DNA from: a phage
Sequence record: PZ445451.1
Length of the DNA: 64,000 nt
Strand: one strand, 5' to 3'
Below are positions 1 to 64,000 of this stretch, piece by piece (positions within the stretch are counted from its first letter, which is position 1; each line of letters opens with the position of its first letter). A program made the translations under genes and the position numbers. Below the pieces are notes generated by a model, which was not told where the DNA came from, made no database searches, and saw only the letters and a program-made list of their open reading frames with translations.

Positions 1-1
1 T

Positions 2-193
2 GGAATCTCCCAGGTAGTAGCAGTTATCACCGAGAAGAAAGGGGATGATCTTCACTCCTCATTGAATAGCTGGGCGGTCGCTAACTTTGGGCAATGGTCG
101 AGCGTTGAGTACATCGAATCCTACCAGGTGCCAACGATTAGCCTGACCGATCTCAACGTTGATCGTCTGTTATGCCTGGATCAATTAAACTAA
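2..193 (+). CDS. 3' end of an upstream gene (partial, unknown product)
   Basis: Frame open from window edge to TAA at 191-193; visibly GC-richer than the AT-rich region that follows. Confidence 0.3.
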   Translation, partial: GISQVVAVITEKKGDDLHSSLNSWAVANFGQWSSVEYIESYQVPTISLTDLNVDRLLCLDQLN

Positions 194-201
194 AAATAAT
201 A

Positions 202-229
202 TTGACAAGACAACTAAAATTAGTAAAAT
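202..229 (+). promoter_or_regulatory. sigma70-like early promoter (TTGACA-16-TAAAAT)
   Basis: Exact -35 TTGACA at 202-207, 16 bp spacer, -10 TAAAAT at 224-229, directly upstream of gene at 281. Confidence 0.5.
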
Positions 230-239
230 GTAATTCATA

Positions 240-259
240 GGGCGGCAATAGTGCCGCCC
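240..259 (+). repeat. GC-rich stem-loop (GGGCGGCA-ATAG-TGCCGCCC) in 5' leader; member of a recurring hairpin family
   Basis: 8 bp perfect stem between promoter and RBS; near-identical copy at 3478-3497. Confidence 0.55.
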
Positions 260-280
260 CTAGTAAGAGAGATTATCAAA

Positions 281-496
281 ATGGCTAATATCCGCACCTT
301 GTTAAAAAATGCAAAGCAAGTTTTATTTTCAGATGACGAGTATTTCAACAAAGACATTACAGGCGTGAAAAATTTAAAAGACGTGAAGGATGTTATCGGT
401 ATCCGTGGATCTTTACGTAAAGGTGACATATACGGTAACAAGGTGCAATATAAACTGTCAAAAGATTATGATTTTACTTTGACAATTATTTCATAA
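281..496 (+). CDS. hypothetical early protein (72 aa)
   Basis: Track ORF 251-496 trimmed to in-frame ATG 281 preceded by AGAGAG RBS. Confidence 0.55.
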   Translation: MANIRTLLKNAKQVLFSDDEYFNKDITGVKNLKDVKDVIGIRGSLRKGDIYGNKVQYKLSKDYDFTLTIIS

Positions 497-541
497 AACT
501 ACTTGTAAACCTGGTAAAATAAAGTAAACTATATTCATCAA

Positions 542-563
542 GGCGGTGGAATAGCCCACCGCC
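542..563 (+). repeat. GC-rich stem-loop (GGCGGTGG-AATAGC-CCACCGCC) immediately upstream of RBS
   Basis: 8 bp stem, no U-tract, followed by AAGAGAAGAGGA RBS. Confidence 0.5.
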
Positions 564-587
564 TAACAAAGAGAAGAGGAAAACATC

Positions 588-758
588 ATGATCACTTTCA
601 CTACCCGTGAAGCCGCTCGCAACGTTGCACGTAAAGTTAACGCCGCCAACCTGGGCGCTACGCTTAAAGCCCCGGTGAAAGATGAATCAGGAAAATGGAT
701 CTTTCCTGGTCTGCGTCACGCTGATAAGCTGGGAACATTAACGTTAAAAAATAAATAA
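588..758 (+). CDS. small hypothetical protein (56 aa), below the 60-aa track cutoff
   Basis: ATG 588 with strong RBS; hand-translated MITFTTREAARNVARKVNAANLGATLKAPVKDESGKWIFPGLRHADKLGTLTLKNK; stop 756-758. Confidence 0.4.
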   Translation: MITFTTREAARNVARKVNAANLGATLKAPVKDESGKWIFPGLRHADKLGTLTLKNK

Positions 759-765
759 TATCCGC

Positions 766-794
766 TTGACAGTAGCATCGTTTATAAGTAAAGT
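766..794 (+). promoter_or_regulatory. sigma70-like early promoter (TTGACA-17-TAAAGT)
   Basis: Exact TTGACA 766-771, 17 bp spacer, TAAAGT 789-794. Confidence 0.5.
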
Positions 795-803
795 AACAAC
801 AAC

Positions 804-824
804 GGCGGGAAATGGTTTCCCGCC
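804..824 (+). repeat. stem-loop GGCGGGAAA-TGG-TTTCCCGCC in 5' leader (hairpin family)
   Basis: 9 bp perfect stem; same core recurs at 3112, 4847 and 5706. Confidence 0.55.
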
Positions 825-844
825 ATCAATAAAGAGATAAGATT

Positions 845-1204
845 ATGAAATCAGTAAAAGCAATTAAAACTTACATTGTGTCGGCTATTTCTTTTGATGG
901 TACTACAACCGAAAAAGAAAAAATCACCGAACTGATGCGCCGTTTTAACTCTGAATACTGGTATCAATCTAATCGTGATCGTTATAATAACAATATGGTA
1001 CAAGCTGTTAAAAGCTGGTTACAAGGTTTACCGTCAGATATCAATATCGCTTTTAATTATAACGAGATCGATCAATTATTAATTGAATGGAAGTACATAA
1101 AAGAAACAAGCAAAGAAACAACCGTTACCCGTGAGCGGGAAAATTATTGGTTATATATTGCAAGCATGATCGTAACTTTGGCAAAATATCATAACGTAGC
1201 GTAA
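845..1204 (+). CDS. hypothetical early protein (119 aa)
   Basis: Track ORF; AAAGAG RBS; promoter plus leader hairpin upstream. Confidence 0.6.
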   Translation: MKSVKAIKTYIVSAISFDGTTTEKEKITELMRRFNSEYWYQSNRDRYNNNMVQAVKSWLQGLPSDINIAFNYNEIDQLLIEWKYIKETSKETTVTRERENYWLYIASMIVTLAKYHNVA

Positions 1205-1218
1205 TCGAGAGGAAAAAC

Positions 1219-1356
1219 ATGAACGCATCACAGCAGATCGAAAAATTCAACCGCAACAAAGCGAGTAAAGATTGGAACGAAGAGATCACCAAGAAAGGCG
1301 ACAAGCGGAACAAAACAAAAAGAGATCGCAGCAGCAAAAGATACTGGAACGAATAA
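1219..1356 (+). CDS. small basic protein (45 aa), not in track
   Basis: ATG 1219 after GAGAGGAAAAAC RBS; Lys/Arg-rich; followed by terminator. Confidence 0.4.
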   Translation: MNASQQIEKFNRNKASKDWNEEITKKGDKRNKTKRDRSSKRYWNE

Positions 1357-1363
1357 CAAAAAA

Positions 1364-1384
1364 GGGCGCAATAAGCGCCCTTTT
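1364..1384 (+). terminator. rho-independent terminator
   Basis: GGGCGC-AATAA-GCGCCC stem followed by TTTT. Confidence 0.6.
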
Positions 1385-1474
1385 AGCTTATATAGAGGCT
1401 TGTTGCTTATAGGCAAGGGTAACGCCAGGATAAGCCTATAAACCACGTTAGACGGCTTTACAGGAGCTTTAAAA

Positions 1475-1657
1475 ATGAAATTAGAGGAAATAAGCAAGGC
1501 ACTAGCCCAGGGGCAAAGGTTATGCGCCCGATATCGTGATCAATATGGCTTCATAACTAGCGGCGTGATCCTGGGGATGGAAGGCAATAAGATTTTTATT
1601 GACACGTTGAAAAACGTTGTATATAGTGACAATATAATCTCAATAAAACATATATGA
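1475..1657 (+). CDS. hypothetical protein (60 aa)
   Basis: Track ORF; CAGGAG RBS. Confidence 0.5.
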   Translation: MKLEEISKALAQGQRLCARYRDQYGFITSGVILGMEGNKIFIDTLKNVVYSDNIISIKHI

Positions 1658-1665
1658 GGCAAGAA

Positions 1666-2067
1666 ATGAAAAAATTATTGATCGCTGGTTTACTCTCTTT
1701 TGGCATGGTTGGAACATCTAGCGCGGCGATATCCTCCACAGTAGCAGAATTAAGCGCCGTTGATGCAATGGAAAACGTCATGATCATTAATAATGCGATC
1801 CCCGATGAAATCATGGAGGATTCACACATGATCGCTTATGGTGCTGTTACACAACTAACGGCAAAAATAGATAAATCTATTGTTAATGGCTTAAATGAAG
1901 ATGTACCATGTGAAATTATTACCAGTGTGCTCACTACTCAAAATTTTACGCCGTGGCTAAAAAGTATTCAAAAAGTACACAGTACAGCCGCAGATCGTAG
2001 CAATGAAAAACTAGTGTCAGCACTTGCAACGTATACCCTAGCAAAATGCACCGAAATAAAAGATTGA
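1666..2067 (+). CDS. secreted/periplasmic protein with N-terminal signal peptide
   Basis: Track ORF 1654-2067; ATG 1666 has a GAGG RBS; MKKLLIAGLLSFGMVGTSSAA looks like a Sec signal. Confidence 0.5.
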   Translation: MKKLLIAGLLSFGMVGTSSAAISSTVAELSAVDAMENVMIINNAIPDEIMEDSHMIAYGAVTQLTAKIDKSIVNGLNEDVPCEIITSVLTTQNFTPWLKSIQKVHSTAADRSNEKLVSALATYTLAKCTEIKD

Positions 2068-2114
2068 CAACATAGAAAGCACGTTATAAGATACACACAA
2101 CAAAGGAGAACTAC

Positions 2115-2417
2115 ATGAACGGCATAGCTAAAACGTTTTTTCTTTTTTCTGGTGTAAATGATCCATCAATAAAAGTCGATAGCGTAAAAGAAAACAATAC
2201 TATCACCGCTAAATTGTTTCAAGATGAAACAAATAACGTGCTAATCATTAATCTTAAAGAAATAACAAAAGGTTATTATACTATTGCTTACCATGCGATC
2301 TATAATGCTGGTACTAGTGAGGAAGTGCAAACAAGCAACAACGAAAGCGCGGCGCTACCTGGTGATCTGGTGCTGGGCGTTATCAGTTTAATTGTCAATG
2401 ATTTTTTTAAGGAGTAA
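2115..2417 (+). CDS. hypothetical protein (100 aa)
   Basis: Track ORF; AAAGGAGAA RBS. Confidence 0.55.
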   Translation: MNGIAKTFFLFSGVNDPSIKVDSVKENNTITAKLFQDETNNVLIINLKEITKGYYTIAYHAIYNAGTSEEVQTSNNESAALPGDLVLGVISLIVNDFFKE

Positions 2418-2421
2418 AACC

Positions 2422-2517
2422 ATGCCCTATTTACATTTATTTTTCGGTATCTTATTGACAGGATCTTTTTTCTTCTGTATGCTTGTTTCTATTGTAAACC
2501 ACGTTTTAAAACATTAA
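2422..2517 (+). CDS. small hydrophobic peptide (31 aa), not in track
   Basis: ATG 2422 after AAGGAG RBS; single predicted TM helix. Confidence 0.3.
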   Translation: MPYLHLFFGILLTGSFFFCMLVSIVNHVLKH

Positions 2518-2526
2518 GGAAACAGC

Positions 2527-2646
2527 ATGAAAATTATTCCCGTACAGTATAGCGTAATAAATCCAGCATATGAGGAAGGAAGGAAAACAAGCATGGCTTT
2601 ATGTTGTATTGCTACTATAGCCATGTTATTATACACTGTGTTTTAA
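2527..2646 (+). CDS. small membrane protein (39 aa), not in track
   Basis: ATG 2527 after AAGGAAACAGC; hydrophobic C-terminus. Confidence 0.3.
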   Translation: MKIIPVQYSVINPAYEEGRKTSMALCCIATIAMLLYTVF

Positions 2647-2675
2647 TAGGTTTTATAGTTGTACGCTTTAAAGGC

Positions 2676-2703
2676 TTGACAATTTTTTGTTATGCTTTAA
2701 AAT
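2676..2703 (+). promoter_or_regulatory. sigma70-like early promoter (TTGACA-16-TAAAAT)
   Basis: Exact consensus hexamers at 2676-2681 and 2698-2703. Confidence 0.5.
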
Positions 2704-2746
2704 ATATCTTGAAAACGGCAAAGGCCGCAAACAAAAGGGTAAAATT

Positions 2747-3070
2747 ATGAAATCTGTGATCGGTGTTTATTTGGATAATTCTGATTTTTTCTATCATCGC
2801 GCTCGTTTCCTTGATGCTATTGATATGATAGAATCAGGCTTTAAAGAATACCGCCTTGCACATGATGACCTGGAAGCATTACAGGGCAATAGTGTTTTTA
2901 CATTGCAAGCGAAAGCACTATGTAAAAGCCGGATCGACATTGCGAGCAAAAAGATAGAACGCGGCATGTCCTGGTTGCGCACCGCAGAAATCAACATGGG
3001 GCAATGGTACGGCAAAAACTTAGAAAATAAACATACCTTTGTCAATGTAGAAAATATTGAAGATTATTGA
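2747..3070 (+). CDS. hypothetical early protein (107 aa)
   Basis: Track ORF 2687-3070 trimmed to ATG 2747 downstream of the promoter. Confidence 0.55.
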   Translation: MKSVIGVYLDNSDFFYHRARFLDAIDMIESGFKEYRLAHDDLEALQGNSVFTLQAKALCKSRIDIASKKIERGMSWLRTAEINMGQWYGKNLENKHTFVNVENIEDY

Positions 3071-3099
3071 TTGACAGCACATCTAACGAGTAGTATATT
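3071..3099 (+). promoter_or_regulatory. sigma70-like early promoter (TTGACA-17-TATATT)
   Basis: Exact TTGACA 3071-3076; -10 at 3094-3099. Confidence 0.5.
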
Positions 3100-3111
3100 G
3101 TATCTCATAGA

Positions 3112-3132
3112 GCGGGGAAATGGTTTCCCCGC
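3112..3132 (+). repeat. stem-loop GCGGGGAAA-TGG-TTTCCCCGC in 5' leader (hairpin family)
   Basis: 9 bp stem immediately before RBS AAGAGATAAG. Confidence 0.55.
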
Positions 3133-3152
3133 CTTAAAAGAAGAGATAAGCT

Positions 3153-3437
3153 ATGAAGATCACAAAAGCACTTTCCAACTATGCAGCACGTCGCGGATTA
3201 TGCTTATCCGTTGAAAACTTAGGGAAAGAAGATTTTTTGTGTTTTTGGGAGCTTGAAAATGAAAGTGAATGGTTGTTCTCTTATTCTATCTGCGAAGATC
3301 AAAACGGTTGTTTGTTAACCTGGCGCGGTAATATCTATCTACCGGAAGAAATCAAAGAAGAATTGCCAGGCACGATCATGACTGAGAAACAGCTTAAGGA
3401 AGTGATTAATTTTGTAGGGCAAAACATTAAAAAATAA
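3153..3437 (+). CDS. hypothetical early protein (94 aa)
   Basis: Track ORF; promoter, leader hairpin and RBS upstream. Confidence 0.6.
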   Translation: MKITKALSNYAARRGLCLSVENLGKEDFLCFWELENESEWLFSYSICEDQNGCLLTWRGNIYLPEEIKEELPGTIMTEKQLKEVINFVGQNIKK

Positions 3438-3438
3438 T

Positions 3439-3467
3439 TTGACACTAGGCAAACAACGTAGTAAAGT
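3439..3467 (+). promoter_or_regulatory. sigma70-like early promoter (TTGACA-17-TAAAGT)
   Basis: Exact TTGACA 3439-3444. Confidence 0.5.
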
Positions 3468-3477
3468 TTATCACATA

Positions 3478-3497
3478 GGGCGGCAATAGTGCCGCTC
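3478..3497 (+). repeat. stem-loop GGGCGGCA-ATAG-TGCCGCTC (hairpin family, copy of 240-259)
   Basis: Near-identical to the hairpin at 240-259. Confidence 0.55.
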
Positions 3498-3518
3498 ATA
3501 ACAGAAGAGAAACAAATC

Positions 3519-3689
3519 ATGATCCCGACTATGTTTTATGTATCGCGCAAAGGTCACAATATTTTTTGGTCTGAAGATTTAAATGAAGCCATGACGTTTG
3601 CCCGTGATCGTGTTGCTATCGGTGGCGTTAACATTACTGTAACCGATGAAAACGGCATTGAATACTATAACGGCGACGATGAAGAGTAA
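3519..3689 (+). CDS. hypothetical protein (56 aa)
   Basis: Track ORF 3489-3689 trimmed to ATG 3519 after GAAGAGAAACAAATC RBS. Confidence 0.5.
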   Translation: MIPTMFYVSRKGHNIFWSEDLNEAMTFARDRVAIGGVNITVTDENGIEYYNGDDEE

Positions 3690-3696
3690 TTAATAA

Positions 3697-3717
3697 GGCG
3701 GGGGAGTATTCCCCGCC
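3697..3717 (+). repeat. intercistronic GC-rich stem-loop (GGCGGGGGA-GTA-TTCCCCGCC)
   Basis: 9 bp stem between stop of previous gene and RBS of next; no promoter in between. Confidence 0.5.
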
Positions 3718-3736
3718 GTCAATAAAGAGGTAAATC

Positions 3737-4006
3737 ATGAAAATATCTTTGGACGTTGCAATCAAGGCCATCGAATCCGGTTACACCCTGGTAAAAGATG
3801 ATAAGGCTAAAATAGTGCATCATGTTAACAAGGAAACAGGCGAAAGCATGATCACATATAAAGCCGCCTACTTTCTCCAATCAGTAGCAGATCCGCGCGT
3901 ACAACGCCAGGTTACAGCGGCTATTGCTAAAAAATTATGTGCTTTACAGGGCACAAGTTTTAACGAGATCGCCCCGTGTTTTGACTGGTCGAGCTTGAAA
4001 AAATAG
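3737..4006 (+). CDS. hypothetical protein (89 aa)
   Basis: Track ORF; AAAGAGG RBS. Confidence 0.6.
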   Translation: MKISLDVAIKAIESGYTLVKDDKAKIVHHVNKETGESMITYKAAYFLQSVADPRVQRQVTAAIAKKLCALQGTSFNEIAPCFDWSSLKK

Positions 4007-4007
4007 T

Positions 4008-4035
4008 TTGACAATATGCTGTTATCTGGTAAAGT
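4008..4035 (+). promoter_or_regulatory. sigma70-like early promoter (TTGACA-16-TAAAGT)
   Basis: Exact TTGACA 4008-4013. Confidence 0.5.
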
Positions 4036-4088
4036 GTACGACATAGGGCGAGGCAATAAGGCAACGCCCATTAATGAGGGGTAGAATC

Positions 4089-4193
4089 ATGTTAGAGAAA
4101 ATTTTCACGGTTGTAATAGTGGGCCTGGCGTTATCGGTTGGATTGGTTGCAACTATGGCTAACATGATCCTATCTTCCCACGGTATTGGATAA
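4089..4193 (+). CDS. small hydrophobic membrane peptide (34 aa), not in track
   Basis: ATG 4089 after GAGGGGTAGAATC; MLEKIFTVVIVGLALSVGLVATMANMILSSHGIG. Confidence 0.35.
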   Translation: MLEKIFTVVIVGLALSVGLVATMANMILSSHGIG

Positions 4194-4203
4194 GGTGAAT
4201 CAA

Positions 4204-4419
4204 ATGATCACGAATAAGACAGGTAAAACAGAATTTTTACGCAGCTTGCAAATAGGTAAACCTGAGATCTGGCATTGCACTAAATCCGCGCATAATGAAA
4301 TGAAAGATTTTACCGCTACTTTACAACGTGTTAAAATATCTATCACACAGAAAAAAGCCTTGTTAGTAGTAGAAAACGAGATCCCGCAAACCATTATTAT
4401 TGTCGAGCGTACAGCATGA
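4204..4419 (+). CDS. hypothetical protein (71 aa)
   Basis: Track ORF 4186-4419 trimmed to ATG 4204 (AAGGTG RBS). Confidence 0.5.
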   Translation: MITNKTGKTEFLRSLQIGKPEIWHCTKSAHNEMKDFTATLQRVKISITQKKALLVVENEIPQTIIIVERTA

Positions 4420-4802
4420 AAACTGAAATCATTAACGAAATGATCAACGGCTATAAAGAAGCCTTTATTTTTGCCGAACCAGCGACGGATCACAATGGGG
4501 AATATATTGAGAATCTAGACGATTATGATTTTTCTCCTAGCGCCCTGAAACGTATTACCAGCGATGTGACCGCCTTTTGTAGTGCCAATGTTGCCGCTAT
4601 CTCTGAGGCAATGAGCGACGGCGCTACAGCAAACCAGATCGGGAATGATTTACATTTTACCCGTAACGGTCACGGCGTAGGTTTTTGGGATCGCCCTGAA
4701 ATATACACTACTAACACCGCCAACCGTTTAACTGATGCAGCTAAATTAATGCCATTGGTGCATGCTTACATTGGTGAAGATAATTTGATTTATATTGACT
4801 AA
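4416..4802 (+). CDS. hypothetical protein (128 aa)
   Basis: Track ORF; start overlaps upstream stop (ATGA). Confidence 0.6.
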   Translation: MKTEIINEMINGYKEAFIFAEPATDHNGEYIENLDDYDFSPSALKRITSDVTAFCSANVAAISEAMSDGATANQIGNDLHFTRNGHGVGFWDRPEIYTTNTANRLTDAAKLMPLVHAYIGEDNLIYID

Positions 4803-4807
4803 AAGTG

Positions 4808-4836
4808 TTGACACCGATCCCCAATATGTTATTATT
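4808..4836 (+). promoter_or_regulatory. sigma70-like early promoter (TTGACA-17-ATTATT)
   Basis: Exact TTGACA 4808-4813. Confidence 0.45.
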
Positions 4837-4846
4837 TACCACGTAA

Positions 4847-4865
4847 GCGGGAAATGGTTTCCCGC
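4847..4865 (+). repeat. stem-loop GCGGGAAA-TGG-TTTCCCGC in 5' leader (hairpin family)
   Basis: Same core as 804-824 and 5706-5724. Confidence 0.55.
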
Positions 4866-4889
4866 CAGGTAATCAAAAAGGTAAATACT

Positions 4890-5279
4890 ATGCGCAACCT
4901 GGTTTCTGTTTCTAACGTTGAAAAATTTCAATCTTTACAGGGTATCGTTAACAACGTAGCGCCTTTTTTAGTCAACGGCTTGATTGCAAAGATGAAAAAT
5001 AAACATCATGCGGCATGGTCTGCTTACTGCTTTGATAATGATGAAAAAGCGGCTGAAATGATGCTAAATATGCTGTTAGACAGTGTAGAATCATCTTTAC
5101 CGGAAAACATCGCAGAAGAGATCACCTATCGTTATAATATGGCGATCACTTACCAGGAGGTTGCGCAATTTAATATGATGGACGATGACGAACAACAGGA
5201 TCAGGAAATGTTTTGGGAGTATGCTGATCGTCAATCGGCTTTTGATGAAAAATTAGCGATGTATTATAACGAATATTAA
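4890..5279 (+). CDS. hypothetical acidic protein (129 aa)
   Basis: Track ORF 4854-5279 trimmed to ATG 4890 (AAAAAGG RBS). Confidence 0.6.
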   Translation: MRNLVSVSNVEKFQSLQGIVNNVAPFLVNGLIAKMKNKHHAAWSAYCFDNDEKAAEMMLNMLLDSVESSLPENIAEEITYRYNMAITYQEVAQFNMMDDDEQQDQEMFWEYADRQSAFDEKLAMYYNEY

Positions 5280-5296
5280 TACACGGTAAAAGAAAG

Positions 5297-5319
5297 GGGC
5301 GCACTAAGCGCCCTTTTTT
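5297..5319 (+). terminator. rho-independent terminator
   Basis: GGGCGC-ACTAA-GCGCCC stem followed by TTTTTT. Confidence 0.65.
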
Positions 5320-5664
5320 GTATTCTTTTTTCACGATGGAAACAACACGTAAAGAATAGGCGTAAAGGTGGCGTAAAACCATCTAAAACCGACTGTAACC
5401 GCTTAAACAAGGTAGGAATGATTAATCACCTTACCAGGGTGAAAAAGCTGTTATAAAGCTACCTAGAGCGTTTAAAGCACATAGGGAATAATTTGCTTTT
5501 TATCTTGCCTTTTATCCTGCTTTTGATTATTATTATGGAACGGGCGGCACCTGGGGACAGGGGAAGATAATCACCGGAAGATCCCGCTATATATTGATAG
5601 CTAATACCTATTAAACAACAAAACATCAAAGGAATAAACTATCAAATCTTTACAATCCTACCTA

Positions 5665-5693
5665 TTGACACAGGATCACCCTTATACTAATAT
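5665..5693 (+). promoter_or_regulatory. sigma70-like early promoter (TTGACA-17-TAATAT)
   Basis: Exact TTGACA 5665-5670. Confidence 0.5.
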
Positions 5694-5705
5694 GTATCCC
5701 GTAGG

Positions 5706-5724
5706 GCGGGAAATGGTTTCCCGC
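5706..5724 (+). repeat. stem-loop GCGGGAAA-TGG-TTTCCCGC in 5' leader (hairpin family)
   Basis: Identical core to 4847-4865. Confidence 0.55.
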
Positions 5725-5743
5725 TTGATATAGGAATCATACC

Positions 5744-5977
5744 ATGATCGAACAAATTAAAAGCACTACACCAAATGTTAACGGCAATGTTTCACACTTT
5801 ATCGGTGATAATGAAAGGGGCACACCATACGCCGCCGTAACCGTGCAACCTAATGGCGATTATTGGTTTACCGTGTACGGATCATACTCTTTCGGACGCC
5901 CGGCACATGATAAGATCTTGCAAGCGGTTAAACCTGCGGGGAAGAATATCACAGCAGAAAAATTTTATAAAAAATAG
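5744..5977 (+). CDS. hypothetical protein (77 aa)
   Basis: Track ORF; promoter, leader hairpin and RBS upstream. Confidence 0.6.
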   Translation: MIEQIKSTTPNVNGNVSHFIGDNERGTPYAAVTVQPNGDYWFTVYGSYSFGRPAHDKILQAVKPAGKNITAEKFYKK

Positions 5978-6052
5978 CTTGCTTTATTTCTTCTGTTAAC
6001 TTATAGTTATCGCGTAGGGCAAACAATTTTAAACGGTAAACGAGGAATCACC

Positions 6053-6436
6053 ATGAGCAATATCATCAACCTGGCAGCGACTGTAAACGGTAAAGATTTT
6101 AACGGCGCTGTAGACCGTGATCCTATGTGGTGCTTATCAGTGTTTAAAGGCGACCTGGTTGAAGTTAGAACAACCGAAGGCTATAGCGATGATTATAAAT
6201 GCGAGATCCATTTACATAACTGGTACACGGGGAAAACTTATGCGCTGAATCACGCATTTATCGGGAAAATTGAATATCGCGAAATGATCGACGAAGAAAC
6301 GGGGCAAGATTTTAGCGATTATGTTTATATCCGTTCAGAAACATTAGCCGAACGCTTGATCGAGAAAATGAAAGCAAAAAATAAAATTAATTTAGCTCAT
6401 TGGCTTGATATAACAAATGATCCGGCTTACAAGTAA
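6053..6436 (+). CDS. hypothetical protein (127 aa)
   Basis: Track ORF; CGAGGAATCACC RBS. Confidence 0.6.
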   Translation: MSNIINLAATVNGKDFNGAVDRDPMWCLSVFKGDLVEVRTTEGYSDDYKCEIHLHNWYTGKTYALNHAFIGKIEYREMIDEETGQDFSDYVYIRSETLAERLIEKMKAKNKINLAHWLDITNDPAYK

Positions 6437-6451
6437 ATAACATTTCACACC

Positions 6452-6478
6452 AGGGCGCACAAAGCGCCCTTTCTTTTT
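6452..6478 (+). terminator. rho-independent terminator
   Basis: AGGGCGC-ACAAA-GCGCCCT stem followed by TTCTTTTT. Confidence 0.65.
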
Positions 6479-6566
6479 ACCTAAATAAAGATGATAGCTT
6501 TTACCTATCAAAAACGTTCACCGAAAAAAGTGAATAGATCGCGGTATCGAGCTAATCAAGGAGCAG

Positions 6567-6707
6567 ATGAACAACCATACCATGAAGATCATAAGGCGCT
6601 TACAACGTGTTTTAGACCGCTTATTTTTAATTTCTCAATGTAACTATCGGGCAAAAACAGCCTTTTTCTTGTCTTTCCTCTTAAATGATAATCATTCTTA
6701 TTTATAG
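6567..6707 (+). CDS. possible small protein (46 aa), not in track
   Basis: ATG 6567 after CAAGGAGCAG RBS; 3' end overlaps a Fur-box-like repeat. Confidence 0.25.
   Translation: MNNHTMKIIRRLQRVLDRLFLISQCNYRAKTAFFLSFLLNDNHSYL
6684..6700. promoter_or_regulatory. Fur-box-like motif AATGATAATCATTCTTA (direct-repeat copy 1)
   Basis: Matches the core of the enterobacterial Fur consensus GATAATGATAATCATTATC; repeated at 6742-6758. Confidence 0.35.
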
Positions 6708-6739
6708 CTGATTATTTATGCAATAAACTGCATAATGCA

Positions 6740-6757
6740 ATAATGATAATCATTCTT
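6740..6757. promoter_or_regulatory. Fur-box-like motif ATAATGATAATCATT (15/15 to consensus positions 2-16)
   Basis: Exact 15-mer match to the Fur consensus core. Confidence 0.4.
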
Positions 6758-7512
6758 AACTTATGACCATCTAACCTATAAAATAATAAGTTATCTAACT
6801 AAATTAAAACTAATTATCCCACCTTTATTTATAACTTACTTTTACTATCTCATTGATAACCTTATATTAAACAACAATAACCAATATAAATCATTACTAA
6901 GCTAACTATAATCTATCTAACCCTTAAAACTATAACTATAATCTATCGAATTGTTGCACAAAGTAACTATTAAATTGTTAGTAACTTTACTAAATAATTA
7001 ATATCCTATCTATTTATGATCTAATCTTTACCTTACTATCTATTACCTAAATAACCATTTCATACAGAAATTATTTCATACAATAACTATAACAAGAAAT
7101 ATAATTCGCAAGCGTATCATTAGCAGCCTATGCCGGACACATAGGCGGCTAATAATAACGCAACTACACACCCCACATAATAACCATCACCGATAGTTAT
7201 TATTTGTGCTTATGTAGCTTGCAACAATTGCAAGCGCAACAATATACATGGTATATTGTATCCCTTACATTGTTGCGGTGCGTTATTATTAGCTAATGTT
7301 TGGAACATTGGCTATAATATAAGCTACATATAATAAGCTATACAATAATAAACATAATGAATAATGACACTGATGATCATAATGCGCCACCTTCCAGGGG
7401 GCGCTATGTGAACACAAAGAAATCTTTCTTGTCAAGAAAAATATCACCATTATTGCGCAAAATTATTTATATCTGAACAGATGATTTTTCATACTATTGC
7501 CCCCTATAGTAT

Positions 7513-7546
7513 CCCTATTTGTTGTAATGTATTCCCCTATTTGTTG
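7513..7546. repeat. direct repeat CCCTATTTGTTG x2
   Basis: 12-mer at 7513-7524 and again at 7535-7546. Confidence 0.5.
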
Positions 7547-7619
7547 AGCCTACTCTCTTAAAAGCGCAATAAATTAGAATTATCTTGATTTTTAGGTAGT
7601 TTTATAGTATAGAAAATAT

Positions 7620-7638
7620 GCAAATGATAATCATTATC
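7620..7638. promoter_or_regulatory. Fur-box-like motif GCAAATGATAATCATTATC (17/19 to consensus)
   Basis: TGATAATCATTATC is an exact 14-mer match to the 3' part of the Fur consensus. Confidence 0.4.
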
Positions 7639-7805
7639 AGCTATCTTCCACAGGTGGCACTATTTCACGCCAGATCATTTCATTTGGCAAGGTGTATATA
7701 GATGTTTAGAAATGCCAAGCCATTGATTTACTTAGAATTTATCTGTTTTGTTGTGAGTAGTGCCTTTCTTGCTCAGAAAATAATCAAAAGTCTTATAAGT
7801 CATTG

Positions 7806-7833
7806 AATGATAATGCAAATGATAATTATTCTC
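7806..7833. promoter_or_regulatory. overlapping GATAAT-hexamer array (Fur-box-like)
   Basis: AATGATAATGCAAATGATAATTATTCTC; two overlapping partial Fur-like sites. Confidence 0.3.
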
Positions 7834-7955
7834 ATTGATATTTGAGGGGGACGGTCGGCAGAAATCGGGGGCGCTAAAAATCGCGTTAAGCACCTCTCGC
7901 AAGCGAGCAGTATTTTGCGGCAAGTTATTGATATTATTGGCTTTACGCTTATGGA

Positions 7956-8063
7956 AAGGGGGTGTGTCGAAATAAATCGGGTATACCGGAAAATTTTTGT
8001 GGCATAGATATTTATTTGTCTATATTATGTACAAAGGGGTGTGTTAAAAATAATAGGTATATA
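7956..8063. repeat. pair of ~30 bp direct repeats (iteron-like) AAAGGGG(G)TGTGT..AAATAA..GGTATA
   Basis: Copy 1 at 7956-7987, copy 2 at 8033-8063, inside a 1.8 kb AT-rich non-coding region. Confidence 0.45.
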
Positions 8064-8292
8064 TAGAATAATTGATAGGGAAATCCTATACTAATCCCTC
8101 CATTAATGATGTTCCTAGGTTGCTGTTCTTGTAACAGATGAAAAGACGCTGTATGATGTGTGGCATGAGACGTAAATTTATAAGATGCAAATAATGCTTG
8201 CATTGAATAGAAATGTCTGTATAGTGGTTTGCATACCGCGCACGACGCGTTTCCATTTTCAATAAAATGTTAGCATTATGGGGAGGTAGAAA

Positions 8293-8754
8293 ATGAGACA
8301 ACTATCTATACTGGAAGCACATGTGCAATGTGTTGCAGATTATGTCAAAGAACACTCAAGTTTGTTGGATGTAACCTGTGCAGTGCAAAATGATGTAGGT
8401 ATTGTCTGTGTGCGACATATCTTATCTGAAACTCGTTATGAAGTATTTCGTGCCAAGTTGTTTGGATGTGATCAAGTGCATGTAAACTTCTTGGATTCCA
8501 ATTTTCGTTATGCTTTAGAAAATATTGATGATTATCTTCCTTGCTCTCCGACCGGATATGTGATGATAGCAGCAAATGAAGTAACACCAAACAACAGTGA
8601 GCGGGAAACTTTGTTACGGAAGAAAATACGCCAACTGCAAGTGTTGAATGAACTGAAAGAAGAGATTGAAAAAGAACTGAAAGAAGATTTTGGTATGCTT
8701 CCAAAAGACGCTTTGAAATGGTTTGATGAACTAGGAGAGGAAAGTTATGAATAA
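8293..8754 (+). CDS. hypothetical early protein (153 aa); paralog of the 14507-14758 product
   Basis: Track ORF; GGGGAGG RBS; HSSLLDVTCAVQNDVGIVCVRHILSETRYEVF resembles HTSLLKVMVVVKDGIGQVNVQHVLSDTVYNVF. Confidence 0.65.
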   Translation: MRQLSILEAHVQCVADYVKEHSSLLDVTCAVQNDVGIVCVRHILSETRYEVFRAKLFGCDQVHVNFLDSNFRYALENIDDYLPCSPTGYVMIAANEVTPNNSERETLLRKKIRQLQVLNELKEEIEKELKEDFGMLPKDALKWFDELGEESYE

Positions 8755-8923
8755 AGAAACTACTGTGTACTTAGTAACAAAGAATACCCCAGGCTGGAGC
8801 CAATGCAGCACTGTCCCTTACAAGATCTGTGCAACATTAGAACTAGCACAACGTGCAGAAGCAGAAGTGAATGCCATGCAATACAGCTATGGTGAAATCA
8901 TTCCTTTTACTCTTGAACAATAA
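8747..8923 (+). CDS. small hypothetical protein (58 aa), not in track
   Basis: ATG 8747 overlapping upstream stop; GAGAGGAAAG RBS. Confidence 0.4.
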   Translation: MNKETTVYLVTKNTPGWSQCSTVPYKICATLELAQRAEAEVNAMQYSYGEIIPFTLEQ

Positions 8924-8934
8924 GGAGTTGTGTA

Positions 8935-9387
8935 ATGTTTGAAATTGGTAAAGTGTATCGTTTTAAAAACCCATCTTATATCCGTAAGTTTGCTAACGTG
9001 TCTGAGTGCAATAGCAGGATTGCTTCTTTTTTAGGTGATTCATATTTTCGTGTATTAGATGTGGATGATTGGTATGGTGTCACTGCTTTGCAATCCTTAG
9101 CAGGAGAACAAGAAATTATCGCTCAAAATGAAGGAGACTTTCTTCAGTGTTACACGTTGCTTGCAAAAAGTGAGTTTGAGTATTTTGTAGAAGTCTTAGA
9201 GGAAGCACCAAAAAGTAAACACGAAGAGAAATACCTGCTTGTAGTGGATGGAGTTCCGATCATGGAAACCATCTCCCGTGAGGAAGTTGAAAAAGAGGCG
9301 AAACGTTACAAGCTGGATCGTACACAGAGTGTAGTTGAAGTCTATTCTCTTGTTGGTGTTGCAGATATTAGTGTGAACATCGTATAA
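8935..9387 (+). CDS. hypothetical protein (150 aa)
   Basis: Track ORF; AAGGAG RBS. Confidence 0.65.
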   Translation: MFEIGKVYRFKNPSYIRKFANVSECNSRIASFLGDSYFRVLDVDDWYGVTALQSLAGEQEIIAQNEGDFLQCYTLLAKSEFEYFVEVLEEAPKSKHEEKYLLVVDGVPIMETISREEVEKEAKRYKLDRTQSVVEVYSLVGVADISVNIV

Positions 9388-9390
9388 TAT

Positions 9391-9603
9391 ATGTGTAATG
9401 ACAGATACATTCTTCGTGTATCTGATAAGTCTCCTATGTTTGACTGGCGGGGTTGGTGGCTACTAGCTCCGATGCAAGGTCTGACAGACGTGGAAAAGGA
9501 GGCTTATGTGTATACAAAAGAAGAGATAGAAGATAGCCTTTATTTGACAGATAACATTAAGAATGGTATCTTTGAGTGTAAATTGAAAGGAGAGGAAGAA
9601 TGA
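9391..9603 (+). CDS. hypothetical protein (70 aa)
   Basis: Track ORF; tightly packed in operon. Confidence 0.5.
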   Translation: MCNDRYILRVSDKSPMFDWRGWWLLAPMQGLTDVEKEAYVYTKEEIEDSLYLTDNIKNGIFECKLKGEEE

Positions 9604-9899
9604 CTATTACAGAAAAACTGCGCTGTATTGCAAAGCAAAGTGGAGAAGGTTTATGGTTTCCTATTGAGGAAATTATTCAGGACTGTTATGATCAGGCTAA
9701 GACTGGCAAATACTCCAAAGCATTTAAACCATCTGTTTTCGGTTTGGATGACTATCCAAAAAATGAACAAGCAAAGAAACGACAAGTTGATTTGATTGAT
9801 CTTGCTATGGAAGCACTACGAGAGCATGGGCTTAGTAAGGTGTATGCTTTAAACACCAAAGAGGGCTTTGTAGATTCAGTGATCGTAGACTGGTATTAA
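9600..9899 (+). CDS. hypothetical protein (99 aa)
   Basis: Track ORF; ATGA start/stop overlap. Confidence 0.6.
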   Translation: MTITEKLRCIAKQSGEGLWFPIEEIIQDCYDQAKTGKYSKAFKPSVFGLDDYPKNEQAKKRQVDLIDLAMEALREHGLSKVYALNTKEGFVDSVIVDWY

Positions 9900-9908
9900 G
9901 GAGAAGTC

Positions 9909-10277
9909 ATGCAAGAAAATAATAAAGTGTGTAGCATGAAAAGCAGCCCATATTTGCTACAATTTTATGAGTGGTGGTTAGAACAAGAAGATACAAACTT
10001 TAGCAAAAAGCATTATGGTCTTTGCACGTGTCTTGTAGACTTCTTATACAATATTGCTTGGATAAAAGATGTTGAGAATGTATCAAAGCTCCAATCCTCT
10101 GTACGAGAGGAAATGAAGGAACAATTTAAGAAAGCGGGTTTGAACCATTTACATCCGTTTAATACGGATTTCTCGCACTACTTTACGGAAACAGAGCTAG
10201 GCATTGCACACCTTAATAAAGAACGTGTACAATGGGTGATTGATCGTATTCGTGATATGGAGGAATACAATGGTTAA
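9909..10277 (+). CDS. hypothetical protein (122 aa); paralog of the 10901-11485 N-terminal region
   Basis: Shared LLQFY..FSK..LHPFN..HLN.KR..WV motifs. Confidence 0.6.
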   Translation: MQENNKVCSMKSSPYLLQFYEWWLEQEDTNFSKKHYGLCTCLVDFLYNIAWIKDVENVSKLQSSVREEMKEQFKKAGLNHLHPFNTDFSHYFTETELGIAHLNKERVQWVIDRIRDMEEYNG

Positions 10278-10488
10278 GTTTAAAACTTTCTGTGCAATCA
10301 CTGTTTGTCTTATTCTTGCATACGTGTTATTCTCTGGTATCGTTCGTTTAGGTGAGTATATGGCAAGAGAAGCTCGTGAAAGTGCAGCTAAAAAAGAACA
10401 GTGTATTGTGTTCAAGCATCAAAGAGATGCTGAAAAGTTTCTCGCACTTGATTGCAATCGTTATGTATCATATCAAATGTATGAGTAA
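10270..10488 (+). CDS. small membrane-anchored protein (72 aa); paralog of the 14982-15206 product
   Basis: Track ORF 10240-10488 trimmed to ATG 10270; N-terminal TM helix; KEQCIVFKHQRDAEKFL resembles KEKCIILKHKRQAEDFL. Confidence 0.55.
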   Translation: MVKFKTFCAITVCLILAYVLFSGIVRLGEYMAREARESAAKKEQCIVFKHQRDAEKFLALDCNRYVSYQMYE

Positions 10489-10497
10489 GGAGAATTT

Positions 10498-10722
10498 ATG
10501 GTAAAACGTTTGGAATGGGATGCGTGTACTGCTCACGCTTGTCACTGCGATATTGTTGAAGATCCTAATGGAGAAATGGTGTATTATGAAGATTACGAAG
10601 CATTGCACAATGCTGTGATTGCTTTACTGGATGATATTAGCTCACGCTATCCAGGACAACAATTCACGTGTCCACATATCCAACTATTAGCCGAACTTAC
10701 GGAGTATCCAAGTGTTCCATAA
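10498..10722 (+). CDS. hypothetical protein (74 aa); paralog of the 15867-16130 product
   Basis: CDIVEDPNGEMVYYEDYEALHNAVIAL resembles CDIVPDPEGDYVLLADYNKLEERLLAV. Confidence 0.55.
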   Translation: MVKRLEWDACTAHACHCDIVEDPNGEMVYYEDYEALHNAVIALLDDISSRYPGQQFTCPHIQLLAELTEYPSVP

Positions 10723-10723
10723 T

Positions 10724-10891
10724 ATGGGTGTCCCTGAACAACTGCTCTTTATTGTAGGATTAGTAGGCTTATTGGCGGCTGGCGCTAAAGCCGCTTCTCA
10801 CACGCATCACATAATGTTAAGATTTCTATTCCTGCTCCCTTCTATCCTCGTACTACTAGTCATACTGATCGATAACATTTTGCATAATTAA
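10724..10891 (+). CDS. small hydrophobic membrane protein (55 aa), not in track
   Basis: ATG 10724 one base after upstream stop; two hydrophobic segments. Confidence 0.35.
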   Translation: MGVPEQLLFIVGLVGLLAAGAKAASHTHHIMLRFLFLLPSILVLLVILIDNILHN

Positions 10892-10900
10892 GGAGAGGTT

Positions 10901-11485
10901 ATGAGTAAAATTATACCAAGCAGTTATGAATTATTACAGTTTTATGTGTATTATATAGACTGGGTTAGTAGATTGAATGTTAAAGACAATGCGATGTTTA
11001 GTAAAAACATCTGTTTAACAGAAAGTATCTTCCGTTACTGGCACACAGGTAGAAAGTGTACACACAGTGAAGCTATGCGCATTGTAGGAGAATATCTGGA
11101 GCAATTGCAAAAAGCAGAACTTCCTGTCCTTCACCCATTCAATGAATCTAAAGAAGAATTAGAACAAGAATGTAGGGAAGGTAAGTGCCATTTGAATGAA
11201 AAACGTATCGAATGGGTGAGGCAACGTTTAGCCGATGCAGGGAATCCTCCTAGTGACTCTGACTATACGTGGTATGATGTAGAGGGTTTAGTTCAAGGTT
11301 TTGAGGCTTGTGCTATAGGTAATACCAACTTTGCCAAAGTTTTATGCGAGGTTTATGATCTGGCAGATAAAATCCGAAATCACGGATGGAAACAAGAGCA
11401 TAAAGAATCATATGAACGCCTTGACAAGATTTTCAAACAGATCTATTCTAACCACAAAGAGATGTTCCAAATGGAGGATGTGTAA
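10901..11485 (+). CDS. hypothetical protein (194 aa)
   Basis: Track ORF; AAGGAGAGG RBS. Confidence 0.65.
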   Translation: MSKIIPSSYELLQFYVYYIDWVSRLNVKDNAMFSKNICLTESIFRYWHTGRKCTHSEAMRIVGEYLEQLQKAELPVLHPFNESKEELEQECREGKCHLNEKRIEWVRQRLADAGNPPSDSDYTWYDVEGLVQGFEACAIGNTNFAKVLCEVYDLADKIRNHGWKQEHKESYERLDKIFKQIYSNHKEMFQMEDV

Positions 11486-12171
11486 TGAAAGAGATTATGT
11501 TTGAAGGGCATCGTTACGAAGTTCCAGACAATGCAAATTTCATGGCTCGTGATATCACTGGAGATGTGTTCTGGTTTGAAGATGAACCTGTGTTTTCTTC
11601 GAACAAACACTGGTTTTCACAACAATCTTCTTCGGAAAATATGACTTTTGGTTATGTAGAACCTAAAGTACGTTGCAAAGCAGCTTCTTCTTTGGTAAAA
11701 ATTTCCCAAGATGACCAAGAAAATACTCAAGATGTTGTTAGTGCACTACTGAAGTACATTGCAGAACTTGAAAATAAAATTAAAGAAGCAGAAACTAAGG
11801 TGAAAGCACGATCAGCAATCATTGAAGCTATGTCTGAACGTATTTTAGAACTAGAAGATTTGTGTGGAGAGGCTTATCAAGTGGTTGGGGCACTGGCTTG
11901 TGAAGCACAAATGTTTGAAACTTCAGAACAAGTTTCACATATGTTAGATAATTTGAGTGAATGTAAAATGATTCATGATGATGTATTGCCATTTTGTTGC
12001 AATGTTAACAAAACAGAGCAAACAGAAGATTCAGAAACAGTTTATGTTCCGCTAATGTGTGTTCCAGATCATCTGAAAGGTGTATTCTCTTGTAAATGGT
12101 CACTGTTGAGCGTTAATAATTGTGGTGAAAACTATTCTGCTAACATTGAATTGCTAAAACACGTTAAATAA
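11485..12171 (+). CDS. hypothetical protein with central coiled-coil (228 aa)
   Basis: Track ORF; start overlaps upstream stop. Confidence 0.65.
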   Translation: MKEIMFEGHRYEVPDNANFMARDITGDVFWFEDEPVFSSNKHWFSQQSSSENMTFGYVEPKVRCKAASSLVKISQDDQENTQDVVSALLKYIAELENKIKEAETKVKARSAIIEAMSERILELEDLCGEAYQVVGALACEAQMFETSEQVSHMLDNLSECKMIHDDVLPFCCNVNKTEQTEDSETVYVPLMCVPDHLKGVFSCKWSLLSVNNCGENYSANIELLKHVK

Positions 12172-12181
12172 GGAGAGTGAT

Positions 12182-12586
12182 ATGTGGTCTGTTAAAATCA
12201 AATATAATGCGCAGTATTATGGTGGAAAACCTTACGAAGTTGTTATTTGTGATTGTATCTCTGAAGAAGTTGCACAGCTTTGTGGCGCTGGTGTTAGTGA
12301 AGCTATGAACAAAATGCATAACTCGACTGTGCGTTACCTGGATCAAGATATTCCAGAAGATGTAAATGACTATGCTTACGAAGTTATTTATAGTGAAGGT
12401 AAGAAGCTCTCTATTGAAGATGCACTTAAAGCACTACCTGCTATGTGCAACCCGACACCAGAAGCAGTTAAAGAGATTTTACCAGAATCCAACCCCGATG
12501 AATATGCTGCTATGGTTGCTTCAGACATGTGGAATCTCTGTCGAGAAACTATGATTAAAAATCTGGTGGAAATGGCACATGAGTAA
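12182..12586 (+). CDS. hypothetical protein (134 aa)
   Basis: Track ORF; AAGGAGAG RBS. Confidence 0.65.
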   Translation: MWSVKIKYNAQYYGGKPYEVVICDCISEEVAQLCGAGVSEAMNKMHNSTVRYLDQDIPEDVNDYAYEVIYSEGKKLSIEDALKALPAMCNPTPEAVKEILPESNPDEYAAMVASDMWNLCRETMIKNLVEMAHE

Positions 12587-12797
12587 AACGCACTTTATAC
12601 ATCCGTTTGATCCAAGGAACAAGGCGGTTATACACCGCCGTTGGACTGAAACGCGCATTACAAAATGTCCTGTGCCAGCAGCACAGGAATATAACAAAAC
12701 ATATAAAGCAGAATTTGTGGAGTACACCTTTGTAAATAACAAAGGGAAGGAGGTTTATGTTCCAGAATACTGCCTTTGGATAAAATGGGAGGAATAA
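12579..12797 (+). CDS. hypothetical protein (72 aa)
   Basis: Track ORF overlapping its neighbours. Confidence 0.5.
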   Translation: MSKTHFIHPFDPRNKAVIHRRWTETRITKCPVPAAQEYNKTYKAEFVEYTFVNNKGKEVYVPEYCLWIKWEE

Positions 12798-12964
12798 TGC
12801 AAACATTTTTTATCGACAAGTTCAATAAAAATATGAACACGTGGATGGCAACATTCACTATGCAATTTGCATCGTTTAAAGAAGCTCAAGAATGGTGCGA
12901 TCAACACAAGGATTTTGACTTTTACTATCAAATCAATCCGAATCTCTCTCCAGAGGAGAAATAA
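12797..12964 (+). CDS. hypothetical protein (55 aa)
   Basis: Track ORF 12776-12964 trimmed to ATG 12797 (GGAGGAATA RBS). Confidence 0.45.
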   Translation: MQTFFIDKFNKNMNTWMATFTMQFASFKEAQEWCDQHKDFDFYYQINPNLSPEEK

Positions 12965-12965
12965 T

Positions 12966-13310
12966 ATGTTGGCTGATATTGAAATCCTTATGTACCGACA
13001 AGGTATGATCAAAATGTGGCTAGATTCTTTTAGCAACATATACTGCACAGTACGATCAGCAGACGAGCGTAAAACGCTTATTTTATCTGCTATTGTTGAT
13101 AAACAACGTTTCTTCAAAGAAATTTTGCAAACAGGCTTCTCCGATGCAGGAGTAGAGATTGCAACGCTTAGTCTTGGAGTGCTGTCTTACTTGGAATCCG
13201 TTGTTTTATATGTCTTCTCTTTAGAAGAACACTTGCAATTTGAAGCATTAAAACTTATCTTAGATGCTGCAATTGACATAGAACAAAATCGAATTGATTC
13301 TTTTGAATAA
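12966..13310 (+). CDS. hypothetical protein (114 aa)
   Basis: Track ORF 12867-13310 trimmed to ATG 12966. Confidence 0.55.
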   Translation: MLADIEILMYRQGMIKMWLDSFSNIYCTVRSADERKTLILSAIVDKQRFFKEILQTGFSDAGVEIATLSLGVLSYLESVVLYVFSLEEHLQFEALKLILDAAIDIEQNRIDSFE

Positions 13311-13326
13311 AAATAAGGAGGAAACT

Positions 13327-13785
13327 ATGCAAGAGGTTAAACATTATCCACATGGTCGTAGTTTTGTAGCTGTATGGCATGTTCCTGCTCGTAATGAACT
13401 ATTTTGTGCATCTTTTCATTACAAAGATGGACAATATTTCACCTATGACGAGACGATGGATGATTTTATCCCAGAGTGCGATCATGGGTATACACCAATG
13501 TTCTTTAAACGTATGAAAGCTCGTTTCTTCGTTACAGATGTTGATGGTGAACCTACTTGGCACATCGAAGAAGATTGGCAAGATTCTGTGGATATTAAAG
13601 AAGCCCCAGAATGGGCTACATTACTGGTACACGTCAAAACCCCTACTCTTGACGTTATGGCGTGGGTTAATCATGATGATACCCATTACCAATACATAAA
13701 TGGTAGCACAGAGATTTCTGGTGAGATTATTGGTCGTTGGAAGCCTACGAATCAGGTTGCTATTGTCGGGTATAAGACAGTATAA
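13327..13785 (+). CDS. hypothetical protein (152 aa)
   Basis: Track ORF 13294-13785 trimmed to ATG 13327 (AAGGAGGAAACT RBS). Confidence 0.65.
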   Translation: MQEVKHYPHGRSFVAVWHVPARNELFCASFHYKDGQYFTYDETMDDFIPECDHGYTPMFFKRMKARFFVTDVDGEPTWHIEEDWQDSVDIKEAPEWATLLVHVKTPTLDVMAWVNHDDTHYQYINGSTEISGEIIGRWKPTNQVAIVGYKTV

Positions 13786-13786
13786 T

Positions 13787-13981
13787 ATGAAAAAGAGTGT
13801 AGATTGGGATGATTTATCCGATTTTGAAAAATGGTTCTTAGGTAGTGGTTGTTATGCAGATGGGGATCTCGAAAGAGATCCTTCTGGAAACTACACTATG
13901 CCATTAACCCAAGGTTTTTATGAGTGCTGGTGCGCAGCACAAAACAACGTACTGAATAAGGAGACAACACAATGCAATTAA
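13787..13981 (+). CDS. hypothetical protein (64 aa)
   Basis: Track ORF 13700-13981 trimmed to ATG 13787. Confidence 0.5.
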   Translation: MKKSVDWDDLSDFEKWFLGSGCYADGDLERDPSGNYTMPLTQGFYECWCAAQNNVLNKETTQCN

Positions 13982-14211
13982 ACATCGGACAACCAATTTT
14001 TGATGCAGATACTGGTCAATATGCAGTGATTGTTGCTCGTATGAGCGGTGATGACCTTATTGTTTCAGAACTACTCGGATCCGATCCGCAACTGCGCGTA
14101 GTATGTGACCTATATCTTCGAGACGAAAGTGATCGCATTGCACTGAAAGAAGATGGTATGCTCTACTACACCTGGACTAGAGATCCTGGGGTAACGGAGG
14201 TAGAGGTATAA
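13972..14211 (+). CDS. hypothetical protein (79 aa)
   Basis: Track ORF; AAGGAGACAAC RBS. Confidence 0.55.
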   Translation: MQLNIGQPIFDADTGQYAVIVARMSGDDLIVSELLGSDPQLRVVCDLYLRDESDRIALKEDGMLYYTWTRDPGVTEVEV

Positions 14212-14510
14212 TGGTAAGGAATAGGGGTTTACATAAAAGAAGACACCTTACTTACTGGCATCGTAAAGTACATGAACCTGTATCAAAGAAAGAATGGCAA
14301 TATCTGCCTTATGGGAAGGAGCGAAGAAAGTATTTGTTAGCTCATTTAAGGGTACATGGTTCTCTTCCTGTTAACAGTAAGTGGCAATTGCAAACAGCTT
14401 ATGACGAAGATATGAAATATCTGTTAAAGAGAGGCATTATTTGCCTTGTTAAGATTGGACGATGGAAATCTCGTCAATCTTATATCGTACTTAAACAGGA
14501 GAAACGATGA
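14211..14510 (+). CDS. basic protein (99 aa), possibly nucleic-acid binding
   Basis: Track ORF; Lys/Arg-rich. Confidence 0.55.
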   Translation: MVRNRGLHKRRHLTYWHRKVHEPVSKKEWQYLPYGKERRKYLLAHLRVHGSLPVNSKWQLQTAYDEDMKYLLKRGIICLVKIGRWKSRQSYIVLKQEKR

Positions 14511-14758
14511 ATATCAAAGATGTTGTAGCATACGTAGAAGATGAAGTTAAAAACCATACAAGTTTACTGAAAGTAATGGTTGTGGTTAAAGATGGTATTG
14601 GACAAGTAAACGTACAACATGTCTTATCTGACACTGTATATAATGTGTTTGAATGTAAAGAAACACCTCATGGAGTACGTGTGGTTTATATTGATAACAA
14701 TTTCAAAGAATGTGTGAGACATACCTTAGAAAATGAACTAAGGATCACAATCTTATGA
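14507..14758 (+). CDS. hypothetical protein (83 aa); paralog of the 8293-8754 product
   Basis: Track ORF; see paralogy note at 8293. Confidence 0.6.
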   Translation: MNIKDVVAYVEDEVKNHTSLLKVMVVVKDGIGQVNVQHVLSDTVYNVFECKETPHGVRVVYIDNNFKECVRHTLENELRITIL

Positions 14759-14928
14759 GTTATTATGTTGTACCTTATGCCAATAAGTGGAGAGTAAGAG
14801 AAACTTGTTTTCTATTCTCCTGGTGGGCTACGTTCGGAGATGGTTGTGGGAATGATACAGGAAAGCCTGTAGAGTACGACACAAAAGAAGAATGTGAACA
14901 GTGGATAAAATTAACACAAAGATGTTGA
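14755..14928 (+). CDS. small Cys/Trp-rich protein (57 aa), not in track
   Basis: ATG 14755 overlaps upstream stop (ATGA); frame runs to TGA 14926-14928. Confidence 0.4.
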   Translation: MSYYVVPYANKWRVRETCFLFSWWATFGDGCGNDTGKPVEYDTKEECEQWIKLTQRC

Positions 14929-14953
14929 CACGATCTTAACTTCTTGTTAGTAT
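14925..14953 (+). promoter_or_regulatory. sigma70-like promoter (TTGACA-17-TAGTAT)
   Basis: Exact TTGACA 14925-14930. Confidence 0.45.
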
Positions 14954-14981
14954 CAATGTGTACTAACGATAAGGAGGGTTT

Positions 14982-15206
14982 ATGAAGTCTGTAAACAAGT
15001 TGCAACAATTTTTGTTATCAACAGCAATCTTTTTGCTTTTGTTGATTGGTATTCTGTATGGTGCATCTAATTTGTACAATCTACATAATGATGTAGAACA
15101 GAACAAAGAGAAGTGCATCATTCTGAAACACAAGAGACAAGCAGAAGATTTCTTAAAGAATAAGTGTTACAACTACATTGATTATGAGGAGACAAACAAT
15201 GATTAA
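14982..15206 (+). CDS. small membrane-anchored protein (74 aa); paralog of the 10270-10488 product
   Basis: Track ORF; AAGGAGGG RBS; N-terminal TM helix. Confidence 0.6.
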   Translation: MKSVNKLQQFLLSTAIFLLLLIGILYGASNLYNLHNDVEQNKEKCIILKHKRQAEDFLKNKCYNYIDYEETNND

Positions 15207-15441
15207 AGAATTAGGTATGCGAGTATACAGTGAGTGGACTCCAAGCAATGGCCCAGGAGTTGTTGCAGCTAAATGTATCAATGGTCGTATTGAGTACCTG
15301 GAAGGGTATGAAGATAATGAAGAGTTAGTAGATTATGCTAAATCTTTTATTGAAGATGATACAGACTTTATTGTGTTATATGATACAGGAGAGTTAGAGT
15401 ATGGATATGATGGAGATGGGGATATCTTTGAACTTCAATAA
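15199..15441 (+). CDS. acidic hypothetical protein (80 aa)
   Basis: Track ORF 15178-15441 trimmed to ATG 15199. Confidence 0.5.
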   Translation: MIKELGMRVYSEWTPSNGPGVVAAKCINGRIEYLEGYEDNEELVDYAKSFIEDDTDFIVLYDTGELEYGYDGDGDIFELQ

Positions 15442-15648
15442 GAGTAGTAAGTAAGGTATAAAGAGTATATAGTTAGTTATAGAGTTAGTAACATTACATA
15501 TACTCTTTCCATGTATAACATGGAATATTCTCTACCTCGCTATCGCTCGGTATATAAGATTAGGGTAGCATGTTTTTTACGAAAAGTAAAACTGTTTATA
15601 CCGATTGATAGCAGGTTTTTAATAGATTCTATCTATGAGGAGTAGAAA

Positions 15649-15867
15649 GTGTACAAATTATATAAAGGAAAAGATAAGTTTACGGGTAATACATCTGGTT
15701 TCTATGTAACACCACGTGGTGTTGCTGTGTTCGATTGGATCTCTGGTACGCCAGATCGTGAAATGATCTCTCTTGTAAAACTGTCAGAACAAGATTATAC
15801 TTACGGTGACATTACAACATTCTATTCTCGTGCAGAAAATCCAAAACTGATTGCGGAGTGGGAATAA
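15649..15867 (+). CDS. hypothetical protein (72 aa)
   Basis: Track ORF; GAGGAG RBS. Confidence 0.55.
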   Translation: MYKLYKGKDKFTGNTSGFYVTPRGVAVFDWISGTPDREMISLVKLSEQDYTYGDITTFYSRAENPKLIAEWE

Positions 15868-16130
15868 TGGTTACACGATATGATTTAGAGGTGTACAGCC
15901 AAGGTGCTGCTGGTCAATGTGATATTGTACCAGATCCAGAAGGAGACTATGTTCTTCTTGCTGATTACAACAAGCTAGAAGAAAGACTTCTGGCTGTGTA
16001 TGCTAAAGAGAACAAAACAATCTGCCCTTATTGCAATGGAATGGGTTGGGTGGTTGCAGATGTTGGACAAATGTATGAATGTGTACCGTGTAAAACCACA
16101 GGATTTATTGAAAAGGATACTGACAAATGA
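15867..16130 (+). CDS. hypothetical protein (87 aa); paralog of the 10498-10722 product
   Basis: Track ORF 15858-16130 trimmed to ATG 15867. Confidence 0.55.
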   Translation: MVTRYDLEVYSQGAAGQCDIVPDPEGDYVLLADYNKLEERLLAVYAKENKTICPYCNGMGWVVADVGQMYECVPCKTTGFIEKDTDK

Positions 16131-16375
16131 CTGTAGCAGATAAAATGAGAGAACTGGCAGAAAACGCAGAACTTAACAAAGCAAAAGAGAGTTTACAAAG
16201 CATCTACGCGTATATTGAAAGAGCAGCTAAAGATGGAGACAGAGAAGCTGCTATATACACGCTTTATCCAACTTTCGTAAAAGTTAGCTTGGATGCTGAA
16301 GGTTTTTCAACTTTTATTGATACAGAAACATCTCATTACGATGAAAACTTTACTCGAATAGTTATTCGATGGTAA
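16127..16375 (+). CDS. hypothetical protein (82 aa)
   Basis: Track ORF; ATGA overlap. Confidence 0.55.
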   Translation: MTVADKMRELAENAELNKAKESLQSIYAYIERAAKDGDREAAIYTLYPTFVKVSLDAEGFSTFIDTETSHYDENFTRIVIRW

Positions 16376-16390
16376 ATTTCTGATATTTAT

Positions 16391-16449
16391 GCGCCCTGGC
16401 TACCTGGGCGTAATAAATTCAGCTTATATTTGATCCGCGCCTTCGGCGC
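16391..16449 (+). repeat. two GC-rich hairpins in an intergenic spacer (no U-tract)
   Basis: CGCCC...GGGCG (16392-16410) and GCGCC-TTC-GGCGC (16437-16449). Confidence 0.4.
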
Positions 16450-16480
16450 TTAGGCAAAGCCACGCCACACAGGAGAGTTT

Positions 16481-16891
16481 ATGTTCAAATGGTTAAAAGA
16501 GTTTCTAACATCTTTGGCAGAACCTAAGCAAGATGTTATTAAAAGCTCTATCACAGGAAAACCGCTTGTTATAGTTACAGGCGGCTTTGGTCATGGGTTT
16601 TCTCTTAAACAAACAGATATAGGTTTACAGGGATCTTTGATTAGTTTTAGAATCACCCAACTAGGAGATAATAGACAAACAATCTTAGACCTTTTCAATG
16701 GGGAATTTGATGACTATTTATCTAAGAGTGGTAAAGAACGTCTGATCGAGCATATAAAACACCGCTATGAGCATGGTGGTTACTACTTAGATACAAAACG
16801 TAATGCACAAGGTGATCTTGACATAGTTCGTATAGCGTGGGATAATGAATTTAAAACTAAACTTGGTAAACTTCTGGAGGAGTTATGGTAA
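16481..16891 (+). CDS. hypothetical protein (136 aa)
   Basis: Track ORF; CAGGAGAG RBS. Confidence 0.65.
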   Translation: MFKWLKEFLTSLAEPKQDVIKSSITGKPLVIVTGGFGHGFSLKQTDIGLQGSLISFRITQLGDNRQTILDLFNGEFDDYLSKSGKERLIEHIKHRYEHGGYYLDTKRNAQGDLDIVRIAWDNEFKTKLGKLLEELW

Positions 16892-17067
16892 ATATTAAAA
16901 CAGGTGATATTGTACGTCTTGCCAGTGAAGAAATGTTAATGACTGTAATGGTATCTACTTACGATACTTGCGAAGTGGTGTGGTTTGATGTTAATGAGCA
17001 ACTACAGAAAGCTACATTTGATAAACGTATGCTTCGTAAAGTTGAAGAAGTGAAGGAGGAAGAATAA
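16885..17067 (+). CDS. hypothetical protein (60 aa)
   Basis: Track ORF; GGAGGAG RBS. Confidence 0.5.
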   Translation: MVNIKTGDIVRLASEEMLMTVMVSTYDTCEVVWFDVNEQLQKATFDKRMLRKVEEVKEEE

Positions 17068-17068
17068 T

Positions 17069-17281
17069 ATGGGAATGTTGCTTCGTGTTTTTGTGTTTCT
17101 TATGTTCTGGATTATCGTTGGTAACGGTATTGTATTTTTGATTTTTCCTGAAGTGATGACAGGTAATGAAAATAAGGCAGTGCCTTACATTATGCTTATC
17201 GGTTACGGTATTGGTACACTTGGACTACTGTTTGCTGATTGGTTAATCAATACTTTGTTCTCTAAGTACAGGAACAACTAA
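17069..17281 (+). CDS. integral membrane protein (70 aa, two TM helices)
   Basis: Track ORF; hydrophobic throughout. Confidence 0.55.
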   Translation: MGMLLRVFVFLMFWIIVGNGIVFLIFPEVMTGNENKAVPYIMLIGYGIGTLGLLFADWLINTLFSKYRNN

Positions 17282-17282
17282 T

Positions 17283-17555
17283 ATGTCGGAAAACTTACCT
17301 AATGTTTTCTTTTGTTTTGTAGATTGTGTTACACAAGAAATTATAGTTGACGAAGAAGGTATGTTTACTTATTTTGCATCTGAAGAAGAGGCAAAACTAT
17401 CAGTTATGAAATGTATAAGCCAACTATCAGTACCTGCTGTCAACAGGTTCGGTATTGCACAGGTGTATAAAACAGTAACAGAGTTTACACCAGATCGAAA
17501 ACTAACTTTTCTTAACGTTCACTTTGTTTGTAAGTTTAGTGAACTACGACATTAA
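17283..17555 (+). CDS. hypothetical protein (90 aa)
   Basis: Track ORF. Confidence 0.55.
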   Translation: MSENLPNVFFCFVDCVTQEIIVDEEGMFTYFASEEEAKLSVMKCISQLSVPAVNRFGIAQVYKTVTEFTPDRKLTFLNVHFVCKFSELRH

Positions 17556-17568
17556 ATCAGGAGTAAAA

Positions 17569-18168
17569 ATGAAAGAATATTGGAGTGGTGAGAAGGGCTT
17601 ACTAAAGCCAGGAATGCTTTTACGAGTAAAGAACATGTTGATCACACAAGATTACATAATGCCTAATCCTGGAGCATTAGTAGAATTCCTTACTGCGCGA
17701 GATCAACCTGGGATTGGTGAAATGTGGATTGTAACGTGGATATCTCTCGATGGTAAATTGCGCGTTGCTCCTATTGACCCAAAACACTTAGAATCTCCTT
17801 ACGCCAGTATTGATCCTCGGATCATAGATTTGGCTAGAGTTTATAAAGCTCGGACTGGTGTAGAATTAAATGTGGAAATTTTAAATCAATGTATTGACTT
17901 CTTACCGGAAAAAGTGCATAATGCTCAACAAGAAGGTAACGGTTTAGAAGTTGTTCTTCTTAATGATGGGATGTTCTCTGGTTTGGCATCCGTAGATTTT
18001 CCAATAACATTAAGATTGTTACCTGGAGAATATGTACTGGATGAAGATACTATTGCTATATCCTCTAAAATTTTAGAACTCATTCCAGGTGCAAGGTGTG
18101 TTGGTGATACATCTTCCTTGCTGTTTACTCTGAATGAAGAAGCCATTATAGTTAAAAAGGAGAAGTAA
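17569..18168 (+). CDS. hypothetical protein (199 aa)
   Basis: Track ORF 17524-18168 trimmed to ATG 17569 (CAGGAG RBS). Confidence 0.65.
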   Translation: MKEYWSGEKGLLKPGMLLRVKNMLITQDYIMPNPGALVEFLTARDQPGIGEMWIVTWISLDGKLRVAPIDPKHLESPYASIDPRIIDLARVYKARTGVELNVEILNQCIDFLPEKVHNAQQEGNGLEVVLLNDGMFSGLASVDFPITLRLLPGEYVLDEDTIAISSKILELIPGARCVGDTSSLLFTLNEEAIIVKKEK

Positions 18169-18273
18169 ATGATGACGTTTATTGTTGGTGTTGTTGTTGG
18201 TTATTTTGGTCACAAGTACCAAGATGTTATCATCGATAAAGTTGACGAAGTAATCGAAAAATTTAAACACTAA
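18169..18273 (+). CDS. small hydrophobic peptide (34 aa), not in track
   Basis: ATG 18169 right after upstream stop; AAGGAGAAG RBS. Confidence 0.3.
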   Translation: MMTFIVGVVVGYFGHKYQDVIIDKVDEVIEKFKH

Positions 18274-18323
18274 TTTTTAAAAGGCTGTACTGCTGTGCAG
18301 CCTATCTTTCAAAGGAGAGTAAA

Positions 18324-18497
18324 ATGTTCAAAGATACCCATTATAAATGTGTACATTGTGGTAAATCTTTTGGTGATCACAAAGCTAAAACATTCAATTG
18401 TCCACGAAAAGGGCGAGGTAGCTTTAAAGGTTTTAATCCATCCCACGTTTATTCTCCCAACTACGAGAAACCAGAAGAAGAAAAATTTGTAATCTGA
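18324..18497 (+). CDS. small zinc-ribbon protein (57 aa; C-x2-C ... C-x-R-K-G)
   Basis: ATG 18324 after AAAGGAGAG RBS; preferred over the overlapping track ORF 18295-18492, which starts at a GTG inside a hairpin and has no RBS. Confidence 0.45.
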   Translation: MFKDTHYKCVHCGKSFGDHKAKTFNCPRKGRGSFKGFNPSHVYSPNYEKPEEEKFVI

Positions 18498-18506
18498 GGA
18501 GGCAAT

Positions 18507-18794
18507 ATGGAACTAGTGCAAGAAGTTTATGAAAAACTGAAAGAAGAGAATCTTGATTGGCCTGAACATGCTCTTATTGTCGTCAAAGATACTAATGGTG
18601 AAATAAAATTCTCAAGTGTAAGTGAAGATGATGTTGTTTTAAGTCCTACAGGATATTATATGAGAGGTGTTACGTGTCTATTCAACACCAAAGTGTATCC
18701 TGAAATTAAACTTAGTTACGGTGAACCTGATCATCCAGAAATCGTTACACGTAATGAATATGAAAATTATTATTTTGCTCGTGAAAGCAAATAA
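18507..18794 (+). CDS. hypothetical protein (95 aa)
   Basis: Track ORF; GAGGAGG RBS. Confidence 0.6.
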   Translation: MELVQEVYEKLKEENLDWPEHALIVVKDTNGEIKFSSVSEDDVVLSPTGYYMRGVTCLFNTKVYPEIKLSYGEPDHPEIVTRNEYENYYFARESK

Positions 18795-18802
18795 GGAAAA
18801 CT

Positions 18803-19126
18803 ATGCAAAAAATAAACACTGGTTCTCGTCCTAAACAGAAGCAAACAAAAGCAAGGGTATCTTATGTTGACAACTCTTGTTATAATTTCAAAAATGTTAA
18901 AGAAGTTATCATTGATGAAAAAGAAGGTTTGATTCACATTTCATCTGAACGTTTGAAAGGTAGTGTTACTCTTCGTGAGAATGTATCTATACCTATGAAA
19001 TTTGTGGCTACACTCTGTGTTGATAAACCAGATGTTGTTAACTACTATGTGTTCCGTGATAGTTGTATTTCATTACATAATAAGATTTTTAAATCTTCGC
19101 ACGTTAAAACAAAACACATTGTATAA
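18803..19126 (+). CDS. hypothetical protein (107 aa)
   Basis: Track ORF; AAGGAAAAC RBS. Confidence 0.6.
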   Translation: MQKINTGSRPKQKQTKARVSYVDNSCYNFKNVKEVIIDEKEGLIHISSERLKGSVTLRENVSIPMKFVATLCVDKPDVVNYYVFRDSCISLHNKIFKSSHVKTKHIV

Positions 19127-19132
19127 CACATA

Positions 19133-19156
19133 AACCCGCTTCGGCGGGTTTTCTTG
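19133..19156 (+). terminator. rho-independent terminator
   Basis: AACCCGC-TTCG-GCGGGTT stem followed by TTCTTG. Confidence 0.65.
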
Positions 19157-19200
19157 TATATGTGTTTTTATTTGTCTTAGCCTAAATAATAGGAGGTATT

Positions 19201-19422
19201 ATGTCTGTAGTTGTAGAAGGTAGTATTGGTTTCTTAGTAGATAACCCTCACCCTTTCGTGGTTAAGGTTCATATTCAAGAAAAGGTAAGCAACAATACGT
19301 GGTTGTGCTTGTTAGATAGTAAGATACACTCTTATACAGAGGTTTATCTTCATACTTGGCAAATTGGTACGATAACAGCAGAGGATGAATTGATAATTGA
19401 ATTATATGAACGAGATCTATAG
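19201..19422 (+). CDS. hypothetical protein (73 aa)
   Basis: Track ORF; AGGAGG RBS. Confidence 0.6.
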   Translation: MSVVVEGSIGFLVDNPHPFVVKVHIQEKVSNNTWLCLLDSKIHSYTEVYLHTWQIGTITAEDELIIELYERDL

Positions 19423-19502
19423 ATGACTTTACTAGAGAGTATCGTAGTGTTAATCATCTTTATCATTGTTGTCATAGGATATTTTACAGAAGACTAAAAT
19501 AA

Positions 19503-19536
19503 AGCCCCTAGAATCGCTTCTAGGGGCTTTTGTTTG
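19503..19536 (+). terminator. strong rho-independent terminator closing the plus-strand early block
   Basis: 11 bp stem AGCCCCTAGAA / TTCTAGGGGCT, TCGC loop, T-rich tail. Confidence 0.7.
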
Positions 19537-19597
19537 CATTAGATAGGGAAACGTATTACTAAAATAAAAAGTGCGTTAGAATTCGTTACAGGAGGTT

Positions 19598-19855
19598 TTA
19601 GGAATGCATAAAATCTTCTTCAGGGCAGGTTGAGAGATAAGAGATGCACGTTGGGACAACAACAACATTGTCTTTAAGGTTTTCAACCAAGCCTTTTGTA
19701 ATCCCAGCCACTGCCCCGTTAATATCTGCTTGACGGATACCAAAGCCTTGTTGTGCGGATAGATAACAAAATCCCTCACCTTTCTGTTGATTGTTATTGA
19801 AGTAATAAACGTAGTGCATCATAAAATGGTCTTTAACGATTTGTTCTGTGGTCAT
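19598..19855 (-). CDS. hypothetical protein (85 aa)
   Basis: Track ORF; AGGAGA RBS; last gene of the minus-strand block. Confidence 0.55.
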   Translation of the reverse strand: MTTEQIVKDHFMMHYVYYFNNNQQKGEGFCYLSAQQGFGIRQADINGAVAGITKGLVENLKDNVVVVPTCISYLSTCPEEDFMHS

Positions 19856-19870
19856 AATATTCTCCTATAA

Positions 19871-19890
19871 GAAAAGGGGCTTTCGCCCCC
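19871..19890 (-). terminator. GGGGC-TTTC-GCCCC hairpin terminator (minus orientation)
   Basis: Hairpin followed by a U-run on the minus strand, downstream of the Sir2-like gene; same hairpin type recurs at 31162 and 44251. Confidence 0.5.
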
Positions 19891-19899
19891 TTGGTTAAG

Positions 19900-20712
19900 T
19901 TATTTAGTCAAATGATCTTCTATCATTTTTATGAAAGCAGGATTGCTAAAAGCATCTGCGGCCTTTTCTCGATAAACAAAAACTCCTCTATCTTCGTAAA
20001 GAAGAGTTTCTTCGTAATTAATTCCTGGGTTAACAACAATCATTTTTGTACCCATACTAAGTGCAGGGAATAATTCCCAATTAAAATTGATAACTTGGTT
20101 TGAACATCCTACTACAACAACCAAATCTTGCATGGTCAAAGTATCAAACAAGTGAGCCATATCTGCATACAAAGGTGCAGCCTCACCAAAAAATACAACA
20201 TTAGGCTTCACCCAGTTGTAATCATCTATGTTTATACTGTTGTAACCAATATCTACCAGTGTTTTGTAGTCCCCAGGATGCATACGGTAAACTACTTCAG
20301 GAAGATATCCGTGCACGTGGATAACAGAATCCCTGTCTACACCTGCTCGCTCTAGTAGATCATCAACGTTTGTTGTCAAGTTTACTACTTGGTTAGGATA
20401 TTCCTTAAACCACTTTGCTATTTGAATATGTGCAGCATTAGGTTGTACATCTTTAAGCTCAACACGTCTTTTGTTATAAAATTCGTGTGTTTTGGCATAC
20501 AAATCCATACCGTTTTCGTCTACACCACCAACCACTGGAAGATCTGGTGATGTTCTCACACGATAACCTGCTTGGAAAGCTCCAATATCGCAGATCTCTT
20601 CTAAATCCCATTCTTCCCATAGGGCACGACCACTATCTGTGTCTGTTCGGAATGTTCGAATCCCACTGTCTGCACTTAAACCAGCTCCACTAACAAAAAT
20701 TACTCTTCGCAT
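19900..20712 (-). CDS. Sir2-family protein (sirtuin-like NAD+-dependent deacylase / ADP-ribosyltransferase / NADase), no zinc ribbon
   Basis: GAGLSADSGIRTFR matches the sirtuin GAGIS..SGIP.FR NAD-binding motif; TNVDDLLERAG and VIHVHG match the catalytic region; no C-x2-C pairs. Confidence 0.75.
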   Translation of the reverse strand: MRRVIFVSGAGLSADSGIRTFRTDTDSGRALWEEWDLEEICDIGAFQAGYRVRTSPDLPVVGGVDENGMDLYAKTHEFYNKRRVELKDVQPNAAHIQIAKWFKEYPNQVVNLTTNVDDLLERAGVDRDSVIHVHGYLPEVVYRMHPGDYKTLVDIGYNSINIDDYNWVKPNVVFFGEAAPLYADMAHLFDTLTMQDLVVVVGCSNQVINFNWELFPALSMGTKMIVVNPGINYEETLLYEDRGVFVYREKAADAFSNPAFIKMIEDHLTK

Positions 20713-21269
20713 TCAATATCCTCTTCGTAATCATCATCCCAAGAAGATGCGTCGTAACGCTCTTCCTCTTCGAAATCCCAGTTAATTTCTACCCCAAAAT
20801 CTAAAAACAATTTAACAATGTTTTCTGTAGAGTAGTATTTATCATAAGCATTAGCTAGTTCCCAATACTTATCACTCAATTTTTTATAAGTAGGATCATT
20901 ATAGTCATAATCTACTTTATAACTATAGTCATACATCTCTTGTTCAGCTTTAAGCATAGCTTCTGGTGTAAGAAGATTAGGGGACGGACGATTTCTTTCT
21001 TTTAACTTAGAAGCGATCCAGTTTGCAACATTCGCCACTTCACCATCTCGATTATCACCTAAACAACTTGCATAATCTCCATCTTCGTAAGTGCCTAAAT
21101 CCCCATTTACTTCATGTACAATAGATGAATACGATCCACACGTTTCACAATCTGAAAAAGTGTCTACTGTTGTAATATCAATAGATAAAACTGGTAAAGC
21201 CATAGCTTCTTTCACACAAGCCTCCTCATATAATAACATATCATCAAAACCCATATATCCTCCACACAA
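20700..21269 (-). CDS. highly acidic hypothetical protein (189 aa)
   Basis: Track ORF; Asp/Glu/Tyr-rich. Confidence 0.55.
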   Translation of the reverse strand: MCGGYMGFDDMLLYEEACVKEAMALPVLSIDITTVDTFSDCETCGSYSSIVHEVNGDLGTYEDGDYASCLGDNRDGEVANVANWIASKLKERNRPSPNLLTPEAMLKAEQEMYDYSYKVDYDYNDPTYKKLSDKYWELANAYDKYYSTENIVKLFLDFGVEINWDFEEEERYDASSWDDDYEEDIECEE

Positions 21270-21290
21270 ATAAAGCCCCTGATTGGGGCT
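21266..21290 (-). terminator. hairpin terminator (AGCCCC-TGATT-GGGGCT) in minus orientation
   Basis: Downstream of the 21309 gene; U-rich on the minus strand. Confidence 0.45.
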
Positions 21291-21308
21291 TTGGTTAAGT
21301 TTTACGGA

Positions 21309-21917
21309 TTATACCAGACTTTTAAGGTACTTGTCAAGGGCTTCTTGATCACCTTGACAAACATAGCAACGGAAGTCTTGAGCAGAAGGTTCTTTGTCCT
21401 CGTCCCAATCCCAATAAACCGTACCTTTATAACGTGAACCTGGGAACTCGAAATATGCTGTATGAGTAATATGATGTGGGCCACCCCAAAACTGTGTAAA
21501 AGTAAATTGAGGATACGCTGCTTTAACTGTATTTTCAAACCAAGTTTTACGATCTAATGCTTCGTTTATAAAATAAGCATGGCGTTCCATTTCATCCCAG
21601 TTTTTCCAAACGCATTTTTCATCCAGAGAAAAAACAAAATCTTCACTGTTGAATTCATCTGTATCTTCCAAAGTATCATAATCATGTGCACTAGGTATCC
21701 ACCATCCAGCTTCTAATAGTGCTTTCACGGGTACAAAACCTTTTTCAGCATATTGATCAAATTCTTTTACTCTACGTACAGTGCAGTATTCATCTTCACC
21801 ACCAATGTCCAGTAGACAAGCGCCTCTGCGTCTTGCTGCAAGACCATGTGTATCAAAAACTACAACGCTACCTTCACCATCTTCACGATCTACTTGATAT
21901 GCAACTTTTTGAGTCAT
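21309..21917 (-). CDS. hypothetical protein (202 aa)
   Basis: Track ORF; no motif recognised. Confidence 0.6.
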   Translation of the reverse strand: MTQKVAYQVDREDGEGSVVVFDTHGLAARRRGACLLDIGGEDEYCTVRRVKEFDQYAEKGFVPVKALLEAGWWIPSAHDYDTLEDTDEFNSEDFVFSLDEKCVWKNWDEMERHAYFINEALDRKTWFENTVKAAYPQFTFTQFWGGPHHITHTAYFEFPGSRYKGTVYWDWDEDKEPSAQDFRCYVCQGDQEALDKYLKSLV

Positions 21918-22040
21918 ATTACCCCCAATGTATATGGGAAATTACCCAAAAGATAAATTCCCAAAAACACCAACCAAGAAAAGTTAATGGAATTATAAAA
22001 GCTATCAGAGCAGTCTTCCAGCCTTTCCACAATGTTTCCA

Positions 22041-23030
22041 TTATTCCCCCATAGATTTAAGAATATGTGCAATGACAGGTATAGTCCAACCGTTGCCTAA
22101 CATCTTATATGCTTGTGTGTTACTACTCACTTTAAAGTAATCATCTGGAACACCTTGTAAGCGGCAACACTCTTTAACCGTTAACTTTCTATAATGTACG
22201 CCTTCACTCAATTTTTCAAAGGCATCTAGATATTTTCCAGGTGGAATGTAAGCTAGTAGTACGTCTTTAGGCACAGTCGTGAGGCAACGAGTTTTTTCAC
22301 TGTCCTGAACTTCCAAACAATGTACCAAACGATCAGTTTTAGATGTACTACGTTTGCCATTTTCATTAATTCTACGCCCATATATTGCTGCCGGATAAAA
22401 AACCAGTTGTCTGCGACTCTTTTCAAAATACTGTTCTATATTACCACCTTTGGCATAATTTGCATCTATGCAATAAGCCTTATCTCTGTCTACAATACTA
22501 TCATCTTCAATGATATCTTGCAACACTTCATTGGTAATATTCCAAGGTTTTATTTCCCAATTGCACCAGTATAAACGTTGCCTATTCTGTGCAGTGAAAT
22601 CTGCGGAGTTAATGAATACGGGATCAACACCTAAGTAACTTGTGATCACGTTTTCCCACTCCACCTTCATCTTAACGTTCTCAAGCATGAACTTAACATT
22701 AGGGTTAAACTTTTTAATATGTTCAAGAATTTCAACATACTCAAAGAACAGTTTAGATCGCGGATCTTGAAAGTTCAAACCCTTACCAGAAGAAGAGAAG
22801 CCTTGGCACGGGCTACCACCTAACAAAAGATCAATTTCTCCCCACGGGATATTCCATTCTCTCCATTTTGTAACATCACCTAATTGAACAATATCTGGAA
22901 AATTGGCTTGGCTTTCAGCTATGGCAAATTTGTCTAATTCTGAAGCATAATACTTATCTACTTCAATACCTGCGCTTTTTAGTGCAAGCATTCCTCCTGA
23001 CATACCATCAAAAAGACTTAAAACTTTCAT
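22041..23030 (-). CDS. DNA (cytosine-5)-methyltransferase
   Basis: Motif I FDGMSGG, catalytic PC motif GGSPCQGFS, ENV motif (MLENVK). Confidence 0.85.
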   Translation of the reverse strand: MKVLSLFDGMSGGMLALKSAGIEVDKYYASELDKFAIAESQANFPDIVQLGDVTKWREWNIPWGEIDLLLGGSPCQGFSSSGKGLNFQDPRSKLFFEYVEILEHIKKFNPNVKFMLENVKMKVEWENVITSYLGVDPVFINSADFTAQNRQRLYWCNWEIKPWNITNEVLQDIIEDDSIVDRDKAYCIDANYAKGGNIEQYFEKSRRQLVFYPAAIYGRRINENGKRSTSKTDRLVHCLEVQDSEKTRCLTTVPKDVLLAYIPPGKYLDAFEKLSEGVHYRKLTVKECCRLQGVPDDYFKVSSNTQAYKMLGNGWTIPVIAHILKSMGE

Positions 23031-23443
23031 TATTGCTTCTTCTCCTTAACACTAGCTGGTAACTCTACCTTGAGGCAGAAGTTTAAACGGTAAGCCTCAT
23101 TCTCATTTAAAAGTACAGATTCACACGATAACCAGAACAAGAGATCCTCAATACCAGGGCTGTTAAGCCAACAGTGCAGAAGAGAATGTTGTTCTATATC
23201 AATGTAATTTAGTAACAAGGCTTGTAAGGCATAACTAGTTCCTGTCGTTTTTGCTTTTTCAAGGATGATATTGTGTTTACTAACAACTTTCTTCCTAAGA
23301 CCAAACCATTTATTAACAACAACAGTCTCCTCTTGTAGTTGTTTTCTTATTTTCTCACATTCTTTAACTACAATCTGCATCTTATCCACTGCTGATTGAA
23401 GTTGTTCTTTTGTTGGGTTTACAAAATAGTCACTATAGTACAT
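23030..23443 (-). CDS. hypothetical protein (137 aa)
   Basis: Track ORF; start overlaps the methyltransferase gene. Confidence 0.55.
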   Translation of the reverse strand: MYYSDYFVNPTKEQLQSAVDKMQIVVKECEKIRKQLQEETVVVNKWFGLRKKVVSKHNIILEKAKTTGTSYALQALLLNYIDIEQHSLLHCWLNSPGIEDLLFWLSCESVLLNENEAYRLNFCLKVELPASVKEKKQ

Positions 23444-23528
23444 GCTAATCTTCTCCTCTTCTGTTTTTCTGTAGTTTATTTGAAAAAACTGGTCTTGTCA
23501 ACAAAAAACCCGCCGAAGCGGGTTTATA

Positions 23529-23786
23529 TTATTCTACAGGAACTTCTTCACCAAGAGAAACTTCTAAACGGAATGCTTTACTTTCAATACACTCACTACC
23601 TTTTAGAAAATCAAATTGCACTATAGACTGACTTAATAGAATAGATAGAATCACATCGCAATCTTCACTAGGAGCTAGATGTTTGTATTCTTCCTTCAAG
23701 GTAACATCATAAAAACATAAATCCCCTACTCCTAGTTCATCCCATCCTTCCCACGCATCTACAAAGTTAAACTCTAAACCTTTCAT
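23529..23786 (-). CDS. hypothetical protein (85 aa)
   Basis: Track ORF. Confidence 0.5.
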   Translation of the reverse strand: MKGLEFNFVDAWEGWDELGVGDLCFYDVTLKEEYKHLAPSEDCDVILSILLSQSIVQFDFLKGSECIESKAFRLEVSLGEEVPVE

Positions 23787-24307
23787 ACAACCTCCTCGTA
23801 ATTGTTATTGTGTTTTACTGTCTCAACATACAATAAAGATTCCATCTGTAATACATTACCAGAAATAATAAACCCATAAGCCATTTCAGATGTGTCTATA
23901 TCATATGCCCCGTCTTCCGGTTTAGCAAAGTGTAAAACTATTTCATCTGGGTTTTCTTCATCCCATATTTTAGAAATTTTTCGAACCAGAATATTAGCTA
24001 AAATAGTTGACATTCGGGATAAAGCTGTATCCTCGTATCTTTTAAAACCTAACCAATAGAGGTTAAGAATTTCTACTTCTTCTTGTGTTAAGTTTTTGTC
24101 TAAAGTAATCAGATCTGTAGGATACATCGTTTTTGTTGAACCTACTATTACAAAACCTGGAGTGTTATGAAAAACAATCTTAACTTTATCACGTATGAAG
24201 TTTAAACCTTGTGCCTCAACTATATATTGTATTGTAGGTACAATATCGTTTGTTACATCAATAAAGCTATCTTTAATGACGCTTATATTATTTCTGGACA
24301 AGACCAT
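23783..24307 (-). CDS. hypothetical protein (174 aa)
   Basis: Track ORF. Confidence 0.6.
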   Translation of the reverse strand: MVLSRNNISVIKDSFIDVTNDIVPTIQYIVEAQGLNFIRDKVKIVFHNTPGFVIVGSTKTMYPTDLITLDKNLTQEEVEILNLYWLGFKRYEDTALSRMSTILANILVRKISKIWDEENPDEIVLHFAKPEDGAYDIDTSEMAYGFIISGNVLQMESLLYVETVKHNNNYEEVV

Positions 24308-24866
24308 TCTCCTCTAAAATAGGTTTAATAAATTCGAAGATTTGTTTTTTACTTTTACCTCGAATATTAAAACAAGGAACATTAAACTTTTTAGCCAACA
24401 TCCAAGCTGTTCTTGTACCACCTAAAGGATCTCCATTTTTATCTGTATTTGCACAAGCTAAAAGAAAACAAGATGGTTTTGGATTCTCAAGATCTCTGCC
24501 AAGAACTTGGTGGATATTTCTTTGATGTAATTTTTTAGCACCTTGAGATAATCTGTCCCAAGCTGGATGCAATTCTTTTGCATATTGCAAGGTTAGAGCA
24601 TAGTTTACACTATCTGGTCTGTCAAGAACAATAACCTCTCCTTCTATCTCATTACCTTTAAACGAAGGCCAAGGAATGTATATTTCTTTCTTTGTATTGT
24701 TTCCACTATCATATACCCCGCATTCAAATGCGGAATCTGCACCTTCTGCTTTACCAGATCGCAAAATGAACCATGTAGATAACCATTTTGCAACAGCTAC
24801 CATAGTGTCCCATTCTTCGTCTGTAATATCTCTGCTACCAACACCTGTGTAGAATAAATCGCTCAT
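24288..24866 (-). CDS. SLOG/DprA(Smf)-like Rossmann-fold protein (possible nucleotide-binding)
   Basis: Track ORF 24288-24983 trimmed to Met40 (GGAGAA RBS); GVGSRD ... RSGKAEGADSAFECG resembles the DprA/SLOG glycine-rich motif. Confidence 0.45.
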   Translation of the reverse strand: MSDLFYTGVGSRDITDEEWDTMVAVAKWLSTWFILRSGKAEGADSAFECGVYDSGNNTKKEIYIPWPSFKGNEIEGEVIVLDRPDSVNYALTLQYAKELHPAWDRLSQGAKKLHQRNIHQVLGRDLENPKPSCFLLACANTDKNGDPLGGTRTAWMLAKKFNVPCFNIRGKSKKQIFEFIKPILEENGLVQK

Positions 24867-24876
24867 GGTTTTCTCC

Positions 24877-25197
24877 TTAACAAGTAATATTGGGAATAAT
24901 ACTGGGAGTAACAATTGGAGTAATAGGGTACGTAAACCAAGGGCTTCCAATTTCCCAAGGACTATAAGGTGTACGAGGATCAAATGGAGGCGTTACTTGA
25001 GGCTTTTTCCAAATCTCCGCTAGTTGTTTCTTCCATTTATCCCTTGCTGTATCGTTATCTTCATCCAACTGTTCGTCATTATCTTTTATTTCTGATTTTG
25101 GAAATAAAAGCTCTTTGACTAACTCAACGTCTTCCGTTTCAATAGTAGTTTCTTTCGTAATATTCCCTACCGTCTCTTTAATTGTGACTTTATACAT
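24877..25197 (-). CDS. hypothetical protein with Pro-rich C-terminus (106 aa)
   Basis: Track ORF. Confidence 0.5.
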   Translation of the reverse strand: MYKVTIKETVGNITKETTIETEDVELVKELLFPKSEIKDNDEQLDEDNDTARDKWKKQLAEIWKKPQVTPPFDPRTPYSPWEIGSPWFTYPITPIVTPSIIPNITC

Positions 25198-25943
25198 TAG
25201 TCCTCCTCTAAAGTAGAATAAAATTGTAACGTATTTGAATCATCAAAATATGCAAAGGTTAAATTACCATTGAAGCAAGATCCTGTATCCATATATACCC
25301 TATTACTGCTAATTACAGGTTTAGGAACATAAGAATGCCCGTGAAATACATAATCTACTCCTGAAACTCTAGGAAGAAGAATCCCTTCAAGGGCGCAATC
25401 TATCATATCACGATCCCACATTAAAGATTCTGTGAATCGAGATACTTGCTCTTTATTCATATTCAAACAAAATGGCAAAACTTCTGTCACTGGTAAATGT
25501 TCCAAAACTGAAGGATACCCACCGTGAATAAAGCCTAGTTTCATATCACGATAATTGACAACAAGTACAACAGGTAAATCTTCTAGCATCAAAGCAAGAG
25601 CAGTTGCACCCTCTTCTCCACACTCGTCTAGAACTGTATGGCCTCCGTTCTGAAACCAACATTCGTAATATCGTCTATCACCTTCTAGCAACCCTTTAAT
25701 CATCATATCTTCATGATTTCCACGAATACCATAACGATTTAGCTTTCTGGTGAATTCAACAACACAACGAAAATTCTGCTTGCCGCGATCTGTAAGATCT
25801 CCTAAAGATACAACAACATCTTGATCTCGGATACCTAAAGTATTAACACCTTTCTGGTACAAATCAAAGCAACCATGTAAATCACCAATAATAAACAGGT
25901 CTTGATCATCTTTTACACTAATTTCTTGATATACTAGCATCAA
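25197..25943 (-). CDS. Ser/Thr protein phosphatase (calcineurin-like metallophosphoesterase, lambda-PPase type)
   Basis: GDLHGC, GDLTDRG and GNHED metallophosphatase motifs. Confidence 0.8.
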   Translation of the reverse strand: MMLVYQEISVKDDQDLFIIGDLHGCFDLYQKGVNTLGIRDQDVVVSLGDLTDRGKQNFRCVVEFTRKLNRYGIRGNHEDMMIKGLLEGDRRYYECWFQNGGHTVLDECGEEGATALALMLEDLPVVLVVNYRDMKLGFIHGGYPSVLEHLPVTEVLPFCLNMNKEQVSRFTESLMWDRDMIDCALEGILLPRVSGVDYVFHGHSYVPKPVISSNRVYMDTGSCFNGNLTFAYFDDSNTLQFYSTLEED

Positions 25944-26266
25944 CTCTCCTCAAAATCCATAAGTATAAAGATATTAACTTTACCTTCTATATTATGTTCT
26001 ACAACAAGATCTGCAAATTCTTTGTAGGCTTTTTCTTCTATTTGTTCAATGTGAGACGCTACATCTTTGTATATAGCGTCACCATCTACTTTAACAAGGA
26101 GGAATAGAGATCTTACTTCAATCTCTTTATTTTTACGGGGTAGAAAATCGACGGCTTCTTGTATACGCCAGCCGAGATACCCTGGAGTCCTTTGAATATC
26201 CTCCAAATGACTTTCTAAGATTTCCCTTCCTTTGTCTATTAAAGCCTGTTCTGTCGTTATTTTCAT
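25940..26266 (-). CDS. hypothetical protein (108 aa)
   Basis: Track ORF; ATGA overlap. Confidence 0.55.
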   Translation of the reverse strand: MKITTEQALIDKGREILESHLEDIQRTPGYLGWRIQEAVDFLPRKNKEIEVRSLFLLVKVDGDAIYKDVASHIEQIEEKAYKEFADLVVEHNIEGKVNIFILMDFEES

Positions 26267-26276
26267 CCCCTTCTCC

Positions 26277-26849
26277 TTAATGTGTTAATGAAACTGCATA
26301 ACTAAACACAGGTTCAGATATTACATCGGCTACAGTAATAAAAACGTCCTCGTCTTGCGTTGTTTCTACACGACATACAGTTACACCATTTACCACGAAT
26401 TCAACGCAATGTGGAATATCTTCACAAACGAAGGTAGTGTAAGTAACACCCAAAGCATCATACAAAGATTTAACAGTGTTTGCAAGTGCCGCAGTTTCTT
26501 CTTTTTCTGAGACAATGAATGCTGTAACAATAAGATTGTTTGCATAGTTTAGACTGTCCTCTATAGCCAATGATTTACAAGGTAGTAATGCAAAATATTT
26601 ACCTGGTTTAATCAGACCTGCTTCCCATTGATTCAAAATTGCCTGGGATGGTTTAGTAATATAAAATAGATTTTCACTTGGGTTATCAATATTACTTCTG
26701 GCGATACAACGTGAAGGATTATTAATATCAAATACATGATCAAAATCTACACAAACAGGTAAACTGAAAGGTGTAAATTTTTTACCTAATAATCCTATGG
26801 CTGATAATATGTTTGCTGTGCTTATCTTCCCGTTAAAAGCTAAACGCAT
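26277..26849 (-). CDS. hypothetical protein (190 aa)
   Basis: Track ORF. Confidence 0.6.
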   Translation of the reverse strand: MRLAFNGKISTANILSAIGLLGKKFTPFSLPVCVDFDHVFDINNPSRCIARSNIDNPSENLFYITKPSQAILNQWEAGLIKPGKYFALLPCKSLAIEDSLNYANNLIVTAFIVSEKEETAALANTVKSLYDALGVTYTTFVCEDIPHCVEFVVNGVTVCRVETTQDEDVFITVADVISEPVFSYAVSLTH

Positions 26850-26860
26850 ATTTAACTCCT

Positions 26861-27064
26861 TTAACTAGCGACCGTAACTTCCGAACTTTCTTCTTTCGTA
26901 CTGTCTACGATATGCCTGGTGGCAATATACGAGACTTGCCAGTTACCATCTGGTGTAGTCTCAATAAGTACCCTATCTACTTCGAGAAAATGCAAAAATT
27001 CCACCATCGCTCGCTTCGATAGGAATTGTTTTTTAACAGTCTCCTCAAAAGATTGAACTGCCAT
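26861..27064 (-). CDS. hypothetical protein (67 aa)
   Basis: Track ORF. Confidence 0.5.
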   Translation of the reverse strand: MAVQSFEETVKKQFLSKRAMVEFLHFLEVDRVLIETTPDGNWQVSYIATRHIVDSTKEESSEVTVAS

Positions 27065-27073
27065 GTTTCCTCC

Positions 27074-27736
27074 TTATTTAATATTCAATTTTGCACAAAG
27101 ACGTTGTACCGCTTTGGCATCGAACAAACTCCCACGAATAGTTCTCTTTCCTGATTCATTCAGATGCTTTGCAATCGTCATATATGGCGTTTTACAAGCT
27201 CTGTATGCAACTAAAGAATCTTTTAAAGAAAGCGCAAACTCTCTTGAGCGTTTTGCTTCTTCCGTTTTCGTATAGTCTGTTCTTTTGTATTTAGGGTTTG
27301 CTGCACCAAGAAGCGTTCCCTTCGCTTTTGCTACCTTAAGGCTCTTCTTAACACGATCAGATATTGCACGAGCCTCTTCTTCTGCCAGAACTGCTAAAAT
27401 ATTTATTATCATATTTTCAGCGGAGGGCATAGTTGCTATTCGTACATTAATCATCTCTAACAAGGTTGCAACAGAAGCTGTGTTACGTCCAAGACGGTCA
27501 ACCTTAGCAACAACAAGTGTAGCACCTGTTTCTTTGCAAAGATTAACAGCTTTTACAAGCTCTCTACGTTGCTTCCAATCGCCTTTACCCGAATAAAACT
27601 CTGCAAAGCTACCTACAATAGTATAATTTTCTTGTGAATCCAGGAAGCGTTGAATATCTGCTTCCTGTGATTCTATACCATACTGGTTGCCTTGTTGTTT
27701 CTTCTTAGAAAGTCGATGATATAGTACAAACTTCAT
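27074..27736 (-). CDS. serine recombinase (resolvase/invertase family)
   Basis: N-terminal YHRLS..Q catalytic-Ser region, VAKVDRLGRN resolvase motif, C-terminal HTH-like tail. Confidence 0.7.
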   Translation of the reverse strand: MKFVLYHRLSKKKQQGNQYGIESQEADIQRFLDSQENYTIVGSFAEFYSGKGDWKQRRELVKAVNLCKETGATLVVAKVDRLGRNTASVATLLEMINVRIATMPSAENMIINILAVLAEEEARAISDRVKKSLKVAKAKGTLLGAANPKYKRTDYTKTEEAKRSREFALSLKDSLVAYRACKTPYMTIAKHLNESGKRTIRGSLFDAKAVQRLCAKLNIK

Positions 27737-27793
27737 AATACCCTCCTGTTCTGTTACAGGAAGTATGCACTACCTTAATGTTAAAGTCAACAG

Positions 27794-28009
27794 TTAAGTA
27801 GTGGTAATATCATCCTCTTGAATACCAGGGTCAACTTCTGCAAAGATAGCCTCTACAGGAATTTCTTCACCTGCTATTCTAGAAAGAAGCACTGAACCAA
27901 TAGCTTTTGCGTGTTCTTCGGATTCCGCATAAACATTAGTTCCTGTGTCTTTTTTCTTAGTTTCGTTAAAATATACCAGATAGTAATTGTATGCCATTAT
28001 TCTTCCCAA
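27794..28009 (-). CDS. hypothetical protein (71 aa)
   Basis: Track ORF. Confidence 0.5.
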   Translation of the reverse strand: MGRIMAYNYYLVYFNETKKKDTGTNVYAESEEHAKAIGSVLLSRIAGEEIPVEAIFAEVDPGIQEDDITTT

Positions 28010-28248
28010 TCGTTGTTACGAGCACTTTCAAGAACCTTGACAACTTCTGCATACTCTACAGCTAAACCAGCACACACTTCAGCTTGTTTTGCAATTGCTT
28101 GTTTAAAGAACATAGCGATTGCAACACTCTGTGTTGTGTGAATGTTATCTGCTTTAGTTGATACATGAAGATCAAAATCTTCTTCATCAAAGGTGAGTTC
28201 CATAGTAACAATAAATTTCTCGGTCATAAAAATGCTCCTCTTAAACAA
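27997..28248 (-). CDS. hypothetical protein (83 aa)
   Basis: Track ORF. Confidence 0.5.
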   Translation of the reverse strand: MFKRSIFMTEKFIVTMELTFDEEDFDLHVSTKADNIHTTQSVAIAMFFKQAIAKQAEVCAGLAVEYAEVVKVLESARNNDWEE

Positions 28249-28750
28249 AATAGAAAGGTTGAGTTAAACCCAGCCTGTTTTTTGGGTCGTAGACGTACCA
28301 AGCATATGCTGTCTTATCAGTACCACCTGCAACAAAAGATGGTCGTTCAGCAAGAACAATCAAATTTGTTGGTGGATTCTGTTTATGGAATTCCCTTCGT
28401 TTAATAGACTCTAGGAACCCAAGACGCAACAAGTATATGCAAACGTCTGCTTCTTTTAAGCTCTTTTGCAAGAACTCAAGTGCAAGTCTGAATGGTGGAT
28501 TTGTGATTATAATATCCGGCTTAGTATGCCATTCGTGGTTAAAATAATCCTTCCCTTCTTCTAACTCACAATATTCTGATCCTTCTGGAAAATGTTGATA
28601 AATTGCAGCAGCAGCGCCTTTACACGGTTCTGCAAAAATAAAACCTTCTTCTTTAAGGTTATTAAAATCTATTACACTAAATAATGCATTTATACATTTT
28701 TGTGGAGTAGGATAGTAATCAGTTGGTGGACGATCATACTTATTTGCCAC
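28241..28750 (-). CDS. small DNA N6-adenine methyltransferase (phage Dam-like, NPPF motif)
   Basis: DYYPTP near N-terminus and IIITNPPF catalytic motif. Confidence 0.6.
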   Translation of the reverse strand: MANKYDRPPTDYYPTPQKCINALFSVIDFNNLKEEGFIFAEPCKGAAAAIYQHFPEGSEYCELEEGKDYFNHEWHTKPDIIITNPPFRLALEFLQKSLKEADVCIYLLRLGFLESIKRREFHKQNPPTNLIVLAERPSFVAGGTDKTAYAWYVYDPKNRLGLTQPFYFV

Positions 28751-29168
28751 TATTTAAAATCTCCTCTTTTGTGATTTCAGGGTTTTCTTCAAAAACCATA
28801 ATATCTCTTAAGAACGTTAATTCTTCCATAGATACTGGTATTGTATCTTCTTCTGTTTTTCGTTTACATAAATCGTCAAGAAAGTTTTTAACGCTTTCTG
28901 ACACATCGTAAAATTTCAACAGTTGATAATCACAGGAGAAGATCCTATCTAGTTCTAACATTCTTTCTAAGATATTTTCTGTGTTGCCGTACAACACACG
29001 AACCTCTCCGAAAGGGTTGACTAAATATTGTGAATTTCTGAACCATCCCTTTTTAGATACAGTGTAACGCTGTTCTGCTAAACTTTCAATAAAATTTTTA
29101 GCCCTTTTACAGTTTTGTTCTAAAGAGTAGTAGGCTTTTTCTACAAAGATTACAGGTACTGGTAACAT
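28740..29168 (-). CDS. hypothetical protein (142 aa)
   Basis: Track ORF. Confidence 0.55.
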   Translation of the reverse strand: MLPVPVIFVEKAYYSLEQNCKRAKNFIESLAEQRYTVSKKGWFRNSQYLVNPFGEVRVLYGNTENILERMLELDRIFSCDYQLLKFYDVSESVKNFLDDLCKRKTEEDTIPVSMEELTFLRDIMVFEENPEITKEEILNSGK

Positions 29169-29208
29169 ATCTCCTCCTAATAACCCCCGTGAGGGGGTTT
29201 ATGTTAGA

Positions 29209-29862
29209 TTAATTATCAGAGGATACTTTATCAAGTTTTTCAGAGACTGTCAATACTTTTTCTTGTGATTCTTTCATTTCTGCTAAAATACTTTCAGCTT
29301 CATCACTATCAGGATCACCAGTCAACAGCATACTAATTAGTTGCTCCTTGCTGAAGTTCAGAATATCTTCCGCTGTTAGCTCCAGTTGTTCTTCAATCTC
29401 TTCGACAAAAGTTTCACCGCCTGAAAAAGCATCTCGTAGTTTTGCAACTTCCATCGCTTCTTCTGGGGTTGCCCCAGCGTCTAAAGCTGCTAAAGCAAAA
29501 TCTGCCCCACTACCAACAGCATAGTAATCTTCAGTTAAAGGATATGCTCGCGTTGGATTATTACCCTCGTGCATATAAATTTTACCGTCTGGGTGAACAA
29601 CCAATGCCACAAACTCTTCATCTTCTTTATCAGGATCTGACTGGATCACCAAACCTGGGATTGTCTCTTGTGCTGCCTGGCACTGTAAGTTTTGTTCGAA
29701 CCAAGAAAAGAAAGTCAGGATAGAAGACAGACGTCCTGCACCACCAACAAGGTAATCCCCAATTTTACGCACTTTCTTAAAATTTAAAGTGTCTACTCGA
29801 TTACCTACTGTTACTTTACCGTCAGATAGAATTTTGTTATGTGTTGCAATAATTGTTGTCAT
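29209..29862 (-). CDS. HslV/proteasome beta-subunit-like Ntn-hydrolase peptidase with acidic C-terminal extension
   Basis: MTTIIA start (Thr nucleophile after Met removal), KKVRKIGD, GGAG and YAVGSGADFALAAL resemble E. coli HslV. Confidence 0.6.
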   Translation of the reverse strand: MTTIIATHNKILSDGKVTVGNRVDTLNFKKVRKIGDYLVGGAGRLSSILTFFSWFEQNLQCQAAQETIPGLVIQSDPDKEDEEFVALVVHPDGKIYMHEGNNPTRAYPLTEDYYAVGSGADFALAALDAGATPEEAMEVAKLRDAFSGGETFVEEIEEQLELTAEDILNFSKEQLISMLLTGDPDSDEAESILAEMKESQEKVLTVSEKLDKVSSDN

Positions 29863-30353
29863 TGTACTTCCTCCTGTAGTGTTTTAAGGACTGCTTTACC
29901 ACCGCTTACATACTTACGGAGGTAATCAATAGCTCTTAGTGTTTCTTTATCCACAAGAATTTTATTAGTTCTTGTCAATGGATGATTCAGTAAGTCACTG
30001 CAATTTCTTACTAACATAGATTTCTTGTGAAAGATACTGCTAAGAAAAAGAAGTTTAGAATCTTCTTCATCAATCAGGAGTAATTCTGAATTAGACCCAG
30101 CTACATTTATTATACACTCAAACAAGCCTTCTTGACTATCAGATAATTCCTGGTAATATTTAGTTAGCCAATCCTCTCCTTTTAACCAACTAAAAAACAT
30201 CTGAACTTTTTGCAAAGTTGTCATGTTCTCTAAACGAAGAGATATTTCTTTTTCAATCTTGTCAATATAAATCTGTCTAAACTCATTCGGCTTAACTAAG
30301 CCAGCTTGATAGCATTCATCAATACCATTGCGATCAATCTCAATTAGCGTCAT
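29859..30353 (-). CDS. hypothetical protein (164 aa)
   Basis: Track ORF; ATGA overlap with the HslV-like gene. Confidence 0.55.
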   Translation of the reverse strand: MTLIEIDRNGIDECYQAGLVKPNEFRQIYIDKIEKEISLRLENMTTLQKVQMFFSWLKGEDWLTKYYQELSDSQEGLFECIINVAGSNSELLLIDEEDSKLLFLSSIFHKKSMLVRNCSDLLNHPLTRTNKILVDKETLRAIDYLRKYVSGGKAVLKTLQEEVQ

Positions 30354-30389
30354 TTAACCTCCATAATAGGCATCCTTGCCTTGTAATTA

Positions 30390-31142
30390 TTAATATACTT
30401 CCGTGATGAACTGAGACAAACGGGAACGTTGGTTATCAGCAGTTGTCATTTCAACATAACCAATAAAATCTACAATAGCTTCCCTTTCTCCTTCTTCGTT
30501 AATAGGAACAACACGATCTAACAAATCACCTAACCCGTTAGCTCTTCGTTTAATTGCATATGTTTGATTAACATCGCCCATAATGACAATACGTGTATTA
30601 AGACCTGCTCGCTCAAGGAGAAGTTTTACTGTGTTTGGTGACATAAGTTGAACTTCATCAATAAGAATAATGCTGTTATCCCACGTAGCACCTAGTGCAT
30701 AGTTCGGAATATTAAGTTCAATTTTGCCACTTGCAATATCGTTTTCCAATTTATTTGCAGTCATAAACTGTTGGAAAATTCTTTTAGTTGACTCGTAGTG
30801 TGCTGCTAGTTTATCAGTCTTATCTCCAGATAAGAAACCGATTTGGTCATCACCTACTTCTGTCGGGTTTTTAAGGAAAATCAACTTTCTGAAGTCACCA
30901 GCTTTAAGCATTTGCAATGCTTTCCATAGTGCTGTTGTCGTTTTTCCTGTTCCTGCTGGGGCATTAACAATGGTTAAATCATTCCAAACCATGCTTCTTA
31001 CAATAGCTTCTTGATTCCCAACAGGGGTAAATTCATCAAGACGGTAATCATCATTTCCTACTGCTTTAGCCGCATAACGACTGGCACGTTTGTCATCATT
31101 GGCTGCTGATTGACGACGAGCCTTTGCGGTTTTATTTCCCAT
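30390..31142 (-). CDS. phoH: PhoH-like ATPase
   Basis: Walker A GTGKTT and PhoH-type length and motifs. Confidence 0.8.
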   Translation of the reverse strand: MGNKTAKARRQSAANDDKRASRYAAKAVGNDDYRLDEFTPVGNQEAIVRSMVWNDLTIVNAPAGTGKTTTALWKALQMLKAGDFRKLIFLKNPTEVGDDQIGFLSGDKTDKLAAHYESTKRIFQQFMTANKLENDIASGKIELNIPNYALGATWDNSIILIDEVQLMSPNTVKLLLERAGLNTRIVIMGDVNQTYAIKRRANGLGDLLDRVVPINEEGEREAIVDFIGYVEMTTADNQRSRLSQFITEVY

Positions 31143-31154
31143 GTTTGCACTCCT

Positions 31155-31175
31155 TATAAAAGGGGCTTTCGCCCC
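31155..31175 (-). terminator. GGGGC-TTTC-GCCCC hairpin terminator (works in both orientations)
   Basis: Palindromic hairpin flanked by A-run and T-run. Confidence 0.5.
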
Positions 31176-31180
31176 TTTGT

Positions 31181-31681
31181 TTAGTTATAAGCGTCTAATG
31201 TTCCAGTTTTAAGCACCTGAATTACACGCTCTGCGCGATTAGGCGTTTGGCGATACCATTTACTTTTACGTAAATTTATAGAGGCTTGAGTATAATATGA
31301 ATTACTCACTAAAGTCAAGCTATTTTTGAAAGATTCTGCACCTTTCAATCCCATTTGAAATACCATATTAATAATAGCCATTTTACGATTAGAACTTACT
31401 TTATCGTAAATAGGAGATAATATGGTGCTTGAATGGATTTGTTGTATCGCTTTCTTTACGTCACTCTCAAAGATTCTTCTAGCTTCCGCTTCAGTAATAA
31501 CTCCATTGGTTTTTCTACCTACTAAGTTATCAAGAATGCGTATAGCTTCTGCTTTATCTTTGAGTTTTGTCAGAAGGTGTCCAATACCAACTGTCCAATA
31601 CCCTTCGGTATCAGGATATACAGTTAGCTTTAGTCCTTCATCAAAACGTAACATATCAAACACATCAACTACTTTAGCCAT
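31181..31681 (-). CDS. T4-type lysozyme (endolysin)
   Basis: MLRFDEGLKLTVYPDTEGYWTVGIGHLLTK closely matches T4 lysozyme (catalytic Glu, Asp and Thr context). Confidence 0.9.
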   Translation of the reverse strand: MAKVVDVFDMLRFDEGLKLTVYPDTEGYWTVGIGHLLTKLKDKAEAIRILDNLVGRKTNGVITEAEARRIFESDVKKAIQQIHSSTILSPIYDKVSSNRKMAIINMVFQMGLKGAESFKNSLTLVSNSYYTQASINLRKSKWYRQTPNRAERVIQVLKTGTLDAYN

Positions 31682-31693
31682 GTTTTCCTTATA

Positions 31694-31837
31694 TTAGTCG
31701 CCATCCCCATGATCTAGCTCTTGAAACAGTAGGTGTTCAGGAGACATTTCACGTTTAGGCTTCGTCTTTTTAGTTTGGGACTTAAGCTCTGTTGCCAAAG
31801 CACGAGAAAAGATCTTACGTTTCTGTTTACCTTTCAT
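31694..31837 (-). CDS. small basic protein (47 aa), not in track
   Basis: ATG at 31837 (minus) after GGAG RBS; Lys/Arg-rich. Confidence 0.35.
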   Translation of the reverse strand: MKGKQKRKIFSRALATELKSQTKKTKPKREMSPEHLLFQELDHGDGD

Positions 31838-31841
31838 ATTG

Positions 31842-32108
31842 TTACTCCGCAATCTGAGCCATGAATTCACGTAGTTCAGAAAAACCTCCTACGTGGGTTA
31901 GCTGTTCACCATCTTCCACAAAAATCTGAGGAAATGTGCGTGGTAGAACACCTGTTTTCTCTAAAACCAGATTCTGAATCTGATCTAAAGAATAGTCTTC
32001 ATCTAAGGTAAGGTATTTAAAATCCTGTTCACGCTGTTCCAGTAGAATCTTAGCGTTAGTGCAGAAAGGACAATTTGGTTTACCGTAGATAATAAAATTC
32101 ATTTTCAC
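31842..32108 (-). CDS. glutaredoxin-like protein (redoxin for ribonucleotide reductase)
   Basis: CPFC active site near N-terminus; 88 aa; sits in the RNR neighbourhood. Confidence 0.8.
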   Translation of the reverse strand: MKMNFIIYGKPNCPFCTNAKILLEQREQDFKYLTLDEDYSLDQIQNLVLEKTGVLPRTFPQIFVEDGEQLTHVGGFSELREFMAQIAE

Positions 32109-32935
32109 TCCTTGTTTAAAAGTATAGTTAAAGTTCTTACAATACCGCTATCAACACTTCGCGGATTTAAAGTAGGATCTGTTTTTAAATAAGATGTTGC
32201 TGGTCTGACTGCTTTGGAATTATAGGTTGAAGCAGATACAGGATTAACTGTAACAGACAAATCTATAACAAGAAATATCTTTCGTGCAAAATCATACCAA
32301 GAAATATAATCTGCACCTGCATAGTGTACAATTTTACTATTTACACCATCTTTTACAAGTTTAAAAATTGTTTCTGCAAGATCAGGTGCATAAGTAGGAC
32401 ATGATAAATGATCACATACTACATTAAATTCTTTTTGACCACCGTTGTAGCGTTCCAACATAGTTTTCAAAAAGTTATGTCCAAATTCACTATAAACAGA
32501 AGCTGTTCTGATAATAAGTGCTGTAGGACAAACTGCTTGTACTAAAGTTTCACCTAATTGTTTACTGTAACCGTAGGTGTTCAAGGGGTTTGTTTTACTC
32601 TCTTCTGTGCCAGCAACATGTCCATCAAAAACATAGTCTGTTGAAATATGTACAAACTGTATCAGTAAATCATTACATGCTTTGGCAATGTTTGTTGCAC
32701 CGTATGCATTAACATTTATACAGGTGTTAACATCTTCTTCAGCTTTATCTACTGCCGTGTAAGCCGCACAATTCACAACAACATCAGGCACGTGCTGTAC
32801 AAGACTATTCATAACATCTTTAAAGTTGGTAATGTCTATATCACTTGCTTCAATCAAAATAACATCTTCGGGCGCAACTTTTGCCAAAGACTGTCCTAAT
32901 TGACCTTTTGAACCAAAGACTAAAAATTTTGTCAA
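32105..32935 (-). CDS. rmlD: dTDP-4-dehydrorhamnose reductase
   Basis: N-terminal GSKGQLG Rossmann motif; last gene of an rmlBACD-order cluster. Confidence 0.8.
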   Translation of the reverse strand: MTKFLVFGSKGQLGQSLAKVAPEDVILIEASDIDITNFKDVMNSLVQHVPDVVVNCAAYTAVDKAEEDVNTCINVNAYGATNIAKACNDLLIQFVHISTDYVFDGHVAGTEESKTNPLNTYGYSKQLGETLVQAVCPTALIIRTASVYSEFGHNFLKTMLERYNGGQKEFNVVCDHLSCPTYAPDLAETIFKLVKDGVNSKIVHYAGADYISWYDFARKIFLVIDLSVTVNPVSASTYNSKAVRPATSYLKTDPTLNPRSVDSGIVRTLTILLNKE

Positions 32936-33486
32936 AATATGATCTCCTTTAGTGTTTTGGCTTCCTGATCTTTTTGTGACAAGATAGGTTTAAAATTAAT
33001 ATCATTAAAGATTAAATCAAAACCCCAATCTATATTGATATCTGGATCATTCCACGCAAGACTACACTCTGAAGTCGGATCGTAATATTCCGTACATTTG
33101 TATTCAAAATCAGCAATATCACTAATCACAACAAAACCATGAGCGAAACCAGGAGGAATCCAAAATTGTGTTTTATTCTTTTCAGATAAGAGAACACCTA
33201 CCCATTCTCCAAATGTTGGACTACCAACTCTAATATCTACAGCAACATCATAAACTTCACCACGAACACAACGTACTAACTTCCCTTGTGGGTTTTTCTT
33301 TTGAAAATGAAGCCCACGTAGAACTCCTCGGATAGAACGTGAATGGTTATCTTGGACAAAGTTTTGTTTACCTATGTATTGATCATATAAAGCCTGATTA
33401 AAACTTTCTAAGAAAAAGCCACGTTCATCTCCGTAAACGTCAGGTTGAATGATCAACAAATCTTCGATTTTTGTTGCTTGAATCAT
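32932..33486 (-). CDS. rmlC: dTDP-4-dehydrorhamnose 3,5-epimerase
   Basis: RGLHFQ cupin motif; ~184 aa. Confidence 0.85.
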   Translation of the reverse strand: MIQATKIEDLLIIQPDVYGDERGFFLESFNQALYDQYIGKQNFVQDNHSRSIRGVLRGLHFQKKNPQGKLVRCVRGEVYDVAVDIRVGSPTFGEWVGVLLSEKNKTQFWIPPGFAHGFVVISDIADFEYKCTEYYDPTSECSLAWNDPDINIDWGFDLIFNDINFKPILSQKDQEAKTLKEIIF

Positions 33487-33498
33487 TTAATTCCCCCT

Positions 33499-34368
33499 TT
33501 ATTTTAATTTAAGTAAATACTTACCGTAGTCTGTTTTACTTAAAACCTCTCCAGAACTTTTTACAGAGTCTAAAGTAATCCATTCATTTTTAAAAGCAAT
33601 CTCTTCCAGGCATGCAACCTTCATACCTTGTTGCTTCTCTATTGCATGAACAAATTGAGATGCTTCCATAAGACTTTCATGTGTTCCTGTATCCAGCCAA
33701 GTGAAACCTCTTCCTAGTTTACAGACACGTAAAGTCTTTTCTTTCCAGTACATCTCATTTATATCCGTAATCTCTAACTCCCCTCTAGCAGAAGGTTTAA
33801 CGCTCTTAGCTTTCTGTATAACAGAATTATCGTAAAAGTACAAGCCTGTGATTGCGTAGTTGCTTTTTGGTGTTTTTGGTTTTTCTTCAATACTCACCAC
33901 TGTACCTTCAGAATCAAACTCAACAACACCAAATCTTTCAGGATCATTTACGTGATACCCAAAAATATTAGCTCCACCATTCTTTTCAATATGTTCTTTA
34001 GCAGAATCTAAAATGCTACCAAAACTCTGACCAAAGAACAAATTATCACCTAGAACAAGTGCTACAGAATCTTCACCAATAAAGTTCTCACCAATAATAA
34101 ATGCTTCTGCTAAACCTTTTGGGCTGTTCTGTACTGCATACTGTAGGGAAATACCAAAAGAAGAACCATCACCTAAAAGATTTACAAAATTAATTTGATC
34201 TTCTGGTGTTGTAATTATTAGTATTTCCCTAATTCCAGAAAGCATTAGGACAGAGAGTGGATAATAAATCATAGGCTTATCGTAAATTGGTAATAGTTGT
34301 TTACTAACCCCTTTAGTAACTGGGTAAAGTCTTGTTCCGCTACCACCTGCTAAGATAATACCTTTCAT
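33499..34368 (-). CDS. rmlA: glucose-1-phosphate thymidylyltransferase
   Basis: [18 protein letters not shown] nucleotidyltransferase signature. Confidence 0.9.
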
Positions 34369-34376
34369 ACTCCTCC

Positions 34377-35366
34377 TTAAACTTTATTTTCCCACCACTC
34401 TTTGTTATCTACATACCAATCAATGGTTGAATAAAGTTTTTCTTCAAATGTGCCTTTAGCTTTCCACCCTAATTCCTTTTCAATCTTATAAGGATTCACT
34501 TCATATCTTAGATCATGTCCAGGTCTATCTGTAACCATCTCAATTAGGCTACAAGCATCTGTTTCAGATGGATACACCGCATCCATATAATCACAAATCA
34601 TATAGATTACATCAATATTAGTTCTAGGGTTTCTGCTCCCAATATTATATGTTTCTCCAGATTTGCCTTTAGTTACTACTAGGTGTAATGCTTCTGCGTG
34701 ATCGTCAACGTATAACCAGTCTCTTACTTGAAGACCATTGCCATAAACAGGGATTGGTTTATTCATCAAGATATTTGTTATCGTTTTAGGTATCAGTTTT
34801 TCTGGATGATGATATGCTCCAAAATTATTTGAACAATTTGTTATAACTGTCGGAATACCATAAGTACGATGCCACGCTCTTACCAAATGATCGCTTGCTG
34901 CCTTAGATGCAGCATATGGACTACTTGGCTTATAAGGATTCTGTTCTGTAAACGGATAATCCCCTTCTTCCATATCACCATACACTTCATCTGTTGAAAT
35001 ATGATGAAACATTTTAAGATTTGATTTATCTCCCATTAAACGAACAGCTTCTAGAAGATTAAATGTTCCAACAATATTTGAATTTATAAAAACACTCGGT
35101 GATGCTATTGAATTATCTACGTGACTTTCTGCTGCAAGATGCATTATATAATCTGGGTTAACATCTGCCACAATCTTAGCAGTTAACTGAGCATTTGTCA
35201 AGTCAACACGACAAAACTTTACATTAGGTGTTTCTGATAAATTTCTAGGGTCTGAAGCGTAACCCCATTTATCTATAACGTAAATATCATTCTTAGTATT
35301 TTTAGCCAGGAAACGAACTACTGCACTTCCAATAAAGCCTAAACCACCTGTTACTAAGTATTTCAT
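34377..35366 (-). CDS. rmlB: dTDP-glucose 4,6-dehydratase
   Basis: GGLGFIGS Rossmann motif, YAASKAA catalytic YxxxK, SDR-extended length. Confidence 0.9.
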
Positions 35367-35560
35367 TTAGTCTCCTTCCAATTATTCCCTTCAGTAAAAA
35401 TAATACCTTCATAAAACAACCATCTGGAACCTTTTTCAACAGGAACAGGAATCTCTTCTTCAGTAAAGTTATAAACCTCTCTAGCATCTTCTAAAAGTGA
35501 TGCAAATGTTTTTGGACTTACTGTTACGCGAGGAGCATTGATCAGTTGATCTAGCATCAT
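35363..35560 (-). CDS. hypothetical protein (65 aa)
   Basis: Track ORF 35363-35653 trimmed to Met32 to remove overlap. Confidence 0.4.
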   Translation of the reverse strand: MMLDQLINAPRVTVSPKTFASLLEDAREVYNFTEEEIPVPVEKGSRWLFYEGIIFTEGNNWKETK

Positions 35561-35573
35561 TCTACTATCCTCC

Positions 35574-35900
35574 TTACCAAACGTGTTGAGAAATAATAGT
35601 TTCCGTTTCAATGTTATATTTTTCAAGAAGTTGTGCGTAGGCTTCTTTTGCATTCTTATTTAGTTGCTCAAGATCTACAGCTATACTTCCTTCGCCACCT
35701 TCTAAATAAATGCCATATATGCAATAAGATTCATCAGCATCATAGAAAGGAGAGATACGGCTTAAATCAAGACCTTCTTGTAAGAACCAATTAAAATCTC
35801 CATCAAATTCTTCTTCAATTCTAGGATCTTCTCCTACAGCCTCTTCCCATTTATTAAAAGGTGCACCCTGTAACATACGCCATTCAGTGGCAACTCCCAT
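35574..35900 (-). CDS. hypothetical acidic protein (108 aa)
   Basis: Track ORF. Confidence 0.55.
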   Translation of the reverse strand: MGVATEWRMLQGAPFNKWEEAVGEDPRIEEEFDGDFNWFLQEGLDLSRISPFYDADESYCIYGIYLEGGEGSIAVDLEQLNKNAKEAYAQLLEKYNIETETIISQHVW

Positions 35901-36036
35901 TATCTTCCTCCTCTTCTTTTTCTTCCGTGTGAACGAAGCCTAAACCGTTACAATTCCAACACGGAATAAATTGTTCCATACTAACAATAAAATTCCCAGT
36001 ACCACCGCAGATAGGACAAATACTTACATCATCCAT
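35884..36036 (-). CDS. DnaJ-type zinc-finger micro-protein (50 aa; CPICGGTG ... CWNCNGLG), not in track
   Basis: Two C-x2-C-x-G-x-G repeats; ATG at 36036 (minus); stop overlaps the next start. Confidence 0.4.
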   Translation of the reverse strand: MDDVSICPICGGTGNFIVSMEQFIPCWNCNGLGFVHTEEKEEEEDNGSCH

Positions 36037-36038
36037 TA

Positions 36039-36245
36039 TTAAAGCTCCTCAATCTTTTCTAACATCTGTTTTAACTCATTCTCTGTTAACAGAATTTCTG
36101 TGATACCATCATAAGTTTCTACCATCAGAGTAAAACATTTTTCTCCATCTGAACACACAAAAGCACCACCTTCATCTTCTGTTAAGTCAGAATTAATATC
36201 CACATCAACAAAATCAATCATCTTTTTCTCCTTTGATAATTTCAA
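36039..36245 (-). CDS. hypothetical acidic protein (68 aa)
   Basis: Track ORF. Confidence 0.5.
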   Translation of the reverse strand: MKLSKEKKMIDFVDVDINSDLTEDEGGAFVCSDGEKCFTLMVETYDGITEILLTENELKQMLEKIEEL

Positions 36246-36432
36246 ACTTGGCTACACCATTAACTATAATGTGACCGCAAGACATAACTCCTAGCCAATG
36301 ATCACCATTCTTTTTTAAACGTTTACCGTAAACATCACAGAAACCATTCTGTAATTCGGAAGCCTCATAAGAGGCTCCCTTTTCGAAAACGTCTTTGAAG
36401 TCAGAAATTAATCCAACACAAAGTAGTTTCAT
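36214..36432 (-). CDS. hypothetical protein (72 aa)
   Basis: Track ORF. Confidence 0.5.
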   Translation of the reverse strand: MKLLCVGLISDFKDVFEKGASYEASELQNGFCDVYGKRLKKNGDHWLGVMSCGHIIVNGVAKFEIIKGEKDD

Positions 36433-37517
36433 TAGAAGTCTAACTCCTCGTCATCACTTACATCTTTATTTGCTGAATTCAGTTTGTAAGCTGTAATTTG
36501 GATCTCCTGTGCTGCTGCTTGAATTTGATCTGGATTTAACCAAACATCCATCCAAGGCAGTGGACTTTTCTTCGGTGCACGGAATTTGTGTTTCATTTTC
36601 AGTCTGCGATAGATAGGCGCGGCATTGAAGTAAACCCAAAGTTTGAACAACTCTGCGTTACCACCAACGATAACCCTTCCTTCACTAAACAGATAGTCAC
36701 ACCAATCTTCCTCTTGTCCAACTACCGTATCAAGAATTTCTGTCAGAACGTCGATATTATCTTCGTATACTTTTCTCCAGACAGGATCTTTCAGCAGTGC
36801 ATCAATAATAGCATAATCCATTTTAACGTGCAATAGTTCATCCAACATAATTTTTTGAATAAGTTTAGCTGCACCTACAAACAGTTGCTGCTCTGCTAAG
36901 GCAAATGTTGCAGCAAAAGATGATATGAATTGAATGCCTTCCAGACCGATAAGTGCAATCATTCCTTTCAGAATCAGTAGACGAAGGTTATCATCCTTCT
37001 CAATCAGACCTAGAGCATATTTATGTCCTGCCTCTGCCAGATCACTCATTATCTCTTCAACTATACCCATCCTCTGGAAGATTCTTTCGTTCTCCATAAT
37101 CTGATCGATAACTTCATTTGGATTAGGGATACACTGACGAATAATTTCAGAATATGTCAAAGCGTGTAAAACTTCCATTTCTGATTGCTTCATCATCATT
37201 GCACATGCTTCGTTGTTGCTTAAAAATGGTGCAAACAAAGTGATGATTGATTTAGCAAGTGAATCATTTTCCCACTGGAAAGATAGGTTTTTGATCATAA
37301 CATCATAGTTGCTTTTAGAACAAGCTACGAAATCTTTTCGTGTCTGATCTAAGTTTACTTCGTTTTCATCCCAATCTTGCTGTTTTTGTAGTTTGTACAG
37401 GCGATGCATTTCTGGGTATGTTACGTTAATAGAATCAAAAATACCTAACTGTTCGCCCAAAAATACAGGGTAGAAACCTTCTTTGTAAGTGTCGTTGTAT
37501 AAATTAATTGCTGCCAT
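36432..37517 (-). CDS. nrdB: ribonucleotide reductase class Ia small (beta) subunit
   Basis: Ferritin-like di-iron protein with E..H motifs; immediately downstream of nrdA. Confidence 0.85.
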   Translation of the reverse strand: MAAINLYNDTYKEGFYPVFLGEQLGIFDSINVTYPEMHRLYKLQKQQDWDENEVNLDQTRKDFVACSKSNYDVMIKNLSFQWENDSLAKSIITLFAPFLSNNEACAMMMKQSEMEVLHALTYSEIIRQCIPNPNEVIDQIMENERIFQRMGIVEEIMSDLAEAGHKYALGLIEKDDNLRLLILKGMIALIGLEGIQFISSFAATFALAEQQLFVGAAKLIQKIMLDELLHVKMDYAIIDALLKDPVWRKVYEDNIDVLTEILDTVVGQEEDWCDYLFSEGRVIVGGNAELFKLWVYFNAAPIYRRLKMKHKFRAPKKSPLPWMDVWLNPDQIQAAAQEIQITAYKLNSANKDVSDDEELDF

Positions 37518-37839
37518 TTAAATCCTCCACAATATCACACATTGCTTTTATTGTATCAATGTGTTCTCTCTCCATACCATTCTCTATGTAAGCCTTCTCT
37601 AATGCGTTCCATACACTCTTTGTGAGTAGTACAGTAACCTCTCCCTCATATCTTGCCCTGGTTAAAGCATACCAGGTAGCTTCGGGATCATTGGAAGCCC
37701 ATATTTCAACACTGGAAAATTGAAAACCTGCAATATGATGACAACACCAATCGAATGTAAAATCTTTACTATCTACCAGTGTATAATTGCCCCAACGCCT
37801 TTGTGGTGTTGCCCCAGGTAATACAACTAATGTAGGCAT
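37504..37839 (-). CDS. hypothetical protein (111 aa)
   Basis: Track ORF 37504-37881 trimmed to Met15 (AAGGAGG RBS). Confidence 0.5.
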   Translation of the reverse strand: MPTLVVLPGATPQRRWGNYTLVDSKDFTFDWCCHHIAGFQFSSVEIWASNDPEATWYALTRARYEGEVTVLLTKSVWNALEKAYIENGMEREHIDTIKAMCDIVEDLNGSN

Positions 37840-37880
37840 ATTCCTCCTTAAGAAATGGGGGACAAAGCCCCCTAGCTTCA

Positions 37881-40142
37881 TTACATCTTACAAGACTCAC
37901 AACCGGATTCTTCATCCTCTTGAGCGAGTGAGGTTGCTGATTTTGTTCGACTATTTAGATAGTACAAAGATTTACCACCAAGTTTTGCAAACTGAAGGAT
38001 ATATTGCATTTCTGATTTAATGGATAAACGACCACCTTCCATCTTAGAATAGTCAATCCACTTGTCACATGATGCACCTTGATCTAAGAATTTAGTCAAC
38101 AGTCCATATGCTTCAGCCATATCTTTATCTGGCGTATCCCAAGCCGATTGGTAAATATCTTTTAGTTTATCGTAATCTGGCACAATAAACAAGACATTAC
38201 CTTTTTGGCTTTGTTTATAAACTATAGTATCACGTACAGGATACACAGAGTTAGTCGTATTACTTACAAGACTACTGGACTCATTCGGAGCAATAGCTGC
38301 TAATACACTATTTCGGATACCACCTTGTGCAATTATATCTTGTCGTAAACCTTCCCAATCCATTTTAAGTTTAAAATTGCCAATATCGTCTACAGCTTTA
38401 GCGTAGGTATCAATAGGCAACCATCCTTCAGGCCATTTGGTTTTATGCATCCATTCTGCATTACCTTTCTCTTTTGCCAAACGAAGAGAAGCTCTTGCTA
38501 ACCAGTAATAATGTATTTCTGCTAATTCGTGAATTAGTTTTTTGCCGTAAGGATCTGAATAAGTAACAAAATTACTTGCCAGATAATGTGCAAGGTTTGT
38601 AATACCTACACCGATAGACCTACGTGCTTTAGCAGTGATTTCGTTATGTTTAAACGGATACTGCATTGTTTCAATCACATTATCAATAGTTAGAACGGTA
38701 TAATATGCAACATCTTCATATTCTTCTGGTGTAACACGACCAGCTACAATAGAAGACAGGAAGCATAATGCCAATTCTTGGTCTTCTGTATTCTCACCTG
38801 TGAAAAGATCAGTCATATTGTGAAATGCTTTCGTAGGTAAGAAAATTTCTTGGCACAAGTTTGACTGGTAAATAACATCCTTAAACGGAGTATGCTTATT
38901 AACATTATCCGCAAAGAACATATAAATACGTCCTGTTTCTGCTCTTTGTGTAATAATTTCTGCCAGAAGATCTCGTGCTTTTACAAACTTCTTCTTAATT
39001 CGTTTGCGACTAACTTTTTCATATACTTCTTCAAACTCTTCCTCGCTTTTATAAAGCGCCTCATAGAGTTCTGGTGCTTCGTCATAACTGACTAGCATCC
39101 AATCTTTACCTTTTGCTGCACGGCGCAGGAAAGCATTGTTTACTACAATAGAGTAATCAAGTTTATCTACTCGTTTTTCACTAACAGTAGTTGGATTTTT
39201 CAAACGTACCAGATCTTCAAAATCAGGTTCCAATATTGTAAACGTTACTGTTGCACTTCCACCACGGCTTGCTTGTTTTGATGCTCCAACACTTGTTTCC
39301 ATCCATTTCAGATATGGTAAAAGACCACCGTGAACTATACGGTTGTTCTTAACACCTTGTCCTGTAGCACGGGTTTGGAGGTTAACACCAATACCTGCAT
39401 TATTCAATGTATATTCATGAGCAAGATAGTTAGCAATTGCTAAAGATTCTGCTGTATCATCTGCTCTAAACAGACAACAAGAAGCACTACCTTTAATCTT
39501 AGTACGCAAAGTTGTTAAATAAGGTGATGGTAAATTAATCTTAAGATCACTTACGTAGGTATATAGACGTTTAATGTCTTCTACTCTGCGATCTTTTGGT
39601 TGAATTTCCATTACCTTCATTGCTACACCAATGAATAAAAACTGTGGTGATTCAAAAACCACATCATTGATCGCATCTTTCACAAGATACTTATCAACCA
39701 TCTGGCGCAGTACGGAATAACCATAAGTTAGGTTTTTATCATGATTGATAATTTTACCAATCTCAATAATTTCTTCTTCTGTATAATCCATTTTCCCCCA
39801 ATAGCCTTTACTTACAGACATATTGTAGAAATCCAGGAGGGAGGGGATATTGTGATATCCCCCATGAGCCTGTTTATAGATCATACCAAGAAGTAACCGA
39901 CCTGCCATATCACTATATGCCTGATCTTTCTTATCAATACATGCTGCTATCATAGCTTTATGTAAATCACGAGTAGGCACACCGTCGTAACAACGTTTAA
40001 CAGCTTCGAGTTCAATTTCAGACCAATTTAATTTACCAGCAGCAAACTCTGACCATTTACGAAGTTTTTCTGGATTAAATTCTTCTTTCTTGCCGTTTGT
40101 TTTTGTTACATAACGGATAGATTTGCTTAGATACTGAGTCAC
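37881..40142 (-). CDS. nrdA: ribonucleotide reductase class Ia large (alpha) subunit with N-terminal ATP-cone
   Basis: 753 aa; ATP-cone-like N-terminus; catalytic Cys/Asn/Glu region; C-terminal CxxC tail. Confidence 0.9.
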   Translation of the reverse strand: MTQYLSKSIRYVTKTNGKKEEFNPEKLRKWSEFAAGKLNWSEIELEAVKRCYDGVPTRDLHKAMIAACIDKKDQAYSDMAGRLLLGMIYKQAHGGYHNIPSLLDFYNMSVSKGYWGKMDYTEEEIIEIGKIINHDKNLTYGYSVLRQMVDKYLVKDAINDVVFESPQFLFIGVAMKVMEIQPKDRRVEDIKRLYTYVSDLKINLPSPYLTTLRTKIKGSASCCLFRADDTAESLAIANYLAHEYTLNNAGIGVNLQTRATGQGVKNNRIVHGGLLPYLKWMETSVGASKQASRGGSATVTFTILEPDFEDLVRLKNPTTVSEKRVDKLDYSIVVNNAFLRRAAKGKDWMLVSYDEAPELYEALYKSEEEFEEVYEKVSRKRIKKKFVKARDLLAEIITQRAETGRIYMFFADNVNKHTPFKDVIYQSNLCQEIFLPTKAFHNMTDLFTGENTEDQELALCFLSSIVAGRVTPEEYEDVAYYTVLTIDNVIETMQYPFKHNEITAKARRSIGVGITNLAHYLASNFVTYSDPYGKKLIHELAEIHYYWLARASLRLAKEKGNAEWMHKTKWPEGWLPIDTYAKAVDDIGNFKLKMDWEGLRQDIIAQGGIRNSVLAAIAPNESSSLVSNTTNSVYPVRDTIVYKQSQKGNVLFIVPDYDKLKDIYQSAWDTPDKDMAEAYGLLTKFLDQGASCDKWIDYSKMEGGRLSIKSEMQYILQFAKLGGKSLYYLNSRTKSATSLAQEDEESGCESCKM

Positions 40143-40153
40143 TTCCTCTCCTA

Positions 40154-40414
40154 TTAATTGTGCATGTTTAGAACATCTACATCATAACCGCCACGCATCT
40201 CATTATATAAGCCATTTGCGTATAGAAAACCTTCAAAATGATCTATACCTTCAAAACCTTTTGCCTTTGCTTTGCGGTCTGCTTCTTGTCTTTTTGGGGA
40301 TAATCTTTTAGATGTATCAAGGATAACTGTTACATTGCAACCTAATGTTTCATCAAAATAGACTTCAATTTCACAGCCTTCATATTTATTACTTTCTGTC
40401 ATTTGGCCTCTCAA
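40154..40414 (-). CDS. hypothetical protein (86 aa)
   Basis: Track ORF. Confidence 0.5.
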   Translation of the reverse strand: MRGQMTESNKYEGCEIEVYFDETLGCNVTVILDTSKRLSPKRQEADRKAKAKGFEGIDHFEGFLYANGLYNEMRGGYDVDVLNMHN

Positions 40415-40825
40415 TTAGAATTCAGAATCATCATCTCGTGATGGATCATGTTCATTTCCGAAGTCTTCCATTTTGATATGAGAGCTACCCCAACCTGTAA
40501 AATCTTCTTCTCCAAAGTGCAAAATATCTACACCTTGATAGATTCGCTTATATTTATAGTCTTGTCGAACTGGGAAAGTATACAATGTAGTATTTGCAAA
40601 CACCACACGTCGATTGTTGTTACTACGAATATTAACACCACGTTCTACTGTATAATGTCCATCGGTAGACATACCAAGCATTACTAATGCTGCTCGCAAT
40701 GTAGTGTTATGATACTCGTGAGGAATTTTTCCTCCGTGTTTTTTAGCCATTTCTTTCCAGATCGGTGTAGCCTTAATGGTAGACATACTTACGGTCGCCC
40801 AAACGGTTGTATTAATTAGTGACAT
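40415..40825 (-). CDS. hypothetical protein (136 aa)
   Basis: Track ORF. Confidence 0.55.
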   Translation of the reverse strand: MSLINTTVWATVSMSTIKATPIWKEMAKKHGGKIPHEYHNTTLRAALVMLGMSTDGHYTVERGVNIRSNNNRRVVFANTTLYTFPVRQDYKYKRIYQGVDILHFGEEDFTGWGSSHIKMEDFGNEHDPSRDDDSEF

Positions 40826-40923
40826 AAATTCTCCTTCTCTCTTTTTAAGGAGAGCTACGCTCTCCTAACGTTAGCCTATACTACACGAATCTCAATTAAA
40901 AGTCAACTATAATTTTAAGTTGA

Positions 40924-41895
40924 TCACCATTTTGTATGGTTAGTCAAAAGTTGACGATGTTGAATCCAACCACAGAAGTTTCCACTCCACAAACGATGTT
41001 TACGATCCATATGTGTAATACCTTCTTCCCAAGAGGTAGGGAACGGAGGAATATTAATACCACCTTTCTGTTGTTTTAATCCTGACAAATCCATTTCTTT
41101 CATTGGCGTTGCCTGGTGTTCAAACGGAGATGCATGTACCTTTTGTCCAGACAGCAAACGAGAATAGATATCCAATGCTTTATCTTTGGTATCATTCAAT
41201 TTACGATAACTTACCTGAGCGCAACAAGAAGCTGAAATAGCTTTTGCTTCCTCTTCTGTCAACATTTTCTCGTTGGAGAAGGTTTCACCCAAGAAATAAC
41301 GGATCATACCAGTTTCTGGATCTCGATCACGATTAACGTAAGGTGTATGCCATTCCCCTGGGAAAAGAAGATATGGTTCAGAAGATTCATACAGTTTTTT
41401 AATTTCTTTAGCAAGAGCCTCAATAGTAGGATCTGCATCAGCATCTACGCGCAACCACAAGAAGTTTTCTAGCTCTGTAGTGGTTACTACAGTCTTCATA
41501 CGCTGGAATGGTTCTAGTAGGCGGTTTGCAACCTGTTTATGATAACCAGCAAGGGCAAACTCTTCTGCAAAACGTGCAGCACTTAGCGCAGCCAAGTCCC
41601 ACCATTCTTTTGCAGTGTAACCTGCATCAATCAGGGCATCGTGATCTGTGCCTTTATCTTGCATACCTGGTTGGTTAGCACCAAAACGATAAGGACGTGC
41701 TGGAGATTGCCGTACCATTTCAATTAGAGTTTTAACAGGGATAGCTCGACTTGATGCGGCATTACGAGAAAACAAACGATGCGTCATCAATTCAGAGTGA
41801 ATGATTCGAGGATATTCAAGTTCAAAGGTAACAATATCCTTACCTTCAGATGTTTGAGAGTGTGCAATAATTTTTGCTGAAATAGAGTTTGTCAT
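40924..41895 (-). CDS. thyX: flavin-dependent thymidylate synthase
   Basis: ThyX signature RHR..S.....S.R (HRLFSRNAASSRAIP). Confidence 0.85.
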   Translation of the reverse strand: MTNSISAKIIAHSQTSEGKDIVTFELEYPRIIHSELMTHRLFSRNAASSRAIPVKTLIEMVRQSPARPYRFGANQPGMQDKGTDHDALIDAGYTAKEWWDLAALSAARFAEEFALAGYHKQVANRLLEPFQRMKTVVTTTELENFLWLRVDADADPTIEALAKEIKKLYESSEPYLLFPGEWHTPYVNRDRDPETGMIRYFLGETFSNEKMLTEEEAKAISASCCAQVSYRKLNDTKDKALDIYSRLLSGQKVHASPFEHQATPMKEMDLSGLKQQKGGINIPPFPTSWEEGITHMDRKHRLWSGNFCGWIQHRQLLTNHTKW

Positions 41896-41904
41896 TATTT
41901 CTCC

Positions 41905-42495
41905 TTAAGGTAGTAAAATACTTTCAATTTCTTCCCACTGATTATCTAAACCAGTGATAATTACATTAGGAAGTTTCTTTAACTTTTCCAAGTATGGATC
42001 TTCGTAAATAGTGTTGAAATATATTTTCAACGTTTCATCTGGAAATAGGACAAGATTTTCAGCCCTATCGTCAATAGTTACGTCGCAAGGTAATAAGTAT
42101 TTTTCTTTTGTTGCGAAAAAGCCATTACCAGATGTTCTACTAAAGTCCACTTTATCTAAAGATCGTGTTACGTGTCTATATTTAGAACTAAGGTGTCCAC
42201 CCTTAGTGTGGCTTGCTATAGATATATTAGCTCCATTTGCAATTATACGATGAACAACATCTGTACTATTAGGTACTACTCCCATAGTATCATATAGATG
42301 TTGGTTATCCCAAAAAGAGTAAGGATCTACACCAAATTGCTTTTTAAAATCAGGAAAATATTTCGTAATATCATAATGCACAGTCTTATGTGCCTTATCA
42401 AATTTGATATTAGATCTACTTACCGCATTTAACCAACTCAACCATTCTACATCGGCAGGAGCTATTACTAAATCCCAATCACATACTAGACGCAT
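41905..42495 (-). CDS. hypothetical protein in the nucleotide-metabolism cluster (197 aa)
   Basis: Track ORF 41905-42609 trimmed to Met39 (GGAG RBS) to limit overlap with tdk. Confidence 0.5.
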   Translation of the reverse strand: MRLVCDWDLVIAPADVEWLSWLNAVSRSNIKFDKAHKTVHYDITKYFPDFKKQFGVDPYSFWDNQHLYDTMGVVPNSTDVVHRIIANGANISIASHTKGGHLSSKYRHVTRSLDKVDFSRTSGNGFFATKEKYLLPCDVTIDDRAENLVLFPDETLKIYFNTIYEDPYLEKLKKLPNVIITGLDNQWEEIESILLP

Positions 42496-43042
42496 TATTT
42501 CTCCTGTTATAACATTTTCTACACATTGTTTCGTAAATGTCTTCTCCTCCAATAACAATCTGTTCTTTAGAGTCGATAAGTCTAGCATTGAAAATAGCTT
42601 TTCTTCCACATTTACAAATGCTTTTCAATTCTGTAATTGAATCTGCTATGGCTAATAACCGTTCAGAACCTTCAAACAATTCTGTAGCAAAATCTGTTTT
42701 AAGCCCATAACAGAATACAGGAATATCGTAATTATCTACCACATCTCCAAGAATGTCAACCATATCTTTAGTTAGGAATTGTGATTCGTCCACAAATACT
42801 GCATCTACTGGATTTTCTTTAAGTTGTGTATAAATTTCCAGCATATCTTCTTTTGTTTTAACTGGTTTTGCTTCCTCTTTAATACCTATCCTAGAAGCAA
42901 TAGCACAACCAGACCTGGTATCTAAAGCTGAAGTTAAAAGAAGAACTTTCATATTTCTTTCTTTATAGTTCCAAGCTGTTTGTAGCAGATGTGTGCTTTT
43001 ACCACTGTTCATCGGACTATATCGGAAATAAAGTTTAGCCAT
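42479..43042 (-). CDS. tdk: thymidine kinase
   Basis: P-loop MNSGKST and C-terminal zinc-ribbon Cys pairs typical of type II thymidine kinases. Confidence 0.85.
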   Translation of the reverse strand: MAKLYFRYSPMNSGKSTHLLQTAWNYKERNMKVLLLTSALDTRSGCAIASRIGIKEEAKPVKTKEDMLEIYTQLKENPVDAVFVDESQFLTKDMVDILGDVVDNYDIPVFCYGLKTDFATELFEGSERLLAIADSITELKSICKCGRKAIFNARLIDSKEQIVIGGEDIYETMCRKCYNRRNNASSM

Positions 43043-43087
43043 ATTTTCTCCTCTAACGCTCCCATTTGTGGGAGCGATAATACTTTA

Positions 43088-43663
43088 TTATTTCTCTTCG
43101 TCAAGAAGAATTTTTACTATTTGTTTTCTTCGCTTACTTACTGTACTTTCTGGTGAAATTCCGCGCTTCGTTAGCCAATTTTTATCCTTTTTAGACTGGC
43201 ATAAAGCTATCGCTTCCTTCTCCGCTTTTGCTTCCCTGAATGTCATATCGTGCTTGTCAGCATAAGCCAGGATAGCGTTACACTGCTTACAAACTACACG
43301 CAGGTCGTCTTCTGTTACGTACAATAAGCGTAAAACAAAACTTGGAATATCTTCATAACAGGTTAATGTACCTGCTGCATTAATATGGTCTACTTGAAAG
43401 TCTTTCATACCTCCTGTATGTCCACACAATTCACATTTACAATTCCAAACCTGTTTCGGTTTGCCTGTTTTCTTATCTAAGACTATATTTCCATCTTTAT
43501 CCAACCTATCAGCTTTAAACCGTACAGATTGGATCTTTTTTATCTTATTCGGGTGTCGCACCCATGCTTTCCTTAAGCAACCCCTTAAATATGTATAAAA
43601 GGCTGCTTGAGTTTTCCAAGGTGTTCCATCTCCCCAAATAACTTTAGGTTCTTTATTTTCCAA
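43088..43663 (-). CDS. HNH-family endonuclease (probable homing endonuclease)
   Basis: CELCGH ... DHI ... CKQCN HNH-like zinc/His motif; free-standing inside the nucleotide-metabolism block. Confidence 0.55.
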   Translation of the reverse strand: MENKEPKVIWGDGTPWKTQAAFYTYLRGCLRKAWVRHPNKIKKIQSVRFKADRLDKDGNIVLDKKTGKPKQVWNCKCELCGHTGGMKDFQVDHINAAGTLTCYEDIPSFVLRLLYVTEDDLRVVCKQCNAILAYADKHDMTFREAKAEKEAIALCQSKKDKNWLTKRGISPESTVSKRRKQIVKILLDEEK

Positions 43664-43847
43664 TAGTGCTCACCTTTTTAGCTACATAATCTCCAGGTGG
43701 AATGTTATATTTAAAGAAAAGCATACGGTCTAAACCAGCCTTACACATGTTCTCTGGGATTGTGATTGTATATAAGAGTTTATCTCCACGTTTATTGTAT
43801 ATTTTATATACTTCACCCTCTCCGTATTGTTTACCGTGAGAAGCCAT
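43653..43847 (-). CDS. hypothetical protein (64 aa)
   Basis: Track ORF. Confidence 0.5.
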   Translation of the reverse strand: MASHGKQYGEGEVYKIYNKRGDKLLYTITIPENMCKAGLDRMLFFKYNIPPGDYVAKKVSTIGK

Positions 43848-44232
43848 CTACACTCTCCTTCAATGTTTCAATAGCATCTGCTGCTTCAATATACTTACCT
43901 TTGTACATTGCTTTTAAAGCCTTACGAACAAGATCATCGTCTGTGTATAAATCAATTAGCTGATTAGCTAACTCAATTTTTACAGGATTTTTTAAGTTAG
44001 GGTAGGCTTCATACAACATATTGTAATACTTATCACTTAATTCTTTTTCAATATGAATAACGTGAATCGCTTTGTTTAGGTTGATCACACGATCACCTTT
44101 GTTTCGACAAGCATACTTAGCTAACTTAGTGAAACAAGGAGTTGCACCAATTAGATATGCAAGTTCCAAAGGTTGCATACGCATACGTTTGTAGTGATCA
44201 CCATCAATTTGAATATCCAGTGCTGTAGTCAT
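43831..44232 (-). CDS. hypothetical protein (133 aa), possibly DUF3310-like
   Basis: Track ORF; weak resemblance recalled from memory. Confidence 0.5.
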   Translation of the reverse strand: MTTALDIQIDGDHYKRMRMQPLELAYLIGATPCFTKLAKYACRNKGDRVINLNKAIHVIHIEKELSDKYYNMLYEAYPNLKNPVKIELANQLIDLYTDDDLVRKALKAMYKGKYIEAADAIETLKESVDGFSR

Positions 44233-44241
44233 AAATCCTCC

Positions 44242-44270
44242 AAAAATAAAGGGGCTTTCGCCCCTTTTTA
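44242..44270. terminator. GGGGC-TTTC-GCCCC hairpin (bidirectional terminator type)
   Basis: Hairpin 44251-44264 flanked by A-run and T-run. Confidence 0.5.
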
Positions 44271-45233
44271 TTAAATTCCAATAACAGTGTTTACACGCTT
44301 CTCTTTGCTACGCAAATTAACACGTCCACGAGACAGGCTATTACATGATGTGCATCTTAGCACTTGGAATGTACTAACCGCTGTTGTGTAAACCTTACCA
44401 GGAACAACTTCAAGGTGCTCTTTACCGCAACGAGGACAACGAAGTTTTTCATCGTCATAGAATGCAGATACGTTAGGATGTTGTGGAATCCATGCACGAA
44501 GTTTGATGTAAAGATCTCTAAGAGAAACAACATCACCATCGTTGTATGTTTGCATACGGAAGAAGGCATGTCTATCCCCTTCACAACATGCTTTCCACAA
44601 AGGAAAACCTTCATTATCAAGTTTAAAGTTTTCTGTATCAAAATACAAACACATTTCTTTAAGCGCATTAGAAGGTAGTGCAAACTGCTTCTTAGCTGCC
44701 TTGAGTGTATCAATTACAACATAGTGTGATGGTGGCTCCATACCGTGAAAAGCAAAACGTTGGTTAATATAAGCCTTATCAAACTTAATACCATTGTGTG
44801 CGATCACAATATCTGCATCGTCAAGCAAGTGCCAGAGATCTTGACATAATTCCCAATCATCTGTATGATCTATGTCAAACAAAGGGTAATTGCTAAGGTT
44901 CTTACCTTCTACTTCCCCTGTTTCTAAATCAGCAGATGAATAGGAAAGCAAGTAACCTCGACGAATAACTTGTTCAGGTGCAATAAAGGCTTTGAAACGT
45001 GAGAAGCTATACACAATCTCCGGTGCTGTCTCTACGTCAATAATTTTAATTACTGGCCCACCTTTATCTTGCGGAGCACCTCGATGTGGTGAATTTACAC
45101 GAGCTAAGTAATCATTTACTGTGCTCTTCTTAGTAGAACTTCCCAACACCTCTTGTGCAATCTTACGCGAAGAATAACCTTGTGCTTTCATAGATACAAT
45201 CAAGGCTTTCTGTTCGTCTGTTAATTTACTCAA
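44271..45233 (-). CDS. DEDD-family 3'-5' exonuclease with N-terminal HTH and C-terminal zinc ribbon
   Basis: VIAHNGIKFDKAYINQRF exonuclease motif; C-terminal RCPRCG ... CTSCNS. Confidence 0.55.
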   Translation of the reverse strand: MSKLTDEQKALIVSMKAQGYSSRKIAQEVLGSSTKKSTVNDYLARVNSPHRGAPQDKGGPVIKIIDVETAPEIVYSFSRFKAFIAPEQVIRRGYLLSYSSADLETGEVEGKNLSNYPLFDIDHTDDWELCQDLWHLLDDADIVIAHNGIKFDKAYINQRFAFHGMEPPSHYVVIDTLKAAKKQFALPSNALKEMCLYFDTENFKLDNEGFPLWKACCEGDRHAFFRMQTYNDGDVVSLRDLYIKLRAWIPQHPNVSAFYDDEKLRCPRCGKEHLEVVPGKVYTTAVSTFQVLRCTSCNSLSRGRVNLRSKEKRVNTVIGI

Positions 45234-46264
45234 TGTTCCTCCTGCTCTGAAATATATGCTTGTAGCATACTTTCAAAAGTTGTTTCATCATTCGCCCAAC
45301 GTTTCATATATACCAACTGAAAAATTGTCTCTATCCATTCATCAGTTGTCATTTCTACTTCTTCACCATCCCAAGAAGTAAATTTAACGCCATCTGGGAA
45401 CCATTCATAATACTGATCTTTAACTGTCTGAAAAAGTTCAGCCTGTGTTTTACATTTGGAAATAAGATTAAAGCAAGTAATATCTCCAAACTTAACATCG
45501 AAATCTTGGTAAGGTCGAATACTATCTGTCTTATCGCCCATTAGCATTTGATAAGCTAACCAGTAACTACCCCAACCCTTAACTTCTTTTTTCTTACCTT
45601 TTTCTACGATCCAGATATCACCAATAGATTCATCAATCAGAATAACACAAGGATTTTTATAAACACCATCCTCTTTATAAAAGTTAAAGAGTAAACTTGG
45701 TGTGTGTAAGCTATCTTTGTCGATAGATGCTACAATATGAGAAAACTTACCAGTTTCCTTGTAGGCTTTATACCCTGCATATCCATAGATTTCTAAAGCA
45801 TCATCTGCCTCAATACCAGTAACAACGTCACCGTTATGTTTTTCAACTAGATAATCTTTAGTATCTGATAATTGGATTGGTCTTAAATCTGATCGTTCTG
45901 ATTTATATTCTTTTGGCATTTTGAAAGAATGCCGGAATGTTTTTCCTACCCCGATGACACCGCAATACTTTTGAAGTTTTAGGTGATCCACCATCTGGGT
46001 TATTTTTGTCTTTGCAGCTTGAAACGTAAAAGAAATATTCTCTGGGACTATTTGAACATCTTTTATTTCAAAATCTTCCTTGGAGAACAACTTCTTACCA
46101 GCAGCTTCGCGTTGCGCGTTAAGTGCTCCTAACCATCCTCCAATATTTTTTGAAGATTTACCCCAAAAATCTGTTCTTGTTTCAAACTCTTTTACATTAC
46201 CGGAAGCCTTGTGTACAGCGTGGATTTTTCTTTGTTCTAAAGCTGAAGACGCTTGGAACGCCAC
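45230..46264 (-). CDS. 5'-3' exonuclease / flap endonuclease (T4 RNase H / T5 D15-like)
   Basis: GIEADDALEIYGYAGY matches the G-x-EADD motif of FEN/5'-nuclease domains. Confidence 0.6.
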   Translation of the reverse strand: MAFQASSALEQRKIHAVHKASGNVKEFETRTDFWGKSSKNIGGWLGALNAQREAAGKKLFSKEDFEIKDVQIVPENISFTFQAAKTKITQMVDHLKLQKYCGVIGVGKTFRHSFKMPKEYKSERSDLRPIQLSDTKDYLVEKHNGDVVTGIEADDALEIYGYAGYKAYKETGKFSHIVASIDKDSLHTPSLLFNFYKEDGVYKNPCVILIDESIGDIWIVEKGKKKEVKGWGSYWLAYQMLMGDKTDSIRPYQDFDVKFGDITCFNLISKCKTQAELFQTVKDQYYEWFPDGVKFTSWDGEEVEMTTDEWIETIFQLVYMKRWANDETTFESMLQAYISEQEEH

Positions 46265-46356
46265 TTGATCGTAGTCTATTGCAAGAATTGTGTTCTCGTC
46301 AACATATTTGTGCAGGTCTTCCGGTTGGATTAAAATGTAACCGCTAATATTACCTC

Positions 46357-46569
46357 CTATTCATCATCTGAACTCTCTGTTGAGAATGTTCGTGTGTAGG
46401 GACACTGACGACTTGCAGAAACCTCTATAACCTTGTCGTACATACCGTTAGAGTAAAAACAGTATTTTGTACTTCCAGAAACTTGTTCTCCAGAATTAAT
46501 TAAAGTTATTTGACCAGCATAAGAATAAGAACTGATTACTAAAAGTAAACCGACAAGAAGTTTTTTCAT
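46357..46569 (-). CDS. small secreted protein with signal peptide (70 aa)
   Basis: MKKLLVGLLLVISSYSYA signal peptide. Confidence 0.55.
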   Translation of the reverse strand: MKKLLVGLLLVISSYSYAGQITLINSGEQVSGSTKYCFYSNGMYDKVIEVSASRQCPYTRTFSTESSDDE

Positions 46570-46644
46570 TGGTGTGTCTCCTTAAAAGCCCACCTAACTA
46601 AGTAGGTAGGCATATTAACACATATTAAATTAGTAAGTCAAGTA

Positions 46645-47529
46645 TTATTTTTGAATAGTTGACTTAATAAGGTCTTGCATAATACCACGGATTTCATTAA
46701 AGCACAGAAGGACAGATGCTTCAAAAGATCCTTCTTCGTCGTTAAAGTATTTAGGGAATTTAATGCCACTTAACTTAAATTCTTTATCAACAATAAAGTT
46801 AACGAAACCGTCATATTCCAGACCAATGGCAACAACGTGCTTACCATCTTCCATAAGTTCTACTGCACGAGATTCGTAAAGGGATTCTTTACTCCATACA
46901 ACCACACCTTCAGAATCTTCAAGTTTAATATAATTACCCAGGGTCAGTCGTTCAGCCTCATGTTCTTCTAAGATGGTATCAAAACCTTTAATAATGGCTT
47001 CTTCGTGTACACTAAACGGCAGAACTGGGAAAGTACCCAACACCTCACGAAGAAATACAGCAATATCTTCACTAATTTTCTTAGAACCATTAAGAACATA
47101 GGTAATACTGTTTTCCGTGTCTACAACAACATAGTTATAGAAGTCATCTGCCTCTGTTTCTGGAAGCAGAGAAAACACGATATCAGCCTCAATTGCTTTT
47201 TTACTTTCTTTGTCCAAGAAAAACTCTTTAGTAGGATTTGCAGCAATAAACTCTTGTTCCATCTCCTGGAGTTTTTCATTAAGAATGCGTTTAACTTTCT
47301 TCTTGTTAACTTTCTTAACAGACTGCCCTACTTTAATAACCTCTAAACCAGAGAACACTTTTACATAGGAACCATCATCTTCAAAACGAACAAGACCAAT
47401 GGTATGTGCTTGTTGCCCCTGTGCCACAACAAAATCCAGCGGTTTGTCTGTTACTGTGTTCAGTGCTGAAATAGACAGACCATCACCAGAAATCAGGGTT
47501 ACGCAAGATTTGAAATTTTTAGCAAACAT
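46645..47529 (-). CDS. RdgC-like recombination-associated protein
   Basis: Track ORF 46645-47550 trimmed to Met8 (GAGGAG RBS); SLLP ... DT.N ... PV.P.S pattern aligns with E. coli RdgC as recalled. Confidence 0.5.
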   Translation of the reverse strand: MFAKNFKSCVTLISGDGLSISALNTVTDKPLDFVVAQGQQAHTIGLVRFEDDGSYVKVFSGLEVIKVGQSVKKVNKKKVKRILNEKLQEMEQEFIAANPTKEFFLDKESKKAIEADIVFSLLPETEADDFYNYVVVDTENSITYVLNGSKKISEDIAVFLREVLGTFPVLPFSVHEEAIIKGFDTILEEHEAERLTLGNYIKLEDSEGVVVWSKESLYESRAVELMEDGKHVVAIGLEYDGFVNFIVDKEFKLSGIKFPKYFNDEEGSFEASVLLCFNEIRGIMQDLIKSTIQK

Positions 47530-47539
47530 AGTTTTCTCC

Positions 47540-47818
47540 TCAAATAACAACTACAAAATATTTTACACCATCATATTCGACAATATGATCAGGATATTTA
47601 AATCCTTTATAAGATTTACCAAACAGACTAACAGCCTCATTAGCTTTGTTTTGCGGATTACTCAACCACTGTTCTTCTGTGTAAAACTTAAATTCTGTTC
47701 TCTTACCTTCTTTTTCTAAACCAACAATTTCCTGTGTGATATCTTCAATACCTGCATTCTTCAAGGATTTGATTACCTGACGCAAACCGTGTTTAAAGAT
47801 ATCTTCTGCTGTTAACAT
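47540..47818 (-). CDS. hypothetical protein (92 aa)
   Basis: Track ORF. Confidence 0.55.
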   Translation of the reverse strand: MLTAEDIFKHGLRQVIKSLKNAGIEDITQEIVGLEKEGKRTEFKFYTEEQWLSNPQNKANEAVSLFGKSYKGFKYPDHIVEYDGVKYFVVVI

Positions 47819-47854
47819 AATACCTCCAATAAGCCCCCGAAGGGGCTTTATTTC

Positions 47855-48577
47855 TTAAGCAATGATTGCTGCGATATTAGGTTTAACAAAGGTAGATGGC
47901 TTCATAATTTTACCTTTGTCATCAAAGAATACATATACCTTTTGAACTTCGTTATATACAGCATGTACCCCAGTATAAGAACCTTCTGCACGATCTTTGC
48001 TTCGCATCTCGATAGCATCACACTCTTTTTCAAGAGCTTCAACAATATCTTTAGTTTCCCAAATAGCCAGGAGTTGCTTCTTGGTAGGATACTTGGACTC
48101 ATTGCTATTCAACACTTCACGCATAACCTTCTTCTCGTTATAAACAGAACGTACCAAAGTATCTCGTGCCATGCGTGTAAGTGTAAGAGACATTAGGGCA
48201 AATTGCAAGTCATTTTCTACCATTTTATCAAATTCAATGATAACATCGTAAATGTTTTCTGCCAGAACATCTCCTGTCGGCATTTCCAGAGCTTTATCAA
48301 CACCTTCTTTACCAAAGAACATAAATGCCAGGTAGGATGCTACCACAAAAATATCTGCTGCTGCATCAAGTAATTCAACGTGATCATTTTCCTGTGCTGC
48401 TGCTTGGAACTCTTTAAGTTCTTCTCGTACAAAAGAAAGTTGAGCTTCAAACATCTCTTGAGTAAATTCTGGAGTTACTCCACCACGTGCCTTAGCATTC
48501 CAAGCAACAATTTGATCGGCAGCTTTGATAAAGAAGCTATTGTCCACTTTTACTTGTTTGAAAAAATTCTCGATCAT
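47855..48577 (-). CDS. putative all-alpha NTP pyrophosphohydrolase (MazG-like)
   Basis: EELKEFQAA ... ELLDAAADIF acidic helices reminiscent of MazG; weak. Confidence 0.35.
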   Translation of the reverse strand: MIENFFKQVKVDNSFFIKAADQIVAWNAKARGGVTPEFTQEMFEAQLSFVREELKEFQAAAQENDHVELLDAAADIFVVASYLAFMFFGKEGVDKALEMPTGDVLAENIYDVIIEFDKMVENDLQFALMSLTLTRMARDTLVRSVYNEKKVMREVLNSNESKYPTKKQLLAIWETKDIVEALEKECDAIEMRSKDRAEGSYTGVHAVYNEVQKVYVFFDDKGKIMKPSTFVKPNIAAIIA

Positions 48578-48586
48578 TGTTTCTCC

Positions 48587-48778
48587 TTATTTAAAATATT
48601 GTTTTGTAAATTCCACCAGATATACAACAACTGCACCCATTTGTACACCTGTTGCACCGTAGACAATCATCAGACTAGCCTTCTGCCACCATGTTGGGTG
48701 AGGGAAAGTTGATGCGACAATTATACCACAAGCAACGATAGAAAGCAACACAAGAATCAAAATAACTTCAATGCTCAC
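48587..48778 (-). CDS. small integral membrane protein (63 aa)
   Basis: Two hydrophobic helices. Confidence 0.5.
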   Translation of the reverse strand: MSIEVILILVLLSIVACGIIVASTFPHPTWWQKASLMIVYGATGVQMGAVVVYLVEFTKQYFK

Positions 48779-48789
48779 TGCAACCTCCT

Positions 48790-49419
48790 TTATGTTTTAA
48801 TCTTGCCAAAATACAATACTTCAGCTTCCTGTCTTGCTGATATAGCATCTTCAATATCAATAAATGCTCCAAGACGGATATCTTTTCCTTGATAGGATAT
48901 ACGAGCAATCCATCTTTTTTCTTTCTCGCTCCACACAACACCTGTTTTACCAGAAGTGTTATTTTTCTGTTTTCGTGTATTGTATGACTGGACAGACCTT
49001 GTAGCCCAGCGACAATTTTCTTTACTGTAATCTTTTTCCGAGTCTATTCTGTCAAGAGATAAACCTTTAGGTCTATCTCCCATATCCTCAAAGAATGCAG
49101 AGAATGAATTTCTCCAAGCATCACAAACCTTAATACCACGACCACCGTAGTATTCAAAGTGAGTATTGTTTTTGTTATAGCATCTCCCTAACATAGCTTC
49201 CCACGATTTGTATGCTCCTGTTTGTGTTGTTTTCGGTCTACACTTGGAACAATAAGAACTTCTATTCTTCCTAAGTGTTTCCATAGTTACCGTGCAAATA
49301 TTACCACAATCACAAGAACAAGTAAAACGTCTTTTGCCATGTTTGTCCCTTTCAATCTCTTCTAAGACAGTATAACAACCGCATTTCTTACCTACAAGGT
49401 CTACTCTCTTGGCTCCCAT
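48790..49419 (-). CDS. HNH homing endonuclease with C-terminal AP2 DNA-binding domain
   Basis: LDRIDSEKDYSKENCRWATRSVQ (HNH_3-type) plus AP2-like GVVWSEKEKRWIARISYQGKDIRLGAF. Confidence 0.75.
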   Translation of the reverse strand: MGAKRVDLVGKKCGCYTVLEEIERDKHGKRRFTCSCDCGNICTVTMETLRKNRSSYCSKCRPKTTQTGAYKSWEAMLGRCYNKNNTHFEYYGGRGIKVCDAWRNSFSAFFEDMGDRPKGLSLDRIDSEKDYSKENCRWATRSVQSYNTRKQKNNTSGKTGVVWSEKEKRWIARISYQGKDIRLGAFIDIEDAISARQEAEVLYFGKIKT

Positions 49420-50516
49420 GTTCCCTCCACCATTTCCCGTAAACGGACACCTGTTGGTTTCGTAGGTATTCCACCATCGGAAAACTCTTCATACTCAATC
49501 TCAACAAATTTACCAATTAACATTTCGGCATTTTCTGCTTTACGATAGTTAATGGTTTCATCTGAATCCTTACGCATCAGGAATTCGACTACTTTACCAT
49601 TTTCCATCTCGCCTGTCAATACCCCGTCACCATTTTTATCACGCTTTGCACTTACCACTTTAACTTCAAGAGTCTGCCGTGGTTTACGTTTAATAACATC
49701 ATAAGAACGTTTATCAAACTCGTAAACACCTTGTGCGTTACGATACACCACACCTTCCGCTTTTTCACGTAGAGCTTTTGCATAGAATTCATCAAACTGC
49801 TCTTGGTTTTCAATGTATTCTGTATGTACTACACAAATAAGTTCATCTAAACCTTTATCTTCAACAACTTCTTTTAGAGCAGCTAAAACTTGAACCCTCT
49901 TCTCAAATGGTACAGATGGCACAGGAACATCATATACATAGTATTTAAGAAGCGGAGTGTTAGCATTATGCTTTTTCCACGCACTATTAATTTGTTGAAG
50001 GCTAAGGACACCCAAGCCAGCAAAAACTTCACCGTCAAGAGGATGACCAACTACTTCTTTAATGAAGGTTGGAATTTCTTTCCAGTGAGGTGGAAGTTTA
50101 TATACCTCCCCAGCTTTAGATAAACATTCACCTTGCATGTTAATCATTGAACGTAAACCATTCAATTTATATTGTGCATAACCTGGGAACAAAACACGAT
50201 CAGCATAATCTTTATAATCCTGACATTTCATGGGTGTGGAAGGAACATGGTTTTCAGCTTCCTCTTTTGTTTTATAATACCCATTCTTAAGTTGCTTTGT
50301 CCATTTGGCAAGAGCTTCTATTTCAGCTTGTTCTTCTGCTGTTGTTTCATTTGAGCGACCAACATTTTTAGGTTCTGCTGTATAAGATTTGCTAGTAATC
50401 TTTCCACCTAATTGACCATGAGCAACAGTTACAACACTACCTTCGGTATAGACTGACCACTGTTTAATTTTACCTGTAGAAGTTTTACCATATAATGTAG
50501 GATTAGTTTGTTTCAT
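49401..50516 (-). CDS. putative polynucleotide ligase (covalent nucleotidyltransferase, K-x-N-G-x-R motif)
   Basis: Track ORF 49401-50564 trimmed to Met17 (GGAGG RBS); YKLNGLR resembles ligase motif I KxDGxR. Confidence 0.45.
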   Translation of the reverse strand: MKQTNPTLYGKTSTGKIKQWSVYTEGSVVTVAHGQLGGKITSKSYTAEPKNVGRSNETTAEEQAEIEALAKWTKQLKNGYYKTKEEAENHVPSTPMKCQDYKDYADRVLFPGYAQYKLNGLRSMINMQGECLSKAGEVYKLPPHWKEIPTFIKEVVGHPLDGEVFAGLGVLSLQQINSAWKKHNANTPLLKYYVYDVPVPSVPFEKRVQVLAALKEVVEDKGLDELICVVHTEYIENQEQFDEFYAKALREKAEGVVYRNAQGVYEFDKRSYDVIKRKPRQTLEVKVVSAKRDKNGDGVLTGEMENGKVVEFLMRKDSDETINYRKAENAEMLIGKFVEIEYEEFSDGGIPTKPTGVRLREMVEGTWEPRE

Positions 50517-50706
50517 CTTTAACCTCCAGTTGCGAAAGAACCCATTTAGCCATTTCAATTTCACCGTGTAGTCTGCCTAGTTCATAGGCATCATCAATAT
50601 TACCACCAGTGTAATCATCCACCATAAAGTAAGGATCTTCGCTACTATTAGGTGCGTTTGCAATTCTCGTTAGTTCTTCAATAAATGTCATAGTTACCCT
50701 TACCAA
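50503..50706 (-). CDS. hypothetical protein (67 aa)
   Basis: Track ORF. Confidence 0.5.
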   Translation of the reverse strand: MVRVTMTFIEELTRIANAPNSSEDPYFMVDDYTGGNIDDAYELGRLHGEIEMAKWVLSQLEVKDETN

Positions 50707-50924
50707 TTATACACAAGAGTTTGAATCTCTTCCATCAAATCTTCAAGATCTGTATCAACGTATTCAGAAGATGTTGCCATAAAGTATGTAATCATTGTGA
50801 ACCCTTCCGAAGAAAGAGCATCAAGAATATCATTAAACATATCTTCCATTTCAGTATTCTCACCAAATGAGAATAACATTTGTTGATCTTCGCTTACACC
50901 TTTAACATAGATAGCTGTACTCAT
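50700..50924 (-). CDS. hypothetical acidic protein (74 aa)
   Basis: Track ORF. Confidence 0.5.
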   Translation of the reverse strand: MSTAIYVKGVSEDQQMLFSFGENTEMEDMFNDILDALSSEGFTMITYFMATSSEYVDTDLEDLMEEIQTLVYNW

Positions 50925-50927
50925 ATA

Positions 50928-51248
50928 TTAATCCTTAAGACGTTCATTTAAATCTGCAATAACATCACCTAAATCTTCACATTCCAGTGTTAACTCTGAA
51001 ACTTGTCCACTCAAATAACAAACTTCTTCATTTAGATCTGAAATAATGTTTTCTAATGAATCTACTTGATCCTCATATGAACGTTTTGTTTCTTCAAGTT
51101 CTTCCGTAAGATCATTAATCAAACGGAGCAAAGATAAGATATAGCCGTCTCCTGTCTCGTTCCTCCACTCACTTCCGTAGCGATAAATAATAATTTCACC
51201 ATTATCGACTACTGTAAAATACTTGCCTTCACCAGAATAAATTTCCAT
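50928..51248 (-). CDS. hypothetical coiled-coil protein (106 aa)
   Basis: Track ORF. Confidence 0.55.
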   Translation of the reverse strand: MEIYSGEGKYFTVVDNGEIIIYRYGSEWRNETGDGYILSLLRLINDLTEELEETKRSYEDQVDSLENIISDLNEEVCYLSGQVSELTLECEDLGDVIADLNERLKD

Positions 51249-51257
51249 ACACTCTCC

Positions 51258-51662
51258 TTATTGTAGCTTAAGTGAACTGCGAAGACGTTTCTCTTGCTGA
51301 TCACGAATATGTTGTGGAACCTCATGAATTGAGTCGTTACCGTGCCTATTTTCAACAACTAAAGAGATAACTTGATAACCAAACTCTTCAGCAAGAGTTA
51401 AATAAGGTTTAAGTTCTTTCTCTGTGGTTGAAGTGTTAGAGACAATAATCTTTTTAGTATTAGATGCCATAGCATCACGAACAATACTCTGACACCATGC
51501 GTGTGCTTTACCTACATTCTCTGGCTTCCAATCGTAAACACCACTTTCTGTGTAATGATATTGATCTGCCTCACAGATAGGCCAATAACCTTCAGAAATA
51601 ATTTCTGCTACTGTAGATTTACCTGCACCTGAAACACCACGTAAAATGATAAGTTGTTTCAT
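51258..51662 (-). CDS. polynucleotide 5'-kinase (T4 Pnk kinase-domain-like P-loop protein)
   Basis: MKQLIILRGVSGAGKSTVAEII resembles the T4 Pnkp N-terminus ([23 protein letters not shown]); IIVSNT matches the downstream motif. Confidence 0.65.
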   Translation of the reverse strand: MKQLIILRGVSGAGKSTVAEIISEGYWPICEADQYHYTESGVYDWKPENVGKAHAWCQSIVRDAMASNTKKIIVSNTSTTEKELKPYLTLAEEFGYQVISLVVENRHGNDSIHEVPQHIRDQQEKRLRSSLKLQ

Positions 51663-52595
51663 TTAGCCTCCAAAGAAGTTTTCTATTTCTTTACGTCGCT
51701 CTTGTGGATCTAGAGCAGCCCATTGAACCTTCGTAAAGTTATTTCGAAGCCATTCTAGCAAAGTATAATATTCTTCGTCAACAATTTGTTTAGCATTGTT
51801 TGGGTTGTCCCAAATCATATCCCACTTCTTATTGCCACCACGCATAAGGAACTTCTTAGCAAGATAGTATGGTGACTTAATCTTTAAGAGTAAGTTAAAC
51901 GGATAGTTTGTTTCACGAACAACAAAGCCTTCGTGTCTACAATGTTTAGACATTTCAACAACATCTGAAAATTTAATCATCGGATAAACTTCAGGACGTT
52001 TAAATTTTGTAATAGATGCAATCCCATCAAGAACACCTTCAGGTAACATGAAACTTGTCCCATCAAGATTTTGAATTCTTGCTCCAATTAAGTATGCACC
52101 TGGTTCTTCTTCGACAATATGTGGATCAGAAGGATCACAGATTTCAAAAAGAAAAGTTGCTTTTGCACTTTCTGTCCACTTAATGAAATACTCTATGTCG
52201 TCACACTCGGAAACAATACGGTTCTTTGCCATAATTGCAAAATCTGATTCTAGGCTCCCTGTTGTTGATACAACAAGTTGCCCTTTGTACACACCTACAG
52301 ATGCCATAAAACCGTTTACTTTACGGACAGCATCTACAAGTTCGTCTGCTGGAAGATCTGTACCATTCTCAAAACGATTAAAGATTTTAGTAAAAGGCCA
52401 AATAACAACATTGTCTTCTGAGTCAACAACCAACCCACGGCAATCTAGAAGTCGTTTGTCAACGTTCCACAAATTATCCCAGAATACATTGTTTTTGTAT
52501 TTAAGTACAGCAAGACCAGCATACTCTCCAGATTTAACTTCTTTTTTATGCACTAAACCTTTTGCAATCAGGTCATCACAATTGAACTTAGCCAC
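51663..52595 (-). CDS. RNA ligase (T4 Rnl1-like nucleotidyltransferase)
   Basis: LLDCRGLVV ... PFTKIFNRFEN parallels T4 Rnl1 LECRGIMF ... PMEKFFNLNEN; lysine motif KVNG; stop/start contiguous with the kinase gene. Confidence 0.6.
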   Translation of the reverse strand: MAKFNCDDLIAKGLVHKKEVKSGEYAGLAVLKYKNNVFWDNLWNVDKRLLDCRGLVVDSEDNVVIWPFTKIFNRFENGTDLPADELVDAVRKVNGFMASVGVYKGQLVVSTTGSLESDFAIMAKNRIVSECDDIEYFIKWTESAKATFLFEICDPSDPHIVEEEPGAYLIGARIQNLDGTSFMLPEGVLDGIASITKFKRPEVYPMIKFSDVVEMSKHCRHEGFVVRETNYPFNLLLKIKSPYYLAKKFLMRGGNKKWDMIWDNPNNAKQIVDEEYYTLLEWLRNNFTKVQWAALDPQERRKEIENFFGG

Positions 52596-52596
52596 C

Positions 52597-53148
52597 TTAA
52601 TCTCCTTTGATTATCTTATGATGGTCTACAACAACAATATCACGCTTATCCATAATAGAGATGATTTCGTCAAAATGCAAGATTTTTCCGTGTGCATCCC
52701 AACCAACATCCAACATCTTCCCATACAAATGATCAGGGAATGATCCGTGAGAGTGTCCGTGTAGCATGATTGATCCATGCCCTTGTTTATTCCAGGCAGC
52801 CATAGGGTAATGGCTTAAGACGAAAAACAGCTTCTGATATTTCACTTCGTCATAATAAACCACTTCTCCATACTCTGCAAGCACTTTTCTGTGTTTACTG
52901 TAATCATGGTTCCCAACACAGTAAGTAATATTCCCTTGGAGACGGGAAGCAATCTTACGGGTATCTTCTTCAGTCCCGAAACAGAAGTCCCCAAGATGGT
53001 ACATCTTTACTCCTGGTGTTGTGGCACATTTATTCCATGCTTCGATCAGTGCTTCTGTCATATGCTCCATATTTTCCCACGGGCGATATTCAGGAGCAAA
53101 TTCTCGGATACGTTTGTGCATAAAATGCAAATCACTTGTAATAAACAT
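52597..53148 (-). CDS. calcineurin-like metallophosphoesterase (candidate RNA 3'-phosphatase / 2',3'-cyclic phosphodiesterase)
   Basis: DLHF, GDFCFG and GNHDY metallophosphatase motifs; stop/start contiguous with the RNA ligase gene. Confidence 0.7.
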   Translation of the reverse strand: MFITSDLHFMHKRIREFAPEYRPWENMEHMTEALIEAWNKCATTPGVKMYHLGDFCFGTEEDTRKIASRLQGNITYCVGNHDYSKHRKVLAEYGEVVYYDEVKYQKLFFVLSHYPMAAWNKQGHGSIMLHGHSHGSFPDHLYGKMLDVGWDAHGKILHFDEIISIMDKRDIVVVDHHKIIKGD

Positions 53149-53507
53149 TAGTATAATCCCTCGCTGAATAGTTCACTATCGTGACCATTTCTTTCATAAT
53201 TAATTTGTTTGGCGTTATCTGCAATGATATAAGCATCTTTGCGACTCCACCAGTTATAATACTGATCAATAAACCCTTGATTATCAGGTAAGCAAAACAG
53301 TTTATCAATCAATCCTGCATCTTTTAAAACATTAAGTTGTGCAGATAGTACAGGATTTGCATGCCTAACACAAGGAATAATTAACTCTTCGCCATTGTTG
53401 AGCATATACTTATTCGCAGCGCAGACTATAACACGTTGAGCATAGTGATCCTCACCAATCCAAGTAAGAGGTTGGTAACAAATATCATGTTGATTAGTAG
53501 CGCACAT
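53148..53507 (-). CDS. hypothetical protein (119 aa)
   Basis: Track ORF 53148-53510 (TTG) trimmed to the adjacent ATG. Confidence 0.55.
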   Translation of the reverse strand: MCATNQHDICYQPLTWIGEDHYAQRVIVCAANKYMLNNGEELIIPCVRHANPVLSAQLNVLKDAGLIDKLFCLPDNQGFIDQYYNWWSRKDAYIIADNAKQINYERNGHDSELFSEGLY

Positions 53508-53653
53508 CAATTTTCTTCATACTCTTCGTCTGTATGTATATCGTAAAAGCAATCTTCAAAAGTTGCAAGTGCTTTTTCTACATCGGGCCAATGGTTAGTG
53601 TGTTTGTATATATAAAACCCATCCCCTTCATCTACCCAAATAACATAAAGCAT
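53507..53653 (-). CDS. small acidic protein (48 aa), not in track
   Basis: ATG at 53653 (minus) after GGAGGTG RBS; stop overlaps the next start (TGATG). Confidence 0.4.
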   Translation of the reverse strand: MLYVIWVDEGDGFYIYKHTNHWPDVEKALATFEDCFYDIHTDEEYEEN

Positions 53654-53662
53654 AACACCTCC

Positions 53663-54037
53663 TTAATAGTTAACACGTTTAATTTCAACACCATAGGATG
53701 AAATAAAATTTTCCTTAGCTAACATATATTTACCAGCAGCAGAAGGGTTTGATGTATGGACATAGATAGTTTTAAGAGCATCCCATTCACCCGCATACAA
53801 CATACATTCTACGTCTAAGAATGCATGATATCCTTCCTGATCTTCTCCAAGATCATTATCGAAGTGTATCTCTGAGATATTATTGAAATTATCTTCATCT
53901 GAAACAAAAGATAACCAATCCTCAAAAGATTTTAACCAAATGGCATCCTCATAACCATAATCTTTAGGATCTCTTAAATCGTCTAACCAAAGAATTTTAG
54001 CCACTATCAACCCCCTTCCTGTTTCTCTTCTTTCCAA
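53663..54037 (-). CDS. hypothetical protein (124 aa)
   Basis: Track ORF. Confidence 0.55.
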   Translation of the reverse strand: MERRETGRGLIVAKILWLDDLRDPKDYGYEDAIWLKSFEDWLSFVSDEDNFNNISEIHFDNDLGEDQEGYHAFLDVECMLYAGEWDALKTIYVHTSNPSAAGKYMLAKENFISSYGVEIKRVNY

Positions 54038-54198
54038 GTTTTACCATTATCTACCAACTTCTTAGAAACAGCAAATCTTTCTCCATTGATATAAAACAAA
54101 TAAAGAATAAAGGATTTTCCTATAGTTACAATATCTACTACTTCTACACGCTTCACACCTTGCATGTATTTGGCTTTACCTGAATAAATAAGGAACAT
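54007..54198 (-). CDS. hypothetical protein (63 aa)
   Basis: Track ORF. Confidence 0.45.
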   Translation of the reverse strand: MFLIYSGKAKYMQGVKRVEVVDIVTIGKSFILYLFYINGERFAVSKKLVDNGKTWKEEKQEGG

Positions 54199-54476
54199 TA
54201 TTTATTCCTTTTGTTGTTGATCACATCTAAAGCTGTGTAAGGTTTGTTTGTACCGCTGTATTCAAGAATAATTGGTGCATGTTCATAGACAAACTCAAAA
54301 GTACCATATACAGAATCTGCAACTGAAATAAGCATTTCAGTGCCTTCATCGTTCTTAATTAATGAAAACCTTGCCCCTGGTTTATTGAGCACTTCATATT
54401 TCTTACCTGCTGTCAGCAAACCTGAATACCATTCATTTTGCACAACAGACAAACACTTCAGATAGGTTTTTCTCAT
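54198..54476 (-). CDS. hypothetical protein (92 aa)
   Basis: Track ORF. Confidence 0.55.
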   Translation of the reverse strand: MRKTYLKCLSVVQNEWYSGLLTAGKKYEVLNKPGARFSLIKNDEGTEMLISVADSVYGTFEFVYEHAPIILEYSGTNKPYTALDVINNKRNK

Positions 54477-54814
54477 TTCTTTTTGCTCCTTCTTTTAGGC
54501 TTCTCGTATAAACCTAACACAGCAGACTCTTTTGCACAGATAGGAACTGACTTCATTCCTCGTTTTTTGGCTTCTGGTAGATTCAAAACCCACCAGCCAA
54601 ACCAATACAATTCATCTTCTGTGAAAGGATCTGCCATAGGATCTGCATCACGTTCTTCAAATCTAGCAAGAGCTTCTTCTATCTTCTCTATTGGAGTATC
54701 AAAGACAAAAGCCTCTGTATCAAATTTTTGTTTCTTAGGAGCGGCTTTTGCCGCCCCATCTTTAGATGCGTGCTTTGTTACGGATCGCTTCTTCGGTGTT
54801 TTCGCCATCAACAA
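54473..54814 (-). CDS. hypothetical protein with basic Lys-rich N- and C-termini (113 aa)
   Basis: Track ORF. Confidence 0.5.
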   Translation of the reverse strand: MLMAKTPKKRSVTKHASKDGAAKAAPKKQKFDTEAFVFDTPIEKIEEALARFEERDADPMADPFTEDELYWFGWWVLNLPEAKKRGMKSVPICAKESAVLGLYEKPKRRSKKK

Positions 54815-55001
54815 CCTCCATGCGGTGTAAGAAATCTTGCTGGAATCGCCAATACTGTTGACCAGTCCTTACATCTTCGTAGATCACAACAGGATCAAAT
54901 ACTTTAGATACACCTGCTGGTTTAGGGAAGCCAACTACACGATATAAACCACCTTTGCTAATACAAGAATATGTTACATCAGTTAAAATTTCTTTTTTCA
55001 T
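54762..55001 (-). CDS. hypothetical protein (79 aa)
   Basis: Track ORF. Confidence 0.5.
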   Translation of the reverse strand: MKKEILTDVTYSCISKGGLYRVVGFPKPAGVSKVFDPVVIYEDVRTGQQYWRFQQDFLHRMEVVDGENTEEAIRNKARI

Positions 55002-55195
55002 TTCTTAATAAACTCCAATACAGGTACGTGATCAGCAGTCAAAGTTACACAATTGTAACTTACCTTTTCAACTTCAGAGAATGCTTCAACCCAAAGTAAG
55101 AAATTCTCTTTAGCTTCTTCATAATTCAATGTTGACTTAACAACATGGAACTCACCAAGAATTACTCTATAGATTGTTTGCATAGTTTGATTCAT
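54998..55195 (-). CDS. hypothetical protein (65 aa)
   Basis: Track ORF. Confidence 0.5.
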   Translation of the reverse strand: MNQTMQTIYRVILGEFHVVKSTLNYEEAKENFLLWVEAFSEVEKVSYNCVTLTADHVPVLEFIKK

Positions 55196-55261
55196 TTATT
55201 TTTCCTTTGTTTAAAATGTGTTAAACAATCGCAAATGCTTGTGACGCACTTTGTGACCCCA

Positions 55262-55630
55262 CTAATTAACGTCAGCACTATGATTGTTGAGAGTATAGGA
55301 TACTCCATCGCCCAAGTCAACATGAATCTCAACTCCTAACTGTCTTTCTAATGGTAAACGTTTTGAGAATTGATAATTACAAAGTTTACAATCTAAGTCA
55401 AGCAACTCATGTTTGCTTAAGCCTGGAATGATAACTTTGCTTCCCACTGTCCACTCAATACCTTCAAAGTTATCTCTTCTTTTCAAAATGTCAAGTAAGA
55501 AGATGATTTGTTGCCATTCCGTAGACAAGTCTTCTTCATAGAACGCAGAACAAAAAGTTTTATCATCGTAGAAAGCATACATTATGCCTCCATCTATTGT
55601 TTCACTTCTAACGTACCGTGTGACCCTCAT
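55262..55630 (-). CDS. hypothetical protein (122 aa); first gene of the minus-strand block
   Basis: Track ORF; GGAGGGAATAATG RBS. Confidence 0.6.
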   Translation of the reverse strand: MRVTRYVRSETIDGGIMYAFYDDKTFCSAFYEEDLSTEWQQIIFLLDILKRRDNFEGIEWTVGSKVIIPGLSKHELLDLDCKLCNYQFSKRLPLERQLGVEIHVDLGDGVSYTLNNHSADVN

Positions 55631-56040
55631 TATTCCCTCCTATACGGCTCTGTAACGAGCTAATGGCCTTTAAGATATGCAATCACCTTACCTCACAGTA
55701 AAACTCGTTACAATCGTTTTTAGGAGGTTCAGGTTGTACTTAAAAATAATCCAAAAAGGTGTTGACAAACGCAAAAAAGTATGCTACCCTAACCCCCGAA
55801 AAACGCCGAGCGCAGCGAGTGGGGTGTTATCTAATCTTGTGATACATGATCTAACAGACAACTGAGTAGTCTACATATAGCACTATGTTATGTCTCTAAT
55901 ACTAACACACATACTCTATACTAACAATAGATTCTTTATTAATTTTATTATTAATTAAATAATAAATATCTATTGACTTTAGATCTATCTGTAGGTAGAG
56001 TAGAGAACATAAAGTCCTAACTCAACTAAGGAGATAAAGA

Positions 56041-56934
56041 ATGAAAGTTAGTATTCTACATGGTGTTGATTGCTATGTTACTGATGTAGACGTTAAAGTG
56101 TTTACATTCTCTGGTGGAGAACAACATGTTCAATTAGATACGAATCTATCAGGTTTCAATCATGCTACAGACAGAATCTTACTCTCTTTAGAAGTAAGAT
56201 CTGCTAAAGACTTGATGACTTTGGTTATGACTAAGAATGCATTGGACAATATGCTATATCATAAACCATATTGTGTTGATTTGCTCATGTTGTATGTGCC
56301 ATATGCACGACAAGACAGAGTGTGTGAACCTGGGGAAGCATTCGGAGTTAAAGCATTTGCTTCTATAATTAATTCATTAAATTTCTCACGTGTTATAGTT
56401 GCTGATCCACATAGTGATGTTACTCCAGCAGTGTTTGACAGACTCTGTGTAATACCTCAAGAAGAGATTGCTTACGAAACTTTAAAGTGGAAGTTACGTA
56501 TGGAGAATTTTGCTCTTGTTAGTCCTGATGGTGGTGCTCTTAAGAAAATATTTAAATTATCTAAGAAAATGTCTTTAGATGTGTTCTGTGCAGAGAAGGT
56601 TAGAGATACTGCAACAGGTGCTATTGTTCGTACAGACATTTCTGTACAGGATTTCAATAAGCGTAACCTAATGATCGTAGATGATATCTGTGACGGCGGT
56701 AGAACTTTTATTGAATTGGCTAAAGTGCTACGTGCTCGTAACGCAGGTAAGATTGAGTTATATGTTACACACGGTATCTTTTCTAAAGGTCTTAAAGAGT
56801 TAAGTGAGCACTTTGACTGCATTCATTCTCTTAATGTGTGGGAAGATAACATCCAAGAAGATTCCGGTGTTCTTGTTAAGAATCAGTCGGATTTGCAACA
56901 ACAAATTGTATCTCCATACGTGTGGAATTTTTAA
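56041..56934 (+). CDS. ribose-phosphate pyrophosphokinase family protein (PRPP synthetase or Adps-type ADP-ribose pyrophosphate synthetase)
   Basis: YVPYARQDR, VSPDGG and MIVDDICDGGRT match the Prs ribose-5-P loop and PRPP-binding motif. Confidence 0.85.
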   Translation: MKVSILHGVDCYVTDVDVKVFTFSGGEQHVQLDTNLSGFNHATDRILLSLEVRSAKDLMTLVMTKNALDNMLYHKPYCVDLLMLYVPYARQDRVCEPGEAFGVKAFASIINSLNFSRVIVADPHSDVTPAVFDRLCVIPQEEIAYETLKWKLRMENFALVSPDGGALKKIFKLSKKMSLDVFCAEKVRDTATGAIVRTDISVQDFNKRNLMIVDDICDGGRTFIELAKVLRARNAGKIELYVTHGIFSKGLKELSEHFDCIHSLNVWEDNIQEDSGVLVKNQSDLQQQIVSPYVWNF

Positions 56935-57005
56935 ATAATACGTGTTGACAATAGGGAGTATGCTTAGTAAGATACTCCCACACTAACAAACAAGGAGACA
57001 TAACT

Positions 57006-58739
57006 ATGAATATTTTTGCACCTTTTGCTACTGATTGGTATAAACCTGGTCACAAGCAGATGTACAACCAAAATACAAAACTCATTTTCTCTAACTTAAC
57101 TCCTCGTAATGATAAAAACTTTGCAAACTACGCAGAACGTGAAGCACGTGGTGTAATTGTTTTAGGTATTCGTCGAGCAGTTACTGATGCTCTTGTAACT
57201 ATGTGGGATAGCTTCTTTAAAATGTCTCGTAGTGCAGCAGTAAATAAGTTTTATCGTATGTCTAAAAATGCATTAGGTGCTTCTGCTCCTTCTGCTGAAT
57301 GTTGGGGAGAATTGCACGATTTAGGTTATCTTCCGCTGGAAGTTCGATCTCTGCCAGAAGGTGTTTTGTGTCCTATTGGTGTTCCTGTGTTTACTGTGCA
57401 TAATACTTTAGAAAAATTCTTTTGGTTAACTAACTATGTGGAAACACTATTGTCAGATGAAACTTGGAAGACAATGACTAATGCTACAGCAGCTTTTCAG
57501 TATAAGCGTATTGCTATGGCATATGCGATGGCAACGTGTGATAATATTGATCACGTTAACTTCCAGTGTCATGATTTTAGCCTACGTGGTTTAAGTAATA
57601 TCGAAGATGGTTATAAGAGTGGTATCGCTCATTTGGCATCTTTCACAGGAACAGATAACATTCTGGCTATTGAGACTGTGCATGATTATTATGGTATTGA
57701 TTATGATCAGTTTGTTGCAGGTTCTATTCCGGCAACAGAACATTCAGTAGCAACGACTAACATTGGAGCTATTGTTGAAGATCTGAAGAAACATTTCCCA
57801 CATCTTAAAGATGATGTTGATGGGCTTCGTTATGTAGCAGAGAAAGAGTTTCTTCGCCGCTATATTGAAGAAATTGTTCCAGAAGGTTTTTGTTCATATG
57901 TAGCAGATTCTTATGATTACTGGGCTGTCTTGACTCGCATTCTGGTAGAATTGAAAGAATCCATTATGTCACGAAATGGTCGTCTTGTTATTCGTCCAGA
58001 TTCAGGAGATCCGGTTAAAGTTGTTGCAGGATACAATGTTGAATCTTTTGCTAACTATGAAGACCTTTTAAATAATGGTATTGCTACAGCCACTGAAGTA
58101 GTTCATTTGGTTGATGTTAATAAATATTACAATGTTCTTCAGGATTGCAGTGTTGCTGATTGTATTGATGAAACTTATGAGATTCCTTATTGTGAAGCAG
58201 TAGGTTCTATTCAAATCCTTTGGGAAGTGTTTGGTGGTACTATCAACCGAAAAGGCTACAAGGTTCTTGATCAGCACATCGGTATGATTTATGGTGATTC
58301 TATTACTGTTGAACGAGAACACGAGATCTTACGCCGACTGAAGAAGAAAGGTTTTGCAGCTTCCAATATTGTATTTGGTGTTGGTAGTTATACTTATCAG
58401 TTCAATACACGAGATACTTTTGGTTTTGCTGTTAAAGCAACAGGTAGTATCATCGGTGAACACGAAATTTTGGTAAGTAAGGAGCCTAAAACTGATCCTG
58501 GTAAACGATCTGCAAAAGGTTTTATTAAGGTTGTTAAGGATACAAATGGTAAACTTTCTCTTGTGGATAATCTTTCTTTTAAAGATATCCAAGATGAAGA
58601 CAATGAGTTAAAAGTTATCTTCAGGGATGGTACGGTTATTACACCACAAGTAGAAGGACGTGATGAAACATTTACTGATATCCGTAACCGTGTTGATGTA
58701 GAGGTTCTTCGTACTATGGGAACCATCCAGGTTGACTAA
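57006..58739 (+). CDS. nicotinamide phosphoribosyltransferase family protein (NadV/NAMPT or Namat-type)
   Basis: TDWYKPGH, PEGVLCPIGVPVFTVHNT, FWLTNYVETLL, HDFSLRGLSN and FTGTDNILA align with conserved NAMPT blocks. Confidence 0.85.
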   Translation: MNIFAPFATDWYKPGHKQMYNQNTKLIFSNLTPRNDKNFANYAEREARGVIVLGIRRAVTDALVTMWDSFFKMSRSAAVNKFYRMSKNALGASAPSAECWGELHDLGYLPLEVRSLPEGVLCPIGVPVFTVHNTLEKFFWLTNYVETLLSDETWKTMTNATAAFQYKRIAMAYAMATCDNIDHVNFQCHDFSLRGLSNIEDGYKSGIAHLASFTGTDNILAIETVHDYYGIDYDQFVAGSIPATEHSVATTNIGAIVEDLKKHFPHLKDDVDGLRYVAEKEFLRRYIEEIVPEGFCSYVADSYDYWAVLTRILVELKESIMSRNGRLVIRPDSGDPVKVVAGYNVESFANYEDLLNNGIATATEVVHLVDVNKYYNVLQDCSVADCIDETYEIPYCEAVGSIQILWEVFGGTINRKGYKVLDQHIGMIYGDSITVEREHEILRRLKKKGFAASNIVFGVGSYTYQFNTRDTFGFAVKATGSIIGEHEILVSKEPKTDPGKRSAKGFIKVVKDTNGKLSLVDNLSFKDIQDEDNELKVIFRDGTVITPQVEGRDETFTDIRNRVDVEVLRTMGTIQVD

Positions 58740-58810
58740 ATAAAAACTTCGTGATAAGATTAAGGTAAGGAGAGCCTGCAACTGCCCTGGATGGGCTTCA
58801 CGAAGGATTT

Positions 58811-59032
58811 ATGAAACAACATAATTTTTATTTTCGTTGCCGAGCCTGTAACAGACACTTGACTAATCACTCCCGTAGAGACAGGAATGGTAATATTCAA
58901 GAGTCGGATCTATGCTCAATTTGTACAAGTTTGGCATTCGACGACAGTCCCGAAAGGGTTTATCAACATCAAAGTGTAACTGATCTTCTTCTAAATTACA
59001 CAGCACCAGAGGAGGAATTAGATTTCACATAA
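58811..59032 (+). CDS. small zinc-ribbon protein (73 aa)
   Basis: Track ORF; CRAC ... CSIC Cys pairs. Confidence 0.5.
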   Translation: MKQHNFYFRCRACNRHLTNHSRRDRNGNIQESDLCSICTSLAFDDSPERVYQHQSVTDLLLNYTAPEEELDFT

Positions 59033-59045
59033 TTAAGGAAACAGT

Positions 59046-59156
59046 ATGTCTACAGAAATTATTTTTGGCTTATCTGTTTTTATTGCTATTGTATCTTTTG
59101 TATGCGGTTATACACTAGGTTACAGATCAAGAAAAAATATTGTAAAAACTAGTTGA
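59046..59156 (+). CDS. small hydrophobic peptide (36 aa), not in track
   Basis: ATG 59046 after AAGGAAACAGT; single TM helix. Confidence 0.3.
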   Translation: MSTEIIFGLSVFIAIVSFVCGYTLGYRSRKNIVKTS

Positions 59157-59211
59157 CAACATAGCTAGTTATTTGCTAAGATAAGCACAAGTTAAACAAA
59201 AGGAGAAAACT

Positions 59212-59478
59212 ATGACAGAAAAGACTTATGGTAAAGAATTGATTGAGAAGCACGTATTGATTGATAATAAAGGTGGAGCAATCTTTATTTTTGAACCTGA
59301 ATCAGTTCTTACTGAAAACGAAAATGGTAGCGTTAGCCTTAAAACAGAAAGTTTGGTAATTGACTTCCTTGCTCTTCTGGATGAAATGGGGCTTCCTCAC
59401 GAAGAAGAAGCAGCTATTGCTTTGATTGCAGTTCTTCTGGAGAAACGCGAAGCTGGTGAAATGACCCAGTATGCTTAA
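59212..59478 (+). CDS. hypothetical acidic protein (88 aa)
   Basis: Track ORF; AAAGGAGAAAAC RBS; promoter-like TTGACA at 59153. Confidence 0.6.
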   Translation: MTEKTYGKELIEKHVLIDNKGGAIFIFEPESVLTENENGSVSLKTESLVIDFLALLDEMGLPHEEEAAIALIAVLLEKREAGEMTQYA

Positions 59479-59485
59479 TATTCAA

Positions 59486-59561
59486 GGTTCCATAGCTCAC
59501 TGACGAGAGCGAACACCTCATAAGTGTCGAGGGCAGGGATTGTAACCCTGGGGAACCACCA
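59486..59561 (+). tRNA. tRNA-Met/Ile2 (anticodon CAT), atypical T-loop
   Basis: Hand-folded cloverleaf: 6/7 acceptor pairs, D-stem GCTC/GAGC, anticodon loop CTCATAA, T-stem CAGGG/CCCTG, loop ATTGTAA (non-canonical), CCA encoded. Confidence 0.5.
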
Positions 59562-59592
59562 TTTAAAAGGAGGTGTTATGCATCTCCTATAT

Positions 59593-59678
59593 GCAAGTGT
59601 GGTGGAATTGGTGATACACATTGTGCTTAAAACGCAACGCTTAAATGATTGAGGGTTCGAATCCCTCCACTTGCACCA
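59593..59678 (+). tRNA. tRNA-Leu (anticodon TAA), type II
   Basis: Acceptor GCAAGTG/CACTTGC, anticodon loop CTTAAAA, 13-nt variable arm, T-arm GAGGG-TTCGAAT-CCCTC, A73, CCA encoded. Confidence 0.75.
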
Positions 59679-59680
59679 AC

Positions 59681-59786
59681 GCCTAGTAGGGTATTTGGTA
59701 ATTCCGAGGCCATCAAAGCCTGAAAAATATGTTAGACCGCTTTGTCTAACTAAATACGAAATATGGTTCGATTCCATAACTAGGCT
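59681..59786 (+). ncRNA. aberrant tRNA-like element (~105 nt; perfect acceptor plus canonical T-arm but no standard D/anticodon arms)
   Basis: GCCTAGT (59681-87) pairs perfectly with ACTAGGC (59779-85); T-arm TATGG-TTCGATT-CCATA; internal hairpin GTTAGAC-CGCTTT-GTCTAAC. Confidence 0.3.
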
Positions 59787-59860
59787 TCAATTTAAATAGT
59801 AATTTTAGTAAAAAATATCTTGACATTTACTTAGTTTTTTTGTTATAGTCGTTATGAAAA

Positions 59861-59942
59861 CGGGGTGTATCTCACCTGACTTCTAATCAGGCGTTAACCG
59901 AGTAATTGGAGTATGCAGGTTCGAATCCTGTCACCCCGGCCA
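59861..59942 (+). tRNA. tRNA-Arg(TCT)-like RNA lacking a D-arm
   Basis: 7 bp acceptor, canonical anticodon arm CCTGA-CTTCTAA-TCAGG, canonical T-arm GCAGG-TTCGAAT-CCTGT, CCA encoded; only 7 nt between acceptor and anticodon stem and a 23-nt insert before the T-arm; TTGACA promoter at 59820. Confidence 0.45.
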
Positions 59943-60005
59943 AAAAGTTTTAAAAACTGCTTGACAAGCAAGATAGTTTTATGTTAGATTTAAAGTATGA
60001 TAACT

Positions 60006-60095
60006 GGAAGGTAGGGCGCAGCGGTGCGCAACCAGGTTTGAACCCTGGCCCATTGTAGCGATACGGTGATGGTTCGACTCCATTATCTTCCTCCA
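60006..60095 (+). tRNA. tRNA-Ser (anticodon TGA), type II
   Basis: Acceptor GGAAGGT, 3 bp D-stem, anticodon arm CCAGG-TTTGAAC-CCTGG, 19-nt variable arm, T-arm GATGG-TTCGACT-CCATT, CCA encoded. Confidence 0.7.
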
Positions 60096-60101
60096 AATTC
60101 A

Positions 60102-60266
60102 ATGAGTGATTTTATGAATTATAAAACTATTGGACAGGTTGTTACCGGAGTTAAGATTGTAAATAATAAAGTTGTTTATGAGTATTCTAATCTTCAACAA
60201 TCTGAAGATGGTAAGAATATTCGTATGGTAAAAGCAGAACAAAAAGATTCCGGTTGTTTTGAATAA
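60102..60266 (+). CDS. small protein embedded in the tRNA cluster (54 aa)
   Basis: Track ORF 60066-60266 trimmed to the first ATG beyond tRNA-Ser; weak RBS. Confidence 0.35.
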   Translation: MSDFMNYKTIGQVVTGVKIVNNKVVYEYSNLQQSEDGKNIRMVKAEQKDSGCFE

Positions 60267-60274
60267 TTAAGAAC

Positions 60275-60360
60275 GGTAGATTGGTGAAATGGTAGCCACA
60301 ACAGTTTGCTAAACTGTCGTCGGAAACGGCGTGTAGGTTCAAGTCCTACATCTACCGCCA
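60275..60360 (+). tRNA. tRNA-Ser (anticodon GCT), type II
   Basis: Acceptor GGTAGAT/ATCTACC, anticodon arm ACAGT-TTGCTAA-ACTGT, 15-nt variable arm, T-arm GTAGG-TTCAAGT-CCTAC, G73, CCA. Confidence 0.75.
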
Positions 60361-60495
60361 AGTTATCTTTAATGTAGCTTGTAATCTTACTTTAGCAGAG
60401 TAAATCTTCGGCAAGTGGCGGTAACCACTTTACCGATACCCCAATACTTCATAGCTAAGTGCCGCAAACACTGGCTATTTTAAAGATAATTTTAT

Positions 60496-60570
60496 ACATC
60501 GTTAGCCAAGCGGTAAGGCACTTGACTTTTAATCAAGGGAGCGAAGGTTCGAATCCTTCACGATGTACCA
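60496..60570 (+). tRNA. tRNA-Lys (anticodon TTT)
   Basis: Acceptor ACATCGT/ACGATGT, anticodon arm CTTGA-CTTTTAA-TCAAG, T-arm GAAGG-TTCGAAT-CCTTC, CCA. Confidence 0.7.
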
Positions 60571-60575
60571 AACAC

Positions 60576-60662
60576 GTAGGTATCGCATAGCGGCAATTGC
60601 TGGAGACTGTAAATCTCCTGCCCTTCGGGGCTTCGTTGGTTCGAGTCCAACTACCTGCACCA
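60576..60662 (+). tRNA. tRNA-Tyr (anticodon GTA), type II
   Basis: Acceptor GTAGGTA/TACCTGC, anticodon arm GGAGA-CTGTAAA-TCTCC, 16-nt variable arm, T-arm GTTGG-TTCGAGT-CCAAC, A73, CCA. Confidence 0.75.
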
Positions 60663-60669
60663 AATTAAA

Positions 60670-60754
60670 GATGGATTGGCCTAGTGGTTGGGCGACGGAC
60701 TGTTAATCCGTGAACGAAAGTTCTAGCAAGGTTCAAATCCTTGATCCATCGCCA
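60670..60754 (+). tRNA. type II (Ser-like scaffold, G73) tRNA carrying an Asn anticodon GTT
   Basis: Acceptor GATGGAT/ATCCATC, 3 bp D-stem, anticodon arm ACGGA-CTGTTAA-TCCGT, 15-nt variable arm GAACGAAAGTTCTAG, T-arm CAAGG-TTCAAAT-CCTTG, G73, CCA. Confidence 0.6.
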
Positions 60755-60833
60755 AATAGTGCTTGTAGAGTTAATAGAAACCTCTAGAATTTTCTAGAAT
60801 TGTAGGTATCAAATCCTACCAAGCAAATATTTT

Positions 60834-60908
60834 GCTCCTATCGTATAACGGCTATTACGGTTGCCTTGTAAGCAACTTATCAGGGTTCGAGTCCTTGTGG
60901 GAGCACCA
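60834..60908 (+). tRNA. tRNA-Thr (anticodon TGT)
   Basis: Acceptor GCTCCTA/TGGGAGC, anticodon arm GTTGC-CTTGTAA-GCAAC, T-arm CAGGG-TTCGAGT-CCTTG, CCA. Confidence 0.7.
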
Positions 60909-60925
60909 ATTTTAACTCTAAAGGA

Positions 60926-61255
60926 GTGTATGTGACAGAAAAAGAGTTAGAGAAATATTTTAATATCAATGTTTTCGATGGTTTTGATGATATCGAAGAT
61001 GTTGAAAGATATTATGAAGTAGAGTTAGATAAGGATAACATTGTAATTCTTTCTGCCACTTATGATTGTGCATATTATGAAGGCGAATCTCACGTTTATT
61101 TTTATGATATGAAAACATCTTTGTTTTATGAAGTACACGCATATCATTGTTCTTGTTATGGTTTAGAAGGTCAGTGGGAACCTGAAGAAATAGGTGATTT
61201 GGATTTTACTATTGCATATCTAAACAGACGTGGTGCATCTACTATTTTAAAATAA
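60926..61255 (+). CDS. hypothetical acidic protein (109 aa) inside the tRNA cluster
   Basis: Track ORF (GTG start) with AAGGAG RBS. Confidence 0.6.
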   Translation: MYVTEKELEKYFNINVFDGFDDIEDVERYYEVELDKDNIVILSATYDCAYYEGESHVYFYDMKTSLFYEVHAYHCSCYGLEGQWEPEEIGDLDFTIAYLNRRGASTILK

Positions 61256-61310
61256 ATATCAAAAGCCTCTTGACAAAGGGGCTAATAATATGTTAGAGTA
61301 ATATTGTTAA

Positions 61311-61385
61311 GCGGGTATAGTGTTAATGGTAGCATATGAGGTTTCCACCCTCCAGGTGCAGGTTCAAGTCCTGTTACTCGCTCCA
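61311..61385 (+). tRNA. tRNA-Gly (anticodon TCC)
   Basis: Acceptor GCGGGTA/TACTCGC, anticodon loop TTTCCAC, T-arm GCAGG-TTCAAGT-CCTGT, CCA; TTGACA promoter at 61270. Confidence 0.65.
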
Positions 61386-61484
61386 AGATTATTTAAATGG
61401 AATCGCTAGAGAAAATTTCTCTTTTCGCTCATGGTTTTCTCCTTCAAACTCTAGCGGTTCTTTTTAAATGATTTTTTAGTTTAT

Positions 61485-61559
61485 TGGAGATTAGCCTAGT
61501 GGGAAGGCAACGGCCTTTGAAGTCGTGATGACTAGGTTCGATTCCTAGATCTCCAGCCA
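61485..61559 (+). tRNA. tRNA-Gln (anticodon TTG)
   Basis: Acceptor TGGAGAT/ATCTCCA, anticodon arm ACGGC-CTTTGAA-GTCGT, T-arm CTAGG-TTCGATT-CCTAG, G73, CCA. Confidence 0.7.
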
Positions 61560-61566
61560 ATATTTA

Positions 61567-61642
61567 CAGTGCGTAGCGCAGTTGGTAGCGTGGGAGCTTT
61601 GGATGCTTCGGGTCGCAGGTTCGAGTCCTGCCGCACTGACCA
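61567..61642 (+). tRNA. tRNA-Pro (anticodon TGG)
   Basis: C1-G72 acceptor (typical of bacterial tRNA-Pro), anticodon arm GGAGC-TTTGGAT-GCTTC, T-arm GCAGG-TTCGAGT-CCTGC, A73, CCA. Confidence 0.75.
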
Positions 61643-61647
61643 AATTT

Positions 61648-61722
61648 GCAGAGATAGCTGAGACGGATTAGTGCTACCCTGAAAAGGTAGAAAGGATGGA
61701 TCGTTACCATCTCTCTGCACCA
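61648..61722 (+). tRNA. tRNA-Phe (anticodon GAA), atypical T-loop and weak D-stem
   Basis: Perfect 7 bp acceptor GCAGAGA/TCTCTGC, anticodon arm CTACC-CTGAAAA-GGTAG, T-stem GATGG/CCATC with loop ATCGTTA, CCA. Confidence 0.55.
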
Positions 61723-61799
61723 AATAACACCATCCAAGGAGTAGACTTGGTTAACTGTCAATATCACATTGAGGCTTCTTACAGTGGTGTACTTATTAT

Positions 61800-61884
61800 G
61801 GCTAAGTGGTGGAATGGTATACACGATACGCTTAGAACGTATTGCCCCAAGGGATTGTGAGTTCGAGTCTCACCTTAGCTACCA
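61800..61884 (+). tRNA. tRNA-Leu (anticodon TAG), type II
   Basis: Anticodon arm ATACG-CTTAGAA-CGTAT, 14-nt variable arm with CCC/GGG stem, T-arm GTGAG-TTCGAGT-CTCAC, A73, CCA. Confidence 0.7.
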
Positions 61885-61899
61885 AATTATTACAGATTG

Positions 61900-61978
61900 T
61901 GCGGGATAGAGGAGTCTGGTCGTCCTCGCCAGTTTCATATGCTGGAGATCATCGGTTCAAATCCGATTCCCGCCTCCA
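61900..61978 (+). tRNA. tRNA-Met or Ile2 (anticodon CAT) with 1:72 mismatch and 11-nt D-loop
   Basis: Acceptor TGCGGGA/TCCCGCC (U1xC72), D-stem GAGG/CCTC, anticodon arm CCAGT-TTCATAT-GCTGG, T-arm ATCGG-TTCAAAT-CCGAT, CCA. Confidence 0.6.
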
Positions 61979-62045
61979 ATAAATACCTCCCTTCTGGTGT
62001 AATGATTAAGTTACATTGACACTTCAAGGAACTCATAGCCGGGTA

Positions 62046-62119
62046 GATTTAAAAGAGTATGGTACTCAATATGGCTCCAAACCATAGATCAAGGGGTTCG
62101 ATTCCTCACCTTGCTGCCA
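62046..62119 (+). pseudogene. tRNA-Trp(CCA)-like element with unpaired acceptor stem (probable pseudo-tRNA)
   Basis: Good anticodon arm TATGG-CTCCAAA-CCATA and T-arm-like GGGG-TTCGATT-CCTC ending in CCA, but 5'/3' acceptor strands do not pair. Confidence 0.3.
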
Positions 62120-62124
62120 ATTAT

Positions 62125-62200
62125 TGTGGTATCGTACAGATGGTTAGTACACTCGACCGATAATCGAGAAACAACGGTTCGACTCCGTTTACCACGACCA
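62125..62200 (+). tRNA. tRNA-Ile (anticodon GAT)
   Basis: Acceptor TGTGGTA/TACCACG, D-stem GTAC/GTAC, anticodon arm CTCGA-CCGATAA-TCGAG, T-arm AACGG-TTCGACT-CCGTT, A73, CCA. Confidence 0.7.
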
Positions 62201-62311
62201 AACTCCGTGCCAGCGGTGTCTTCGAAGAACAAGCCTAGTTCCTTCTGAGATGGAGGGGTGCGACTCCTTAACGCACATACTACTACTACTAAATACTTAT
62301 CAGGAGATATT

Positions 62312-62581
62312 ATGTATACTTTAAAAGTAATTCGCAAGTTTCCTCAAGAAGAGGAAGTAAGAATTTATAACACTGTACCATTCGTAGTAAATGAAGAAGA
62401 ATTCTTTTATTGCTTAGAAGATGAAGTAATTATTCAATATCATTGGGAAGGTTACGACAGACAAGATGGTGTTGTAGCTTCTGTGCTTGCTGGTGATAGA
62501 GTGTTATTCATTCACAAAACTGAATCAGCATATTTAATGAATGATAAAGGACAAACTGTTAAAGTAATTAACAGACCATAA
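62312..62581 (+). CDS. hypothetical protein (89 aa)
   Basis: Track ORF 62258-62581 trimmed to ATG 62312 (CAGGAGAT RBS), which clears the tRNA region. Confidence 0.55.
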   Translation: MYTLKVIRKFPQEEEVRIYNTVPFVVNEEEFFYCLEDEVIIQYHWEGYDRQDGVVASVLAGDRVLFIHKTESAYLMNDKGQTVKVINRP

Positions 62582-62596
62582 AGAATTTTATAAAAG

Positions 62597-62617
62597 CCTC
62601 CTTTTTGGAGGTTTTTT
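62597..62617 (+). terminator. rho-independent terminator
   Basis: CCTCC-TTTTT-GGAGG stem followed by TTTTTT. Confidence 0.6.
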
Positions 62618-62687
62618 ATTATCTATAAAATAAAGATCTTTACAAAACGTATAAAATATGTTATCCTTAAGTAAGGAGGTGCATATT

Positions 62688-62978
62688 ATGCCTAAATTGA
62701 AAAGAGGTCGAGGTAGACCTACAGCCGAAATGCAACAGATTTATGCTATGGATGCTGCACAGGCGCAAGTAAAAGAAATTTTTGCTGGTCGTTATTTAGA
62801 TGCTATGCGTTACATTGCAGATCTTGTTGTAGATGAAAAGGCTTCTGCTAATATTAAGTTGACTGCTTCTAAGATCATCAAAGAACAAGTAGAAGAATGG
62901 CTGGAAGAACATTATGAATCTATGGAAGAAGAAGATATTCTTCCAGAAAATTCTCCCCCTCAAAAAATCGTTATCTAA
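62688..62978 (+). CDS. AT-hook-like DNA-binding protein (KRGRGRP motif), acidic C-terminus
   Basis: Track ORF 62658-62978 trimmed to ATG 62688 (AAGGAGG RBS). Confidence 0.5.
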   Translation: MPKLKRGRGRPTAEMQQIYAMDAAQAQVKEIFAGRYLDAMRYIADLVVDEKASANIKLTASKIIKEQVEEWLEEHYESMEEEDILPENSPPQKIVI

Positions 62979-63024
62979 TTCTCCTCTCTTGGGAACTTTG
63001 TTCCCCCTCTCCTTGTTAATTAAC

Positions 63025-63056
63025 ACCCCTTTCCGAAAGGTTAGGGGGTTTTTTAT
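63025..63056 (+). terminator. rho-independent terminator
   Basis: CCCCT ... AGGGGG stem followed by TTTTTTATTTT. Confidence 0.55.
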
Positions 63057-63116
63057 TTTATACCTATTGCTTTTATATATGTTTTTATGATATGATTAAT
63101 ACAGGAGGACTATAAA

Positions 63117-63290
63117 ATGAGAAACTATGTAGCTAAACACGATTTTAATAGGGCTTCTTATCACAGAAATAAGAAGAACAGTTATTCGCGTAAATGGGAT
63201 CTGGAGGAAGAGTTAGACTATGATTACAGAAGAACAATGGAAGGAGATTTTGGAGAATGCACAACCGATGGTAGTGAAGAAGATAGTTAA
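63117..63290 (+). CDS. small hypothetical protein (57 aa), not in track
   Basis: ATG 63117 after ACAGGAGGAC RBS; a competing ORF (63220-63366, GGAGGAAGAG RBS) overlaps in another frame. Confidence 0.35.
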   Translation: MRNYVAKHDFNRASYHRNKKNSYSRKWDLEEELDYDYRRTMEGDFGECTTDGSEEDS

Positions 63291-63325
63291 TAATTCACCA
63301 AATCTGCCTAAAGTAAAATTTAAAG

Positions 63326-63757
63326 ATGATGATACTGACTATGTTAATAAACCTACTGAAGAATAAATGGGTTAGGTATTTTGTTCTTATTATAGCACTG
63401 TTTGGTGGTTTGTATGTTGGTTTAAACAAATTACACGATGACGTGTATGCACAAGGCTACAACGCAGGTATTGCTAAACAAGAACAAATATTACAACAAA
63501 ACCAAATTAAAGCAAAACAGCAATTCGATATCTTACAAGCAAAAGCAGATTCAGAAAGATCTAAATTGAATGAAAAAATTCATTCATTAACGAAACAAAG
63601 AAATGATCTTCTTACACAACTGGATAAGAAGAGTAATAACATAACACAAGAGAGAATAGATTATGCGAAAACATCTTCTGGCGCTATGTCTTGTTTTAGC
63701 CCTAATGATGACGGGTTGCGCATCATCAACAACAGCTTCCCAGCCTCTATTGATTGA
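63326..63757 (+). CDS. i-spanin-like protein (Rz-like: N-terminal TM helix plus coiled-coil periplasmic domain)
   Basis: Hydrophobic WVRYFVLIIALFGGLYVGL followed by Gln/Lys-rich coiled coil; start codon uncertain. Confidence 0.45.
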   Translation: MMILTMLINLLKNKWVRYFVLIIALFGGLYVGLNKLHDDVYAQGYNAGIAKQEQILQQNQIKAKQQFDILQAKADSERSKLNEKIHSLTKQRNDLLTQLDKKSNNITQERIDYAKTSSGAMSCFSPNDDGLRIINNSFPASID

Positions 63758-63992
63758 GCAGTGTAAAGCTGTAGCAACACAACAAATAAAAGCCCCTGAT
63801 TCTGTCAGTATGGAAAAACCATCTACCCCTGTTTTATATACTCCCAATCAAATAAAGAAAGGGGTTACAAGATCAGAGGTAGTGGATAATCAAACTTTAA
63901 ACAACGCTTTGTGGGAAAAAGATAGGATAAAACTTATCAGTTTACAAAACTATATTAAAACATTACAAAGTGAAGGAATAATTTCTAATTAG
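63663..63992 (+). CDS. o-spanin-like outer-membrane lipoprotein (Rz1-like), start embedded in the i-spanin gene in another frame
   Basis: MRKHLLALCLVLALMMTGC signal peptide with lipobox L-M-M-T-G-C. Confidence 0.5.
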   Translation: MRKHLLALCLVLALMMTGCASSTTASQPLLIEQCKAVATQQIKAPDSVSMEKPSTPVLYTPNQIKKGVTRSEVVDNQTLNNALWEKDRIKLISLQNYIKTLQSEGIISN

Positions 63993-64000
63993 GAGGAGAT

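Follow-up and report, generated by a model that had tools for sequence, protein, structure and literature searches.

A GC-rich hairpin family within a repeated promoter cassette ahead of early genes in phi92/rV5-like coliphages

The window analyzed here, a stretch of 64,000 nucleotides, derives from Escherichia phage PaulScherrer (Justusliebigvirus). GC-rich hairpins precede its early genes as part of a repeated cassette of ~90 bp (promoter, hairpin, and ribosome site), which is found before early genes of phi92/rV5-like coliphages. A preliminary description had proposed such a hairpin family at nine sites, all nine of which proved to be real. Promoters and hairpins given below are on the + strand. 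The first cassette comprises a sigma-70 promoter (TTGACA-16-TAAAAT, 202-229) and a perfect hairpin (GGGCGGCA-atag-TGCCGCCC, 240-259) that begins 10 nt past the -10 box, ahead of an ATG at 281, and its leader folds with a minimum free energy (MFE) of -16.9 kcal/mol (z -4.2). The second has a promoter-like element read from the sequence (TTGTAA-16-TAAACT, 503-530), followed by a perfect hairpin (AGGCGGTGG-aatagc-CCACCGCCT, 541-564; ATG at 588), the loop of which is inverted (gctatt) in relative L006. A third sigma-70 promoter (TTGACA-17-TAAAGT, 766-794) precedes a perfect hairpin (GGCGGGAAA-tgg-TTTCCCGCC, 804-824; ATG at 845) that scored 36.7 bits in a covariance model of the family.

Further downstream, a sigma-70 promoter at 3071-3099 (TTGACA-17-TATATT) is followed by the perfect hairpin GCGGGGAAA-tgg-TTTCCCCGC (3112-3132; ATG at 3153), and another at 3439-3467 (TTGACA-17-TAAAGT) by a hairpin of the type at 240 with one G:U pair (GGGCGGCA-atag-TGCCGCTC, ending in CCGCTC; 3478-3497; ATG at 3519). 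An intercistronic hairpin without a promoter (GGCGGGGGA-gta-TTCCCCGCC, 3697-3717; ATG at 3737; 7 bp perfect, or 9 bp counting one G:U) lies directly 3' of the stop codon at 3687-3689. The sigma-70 promoter at 4008-4035 (TTGACA-16-TAAAGT) is associated with a degenerate variant, GGGCG-(14 nt)-CGCCC, which has a 5-bp outer stem (4046-4069). The same perfect hairpin, GCGGGAAA-tgg-TTTCCCGC, occurs at 4847-4865, behind a TG-extended sigma-70 promoter (TTGACA-16-TATTAT, 4808-4835), and at 5706-5724 (ATG at 5744), behind the promoter TTGACA-17-TAATAT (5665-5693). The GenBank CDS at the former begins at the ATG in the loop (4854), while the likely start codon is at 4890. At early promoters such as those at 2064 and 2676, the hairpin is absent or merely 4 bp long.

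Most hairpins were initially said to follow an exact TTGACA promoter, which agrees with seven of the nine sites (one has TTGTAA, and 3697 lacks a promoter). The stems, all described as perfect, are so at seven of nine sites, those at 3478 and 4046 being imperfect. Both of the two sequence types distinguished earlier were seen, but they have the GCGG/CCGC core in common and are interconvertible at orthologous sites; for example, orthologues of site 3478 in other phages have the inner stems GAAA/TTTC or CGGA/TCCA.

Within positions 1-6600, nine perfect stems (minimum 7 bp and 5 G/C) were observed versus 0.11 ± 0.34 expected (maximum 3) based on 300 dinucleotide shuffles; seven of the nine are family hairpins, and the other two belong to true terminators (1360 and 6452). 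Within the window, the covariance model (R1) identified eight copies at positions 234-5731, each on the + strand, and none in positions 5732-64000, nor did it recover the degenerate variant at 4046-4069. Five extra copies lie in the same genome immediately upstream of the window. Across the record, the model placed 13 copies at 84047-92831, an 8.8-kb early-gene cluster, always on the sense strand; none was detected in record positions 1-50000, and the family was absent from the ~131 kb of remaining genome covered by the model.

Cassette promoters have an exact TTGACA, a TAnnnT, and a 16-18-nt spacer, with A/T-rich DNA upstream of the -35 box. The stem begins 8-14 nt past the end of the -10 box (mode 10, 43/91), and the ATG follows the stem at a distance of 17-28 nt. 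Stems are 7-10 bp long and loops 3-6 nt, and the 5' arm is G-rich in 33/33 unique post-promoter hairpins. A conserved C-R dinucleotide 7-8 nt past the -10 box is the predicted start region and, judging by promoter geometry, the stem would begin 2-5 nt from the 5' end of the transcript. This fits the proposal that the hairpins sit at the 5' end of the mRNA, their predicted start being around +3 to +6 of the transcript. Leaders are predicted to fold as a 5' hairpin with the Shine-Dalgarno sequence (SD) and AUG unpaired (MFE -12.3 to -18.7 kcal/mol, z to -5).

True intrinsic terminators in the same region look different. Those at 1360-1384 (a stem flanked by an A-tract and a T-tract, and not a family member), 5291-5319 (with a T-tract), and 6452-6478 (stem 6452-6470 plus TTCTTTTT, at the end of the early cluster), all on the + strand, have 5-8 T in the 9 nt after the stem, versus 0-4 and usually no more than 2 for family hairpins. 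Because this U-tract is missing, the hairpins are not intrinsic terminators, in agreement with the preliminary description. They share with Rho-independent terminators a GC-rich 7-10-bp stem, a 3-6-nt loop, and an automatic annotation label, but they follow promoters rather than genes and have a polarity fixed to the promoter. A role similar to that of PeSLs (promoter-early stem-loops) as attenuators or terminators, whereby the hairpins would stop or damp read-through from the upstream cassette and each early gene would be driven mainly by its own promoter, is nonetheless suggested by PeSL stem-loops of phages RB49 and phi1, which reduce lacZ expression to the same degree as rrnB T1 does (PMC2839356). 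Family stems are also G-rich and then C-rich, as are the phage's own terminator stems, promoter-less copies occur between cistrons (3697), and annotation pipelines called the hairpins terminators in phage Paula. However, the sequence downstream of the hairpins is A-rich, canonical T-tract terminators are present separately, and a terminator at the hairpin would kill the cassette's own transcripts because it lies downstream of their predicted start site. We consider a terminator or attenuator role improbable.

Comparison among phages indicates that the structure of the hairpins was kept rather than their sequence. Eight of 10 pairs were altered on both sides, the inner stem covaries, and the covariation score was 0.36-0.38, versus 0.14-0.17 in shuffles and no more than 0.18 in slid controls. 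Loops vary among orthologues and paralogues (UGG, UAG, UUG, CUA, UGU, AAC, CAC, AUAG, AUGG, AUGA, ACGG, and CUAU), and in three orthologous hairpins the loop was swapped for its exact reverse complement. The GCGG/CCGC core, however, is nearly invariant. Instead of RNA selection, the shared ancestry of paralogous cassettes and gene conversion among them could account for the tight spacing, G-rich polarity, and invariant core.

A specific RNA-protein site, at which RNase III would process the RNA or a phage protein would bind to repress translation or prevent termination (RegA-like or boxB-like), would suit both the conserved core and the placement of the hairpin after the 5' end but ahead of the SD, which is appropriate for translational control. 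E. coli RNase III normally requires roughly two helical turns of double-stranded RNA. Processing sites of this kind, one of the roles first proposed, are unlikely because the stems are just 7-10 bp long. A regulator reading the TGG/ATAG loops, also proposed, is unlikely given that loops differ among orthologues and paralogues and include the three exact inversions. Unlike nut/boxB hairpins, the family has variable, invertible loops; no boxA-like partner was seen, and a search of Rfam gave no match to any family. Such a site is thus highly improbable overall. It is also distinctly unlikely that the GCGG/CCGC-core hairpin, instead of being a passive structure, is a specific tag on early transcripts or early DNA for a dedicated phage factor, such as a hairpin-specific nuclease or binding protein by which early mRNAs would be jointly shut off or protected, or a recombination system that would cut out and insert ORFan modules at the hairpins.

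The same cassette layout was found at 680 places in 160 phage records, including Phapecoctavirus, Vequintavirus, and a Citrobacter phage, and is shared by two subfamilies (Stephanstirmvirinae and Vequintavirinae). The cassettes are dispersed repeats rich in homology breakpoints between phages; cassette zones make up 13% of the region and hold 24 of the 53 distinct breakpoints. Boundaries at cassettes include, for example, an insertion (inny_203) and a deletion (phAPEC8).

These breakpoints and module insertions or deletions also bear on a function at the DNA level (double-stranded or extruded), in which the palindrome would be a recombination or strand-switch hotspot that shuffles early modules, or an operator (+3 to +25) through which a repressor from the phage or the host would close early promoters. 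The hairpin position is that of classic operators, such as lacO1, and the core is nearly invariant. Exact loop inversions in three orthologous hairpins point to intrastrand pairing of DNA or arm-to-arm exchange, and the stems seem to accept C:A mismatches nearly as readily as G:U pairs. As a test of sense-strand RNA selection, the counts of ~4 independent G:U events versus 2 C:A events do not clearly favor such selection, and one C:A variant (GCGGCGGA/TCCACCGC) was kept at six sites. However, G-rich 5' arms in 33/33 hairpins would be unexpected in a symmetric DNA site, and breakpoint enrichment for the hairpin core alone was not significant when compared with intergenic DNA (p = 0.13). Inner stems and loops are free to vary, unlike those of a sequence-specific operator, and copies without a promoter cannot serve as operators. 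A DNA-level function therefore seems rather unlikely as the main explanation, although a recombination role is compatible with the explanation that we prefer, and not exclusive of it.

Based on both the spread across two subfamilies and the match with mosaic boundaries, the cassette repeat is PeSL-like. PeSL cassettes are known from T4-like phages (RB49/phi1, T4/PST, and KVP40/nt-1; PMC2839356, PMC4122927), whereas those described here occur in Stephanstirmvirinae and Vequintavirinae. Both are dispersed intergenic repeats (~100 bp for PeSL, ~90 bp here) in which a consensus sigma-70 early promoter, with AT-rich DNA upstream of it, is combined with a stable G-then-C stem-loop and, at the 3' end, an SD with start codon. 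Both are restricted to a plastic early/ORFan region (here, all copies are in the 8.8-kb early ORFan cluster), and indel or replacement boundaries between relatives lie at the cassettes. The PeSL stem-loop, however, mostly overlaps the -35 and -10 boxes or lies in the spacer that separates them, whereas here it lies 8-14 nt past the -10 box, resembling only the rare "downstream of -10" PeSL class (PMC2839356). Because it is always downstream of the -10 box, it would be transcribed from its own promoter, and its lack of a U-tract, in contrast to PeSL, argues against termination, which together with mini-circle formation is characteristic of PeSL cassettes.

On balance, the cassettes are probably PeSL-like early expression cassettes in which the hairpin acts as a 5'-terminal mRNA stem-loop that guards against RppH and RNase E and insulates the ribosome site. 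They are most likely a variation on known elements rather than a novel type of system. Each cassette runs from AT-rich upstream DNA through a near-consensus sigma-70 promoter, a conserved start region (gTAtCAC-R-TAG), and the GC hairpin to an A-rich leader, in which the SD is weak, and finally the ATG. Initiation by host RNA polymerase would occur at the purine located 7-8 nt past the -10 box, and the 7-10-bp hairpin would then form 3-5 nt from the triphosphate at the 5' end of the early mRNA. In this position it most likely hinders RppH and 5'-end-dependent entry of RNase E, as do the ompA, papA, and T7 gene 10 stem-loops, and also prevents the ribosome-binding site from being paired with the short leader. 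Through such protection and insulation, any ORFan behind the cassette would be strongly and predictably expressed. Promoter-less intercistronic copies could equally protect processed 5' or 3' ends. As dispersed repeats, the cassettes would also be junctions for the gain, loss, and swap of gene modules, like PeSL.

RNase E is slowed by base-paired 5' ends, and RppH requires unpaired 5' nucleotides (reviewed in PMC3997798, citing Emory 1992, Bouvet & Belasco 1992, Arnold 1998, and Bricker 1999). Of the three roles originally put forward, 5' stabilization appears to be the best fit, with a modeled stem of -12 to -19 kcal/mol near the predicted 5' end and the SD and AUG free. RppH might act despite the hairpin, given 3-5 unpaired nucleotides; stabilizing hairpins of this kind lie within about 0-4 unpaired nt of the primary 5' end. 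As in ompA hp1, papA, and the T7 gene 10 leader, a stable hairpin is located a few nucleotides from the (here predicted) mRNA 5' end, a short leader and ribosome site follow it, and structure is kept rather than sequence; papA also parallels the promoter-less intercistronic copy. Those elements are single and experimentally proven, whereas here ~13 per genome occur in a repeated cassette, for which we infer the effect on stability.

Coliphages commonly used in therapy and as models (BASEL collection) include phi92-, phAPEC8-, and rV5-like myoviruses, whose early regions are nonetheless "hypothetical" almost throughout. The shared cassette defines early transcription units, supplies expression parts that are compact, strong, and probably insulated, and provides a testable case, outside the T4 group, of how phages may stabilize host-takeover mRNAs and shuffle ORFan modules. 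Moreover, recognizing it corrects mis-annotation, both of hairpins as terminators or "PHIRE promoters" and of some ORFs begun at the loop ATG. In public records, the hairpins appear as a "PHIRE promoter" or, on one strand or the other, as a "terminator." Among the annotation entries listed, there was no phage RNA polymerase. The PHIRE "phage-specific promoters" of phAPEC8 (GenBank JX561091) are the same 20-nt sequences as the hairpins; the label reflects only the repetition of a 20-mer, and a complete sigma-70 promoter is present upstream of these sequences.

The nine GC-rich hairpins that the preliminary description reported ahead of early genes are all present. Perfect stems, which had been claimed for the whole set, were confirmed for seven (240-259, 541-564, 804-824, 3112-3132, 3697-3717, 4847-4865, and 5706-5724), whereas the hairpin at 3478-3497 contains one G:U pair and that at 4046-4069 is a degenerate 5-bp version. 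Window 1-6600 holds nine perfect stems (≥7 bp, ≥5 G/C), namely the seven family hairpins and true terminators at 1360 and 6452, against a chance expectation of 0.11 ± 0.34 (300 dinucleotide-preserving shuffles). As described, most hairpins follow an exact TTGACA promoter: a consensus scan placed seven (202, 766, 3071, 3439, 4008, 4808, and 5665), with good -10 boxes and one hairpin after each. The hairpin at 541 is preceded by TTGTAA-16-TAAACT, and the copy at 3697 is promoter-less.

Over window 1-6600, identity is 100% to Escherichia phage PaulScherrer (Bas60, MZ501100.1; Justusliebigvirus, Stephanstirmvirinae, phi92-like; record position minus 87100 gives window position) and 94-97% to many relatives. 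A cluster of about 30 small "hypothetical" genes on the plus strand occupies record 83.9-93.8 kb and is presumed to be the early, host-takeover region; the stretch makes up its downstream two-thirds. Five further copies with the same layout lie upstream in this genome, at window-equivalent positions -3047, -2690, -2244, -406, and -77. A covariance model trained on 18 copies and searched without filters recovered eight copies in the window (234 to 5731), all scoring best on the plus strand, and none in its remaining 58 kb. The model found 13 copies in record 84,047-92,831 and none in record 1-50,000, the searches together covering the genome outside record 50-60 kb. No credible match or corresponding family was found in Rfam at gathering or E-value thresholds. 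An IMG/VR query with one early protein yielded just two loci, so GenBank phage records served for the comparative work; in these, an 87-bp cassette (promoter, hairpin, and leader) matched 680 places in 160 records.

Cassette geometry was measured on 84 unique promoter-linked copies from 11 pooled loci of Justusliebigvirus, Phapecoctavirus, Vequintavirus (FV3, JEP1, and EduardKellenberger), and Citrobacter phage Tr1. The distance from the -10 hexamer to the first paired base was 6-14 nt (mode 10), and that from the stem end to the ATG was 17-28 nt (mode 21). A census that started from promoters, and so imposed no selection for GC hairpins, agreed with the pooled set (-10 to stem 8-14 nt; 10 nt in 43/91), and the 5′ arm was G-rich in all 33 unique hairpins that it yielded. 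With the copies aligned at the invariant GCGG, the consensus reads A/T-rich – TTGACA – 16-17 nt – TAaaaT – gTAtCAC-R-TAG-G – GCGG…, with the C-R step 7-8 nt past the -10 box. Transcription from sigma-70 promoters is expected to start at this distance, and hence the cassette RNA should begin with (A/G)UAG, the stem coming immediately after. When folded, the nine predicted leaders formed the 5′ hairpin, and in most of them the remainder was mostly unpaired (minimum free energy -12.3 to -18.7 kcal/mol, z-scores down to -5).

Being stable and necessarily transcribed from its own promoter, the hairpin is therefore predicted to lie 3-5 nt inside the 5′ triphosphate terminus, directly 5′ of the ribosome footprint. 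The leader of T7 gene 10 is a phage precedent for a 5′ stabilising stem-loop. In E. coli, RNase E cleaves RNA with an accessible 5′ monophosphate much faster than RNA with a base-paired 5′ end, and 5′-terminal stem-loops of ompA and papA lengthen mRNA life (PMC3997798 and papers cited there). Given this biology and the hairpin position, our favored interpretation is that the hairpins would act as 5′ mRNA stabilisers and insulators, and that the cassettes would in addition provide junctions where modules are shuffled. The promoter-less 3697 copy would match a papA-like processed end. A literature search on these phage genera turned up neither start-site maps nor a transcriptome. The preliminary description had also proposed RNase III processing, which is disfavored by stems of just 7-10 bp.

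Comparison of homologous copies indicated that pairing, more than sequence, is maintained. In the 18-sequence alignment, both sides had changed in 8/10 stem pairs, and the covariation score was 0.381, against 0.143 for shuffles and ≤0.165 for slid controls; on 66 distinct model-recovered copies it was 0.363 versus 0.165, in an alignment fitted to the model. The central four pairs (GCGG/CCGC) are nearly invariant. The inner stem alternates among CA/TG, GAAA/TTTC, TGG/CCA, and CGGA/TCCA, even within one orthologous site (3478, where PaulScherrer differs from Paula/KMB37 and phAPEC8). Unrelated stems occupy the equivalent place in other phages (e.g., GGGGCG, GGGGAG, GGGGGG, GGGGCAA, and AGGCCGTA). 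Selection on the sense-strand RNA was assessed through G:U versus A:C mismatches, which gave about 4 versus 2 independent events, too few to establish such selection.

Loop sequences show no conservation across the family, and this variability disfavors both boxB-like sites and the phage regulator suggested earlier to recognise the TGG/ATAG loops. Exact reverse complements replace the loop at three orthologous hairpins (aatagc/gctatt, atag/ctat, and tag/cta; positions 7386 in L006 and 7371 and 4814 in L008, both related phages, versus window 541 and 240 and position 24857 in L002, the same genome including DNA upstream of the window). These swaps are minute inversions between the stem arms; they imply that pairing or exchange of the arms takes place in the DNA and that nothing reads the loop sequence.

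Promoter, hairpin, and leader together form a dispersed repeat, with paralogous matches of 50-100 bp at 75-95% identity, and long inter-phage homology blocks often stop within cassettes. For example, blocks shared with ZCKP1 span 3099-3717, 3998-4858, and 5504-5707, and those shared with phAPEC8 span 3099-3724, 4043-4858, and 5515-5714. Cassette zones contained 24 of the 53 distinct breakpoints on 13% of the region, and the hairpins ±3 nt contained 8/53 on 3.6% (P = 6e-4 versus the whole region). The hairpin core was rejected as the recombination point itself, since its enrichment was not significant against intergenic DNA alone (P = 0.13). In phage inny, an additional ORF with its own cassette sits between two cassettes; in phAPEC8, which lacks the 3737-4006 gene, the 3697-type hairpin consequently adjoins the 4046-type hairpin. 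Breakpoints, loop inversions, and the invariant core all lend support to a purely DNA-level role, as a recombination hotspot or operator, although this leaves unexplained the fixed G-then-C polarity and the promoter-less copies. Such a role may coexist with one in RNA.

The closest described elements are the promoter-early stem-loop (PeSL) cassettes of T4-like phages (PMC2839356, PMC4122927), which share with those of PaulScherrer the promoter, G-then-C stem-loop, SD, location in ORFan regions, and mosaic junctions, but belong to a different phage lineage. The PeSL hairpin lies mostly inside the promoter and has been interpreted as a terminator, whereas the hairpins described here invariably fall within the transcribed leader. 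A PeSL-type terminator is disfavored for our hairpins, as they follow the start site of their own cassette and lack a U-tract; the latter had been noted previously and holds for all nine (0-4 T in the next 9 nt), while real terminators carry T-tracts. Minus-strand scans flagged opposite-strand intrinsic terminators at 3717-3697 and 828-800, which were rejected because no minus-strand gene ends there. T7/SP6-type promoters (CACATAGGG resembling CACTATAGGG) were likewise rejected: the match requires a gap, upstream specificity positions mismatch, each site already has a complete sigma-70 promoter in front of it, and the annotation portion examined contains no phage RNA polymerase. N4-type hairpin promoters were ruled out on the same grounds.

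Recognition of the cassette has practical value for annotation and parts design. The hairpin sequences are annotated as "terminator" in the Paula record (such public labels are often on the wrong strand) and as "putative promoter determined with PHIRE" in that of phAPEC8, and are not mentioned in the rV5 genome paper. The annotated start of bas60_0140 (4854-5279) is an ATG within the hairpin loop (AAATGG), also present in other tgg-loop hairpins; the in-frame ATG at 4890, with an SD, is more plausible and serves as the start in Paula.

Several other features were observed. A second repeated element, tttatttttaGATGGCCTTGACTCCAGGGCCATCaataaagTAAACT, occurs in rV5-like phages (FV3 locus, 5852, 6474, 6806, and 10193; JEP1 locus, 5754, 6384, 6719, and 10120); its hairpin includes the -35 box, the classic PeSL layout. 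At L002 25862-25990 (about -1240 to -1110 in window coordinates), a complete promoter and short GGGGC/GCCCC hairpin are followed, after only ~35 nt without an ORF, by a second complete promoter. Either a very short transcript or a cassette that has decayed may account for this arrangement. The non-coding spacer 3′ of terminator 1360 (1385-1474) carries an 8-bp inverted repeat, TTATAGGC…GCCTATAA, before the next ORF. About 1.5 kb at ~6470-8000 has no convincing ORF, contains several short direct and inverted repeats, and corresponds to the "non-coding" box of the rV5 genome map. Several near-consensus Fur boxes (e.g., AAATGATAATCATTATCAG) flank the early cluster on both sides in non-coding DNA, at window 6683-6711, 6741-6769, 7622-7650, and 7817-7845 and, on the upstream side, at L002 22990-23110, which suggests iron/Fur-linked regulation or titration of Fur by the phage. 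Fifteen tRNA genes are clustered on the plus strand at 59486-62200.

Follow-up and report, generated by a model that had tools for sequence, protein, structure and literature searches.

Probable genome termini, Fur-like palindromes and a conserved nested-hairpin element in the non-coding region of a phi92-like coliphage

The stretch of phage DNA analysed here (record PZ445451.1, 64,000 nucleotides, referred to as the window) is that of Escherichia phage PaulScherrer (Bas60, Justusliebigvirus), a phi92-like coliphage. The record MZ501100.1 of this phage is 100% identical across the region of interest by sequence comparison, and its arbitrary ends fall inside the window, which wraps them; an interpretation of the region as a T5-like first-step-transfer (injection-stop) region was dropped once this phi92-like Justusliebigvirus identity was recognised. 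The region (positions 6440-8290) holds no convincing open reading frame, as the preliminary description had stated, the longest being at most 63 aa. Alignment with relatives indicates that the reading frames of the GenBank CDSs 6567-6707 and 7357-7476 are not kept. A 34-aa hydrophobic ORF downstream of the promoter-like P1 (7702-7806), considered as a small membrane protein, was rejected because in phAPEC8 the frame is interrupted after 7 codons and DNA-level motifs alone are kept, and the GenBank CDSs bas60_0145 and bas60_0146 failed in the same way, their frames not being conserved. The AT-richness claimed earlier is modest overall (GC 0.33-0.34 versus 0.36-0.40) and strong within 6760-7110. 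Among the ten flanking proteins, a Pfam search found no DNA-binding, Fur-like or initiator domain, the sole match being Phage_30_8 (protein 6053-6436), and no motif of the region has a paralogous copy in the other 62 kb of the window. From left to right, the region would comprise the terminator that closes the right-end early operons, unique non-coding DNA of the right arm (about 1.07 kb), a direct terminal repeat (DTR) of about 342 bp and about 0.4 kb of left-arm non-coding DNA leading to the first left-end gene (Table 1).

Table 1. Features of the non-coding region in window coordinates; a slash within a sequence marks a predicted cut.
Feature	Position	Strand	Basis or remark
Intrinsic terminator GGGCGC-N5-GCGCCC with T run, closing the right-end early gene block	6452-6478	+	invariant in all relatives
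Non-coding block kept in relatives, with short inverted repeats (GATAG with CTATC, TTCAC with GTGAA, ...AAATCGCGGTAT...)	6490-6565		alignments
Fur-like box 1, 14/19 to consensus; TGATAATCATTCTTA 12/14 to 7-1-7 motif	6681-6699
Conserved palindrome TTATGCA-N6-TGCATAA between boxes 1 and 2	6716-6735		kept in all lineages
Fur-like box 2, 16/19	6739-6757		consensus match, lineage alignment
G-poor A/T/C-rich tract with lineage-specific short repeats, e.g. TAACTATAATCTATCTAA twice	6760-7110	+
Conserved structured element, about 170 nt of nested hairpins	7126-7293		covariation, fold z-scores
Helix H1	7126-7132/7140-7146
Long-range helix H2, 15 bp, arms 116 nt apart	7148-7162/7279-7293		closes junction of H3, H4 and H5
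Helix H3	about 7182-7198
Helix H4, invariant GCTTGCAA-N3-TTGCAAGC	7217-7235
Helix H5, variable	7235-7277
CCCTATTTGTTG twice, copy 2 ending exactly at left DTR cut …TTTGTTG/AGCC…	7513-7546	+
Direct terminal repeat homologue, 342 bp	7547-7888	+	phi92 DTR mapping, BME3 ends, Schickermooser motifs
Promoter-like P1: TTGATT, 17 nt, TATAGA	7585-7613	+	lineage alignment; below sigma-70 scan threshold
Fur-like box 3, perfect TGATAAT-C-ATTATCA, about 7-26 nt after P1 -10-like hexamer	7620-7639
Invariant TAAGTYATTGAAT	7796-7808		lineage alignment
Fur-like box cluster 4, overlapping, 14-15/19; TGATAATTATTCTCA 13/14	7809-7839
GGGG(T/A)(G/C)…GAAA(T/A)AATCG repeat copy 1, running into right cut …AATCGCGTTA/AGCACC	7844-7868	+
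Right DTR boundary motif CGCGTTA/AGCACCTCTCGC, cut after 7888	7882-7900	+
Repeat copy 2, GGGGTG…AAATCGG, in unique sequence at left genome end	7956-7980	+
Repeat copy 3, inside conserved block GGGGTGTC-AAAATAAT-GGTATATAT-ATAATTGATAGG	8033-8057	+
Promoter-like P3 cassette TTGCAT, 16 nt, TATAGT, upstream of first left-end gene (8293)	8198-8225	+

The dominant feature of the region, absent from the preliminary description, is the predicted pair of physical genome ends with their terminal repeat. In phi92, a member of the same genus, a 343-bp DTR-L and DTR-R are annotated in NC_023693.1, and the end positions taken from this GenBank annotation align to window positions 7547 (left end) and 7888 (right end). 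The ends of the BME3 record map to 7547/7887, and the BME3 paper gives a 342-bp DTR from PhageTerm; the record itself is untidy, with a duplicated segment and a DTR annotation offset by 73 bp. The VEcB record ends at 7546. For Schickermooser, which belongs to another genus (Phapecoctavirus), a 328-bp terminal repeat has been reported, and its record starts at …ATGTTG/AGCAAGTTCTC and ends at …TTCGCGTTA/ with the same boundary motifs, while ESCO5 is among the Phapecoctavirus records ending elsewhere in the region. The motif GTTR/AGCA is conserved at both DTR boundaries in 13 lineages, among them phages of Klebsiella and Citrobacter as well as metagenomic contigs, with the two boundaries 321-353 bp apart (the metagenomic pattern matches L024, L027 and L033 were discarded as unrelated chance matches), and it matches the independently reported termini of phi92, BME3 and Schickermooser. 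Two marks of a short-DTR terminus of the Stephanstirmvirinae, homology to the DTR of a relative and boundary motifs shared with the termini of independent isolates, were thus found. Since 7547-7888 is the homologue of the phi92 DTR, the region is read as the collapsed junction of the genome ends, and the probability that a linear DTR phage genome has its terminal region at 6440-8290 is put at roughly 0.8. The placement of the DTR in PaulScherrer, drawn from 94% nucleotide homology to phi92 and the conserved motifs, is likewise probable. The repeat would form the left as well as the right end of the virion DNA, with one copy retained in the assembly, whose collapse and circular permutation place the ends mid-window.

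Repeats that had been described as iteron-like (the two CCCTATTTGTTG copies and the GGGGTG...AAATCG family) abut the terminal cut sites. The former were indeed found at 7513 and 7535, and in other lineages the left cut carries 1-3 copies of …ATGTTG/AGCAC, mostly after a small hairpin. The direct repeats at 7956 and 8033 are present as claimed, but their length is 25 nt at 76% identity rather than about 30 bp, and a third copy lies at 7844; copy 2 is kept as GGGTGTCCCGAAATAATC in Phapecoctavirus, and divergent lineages carry GGGGTGGCnCGAAAAATCGCGTTA/ at the right cut. The packaging enzyme would cut concatemers sequence-specifically at GTTR/AGCA on both sides of the repeat, with the repeat units abutting the cuts (TTTGTTG on the left, GGGGTG…AATCG on the right) as its putative recognition sites. 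Within the repeat, the invariant TAAGTYATTGAAT is one mismatch from the reverse complement of what we take to be the IHF core, WATCAANNNNTTR, and the exact IHF pattern occurs twice in the region (7716 and 7921), which is suggestive only.

The terminal region is also marked by palindromes resembling the binding site of the host iron regulator Fur, for which the 19-bp consensus GATAATGATAATCATTATC and its 7-1-7 forms were taken from PMC4506495. Matches of 17/19, 16/19, 15/19 and 14/19 were found, one of them with a perfect 7-1-7 palindrome at 14/14, namely box 3 (the 19-mer 7620-7638 matching at 17/19 and 7625-7639 forming TGATAATCATTATCA). The 14-mer TGATAATCATTATC at 7625-7638, noted earlier as an exact Fur match, is unique and equals positions 6-19 of the consensus; similarly, the 17-mer AATGATAATCATTCTTA does occur at 6684 and 6742, with no other copy in 64 kb. 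The GATAAT array fared less well, as its hexamers exist at 7809 and 7821 in a run of in-phase hexamers, but two copies make the term ‘array’ generous. Allowing up to 2 mismatches, TGATAATNATTATCA has 5 matches in the window versus 0.97 expected (0/100 shuffles reach 5), four of them within 6686-7834, and across 12 lineages Fur-like boxes number 4.26 per kb inside versus 0.27 outside the terminal region (16-fold). Two boxes lie inside the DTR and two 800-860 bp to its left, and these positions are conserved: the box 1 core ATGA(T/G)AA is invariant in 11 lineages, every lineage has a palindrome of this kind (TGAGAAT-N-ATTCTCA or a variant of it) in the place of box 3, and the spacing between box cluster 4 and the right cut is fixed at about 64 bp. 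The box sequence itself drifts symmetrically at the kept positions (for example, GAATGAGAATGATTCTCATTC), and the distantly related rV5 carries such boxes in its own 2.6-kb gene-free gap.

Promoter signals are less distinct. Box 3 follows a conserved -35-like/-10-like pair (P1) with an invariant -35-like TTCTTGAYTT. In its -10-like hexamer, position 2 is A throughout and position 6 is never T, and the -7 T that sigma-70 promoters typically have is missing from P1. For boxes 1, 2 and 4, neither the sigma-70 scan nor the lineage comparison gave a convincing promoter, and manual promoter assignments around these boxes failed when compared across lineages. The scan returned 13 promoter-like matches in the region versus 12.2 expected, that is, no enrichment. 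P3 has 3/6 matches at its -35 hexamer (TTGCAT), and the 54-bp cassette containing it (8182-8235) is found at other intergenic positions in relatives.

The proposal of a control region with Fur sites stands at the level of sequence, the sites being near-consensus, enriched and positionally conserved across the subfamily. The four palindromes are predicted to be operators for a dimeric protein, most probably host Fe-Fur, in which case iron status would govern how the terminus is transcribed or how its nucleoprotein complex is built. A literature search found no description of Fur boxes in these phages, and phage-borne Fur boxes were found only upstream of sitABCD on temperate lambdoid phages. 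A phage-encoded dimeric protein that shares or mimics Fur specificity (such as a terminase small subunit/pac-recognition factor or a phage repressor) might bind the palindromes in place of host Fur, a possibility that is real though the lesser bet. The sites keep a fixed spacing to the cuts (about 64 bp to the right one, 82-110 bp to the left one) and adjoin the IHF-like motif, an arrangement recalling lambda cosB; moreover, most proteins are common to all the lineages, so that the conservation would be explained just as well by a phage factor inherited along with the sites. The preference of many lineages for TGAGAAT-N-ATTCTCA over the canonical TGATAAT half-site points the same way, but GAGAAT half-sites are present in genuine Fur operators too, for example in the aerobactin promoter. 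Against such a protein, it would be remarkable for an exact Fur 7-1-7 identity and a 17/19 match to have arisen by coincidence, boxes 1 and 2 are 800-860 bp from any cut, small terminase subunits usually recognise direct repeats and not perfect palindromes, and Pfam shows no DNA-binding domain in the neighbouring genes.

Apart from the Fur-like boxes, the right arm carries a conserved structured element at 7126-7293. The palindrome earlier placed at 7243-7278 is real, but its true arms (CGCAACAAT at 7235-7243 and ATTGTTGCG at 7269-7277) lie a few bases off, and a larger nested structure encloses this 7235-7277 palindrome. Compensatory double changes affect 12 of its 40 pairs across lineages, with no one-sided changes in H1-H4; 98.4% of cells are paired as against 23-47% in slid controls, and 0/500 shuffles reach the observed values. 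The fold is unusually stable on both strands (z = -7.1 to -8.3). Watson-Crick cells number 665 versus 15 others, the latter reading as 4 G·U and 11 mismatches on the + strand and as 11 G·U and 4 mismatches on the - strand. No other piece of the region is as well conserved as this element, which alone can still be aligned in Citrobacter phage Tr1. An Rfam 15 scan of 5800-8900 on both strands (E ≤ 1) found no family over it, the two matches obtained being eukaryotic, at chance level (E = 0.16-0.76) and located elsewhere, and the literature search found no description of such an element in these phages. Lying 250 bp left of the DTR, the nested-hairpin element would act in single-stranded form (ssDNA or RNA), with a proposed role in end replication or processing.

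The alternative of a new non-coding RNA family, with the element as an independent gene, is rather doubtful. The twelve compensatory pairs, the 98.4% paired cells, the z-scores of -7 to -8 and the standing of the element as the best-conserved piece of the region all agree with this, and helix H2 with its distant arms needs a single-stranded nucleic acid. On the other hand, Rfam gives no match at E < 1, neither strand has a conserved promoter or intrinsic terminator, the H4 sequence is invariant like a protein-binding palindrome, and the covariation is almost purely Watson-Crick, as expected for a DNA hairpin/cruciform or where both strands have to fold.

The replication origin proposed in the preliminary description is poorly supported: there are no DnaA boxes (0 in the region versus 36 elsewhere in the window at up to 1 mismatch), no conserved iterons and no origin-type GC-skew switch. 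The direct repeats of 6760-7110 are lineage-specific and absent from other genera, and what relatives keep there is the G-poverty (4% G at 22% GC here, 8-11% G in relatives) and not the sequence or the repeats, so that of the iteron/DnaA origin the AT-rich, G-poor tract alone is kept, as a compositional property. An origin of another kind, occupying the region or its right arm (6480-7546), would be compatible with the terminus reading and is considered unlikely. According to this scheme, a leftward transcript would fold into the nested-hairpin element and a stable R-loop over the G-poor tract, its RNA G-rich relative to C, would prime DNA synthesis, by analogy with ColE1 RNA II or T4 oriF. The AT-rich tract with its extreme strand asymmetry, the adjoining covariation-supported structure, the greater stability of the minus-strand RNA fold (-81.6 vs -63.5 kcal/mol) and the lean of the non-Watson-Crick cells to the minus strand are in keeping with it, and hairpin priming from terminal inverted repeats has been described for phage N4 (PMC3896407). 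Besides the missing DnaA boxes and iterons, it is countered by the flanks of 7126-7293, which hold no conserved promoter on either strand and are the least conserved parts of the alignment, by the lack of an initiator-type gene next door in the Pfam search, and by a GC skew dominated by gene orientation. Finally, the notion that the repeats and palindromes are functionless chance features of AT-rich spacer DNA is extremely improbable. Sigma-70-like and terminator-like matches do occur at chance level and several short two-copy repeats are not kept in relatives, but conserved islands stand against a background of 58-66% identity across genera, the structured element has compensatory changes, the Fur-like motif is enriched and the mapped termini coincide with the region. 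The conservation data thus already contradict this notion, and all the repeats and palindromes listed earlier are present, at or near the places given for them, beyond chance.

A DTR terminus is a known kind of region, while the near-perfect predicted Fur sites and the folded element are undescribed until now. A subfamily of virulent enterobacterial phages may have wired host Fur into its chromosome ends and, independently, 7126-7293 may represent a new class of terminus-associated structured ssDNA/RNA element; as a combined proposal, this is tentative and rather improbable as yet. Two of the four putative operators lie inside the terminal repeat and would hence be doubled in virion DNA. If the proposal is true, the four sites could place transcription or processing of the termini under the control of iron; alternatively, the replication-amplified sites could serve as a Fur sponge that de-represses host iron uptake, and the iron taken up would feed the phage's own di-iron ribonucleotide reductase (NrdB, encoded at 36432-37517). 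Binding by Fur would make this a rare strictly lytic phage that reads or manipulates host iron status via cis sites in its terminal repeat, and since such phages are broad-host-range therapy candidates for iron-limited infection sites, the question has practical weight. In most of the approximately 130 related GenBank records, the sequence is permuted or the region bears spurious ‘hypothetical protein’ annotations, and the GTTR/AGCA motifs let the true ends and the DTR be placed from sequence alone. Furthermore, phage end replication and processing are understood mainly for T7 and N4, and the structured element provides a defined, mutable target for the same process in a DTR myovirus.

Among known systems, the closest is the phi92 DTR, which is homologous (about 94% identity) and shares the boundaries 7547/7888, the flanking genes and the Fur-like boxes, whereas the PaulScherrer record has a single unannotated repeat copy, mid-assembly and permuted; in the records and literature found, the internal motifs of the phi92 repeat are described as nothing beyond ‘repeat_region’. 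The boxes resemble the Fur operators of iron-uptake promoters in Enterobacteriaceae in their 17/19 and 16/19 matches, the perfect 7-1-7 form, the overlapping hexamer runs and the GAGAAT variants, but no clear sigma-70 promoter overlaps the predicted phage boxes, and these are located not upstream of an iron gene but within the terminal repeat and the right arm of a phage that is virulent. Lambda cos combines a nick site (cosN) with cosB, which holds terminase R sites and an IHF site, and the PaulScherrer cut site likewise has putative protein-binding sites clustered next to it, with an IHF-like motif no more than about 100 bp away; however, its sites are Fur-type palindromes and its ends a duplicated 342-bp repeat, in contrast to the 12-nt cohesive ends of lambda. 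In the T7/T3 concatemer junction, a short terminal repeat is flanked by short-repeat arrays and pac signals. Together with the ends of N4, this junction shares with the PaulScherrer region a DTR of a few hundred bp with sequence-specific ends, short repeats abutting the cut sites, early transcription signals beside the left repeat, and inverted repeats near the right end that possibly help to duplicate the ends or to prime synthesis; N4 is described as using its terminal inverted repeats for hairpin priming (PMC3896407). Unlike these systems, with which it has no sequence similarity, the PaulScherrer region has no identified phage RNA polymerase signals; in place of a simple hairpin it carries a branched junction of 170 nt, 250 bp away from the repeat, and boxes of the host-regulator type lie inside the repeat itself.

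Judged by homology, the gene-free gap between the two gene blocks is a collapsed junction where the two ends of the chromosome meet, because the direct terminal repeat (DTR) of phi92 and the record ends of BME3, VEcB, PD06 and PHB05 align here, an identity overlooked in the preliminary description. The DTR is an already known kind of region: the GenBank annotation of phi92 (same genus) gives a 343-bp left and right DTR, both copies are identical, and the genome ends align to window 7547 (left) and 7888 (right). The BME3 record ends correspond to 7547 and 7887; for this phage a DTR of 342 bp, from PhageTerm, has been published. That record (PP239276.1) is untidy, with an internal duplication at one end (the homologue of 7547-7960, then 7131-8183) and a 'DTR-L' feature about 73 bp off the record end, both likely to be artefacts of assembly or annotation. 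The VEcB record end corresponds to 7546 and those of PD06 and PHB05 to 7524, just past the first CCCTATTTGTTG copy.

Features of the terminal junction and of the remaining window (window coordinates)
Feature	Position	Details
Terminator	6452-6478	First element of the junction
Right arm		1.07 kb, between terminator and DTR
Fur-like box 1	6681-6699	14/19 to consensus
17-mer, two copies	6684, 6742	
Fur-like box 2	6739-6757	16/19 to consensus
G-poor tract	6760-7110	4% G; adjoins structured element
Structured element	7126-7293	Hairpin H1; 15-bp long-range helix H2, arms 116 nt apart; enclosed hairpins H3-H5
Palindrome arms	7235-7243, 7269-7277	
CCCTATTTGTTG, two copies	7513, 7535	
DTR	7547-7888	phi92 homology
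Promoter-like element P1	7585-7613	Inside DTR
Fur-like box 3	7620-7638	17/19; perfect TGATAAT-C-ATTATCA
TGATAATCATTATC	7625-7638	
Fur-like cluster 4	7809-7839	14-15/19; 13/14 to 7-1-7 motif
GATAAT hexamers	7809, 7821	
Direct-repeat family	7844, 7956, 8033	25-nt unit, 72-76% identity
Left arm		0.4 kb, DTR to first left-end gene at 8293
Promoter-like 54-bp cassette	8182-8235	TTGCAT, 16 nt, TATAGT
Class Ia ribonucleotide reductase	36432-40142	- strand; large subunit 752 aa, di-iron small subunit 360 aa
ATP-dependent DNA ligase gene	49401-50564	
NAPRTase-family protein gene	57006-58739	
15 clustered tRNA genes	59486-62200	+ strand; two each of tRNA-Met, tRNA-Leu, tRNA-Ser

The region (1.85 kb) matches positions 93540-95390 of PaulScherrer (Bas60, MZ501100.1), an Escherichia phage of Justusliebigvirus, Stephanstirmvirinae, with 100% identity. 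The window starts at position 87101 of that 150,425-bp record, so that window position 64000 would exceed its last base and the window appears to pass the record's arbitrary end; when window 62000-64000 is searched, PaulScherrer is not one of the top five full-length matches. Homologous regions are present in approximately 130-140 phage records, all from phi92-like or phAPEC8-like myoviruses, and a stretch of 1.5-2.0 kb at the same position is free of genes in each relative examined. Several records (MG065639, MG065645, MG065656, MG065689 and others), 95-99% identical to these coliphages in the region, are labelled as Campylobacter, Pseudomonas, Acinetobacter, Serratia or Salmonella phages, which probably reflects contamination or mis-assignment, or else the very wide range of hosts that the group is said to have.

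As first described, the region lacks a convincing ORF: none exceeds 63 aa, and a 34-aa ORF (7702-7806) is not kept as a reading frame in relatives. The GenBank CDSs bas60_0145 (6567-6707) and bas60_0146 (7357-7476), with frames not conserved in other genera, are probably over-calls inside the terminal non-coding region. To the left, window 1-6436 (at the right end of the genome as numbered in phi92) carries several strong terminators and roughly a dozen promoter-like sites, all with a perfect TTGACA -35 and each before a small ORF. It resembles an early 'takeover' block read by host RNAP in the direction of the genome end; such sites are far fewer in the block to the right. The 54-bp cassette recurs in Phapecoctavirus genomes (loci L008 3702-3755, L010 4107-4159 and L011 3461-3521) between different early genes, at 92-98% identity within surroundings of ~60-70%, in the manner of a regulatory module that is mobile or under strong selection.

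Alignment of Justusliebigvirus, Phapecoctavirus, Klebsiella and Citrobacter phages and five divergent metagenomic contigs revealed a common motif at both DTR boundaries (cuts), with …(A/T)TGTTG before the left cut and AGC(A/C)… after it, and …TCGCGTTA before the right cut and AGCAC… after it. Within Justusliebigvirus the motifs are 342-343 bp apart and within Phapecoctavirus 329-332 bp, the overall range being 321-353 bp; in one divergent contig the spacing is 401 bp when counted from an apparently upstream motif copy. The boundary-motif prediction was checked in the second genus on the record of Schickermooser, for which a terminal repeat of 328 bp is reported (Korf et al.): it starts with AGCAAGTTCTC, which in the right copy comes after …GAATGTTG, and ends with …TTCGCGTTA, which in the left copy runs on into AGCACTTCT; its two ends share 329 identical bp.

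All elements listed in the preliminary description are present in the sequence, with some amendment: its ~30 bp direct repeats form a real family of shorter, diverged units, and its palindrome (7243-7278) exists at slightly different coordinates. Several of its 'iteron-like' repeats are positioned at the terminal cuts. The second CCCTATTTGTTG unit ends exactly on the left cut, where …ATGTTGAGCAC occurs once to three times in other lineages, usually after a small hairpin of variable sequence and preserved pairing; in the GGGGTG…AAATCG family, unit one leads into the right cut and two others lie 70 and 147 bp past it. In most non-Justusliebigvirus lineages the hairpin (5-8 bp, GC-rich; for example, ACCCTgttaAGGGT, AGCCTTgacaAAGGCT and GCCCACgaagGTGGGC) stands directly before …ATGTTG and the AGC of the cut, 6-9 nt upstream of the left cut, while PaulScherrer has the duplicated CCCTATTTGTTG in its place. 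The packaging nuclease may use the repeats abutting the cuts as its signals for recognition and cleavage. The region's motifs do not recur in the other 62 kb, which fits terminus-specific signals rather than a general promoter class. As far as the literature search showed, these conserved cut-site motifs are undescribed.

The proposal of a control region with Fur-type sites held up at the sequence level, as the candidate boxes are near-consensus, enriched and conserved in position. Scored against GATAATGATAATCATTATC (PMC4506495), the remaining 62 kb has just two 15/19 matches. With up to two mismatches, the 7-1-7 motif has five matches in the window (four in the region) against 0.97 expected. 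Over 12 lineages, the density of matches scoring 11/14 or better is 4.26 per kb within the terminal region versus 0.27 outside it. Box positions are kept against surroundings of just 58-66% identity: all lineages have box 1, the palindrome TTATGCA-N6-TGCATAA and box 2 together as one module; inside the DTR an invariant TTCTTGAYTT is followed by 17 nt, a TAnnnn element and a Fur-like box; and the box cluster lies ~64 bp from the right cut, after invariant TAAGTYATTGAAT. Half-sites are altered jointly in divergent lineages (TGAGAAT-G-ATTCTCA), as expected of a dimer-binding palindrome. The chance, enrichment and position tests support the Fur-like signal as real. From sequence, host Fur would be the simplest candidate binder, with a phage protein sharing its specificity as a live rival; the di-iron small subunit of the phage-encoded class Ia ribonucleotide reductase provides a rationale for iron sensing or Fur titration. 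A promoter reading of P1 is weak, since T is never present at position 6 of its -10-like hexamer, and a sigma-70 scan of the region found no enrichment. Phage-borne Fur boxes were found in the literature only upstream of sitABCD in temperate lambdoid phages, with no description for Stephanstirmvirinae; predicted Fur-type operators within the terminal repeat of a virulent phage appear undescribed, as far as found.

The palindrome at 7235-7277 noted in the preliminary description forms the core of a larger nested structure of 170 nt. This structure is the best conserved part of the region, and in Citrobacter phage Tr1 no other segment of the region can still be aligned. Among 17 distinct homologues, canonical pairs fill 98.4% of the pair cells (665/680 Watson-Crick), 12 of the 40 pairs show compensatory double substitutions, and H1 and H2 have zero one-sided changes; the observed pairing values were matched by 0/500 shuffles, and pairing falls to 23-47% with slid partners as control. 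Eight additional homologues contributed new covarying H3 versions, and the H4 sequence is invariant. Folding z-scores are -7.1 (+ strand RNA), -8.0 (- strand RNA) and -8.3 (+ strand DNA), and non-Watson-Crick cells lean to the minus strand (11 G·U versus 4 mismatches there). H2 is unable to form a simple cruciform, and a single-stranded state (RNA or ssDNA) is therefore implied. No Rfam match was obtained, the alignment of relatives has no conserved flanking promoter or terminator, and the covarying junction element is undescribed as far as the literature search showed.

The suggested replication origin, on the other hand, is weakly founded: the region has no DnaA boxes, its short direct repeats (18-mer pair 6903/6933 and similar) are lineage-specific rather than conserved iterons, and no initiator gene was recognised in the neighbourhood. 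An R-loop-type origin, read leftward, could draw on the G-poor tract, a conserved compositional oddity beside the structured element; nevertheless, the same absences and a GC skew that tracks gene orientation make it unlikely. Under the terminus reading, the role favoured for the structured element, though with low confidence and by analogy, would be in cis in end replication or processing.

The distant relative rV5 also has a gene-free gap (2.6 kb) holding Fur-like boxes, with 4/23 matches of at least 11/14 falling in it. This gap lies at the equivalent genome position (locus L035 16014-18619, record 104013-106618) and contains large inverted repeats (AAGGCAACTAT…ATAGTTGCCTT) and about nine tandem, iteron-like GT(A/G)AACAGT-type repeats; a second Fur-like box cluster lies at L035 28910-29060. 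As for the structured element, hairpins are used at the ends of phage T7. Those of N4 use them as well (PMC3896407), and the end hairpins of both phages offer an analogy for its proposed role.

Follow-up and report, generated by a model that had tools for sequence, protein, structure and literature searches.

In large lytic phages, small genes of the early or “host-takeover” kind commonly form multigene families. Related phages also exchange modules, in the pattern known as Casjens/Hendrix-type mosaicism. (Phage mosaicism is also cited in PMC12695924.) We analyzed a 64,000-nucleotide window from Escherichia phage PaulScherrer (Bas60; Justusliebigvirus, phi92-like). As in the early-gene families, the genes at the start of this genome are small, co-oriented, tightly packed, and without a database function, and there are several diverged paralogs per genome, whose copy number varies between relatives. 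PaulScherrer differs in having three families (A, B, and C) with two members each in the same order, which is rarer than tandem arrays of a single family, and its members have no known target or phenotype. Mosaicism is recognizable in gene A, which lies in a sharply bounded 528-bp patch with a short conserved junction beside it; the patch shares 94% identity with a phage from a different genus. But mosaicism explains A only, not the matching order of A', B', C' and A, B, C. PHROGs holds the partners in separate families, all of “unknown function” (phrog_14944/27423 for A, 15662/23204 for B, 23083/22955/23941 for C, and 2510/27059 for a fourth family, D), and the link between partners is absent there.

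Four pairs of paralogs in a left-end gene array

All of the paralogs are encoded in a dense array at the left end (Table 1), which comprises the first genes beyond a non-coding region of ~840 bp. A terminator scan found a bidirectional terminator-like hairpin at 19501-19530, which closes the array, and the GC skew switches sign near 20 kb, close to the array's end. A scan for sigma-70 promoters gave 54 sites, which is the shuffle level (53.6 expected). Given their position beside the long non-coding region and their tight, co-oriented packing, these genes are probably expressed early; the label “early” or “host-takeover” is suggested by position and gene size.

Table 1. Paralogous genes and associated features at the left end of PaulScherrer.
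Feature	Locus tag	Coordinates	Strand	Length	Description
Small-gene array	bas60_0147-0183	8293-19422	+	37 genes	Co-oriented genes; holds all eight paralogs (annotation, ORFs)
Conserved junction		8182-8235	+	54 bp	In relatives, D-family gene 3' end and the intergenic DNA after it
A	bas60_0147	8293-8754	+	153 aa	N-terminal alpha+beta domain (aa 1-80) in common with A'; C-terminal long-helix extension
D	bas60_0152	9909-10277	+	122 aa	Single D domain; predicted five-helix bundle (AF2 pLDDT 79.2)
B	bas60_0153	10270-10488	+	72 aa	Single-pass membrane protein; C-terminal motif KEqCIvxKHxRxAExFLxxxC
C	bas60_0154	10498-10722	+	74 aa	N-terminal module of ~45 aa (CDIVxDPxG...DYxxL); C-type tail (SRYPGQxFTCPHI)
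D'	bas60_0156	10901-11485	+	194 aa	D domain (aa 1-116) and C-terminal extension
A'	bas60_0166	14507-14758	+	83 aa	A-type N-terminal domain alone
Resident gene between A' and B'		14755-14928	+		No homolog in the first set
B'	bas60_0168	14982-15206	+	74 aa	Membrane-protein paralog of B
Resident gene directly upstream of C'		15649-15867	+		Homologs in WPEC2 (29687-29902) and phiWec179 (31299-31514)
C'	bas60_0172	15867-16130	+	87 aa	Chimera: C'-type N-terminal module (aa 1-45) and CxxCxGxG...CxxC Zn ribbon (aa 47-87)

We aligned each pair with Smith-Waterman and BLOSUM62 and compared the scores to 1000 shuffles. The scores were 117 for A and A' (z = 18.2; 44% identity over 71 aa), 87 for B and B' (z = 16.1), 69 for C and C' (z = 9.9; limited to the first ~44 aa), and 116 for D and D' (z = 16.4; ~112 aa). 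None of the 1000 shuffles matched the observed score, while control pairs of neighboring genes scored at the shuffle level. The A, B, and C pairs are comparably diverged, at 31-44% identity. A six-frame, all-versus-all comparison of the 382 ORFs in the whole window gave six non-overlapping pairs at E < 1e-3, and four of the six are these pairs. When we compared profiles of the 37 array genes with hhalign (666 pairs), the four pairs had probabilities of 100, 100, 99.9, and 94.7%; the other 662 were all at 10% or below, with the next best pair at 10%. Finally, the proteins match their own PHROGs with E values of 1e-25 to 1e-137 and the PHROGs of their partners with E values of 3e-4 to 3e-17.

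These results confirm that all four pairs are true homologs, far beyond chance, as a preliminary description of this DNA had claimed from motifs that are indeed visible in the alignments; the pairs also lie at the coordinates it gave. Could the similarity instead reflect chance, low complexity, or convergence (such as generic transmembrane helices or cysteine motifs)? The proteins are short, and a hydrophobic helix supplies part of the B/B' score; but the conserved motif of B lies outside that helix, the PHROG matches are reciprocal, and the shuffle and profile controls have already refuted this idea, whose probability we consider close to nil.

Domain content and relatives of each family

The predicted structure of A (AF2, pLDDT 79.5) has a helix, four strands, and another helix, followed by a helix at 101-133. 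Homology between A and A' is confined to the N-terminal domain; A matches phrog_14944 and cross-matches phrog_27423. Many Justusliebigviruses lack A, and in the listed genomes without it, A' is the sole match to the family. In gene trees (neighbor joining only, from 45-90 aligned positions), A' branches as the outgroup to every A sequence, from three genera or lineages, with 99% bootstrap support, and the A of PaulScherrer nests within the phAPEC8/WPEC2 clade (100% bootstrap). A lies within a patch at 8231-8758 with 93.75% nucleotide identity to phAPEC8 (Phapecoctavirus), and the flanks of this patch cannot be aligned. In JohannJBalmer, the A segment is missing and its flanks are 96% identical. 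Because of the close similarity to phAPEC8 and the absence of A from many Justusliebigviruses, we conclude that A was laterally exchanged. The left edge of the exchanged module is marked by the conserved junction, which is 87-93% identical to JohannJBalmer 3420-3473, phAPEC8 7696-7749, and ukendt 11242-11295, with differing flanks. In those three phages, the junction includes the final stretch of a D-family gene; in PaulScherrer, the body of that gene is gone.

B and B' were described as having an N-terminal transmembrane helix, and the hydropathy profiles agree: the Kyte-Doolittle maxima over 19 residues are 2.55 for B and 2.41 for B', and the transmembrane segment of B spans residues 7-25. 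The invariant residues in the alignment are E43, C45, K49, H50, A54, E55, F57, L58, C62, and Y68. B has its syntenic counterpart in the D-B pair of phAPEC8, and full-length matches to B' are found only in Justusliebigvirus-type genomes (56 records). The neighbor-joining tree of B has no resolved branching.

C and C' are homologous in the N-terminal domain alone. C is 59-70% identical to the N-terminal half of the C proteins from Phapecoctavirus and Wecvirus, which are 148-151 aa long. The N-terminal module of C' is 49% identical (z = 9.3) to a gene from phiWec179 (17875-18087), and the two group together with 83% bootstrap support, opposite the C-types at 81% (neighbor joining). In Wecvirus, this C'-type module is located elsewhere, directly after the homolog of the gene at 9600. 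The Zn-ribbon half of C' is 60-69% identical to a stand-alone gene (64-65 aa) in WPEC2 and phiWec179, downstream of the homologs of the gene at 15649. In both phages, a second 15649-like copy lies in between, and the stand-alone gene adjoins this second copy in Phapecoctavirus-like and Wecvirus phages. In phiWec179, the homolog of the gene at 14755 (31136-31309) is directly upstream of these genes.

The C terminus of C' resembles DnaJ-type zinc fingers and small Zn-ribbon proteins (PF00684; PF15777, Anti-TRAP) in its visible motif, CPYCNGMG...CVPCKTTG. It differs in being below the Pfam cut-offs (15.9 bits for PF00684, versus 32.7) and in having one two-CxxC unit and no J domain. A mini-protein on the minus strand at 35884-36036 carries the same cysteine pattern. 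We also considered whether C is a Lar-like restriction alleviation protein (PF14354/phrog_3592). We rejected this because C hits phrog_3592 at E = 7.7e-4 only and has no Pfam match; PF14354 itself appears only for the mini-protein, which is unrelated (17.9 bits; cut-off 28.6).

The D domain is all-helical, with ~105-120 aa and the pattern LxxFY...GLC...PFN...CHxNxxRxxWV, which fits both D and D'. In the alignment, residues L16, F19, L38, L78, P83, F84, R106, W109, and V110 are invariant, and both D and D' match phrog_2510 (E ≤ 1e-17). The C-terminal extension of D' (residues 120-193) matches gp042 of phAPEC8 (14334-14555), a separate gene that adjoins the D copy gp041. The D family comprises 1978 clusters (at 50% identity; E ≤ 1e-3) and is phage-specific, often with two or three domains in tandem. 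D has no match in Pfam and no fold match in the PDB, and its matches in BFVD are all uncharacterized phage proteins. PaulScherrer has 2-3 copies, versus 5-7 in phAPEC8/Phapecoctavirus. D and D' are a pair from a large family present in multiple copies, and they do not form part of the A-B-C block.

Origin of the two A-B-C sets

The preliminary description attributed the pairs to an internal segmental duplication. The paralogy and order are as it proposed: A, B, and C are genes 1, 7, and 8 of the array and A', B', and C' are genes 20, 22, and 26, all on the plus strand. That each set is colinear and clustered within at most 8 of the 37 genes is unexpected by permutation (p = 0.004). As a simple internal duplication, the remainder of the proposal is either unsupported or contradicted. 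Homology does not extend across the whole block: among the intervening genes of the two segments there is no homologous pair (none above 10% probability by hhalign; 2.5% for 14755-14928 versus 9391-9603), and at the DNA level the segments resemble each other only in two weak patches of coding sequence (~62-63% identity). Nor are the copies each other's closest relatives when compared to orthologs from sister lineages, as A, B, and C are each nearer to Phapecoctavirus proteins than to their own partners. There is also no single insertion point for the second block, because the genes at 14755 and 15649 and the Zn-ribbon gene separate A', B', and the C' module. In phiWec179, these three genes follow one another in unchanged order, with the second 15649-like copy among them. 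In the synteny comparison with relatives that had been suggested, Phapecoctavirus carries single copies of A, B, and C, which are syntenic with the first set and likewise in the order A, B, C; the neighbors of the second set keep their Wecvirus order.

Because A' falls outside every A sequence and C' groups with a Wecvirus gene, the splits in the A and C families predate the genera. (Accelerated evolution of the second copies after duplication within the lineage could mimic the older splits of A and B.) On balance, we favor four old paralogous families whose members split before the present genera of Stephanstirmvirinae and which were assembled piecemeal. Genes or modules would have duplicated anciently, with different genera retaining different copies. 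Modules would have fused: A with its helical tail, C' with the Zn ribbon, and D' with a domain that is separate elsewhere. Genes would also have been lost, including a third D gene that may have left the remnant at 8182-8210, and A would have been replaced laterally from a phAPEC8-like Phapecoctavirus by recombination at the conserved junction.

A single block event would be a simpler explanation for the colinearity of the two sets than piecemeal assembly, unless selection links the three families. In this scenario, an ancestral A-...-B-C cassette was duplicated once in a Stephanstirmvirinae ancestor, the intervening genes were replaced later, and Phapecoctavirus lost the second block. It accounts for the shared order and strand, the compact sets, the similar divergence of the three pairs, and the recurrence of the order in Phapecoctavirus, and a 3' breakpoint within C would naturally yield the chimera of C' with the Zn-ribbon gene. 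We still consider it unlikely, with perhaps a quarter of our confidence, since the intervening genes lack homology between the sets. Also, the genes that separate the members of the second set have a conserved order in Wecvirus, so a block model needs three insertion points or several later rearrangements. The Wecvirus C'-type module is elsewhere, A is absent from many Justusliebigviruses and is a lateral import in PaulScherrer, and D and D' do not fit.

We give still less credence to the proposal that recombination between diverged relatives placed a foreign early cassette downstream of the resident one, in which case the pairs would be xenologs, not duplicates that arose in the genome. Exchange of a module between genera is demonstrated in this region for A, the two sets lack DNA similarity, the A and C sequences are all closer among themselves than to A' and C', and the stretch 12797-15441 has no homologs in Phapecoctavirus. 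But neither 50,697 phage records nor IMG/VR nor a collection of 5.8 billion proteins yielded a donor lineage with A'-B'-C'; A', B', and full-length C' were found only in Justusliebigvirus-type genomes; and the interleaved resident genes are common to Wecvirus. Overall, the layout probably goes back to old duplications, reshuffled domains, and genes traded between genera, and not to a recent internal copy-and-paste. Old paralogs, domain fusion, and mosaic exchange are the expected and ordinary pattern in large lytic phages.

Selection and possible functions

The duplicated genes had also been portrayed as substrates of a phage-host arms race. We computed dN/dS (Nei-Gojobori) between PaulScherrer and three Justusliebigvirus genomes. 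The values for the eight genes range from 0.00 to 0.54 (pooled, 0.11-0.12), and those above 0.3 rest on just 3-13 substitutions. For A and A', dN/dS is 0.39-0.53 (3-5 substitutions only) and 0.06-0.13; for B and B', 0.28-0.46 and 0.07-0.15; for C and C', 0.00-0.03 and 0.03-0.08; and for D and D', 0.01-0.54 (where 0.54 reflects 7 substitutions) and 0.10-0.11. Every copy is thus under purifying selection, with no sign of an arms race. Such selection also implies that each member of a pair is functional and that the two are presumably non-redundant.

The products may be small binding proteins from the first-expressed DNA. A and A' would be built on a soluble alpha+beta domain, with an oligomerizing helix in A; B and B' would be membrane-anchored, with a C-terminal domain containing two cysteines; C and C' may share a 45-aa adaptor module that carries different effector tails; and D and D' are probably five-helix bundles. 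Most likely, each protein has a binding partner from the host or from the phage, and the targets of paralogs would differ. More speculatively, and we think improbably, A, B, and C might function together as a single module, in which a soluble alpha+beta protein is combined with a membrane anchor and a small adaptor, with a fixed order in Stephanstirmvirinae. Justusliebigviruses would then have two versions of it that diverged long ago and act on different host targets or defense systems, and D would be a large, phage-specific helical family, as yet without a name, that grows through tandem duplication in the manner of a repertoire of binders or anti-defense proteins.

For the phi92-like phages (Bas60-62 of the BASEL collection), this analysis provides a tested map of relatedness for the unannotated left-end genes. 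The D domain also emerges as widespread, confined to phages, and without a Pfam entry (~2000 clusters at 50% identity). The genus-wide genes are A', B, B', C, C', D, and D', and A is accessory and exchanged. Because redundancy between paralogs can mask phenotypes, knock-out and anti-defense screens in these model phages need such a map.

Paralogous pairs within an array of small genes

The preliminary description had listed four pairs of related proteins in 8293-16130 (A/A' to D/D'; see the table). Their paralogy is real. Smith-Waterman scores were 117 for A/A', 87 for B/B', 69 for C/C', and 116 for D/D', as compared to shuffle means of 22-31. These scores are far above the shuffled controls (z = 18.2, 16.1, 9.9, and 16.4, respectively), and none of 1,000 shuffles scored as high as observed. 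Control pairs of neighboring genes were at background. A six-frame all-versus-all comparison of the whole window (382 ORFs) gave six non-overlapping pairs with E < 1e-3, four of which are the named pairs. When we compared profiles built from orthologs in related phages (666 pairs), the named pairs had probabilities of 100, 100, 99.9, and 94.7%, and the best other pair had 10%. Also, every one of the eight proteins matches its partner's PHROG family. The motifs originally quoted are present in the proteins, as are the N-terminal transmembrane helices of B and B'.

A' (83 amino acids) aligns with the first ~77 residues of A alone; beyond the shared domain, A has a linker and a long helix. C and C' have only their first ~44 residues in common. 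D' consists of the D domain and a C-terminal extension, which in phAPEC8 is a separate adjoining gene (gp042). At the DNA level, comparing the segment with A, B, and C (copy 1) to the segment with A', B', and C' (copy 2) recovered just two weak coding patches, and a repeat search found no repeats linking the two segments.

We rejected two additional colinear pairs: 9391-9603 with 14755-14928 (Smith-Waterman z = 3.4, yet hhalign gave just 2.5%) and 9600-9899 with 16127-16375 (z = 2.1; hhalign, 5.5%). Both members of the latter pair are annotated in the record as "putative transcription factor." Iterative HMM searches of the window for further family members found none except a zinc-ribbon mini-protein.

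Features in the window
Feature	Position	Strand	Remarks
A	8293-8754		copy 1
B	10270-10488		copy 1
C	10498-10722		copy 1
A'	14507-14758		copy 2
B'	14982-15206		copy 2
C'	15867-16130		copy 2
D	9909-10277		
D'	10901-11485		
Weak DNA patch	8332-8448 vs 14534-14650		63% identity
Weak DNA patch	10475-10596 vs 15845-15968		62.5% identity
ORF-poor stretch	7451-8292		~840 bp directly 5' of first array gene; no convincing ORF
Array of 37 small genes	8293-19422	+	mostly abutting or overlapping
Bidirectional hairpin	19501-19530		perfect 13-bp stem; terminator-like on both strands; closes + strand array
RmlD-like gene	32105-32935	-	dTDP-4-dehydrorhamnose reductase domain
RmlB/GDP-mannose-dehydratase-like gene	34377-35366	-	
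Zn-ribbon mini-protein	35884-36036	-	50 aa; CxxCxGxG...CxxCxGxG; homologous to C-terminal half of C' (BLASTP E = 9e-4)
tRNA array, 15 genes	59486-62200	+	Met x2, Leu x2, Ser x2, Lys, Tyr, Asn, Thr, Gly, Gln, Pro, Phe, Ile

The 7.8-kb region matches Escherichia phage PaulScherrer (Bas60, MZ501100.1; Justusliebigvirus, Stephanstirmvirinae) at 100% identity and phi92 at 98%. Window position 8293 corresponds to record position 95393. The window extends past the end of the linear record: positions 63326-64000 match record positions 1-675 (i-spanin/o-spanin) exactly, and the junction at 63325/63326 is the record boundary, where the sequence is not contiguous as deposited.

The ORF-poor stretch upstream of the array could be a promoter, an origin, or a region of terminal repeats. 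Its G+C content is low (0.34 for 6001-8000), its counterpart in JohannJBalmer is 96% identical, and a 22-nt sequence (ATGCAAATGATAATnATTnTCA) occurs in it as a direct repeat, at 7618 and 7813. At the other end of the array, near the hairpin, the GC skew changes sign (at ~20000) and the genes change to the minus strand. A scan for sigma-70 promoters found no excess of sites (54 versus 53.6 expected from shuffles), and no repeated motif that we noticed was common to the six larger gaps between genes, within the array and immediately beyond it. Near the second set, the best sigma-70-like site (14925-14953, TTGACA-17-TAGTAT with TG) extends into the 53-bp gap 5' of B' and ends there. Since this gap is the first to exceed 16 bp and follows 6.6 kb of gapless genes, B' may be the start of a new transcription unit.

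Outside the array, the RmlD-like and RmlB-like genes are distant paralogs of each other (SDR family). They are consistent with the "putative dTDP glycosylation machinery" that the BASEL paper describes for phi92-like phages.

Origin of the second set

In the array, A, B, and C hold positions 1, 7, and 8, and A', B', and C' hold positions 20, 22, and 26. If six genes are permuted among 37 slots, two non-overlapping blocks of at most 8 genes in the same order arise in 0.4% of trials. This colinearity argues for an internal segmental duplication, as had been proposed. But hhalign found no homologous pair among the genes that lie between family members in the two copies, and comparative data on four grounds (Phapecoctavirus, phiWec179, the zinc ribbon, and gene A) argue against a simple or recent event.

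The Phapecoctaviruses phAPEC8, ukendt, and WPEC2 each have one A, one B, and one C, as well as 5-7 copies of D. Their gene order, A-(8935 homolog)-(9600 homolog)-D-B-...-C, is syntenic with copy 1 (numbers are gene starts in the window). Copy 1 proteins are more similar to these Phapecoctavirus proteins (A, 55-91%; B, 46%; C, 59-68%) than to their own partners (A-A', 44%; B-B', 31%; C-C', 36%). In neighbor-joining (NJ) trees, A' is the outgroup to the A proteins of three lineages (99%), and the B family forms a star.

phiWec179, from the proposed genus "Wecvirus" (PMC12695924), carries a C-type gene plus a separate 70-aa gene (17875-18087) directly after the 9600 homolog. The N-terminus of the 70-aa protein is 49% identical to C' (z = 9.3), and in the NJ tree it clusters with C' (83%), as opposed to the C-types (81%), which places the C/C' split before these genera. 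The zinc-ribbon half of C' has a stand-alone counterpart (64-65 aa; 60-69% identity) in WPEC2 and phiWec179, located downstream of their 15649 homologs, directly after the second copy. A metagenomic lineage (L010) has a similar zinc-ribbon gene (63% identical) near its 15511 homolog. In phiWec179, the homologs of 14755, 15649 (two copies), and the zinc ribbon are contiguous, whereas in the window, A' precedes 14755; 14755 and 15649 are separated by B', 15199, and 15511; and the C' module is fused to the zinc ribbon. The second set is thus interspersed among resident genes, at three different places.

At best, an internal segmental duplication took place long ago and is no longer demonstrable. 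One ancient block duplication would account for the shared order of the two sets, but given the comparative data, we consider it unlikely. A number of old duplications, fusions, losses, and exchanges are a better fit, and we lean towards this explanation. A phenomenon of this kind is familiar in large phages. It is quite improbable that the second set was gained by lateral acquisition. IMG/VR scans for more distant genomic contexts returned Stephanstirmvirinae-type contigs only, and P0221 and P0223 had contexts that either resembled Phapecoctavirus or were of insufficient length. The papers on rV5, BASEL, and "Wecvirus" that we read do not mention these paralogs.

Gene A and the D family

A is absent from many Justusliebigviruses (JohannJBalmer, muut, alia, outra, and others), which have kept A' alone. 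Window positions 8231-8758 are 93.75% identical at the nucleotide level to phAPEC8 8393-8920, and the surrounding DNA of the two phages is not alignable; this sharply bounded patch comprises gene A and 62 bp upstream. On either side, JohannJBalmer and the window share 96% identity, but in place of A, JohannJBalmer has a D-family gene and two other genes. The left junction (8182-8235, 54 bp) is 87-93% conserved in all three comparators (JohannJBalmer, phAPEC8, and ukendt), where it comprises the 3' end of a D-family gene together with the intergenic spacer. The window thus still carries part of a third D gene that was otherwise deleted. Furthermore, the A protein of PaulScherrer is nested within the phAPEC8/WPEC2 clade (100%; NJ tree). 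Given its absence from many relatives, the phAPEC8-like patch, the shared junction, and this nesting, we conclude that A was exchanged between genera; even within the genus Justusliebigvirus, it is not a stable member.

At the right edge of the exchanged module, a 58-aa gene (8747-8923) has 8 non-synonymous versus 1 synonymous differences from JohannJBalmer, and its protein is 90% identical to one from ukendt (a Phapecoctavirus). We think it more likely that this gene belongs to the recombination junction than that it is under positive selection.

The D pair stands apart from the colinear order; both proteins belong to an old multi-copy family. We searched 1.84 billion representative proteins with a profile and found 1,978 clusters at E ≤ 1e-3 (1,058 at E ≤ 1e-10). 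Most family members are 100-120 aa in length, and in many the domain occurs two or three times in tandem; none of 10 sampled members had a Pfam domain. The AF2 model of D is a five-helix bundle (pLDDT 79, pTM 0.74). We found no counterpart of the model in PDB; its clear counterparts (TM 0.6-0.75) are uncharacterized proteins from many phages of Proteobacteria, several of which have multiple copies. There are 7 copies of the domain in phAPEC8 (7022-19350) and ~9 in phiWec179 (14128-29875), including tandem triplets (14128, 14510, and 14865 in phiWec179). Many of the family's proteins in the global set are fusions of two or three domains.

Selection and function

We computed dN/dS (Nei-Gojobori) between the window and three other Justusliebigvirus genomes. 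Pooled across the array, dN/dS was 0.11-0.12. Among the eight paralogs, it ranged from 0.00-0.03 (C) to 0.28-0.46 (B, the least constrained); the higher values for D (0.54) and A (0.39-0.53) are based on 3-7 substitutions. By these ratios, both copies of each pair are conserved, functional genes. Duplicated and diverging host-takeover genes had been called typical substrates of phage-host arms races, but our results do not support an arms race, and on the timescale of these three comparisons, the eight paralogs show no sign of diversifying selection.

Sequence searches of Pfam, NCBIfam, and PDB gave nothing above threshold, and all of the matching PHROGs are of "unknown function." Among 5.8 billion proteins, the A and B families are found only on contigs of Stephanstirmvirinae type (~140-155 kb). 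Judging from their position, size, and fold class, these may be small early-expressed binding proteins, whose paralogs would have diverged in target.
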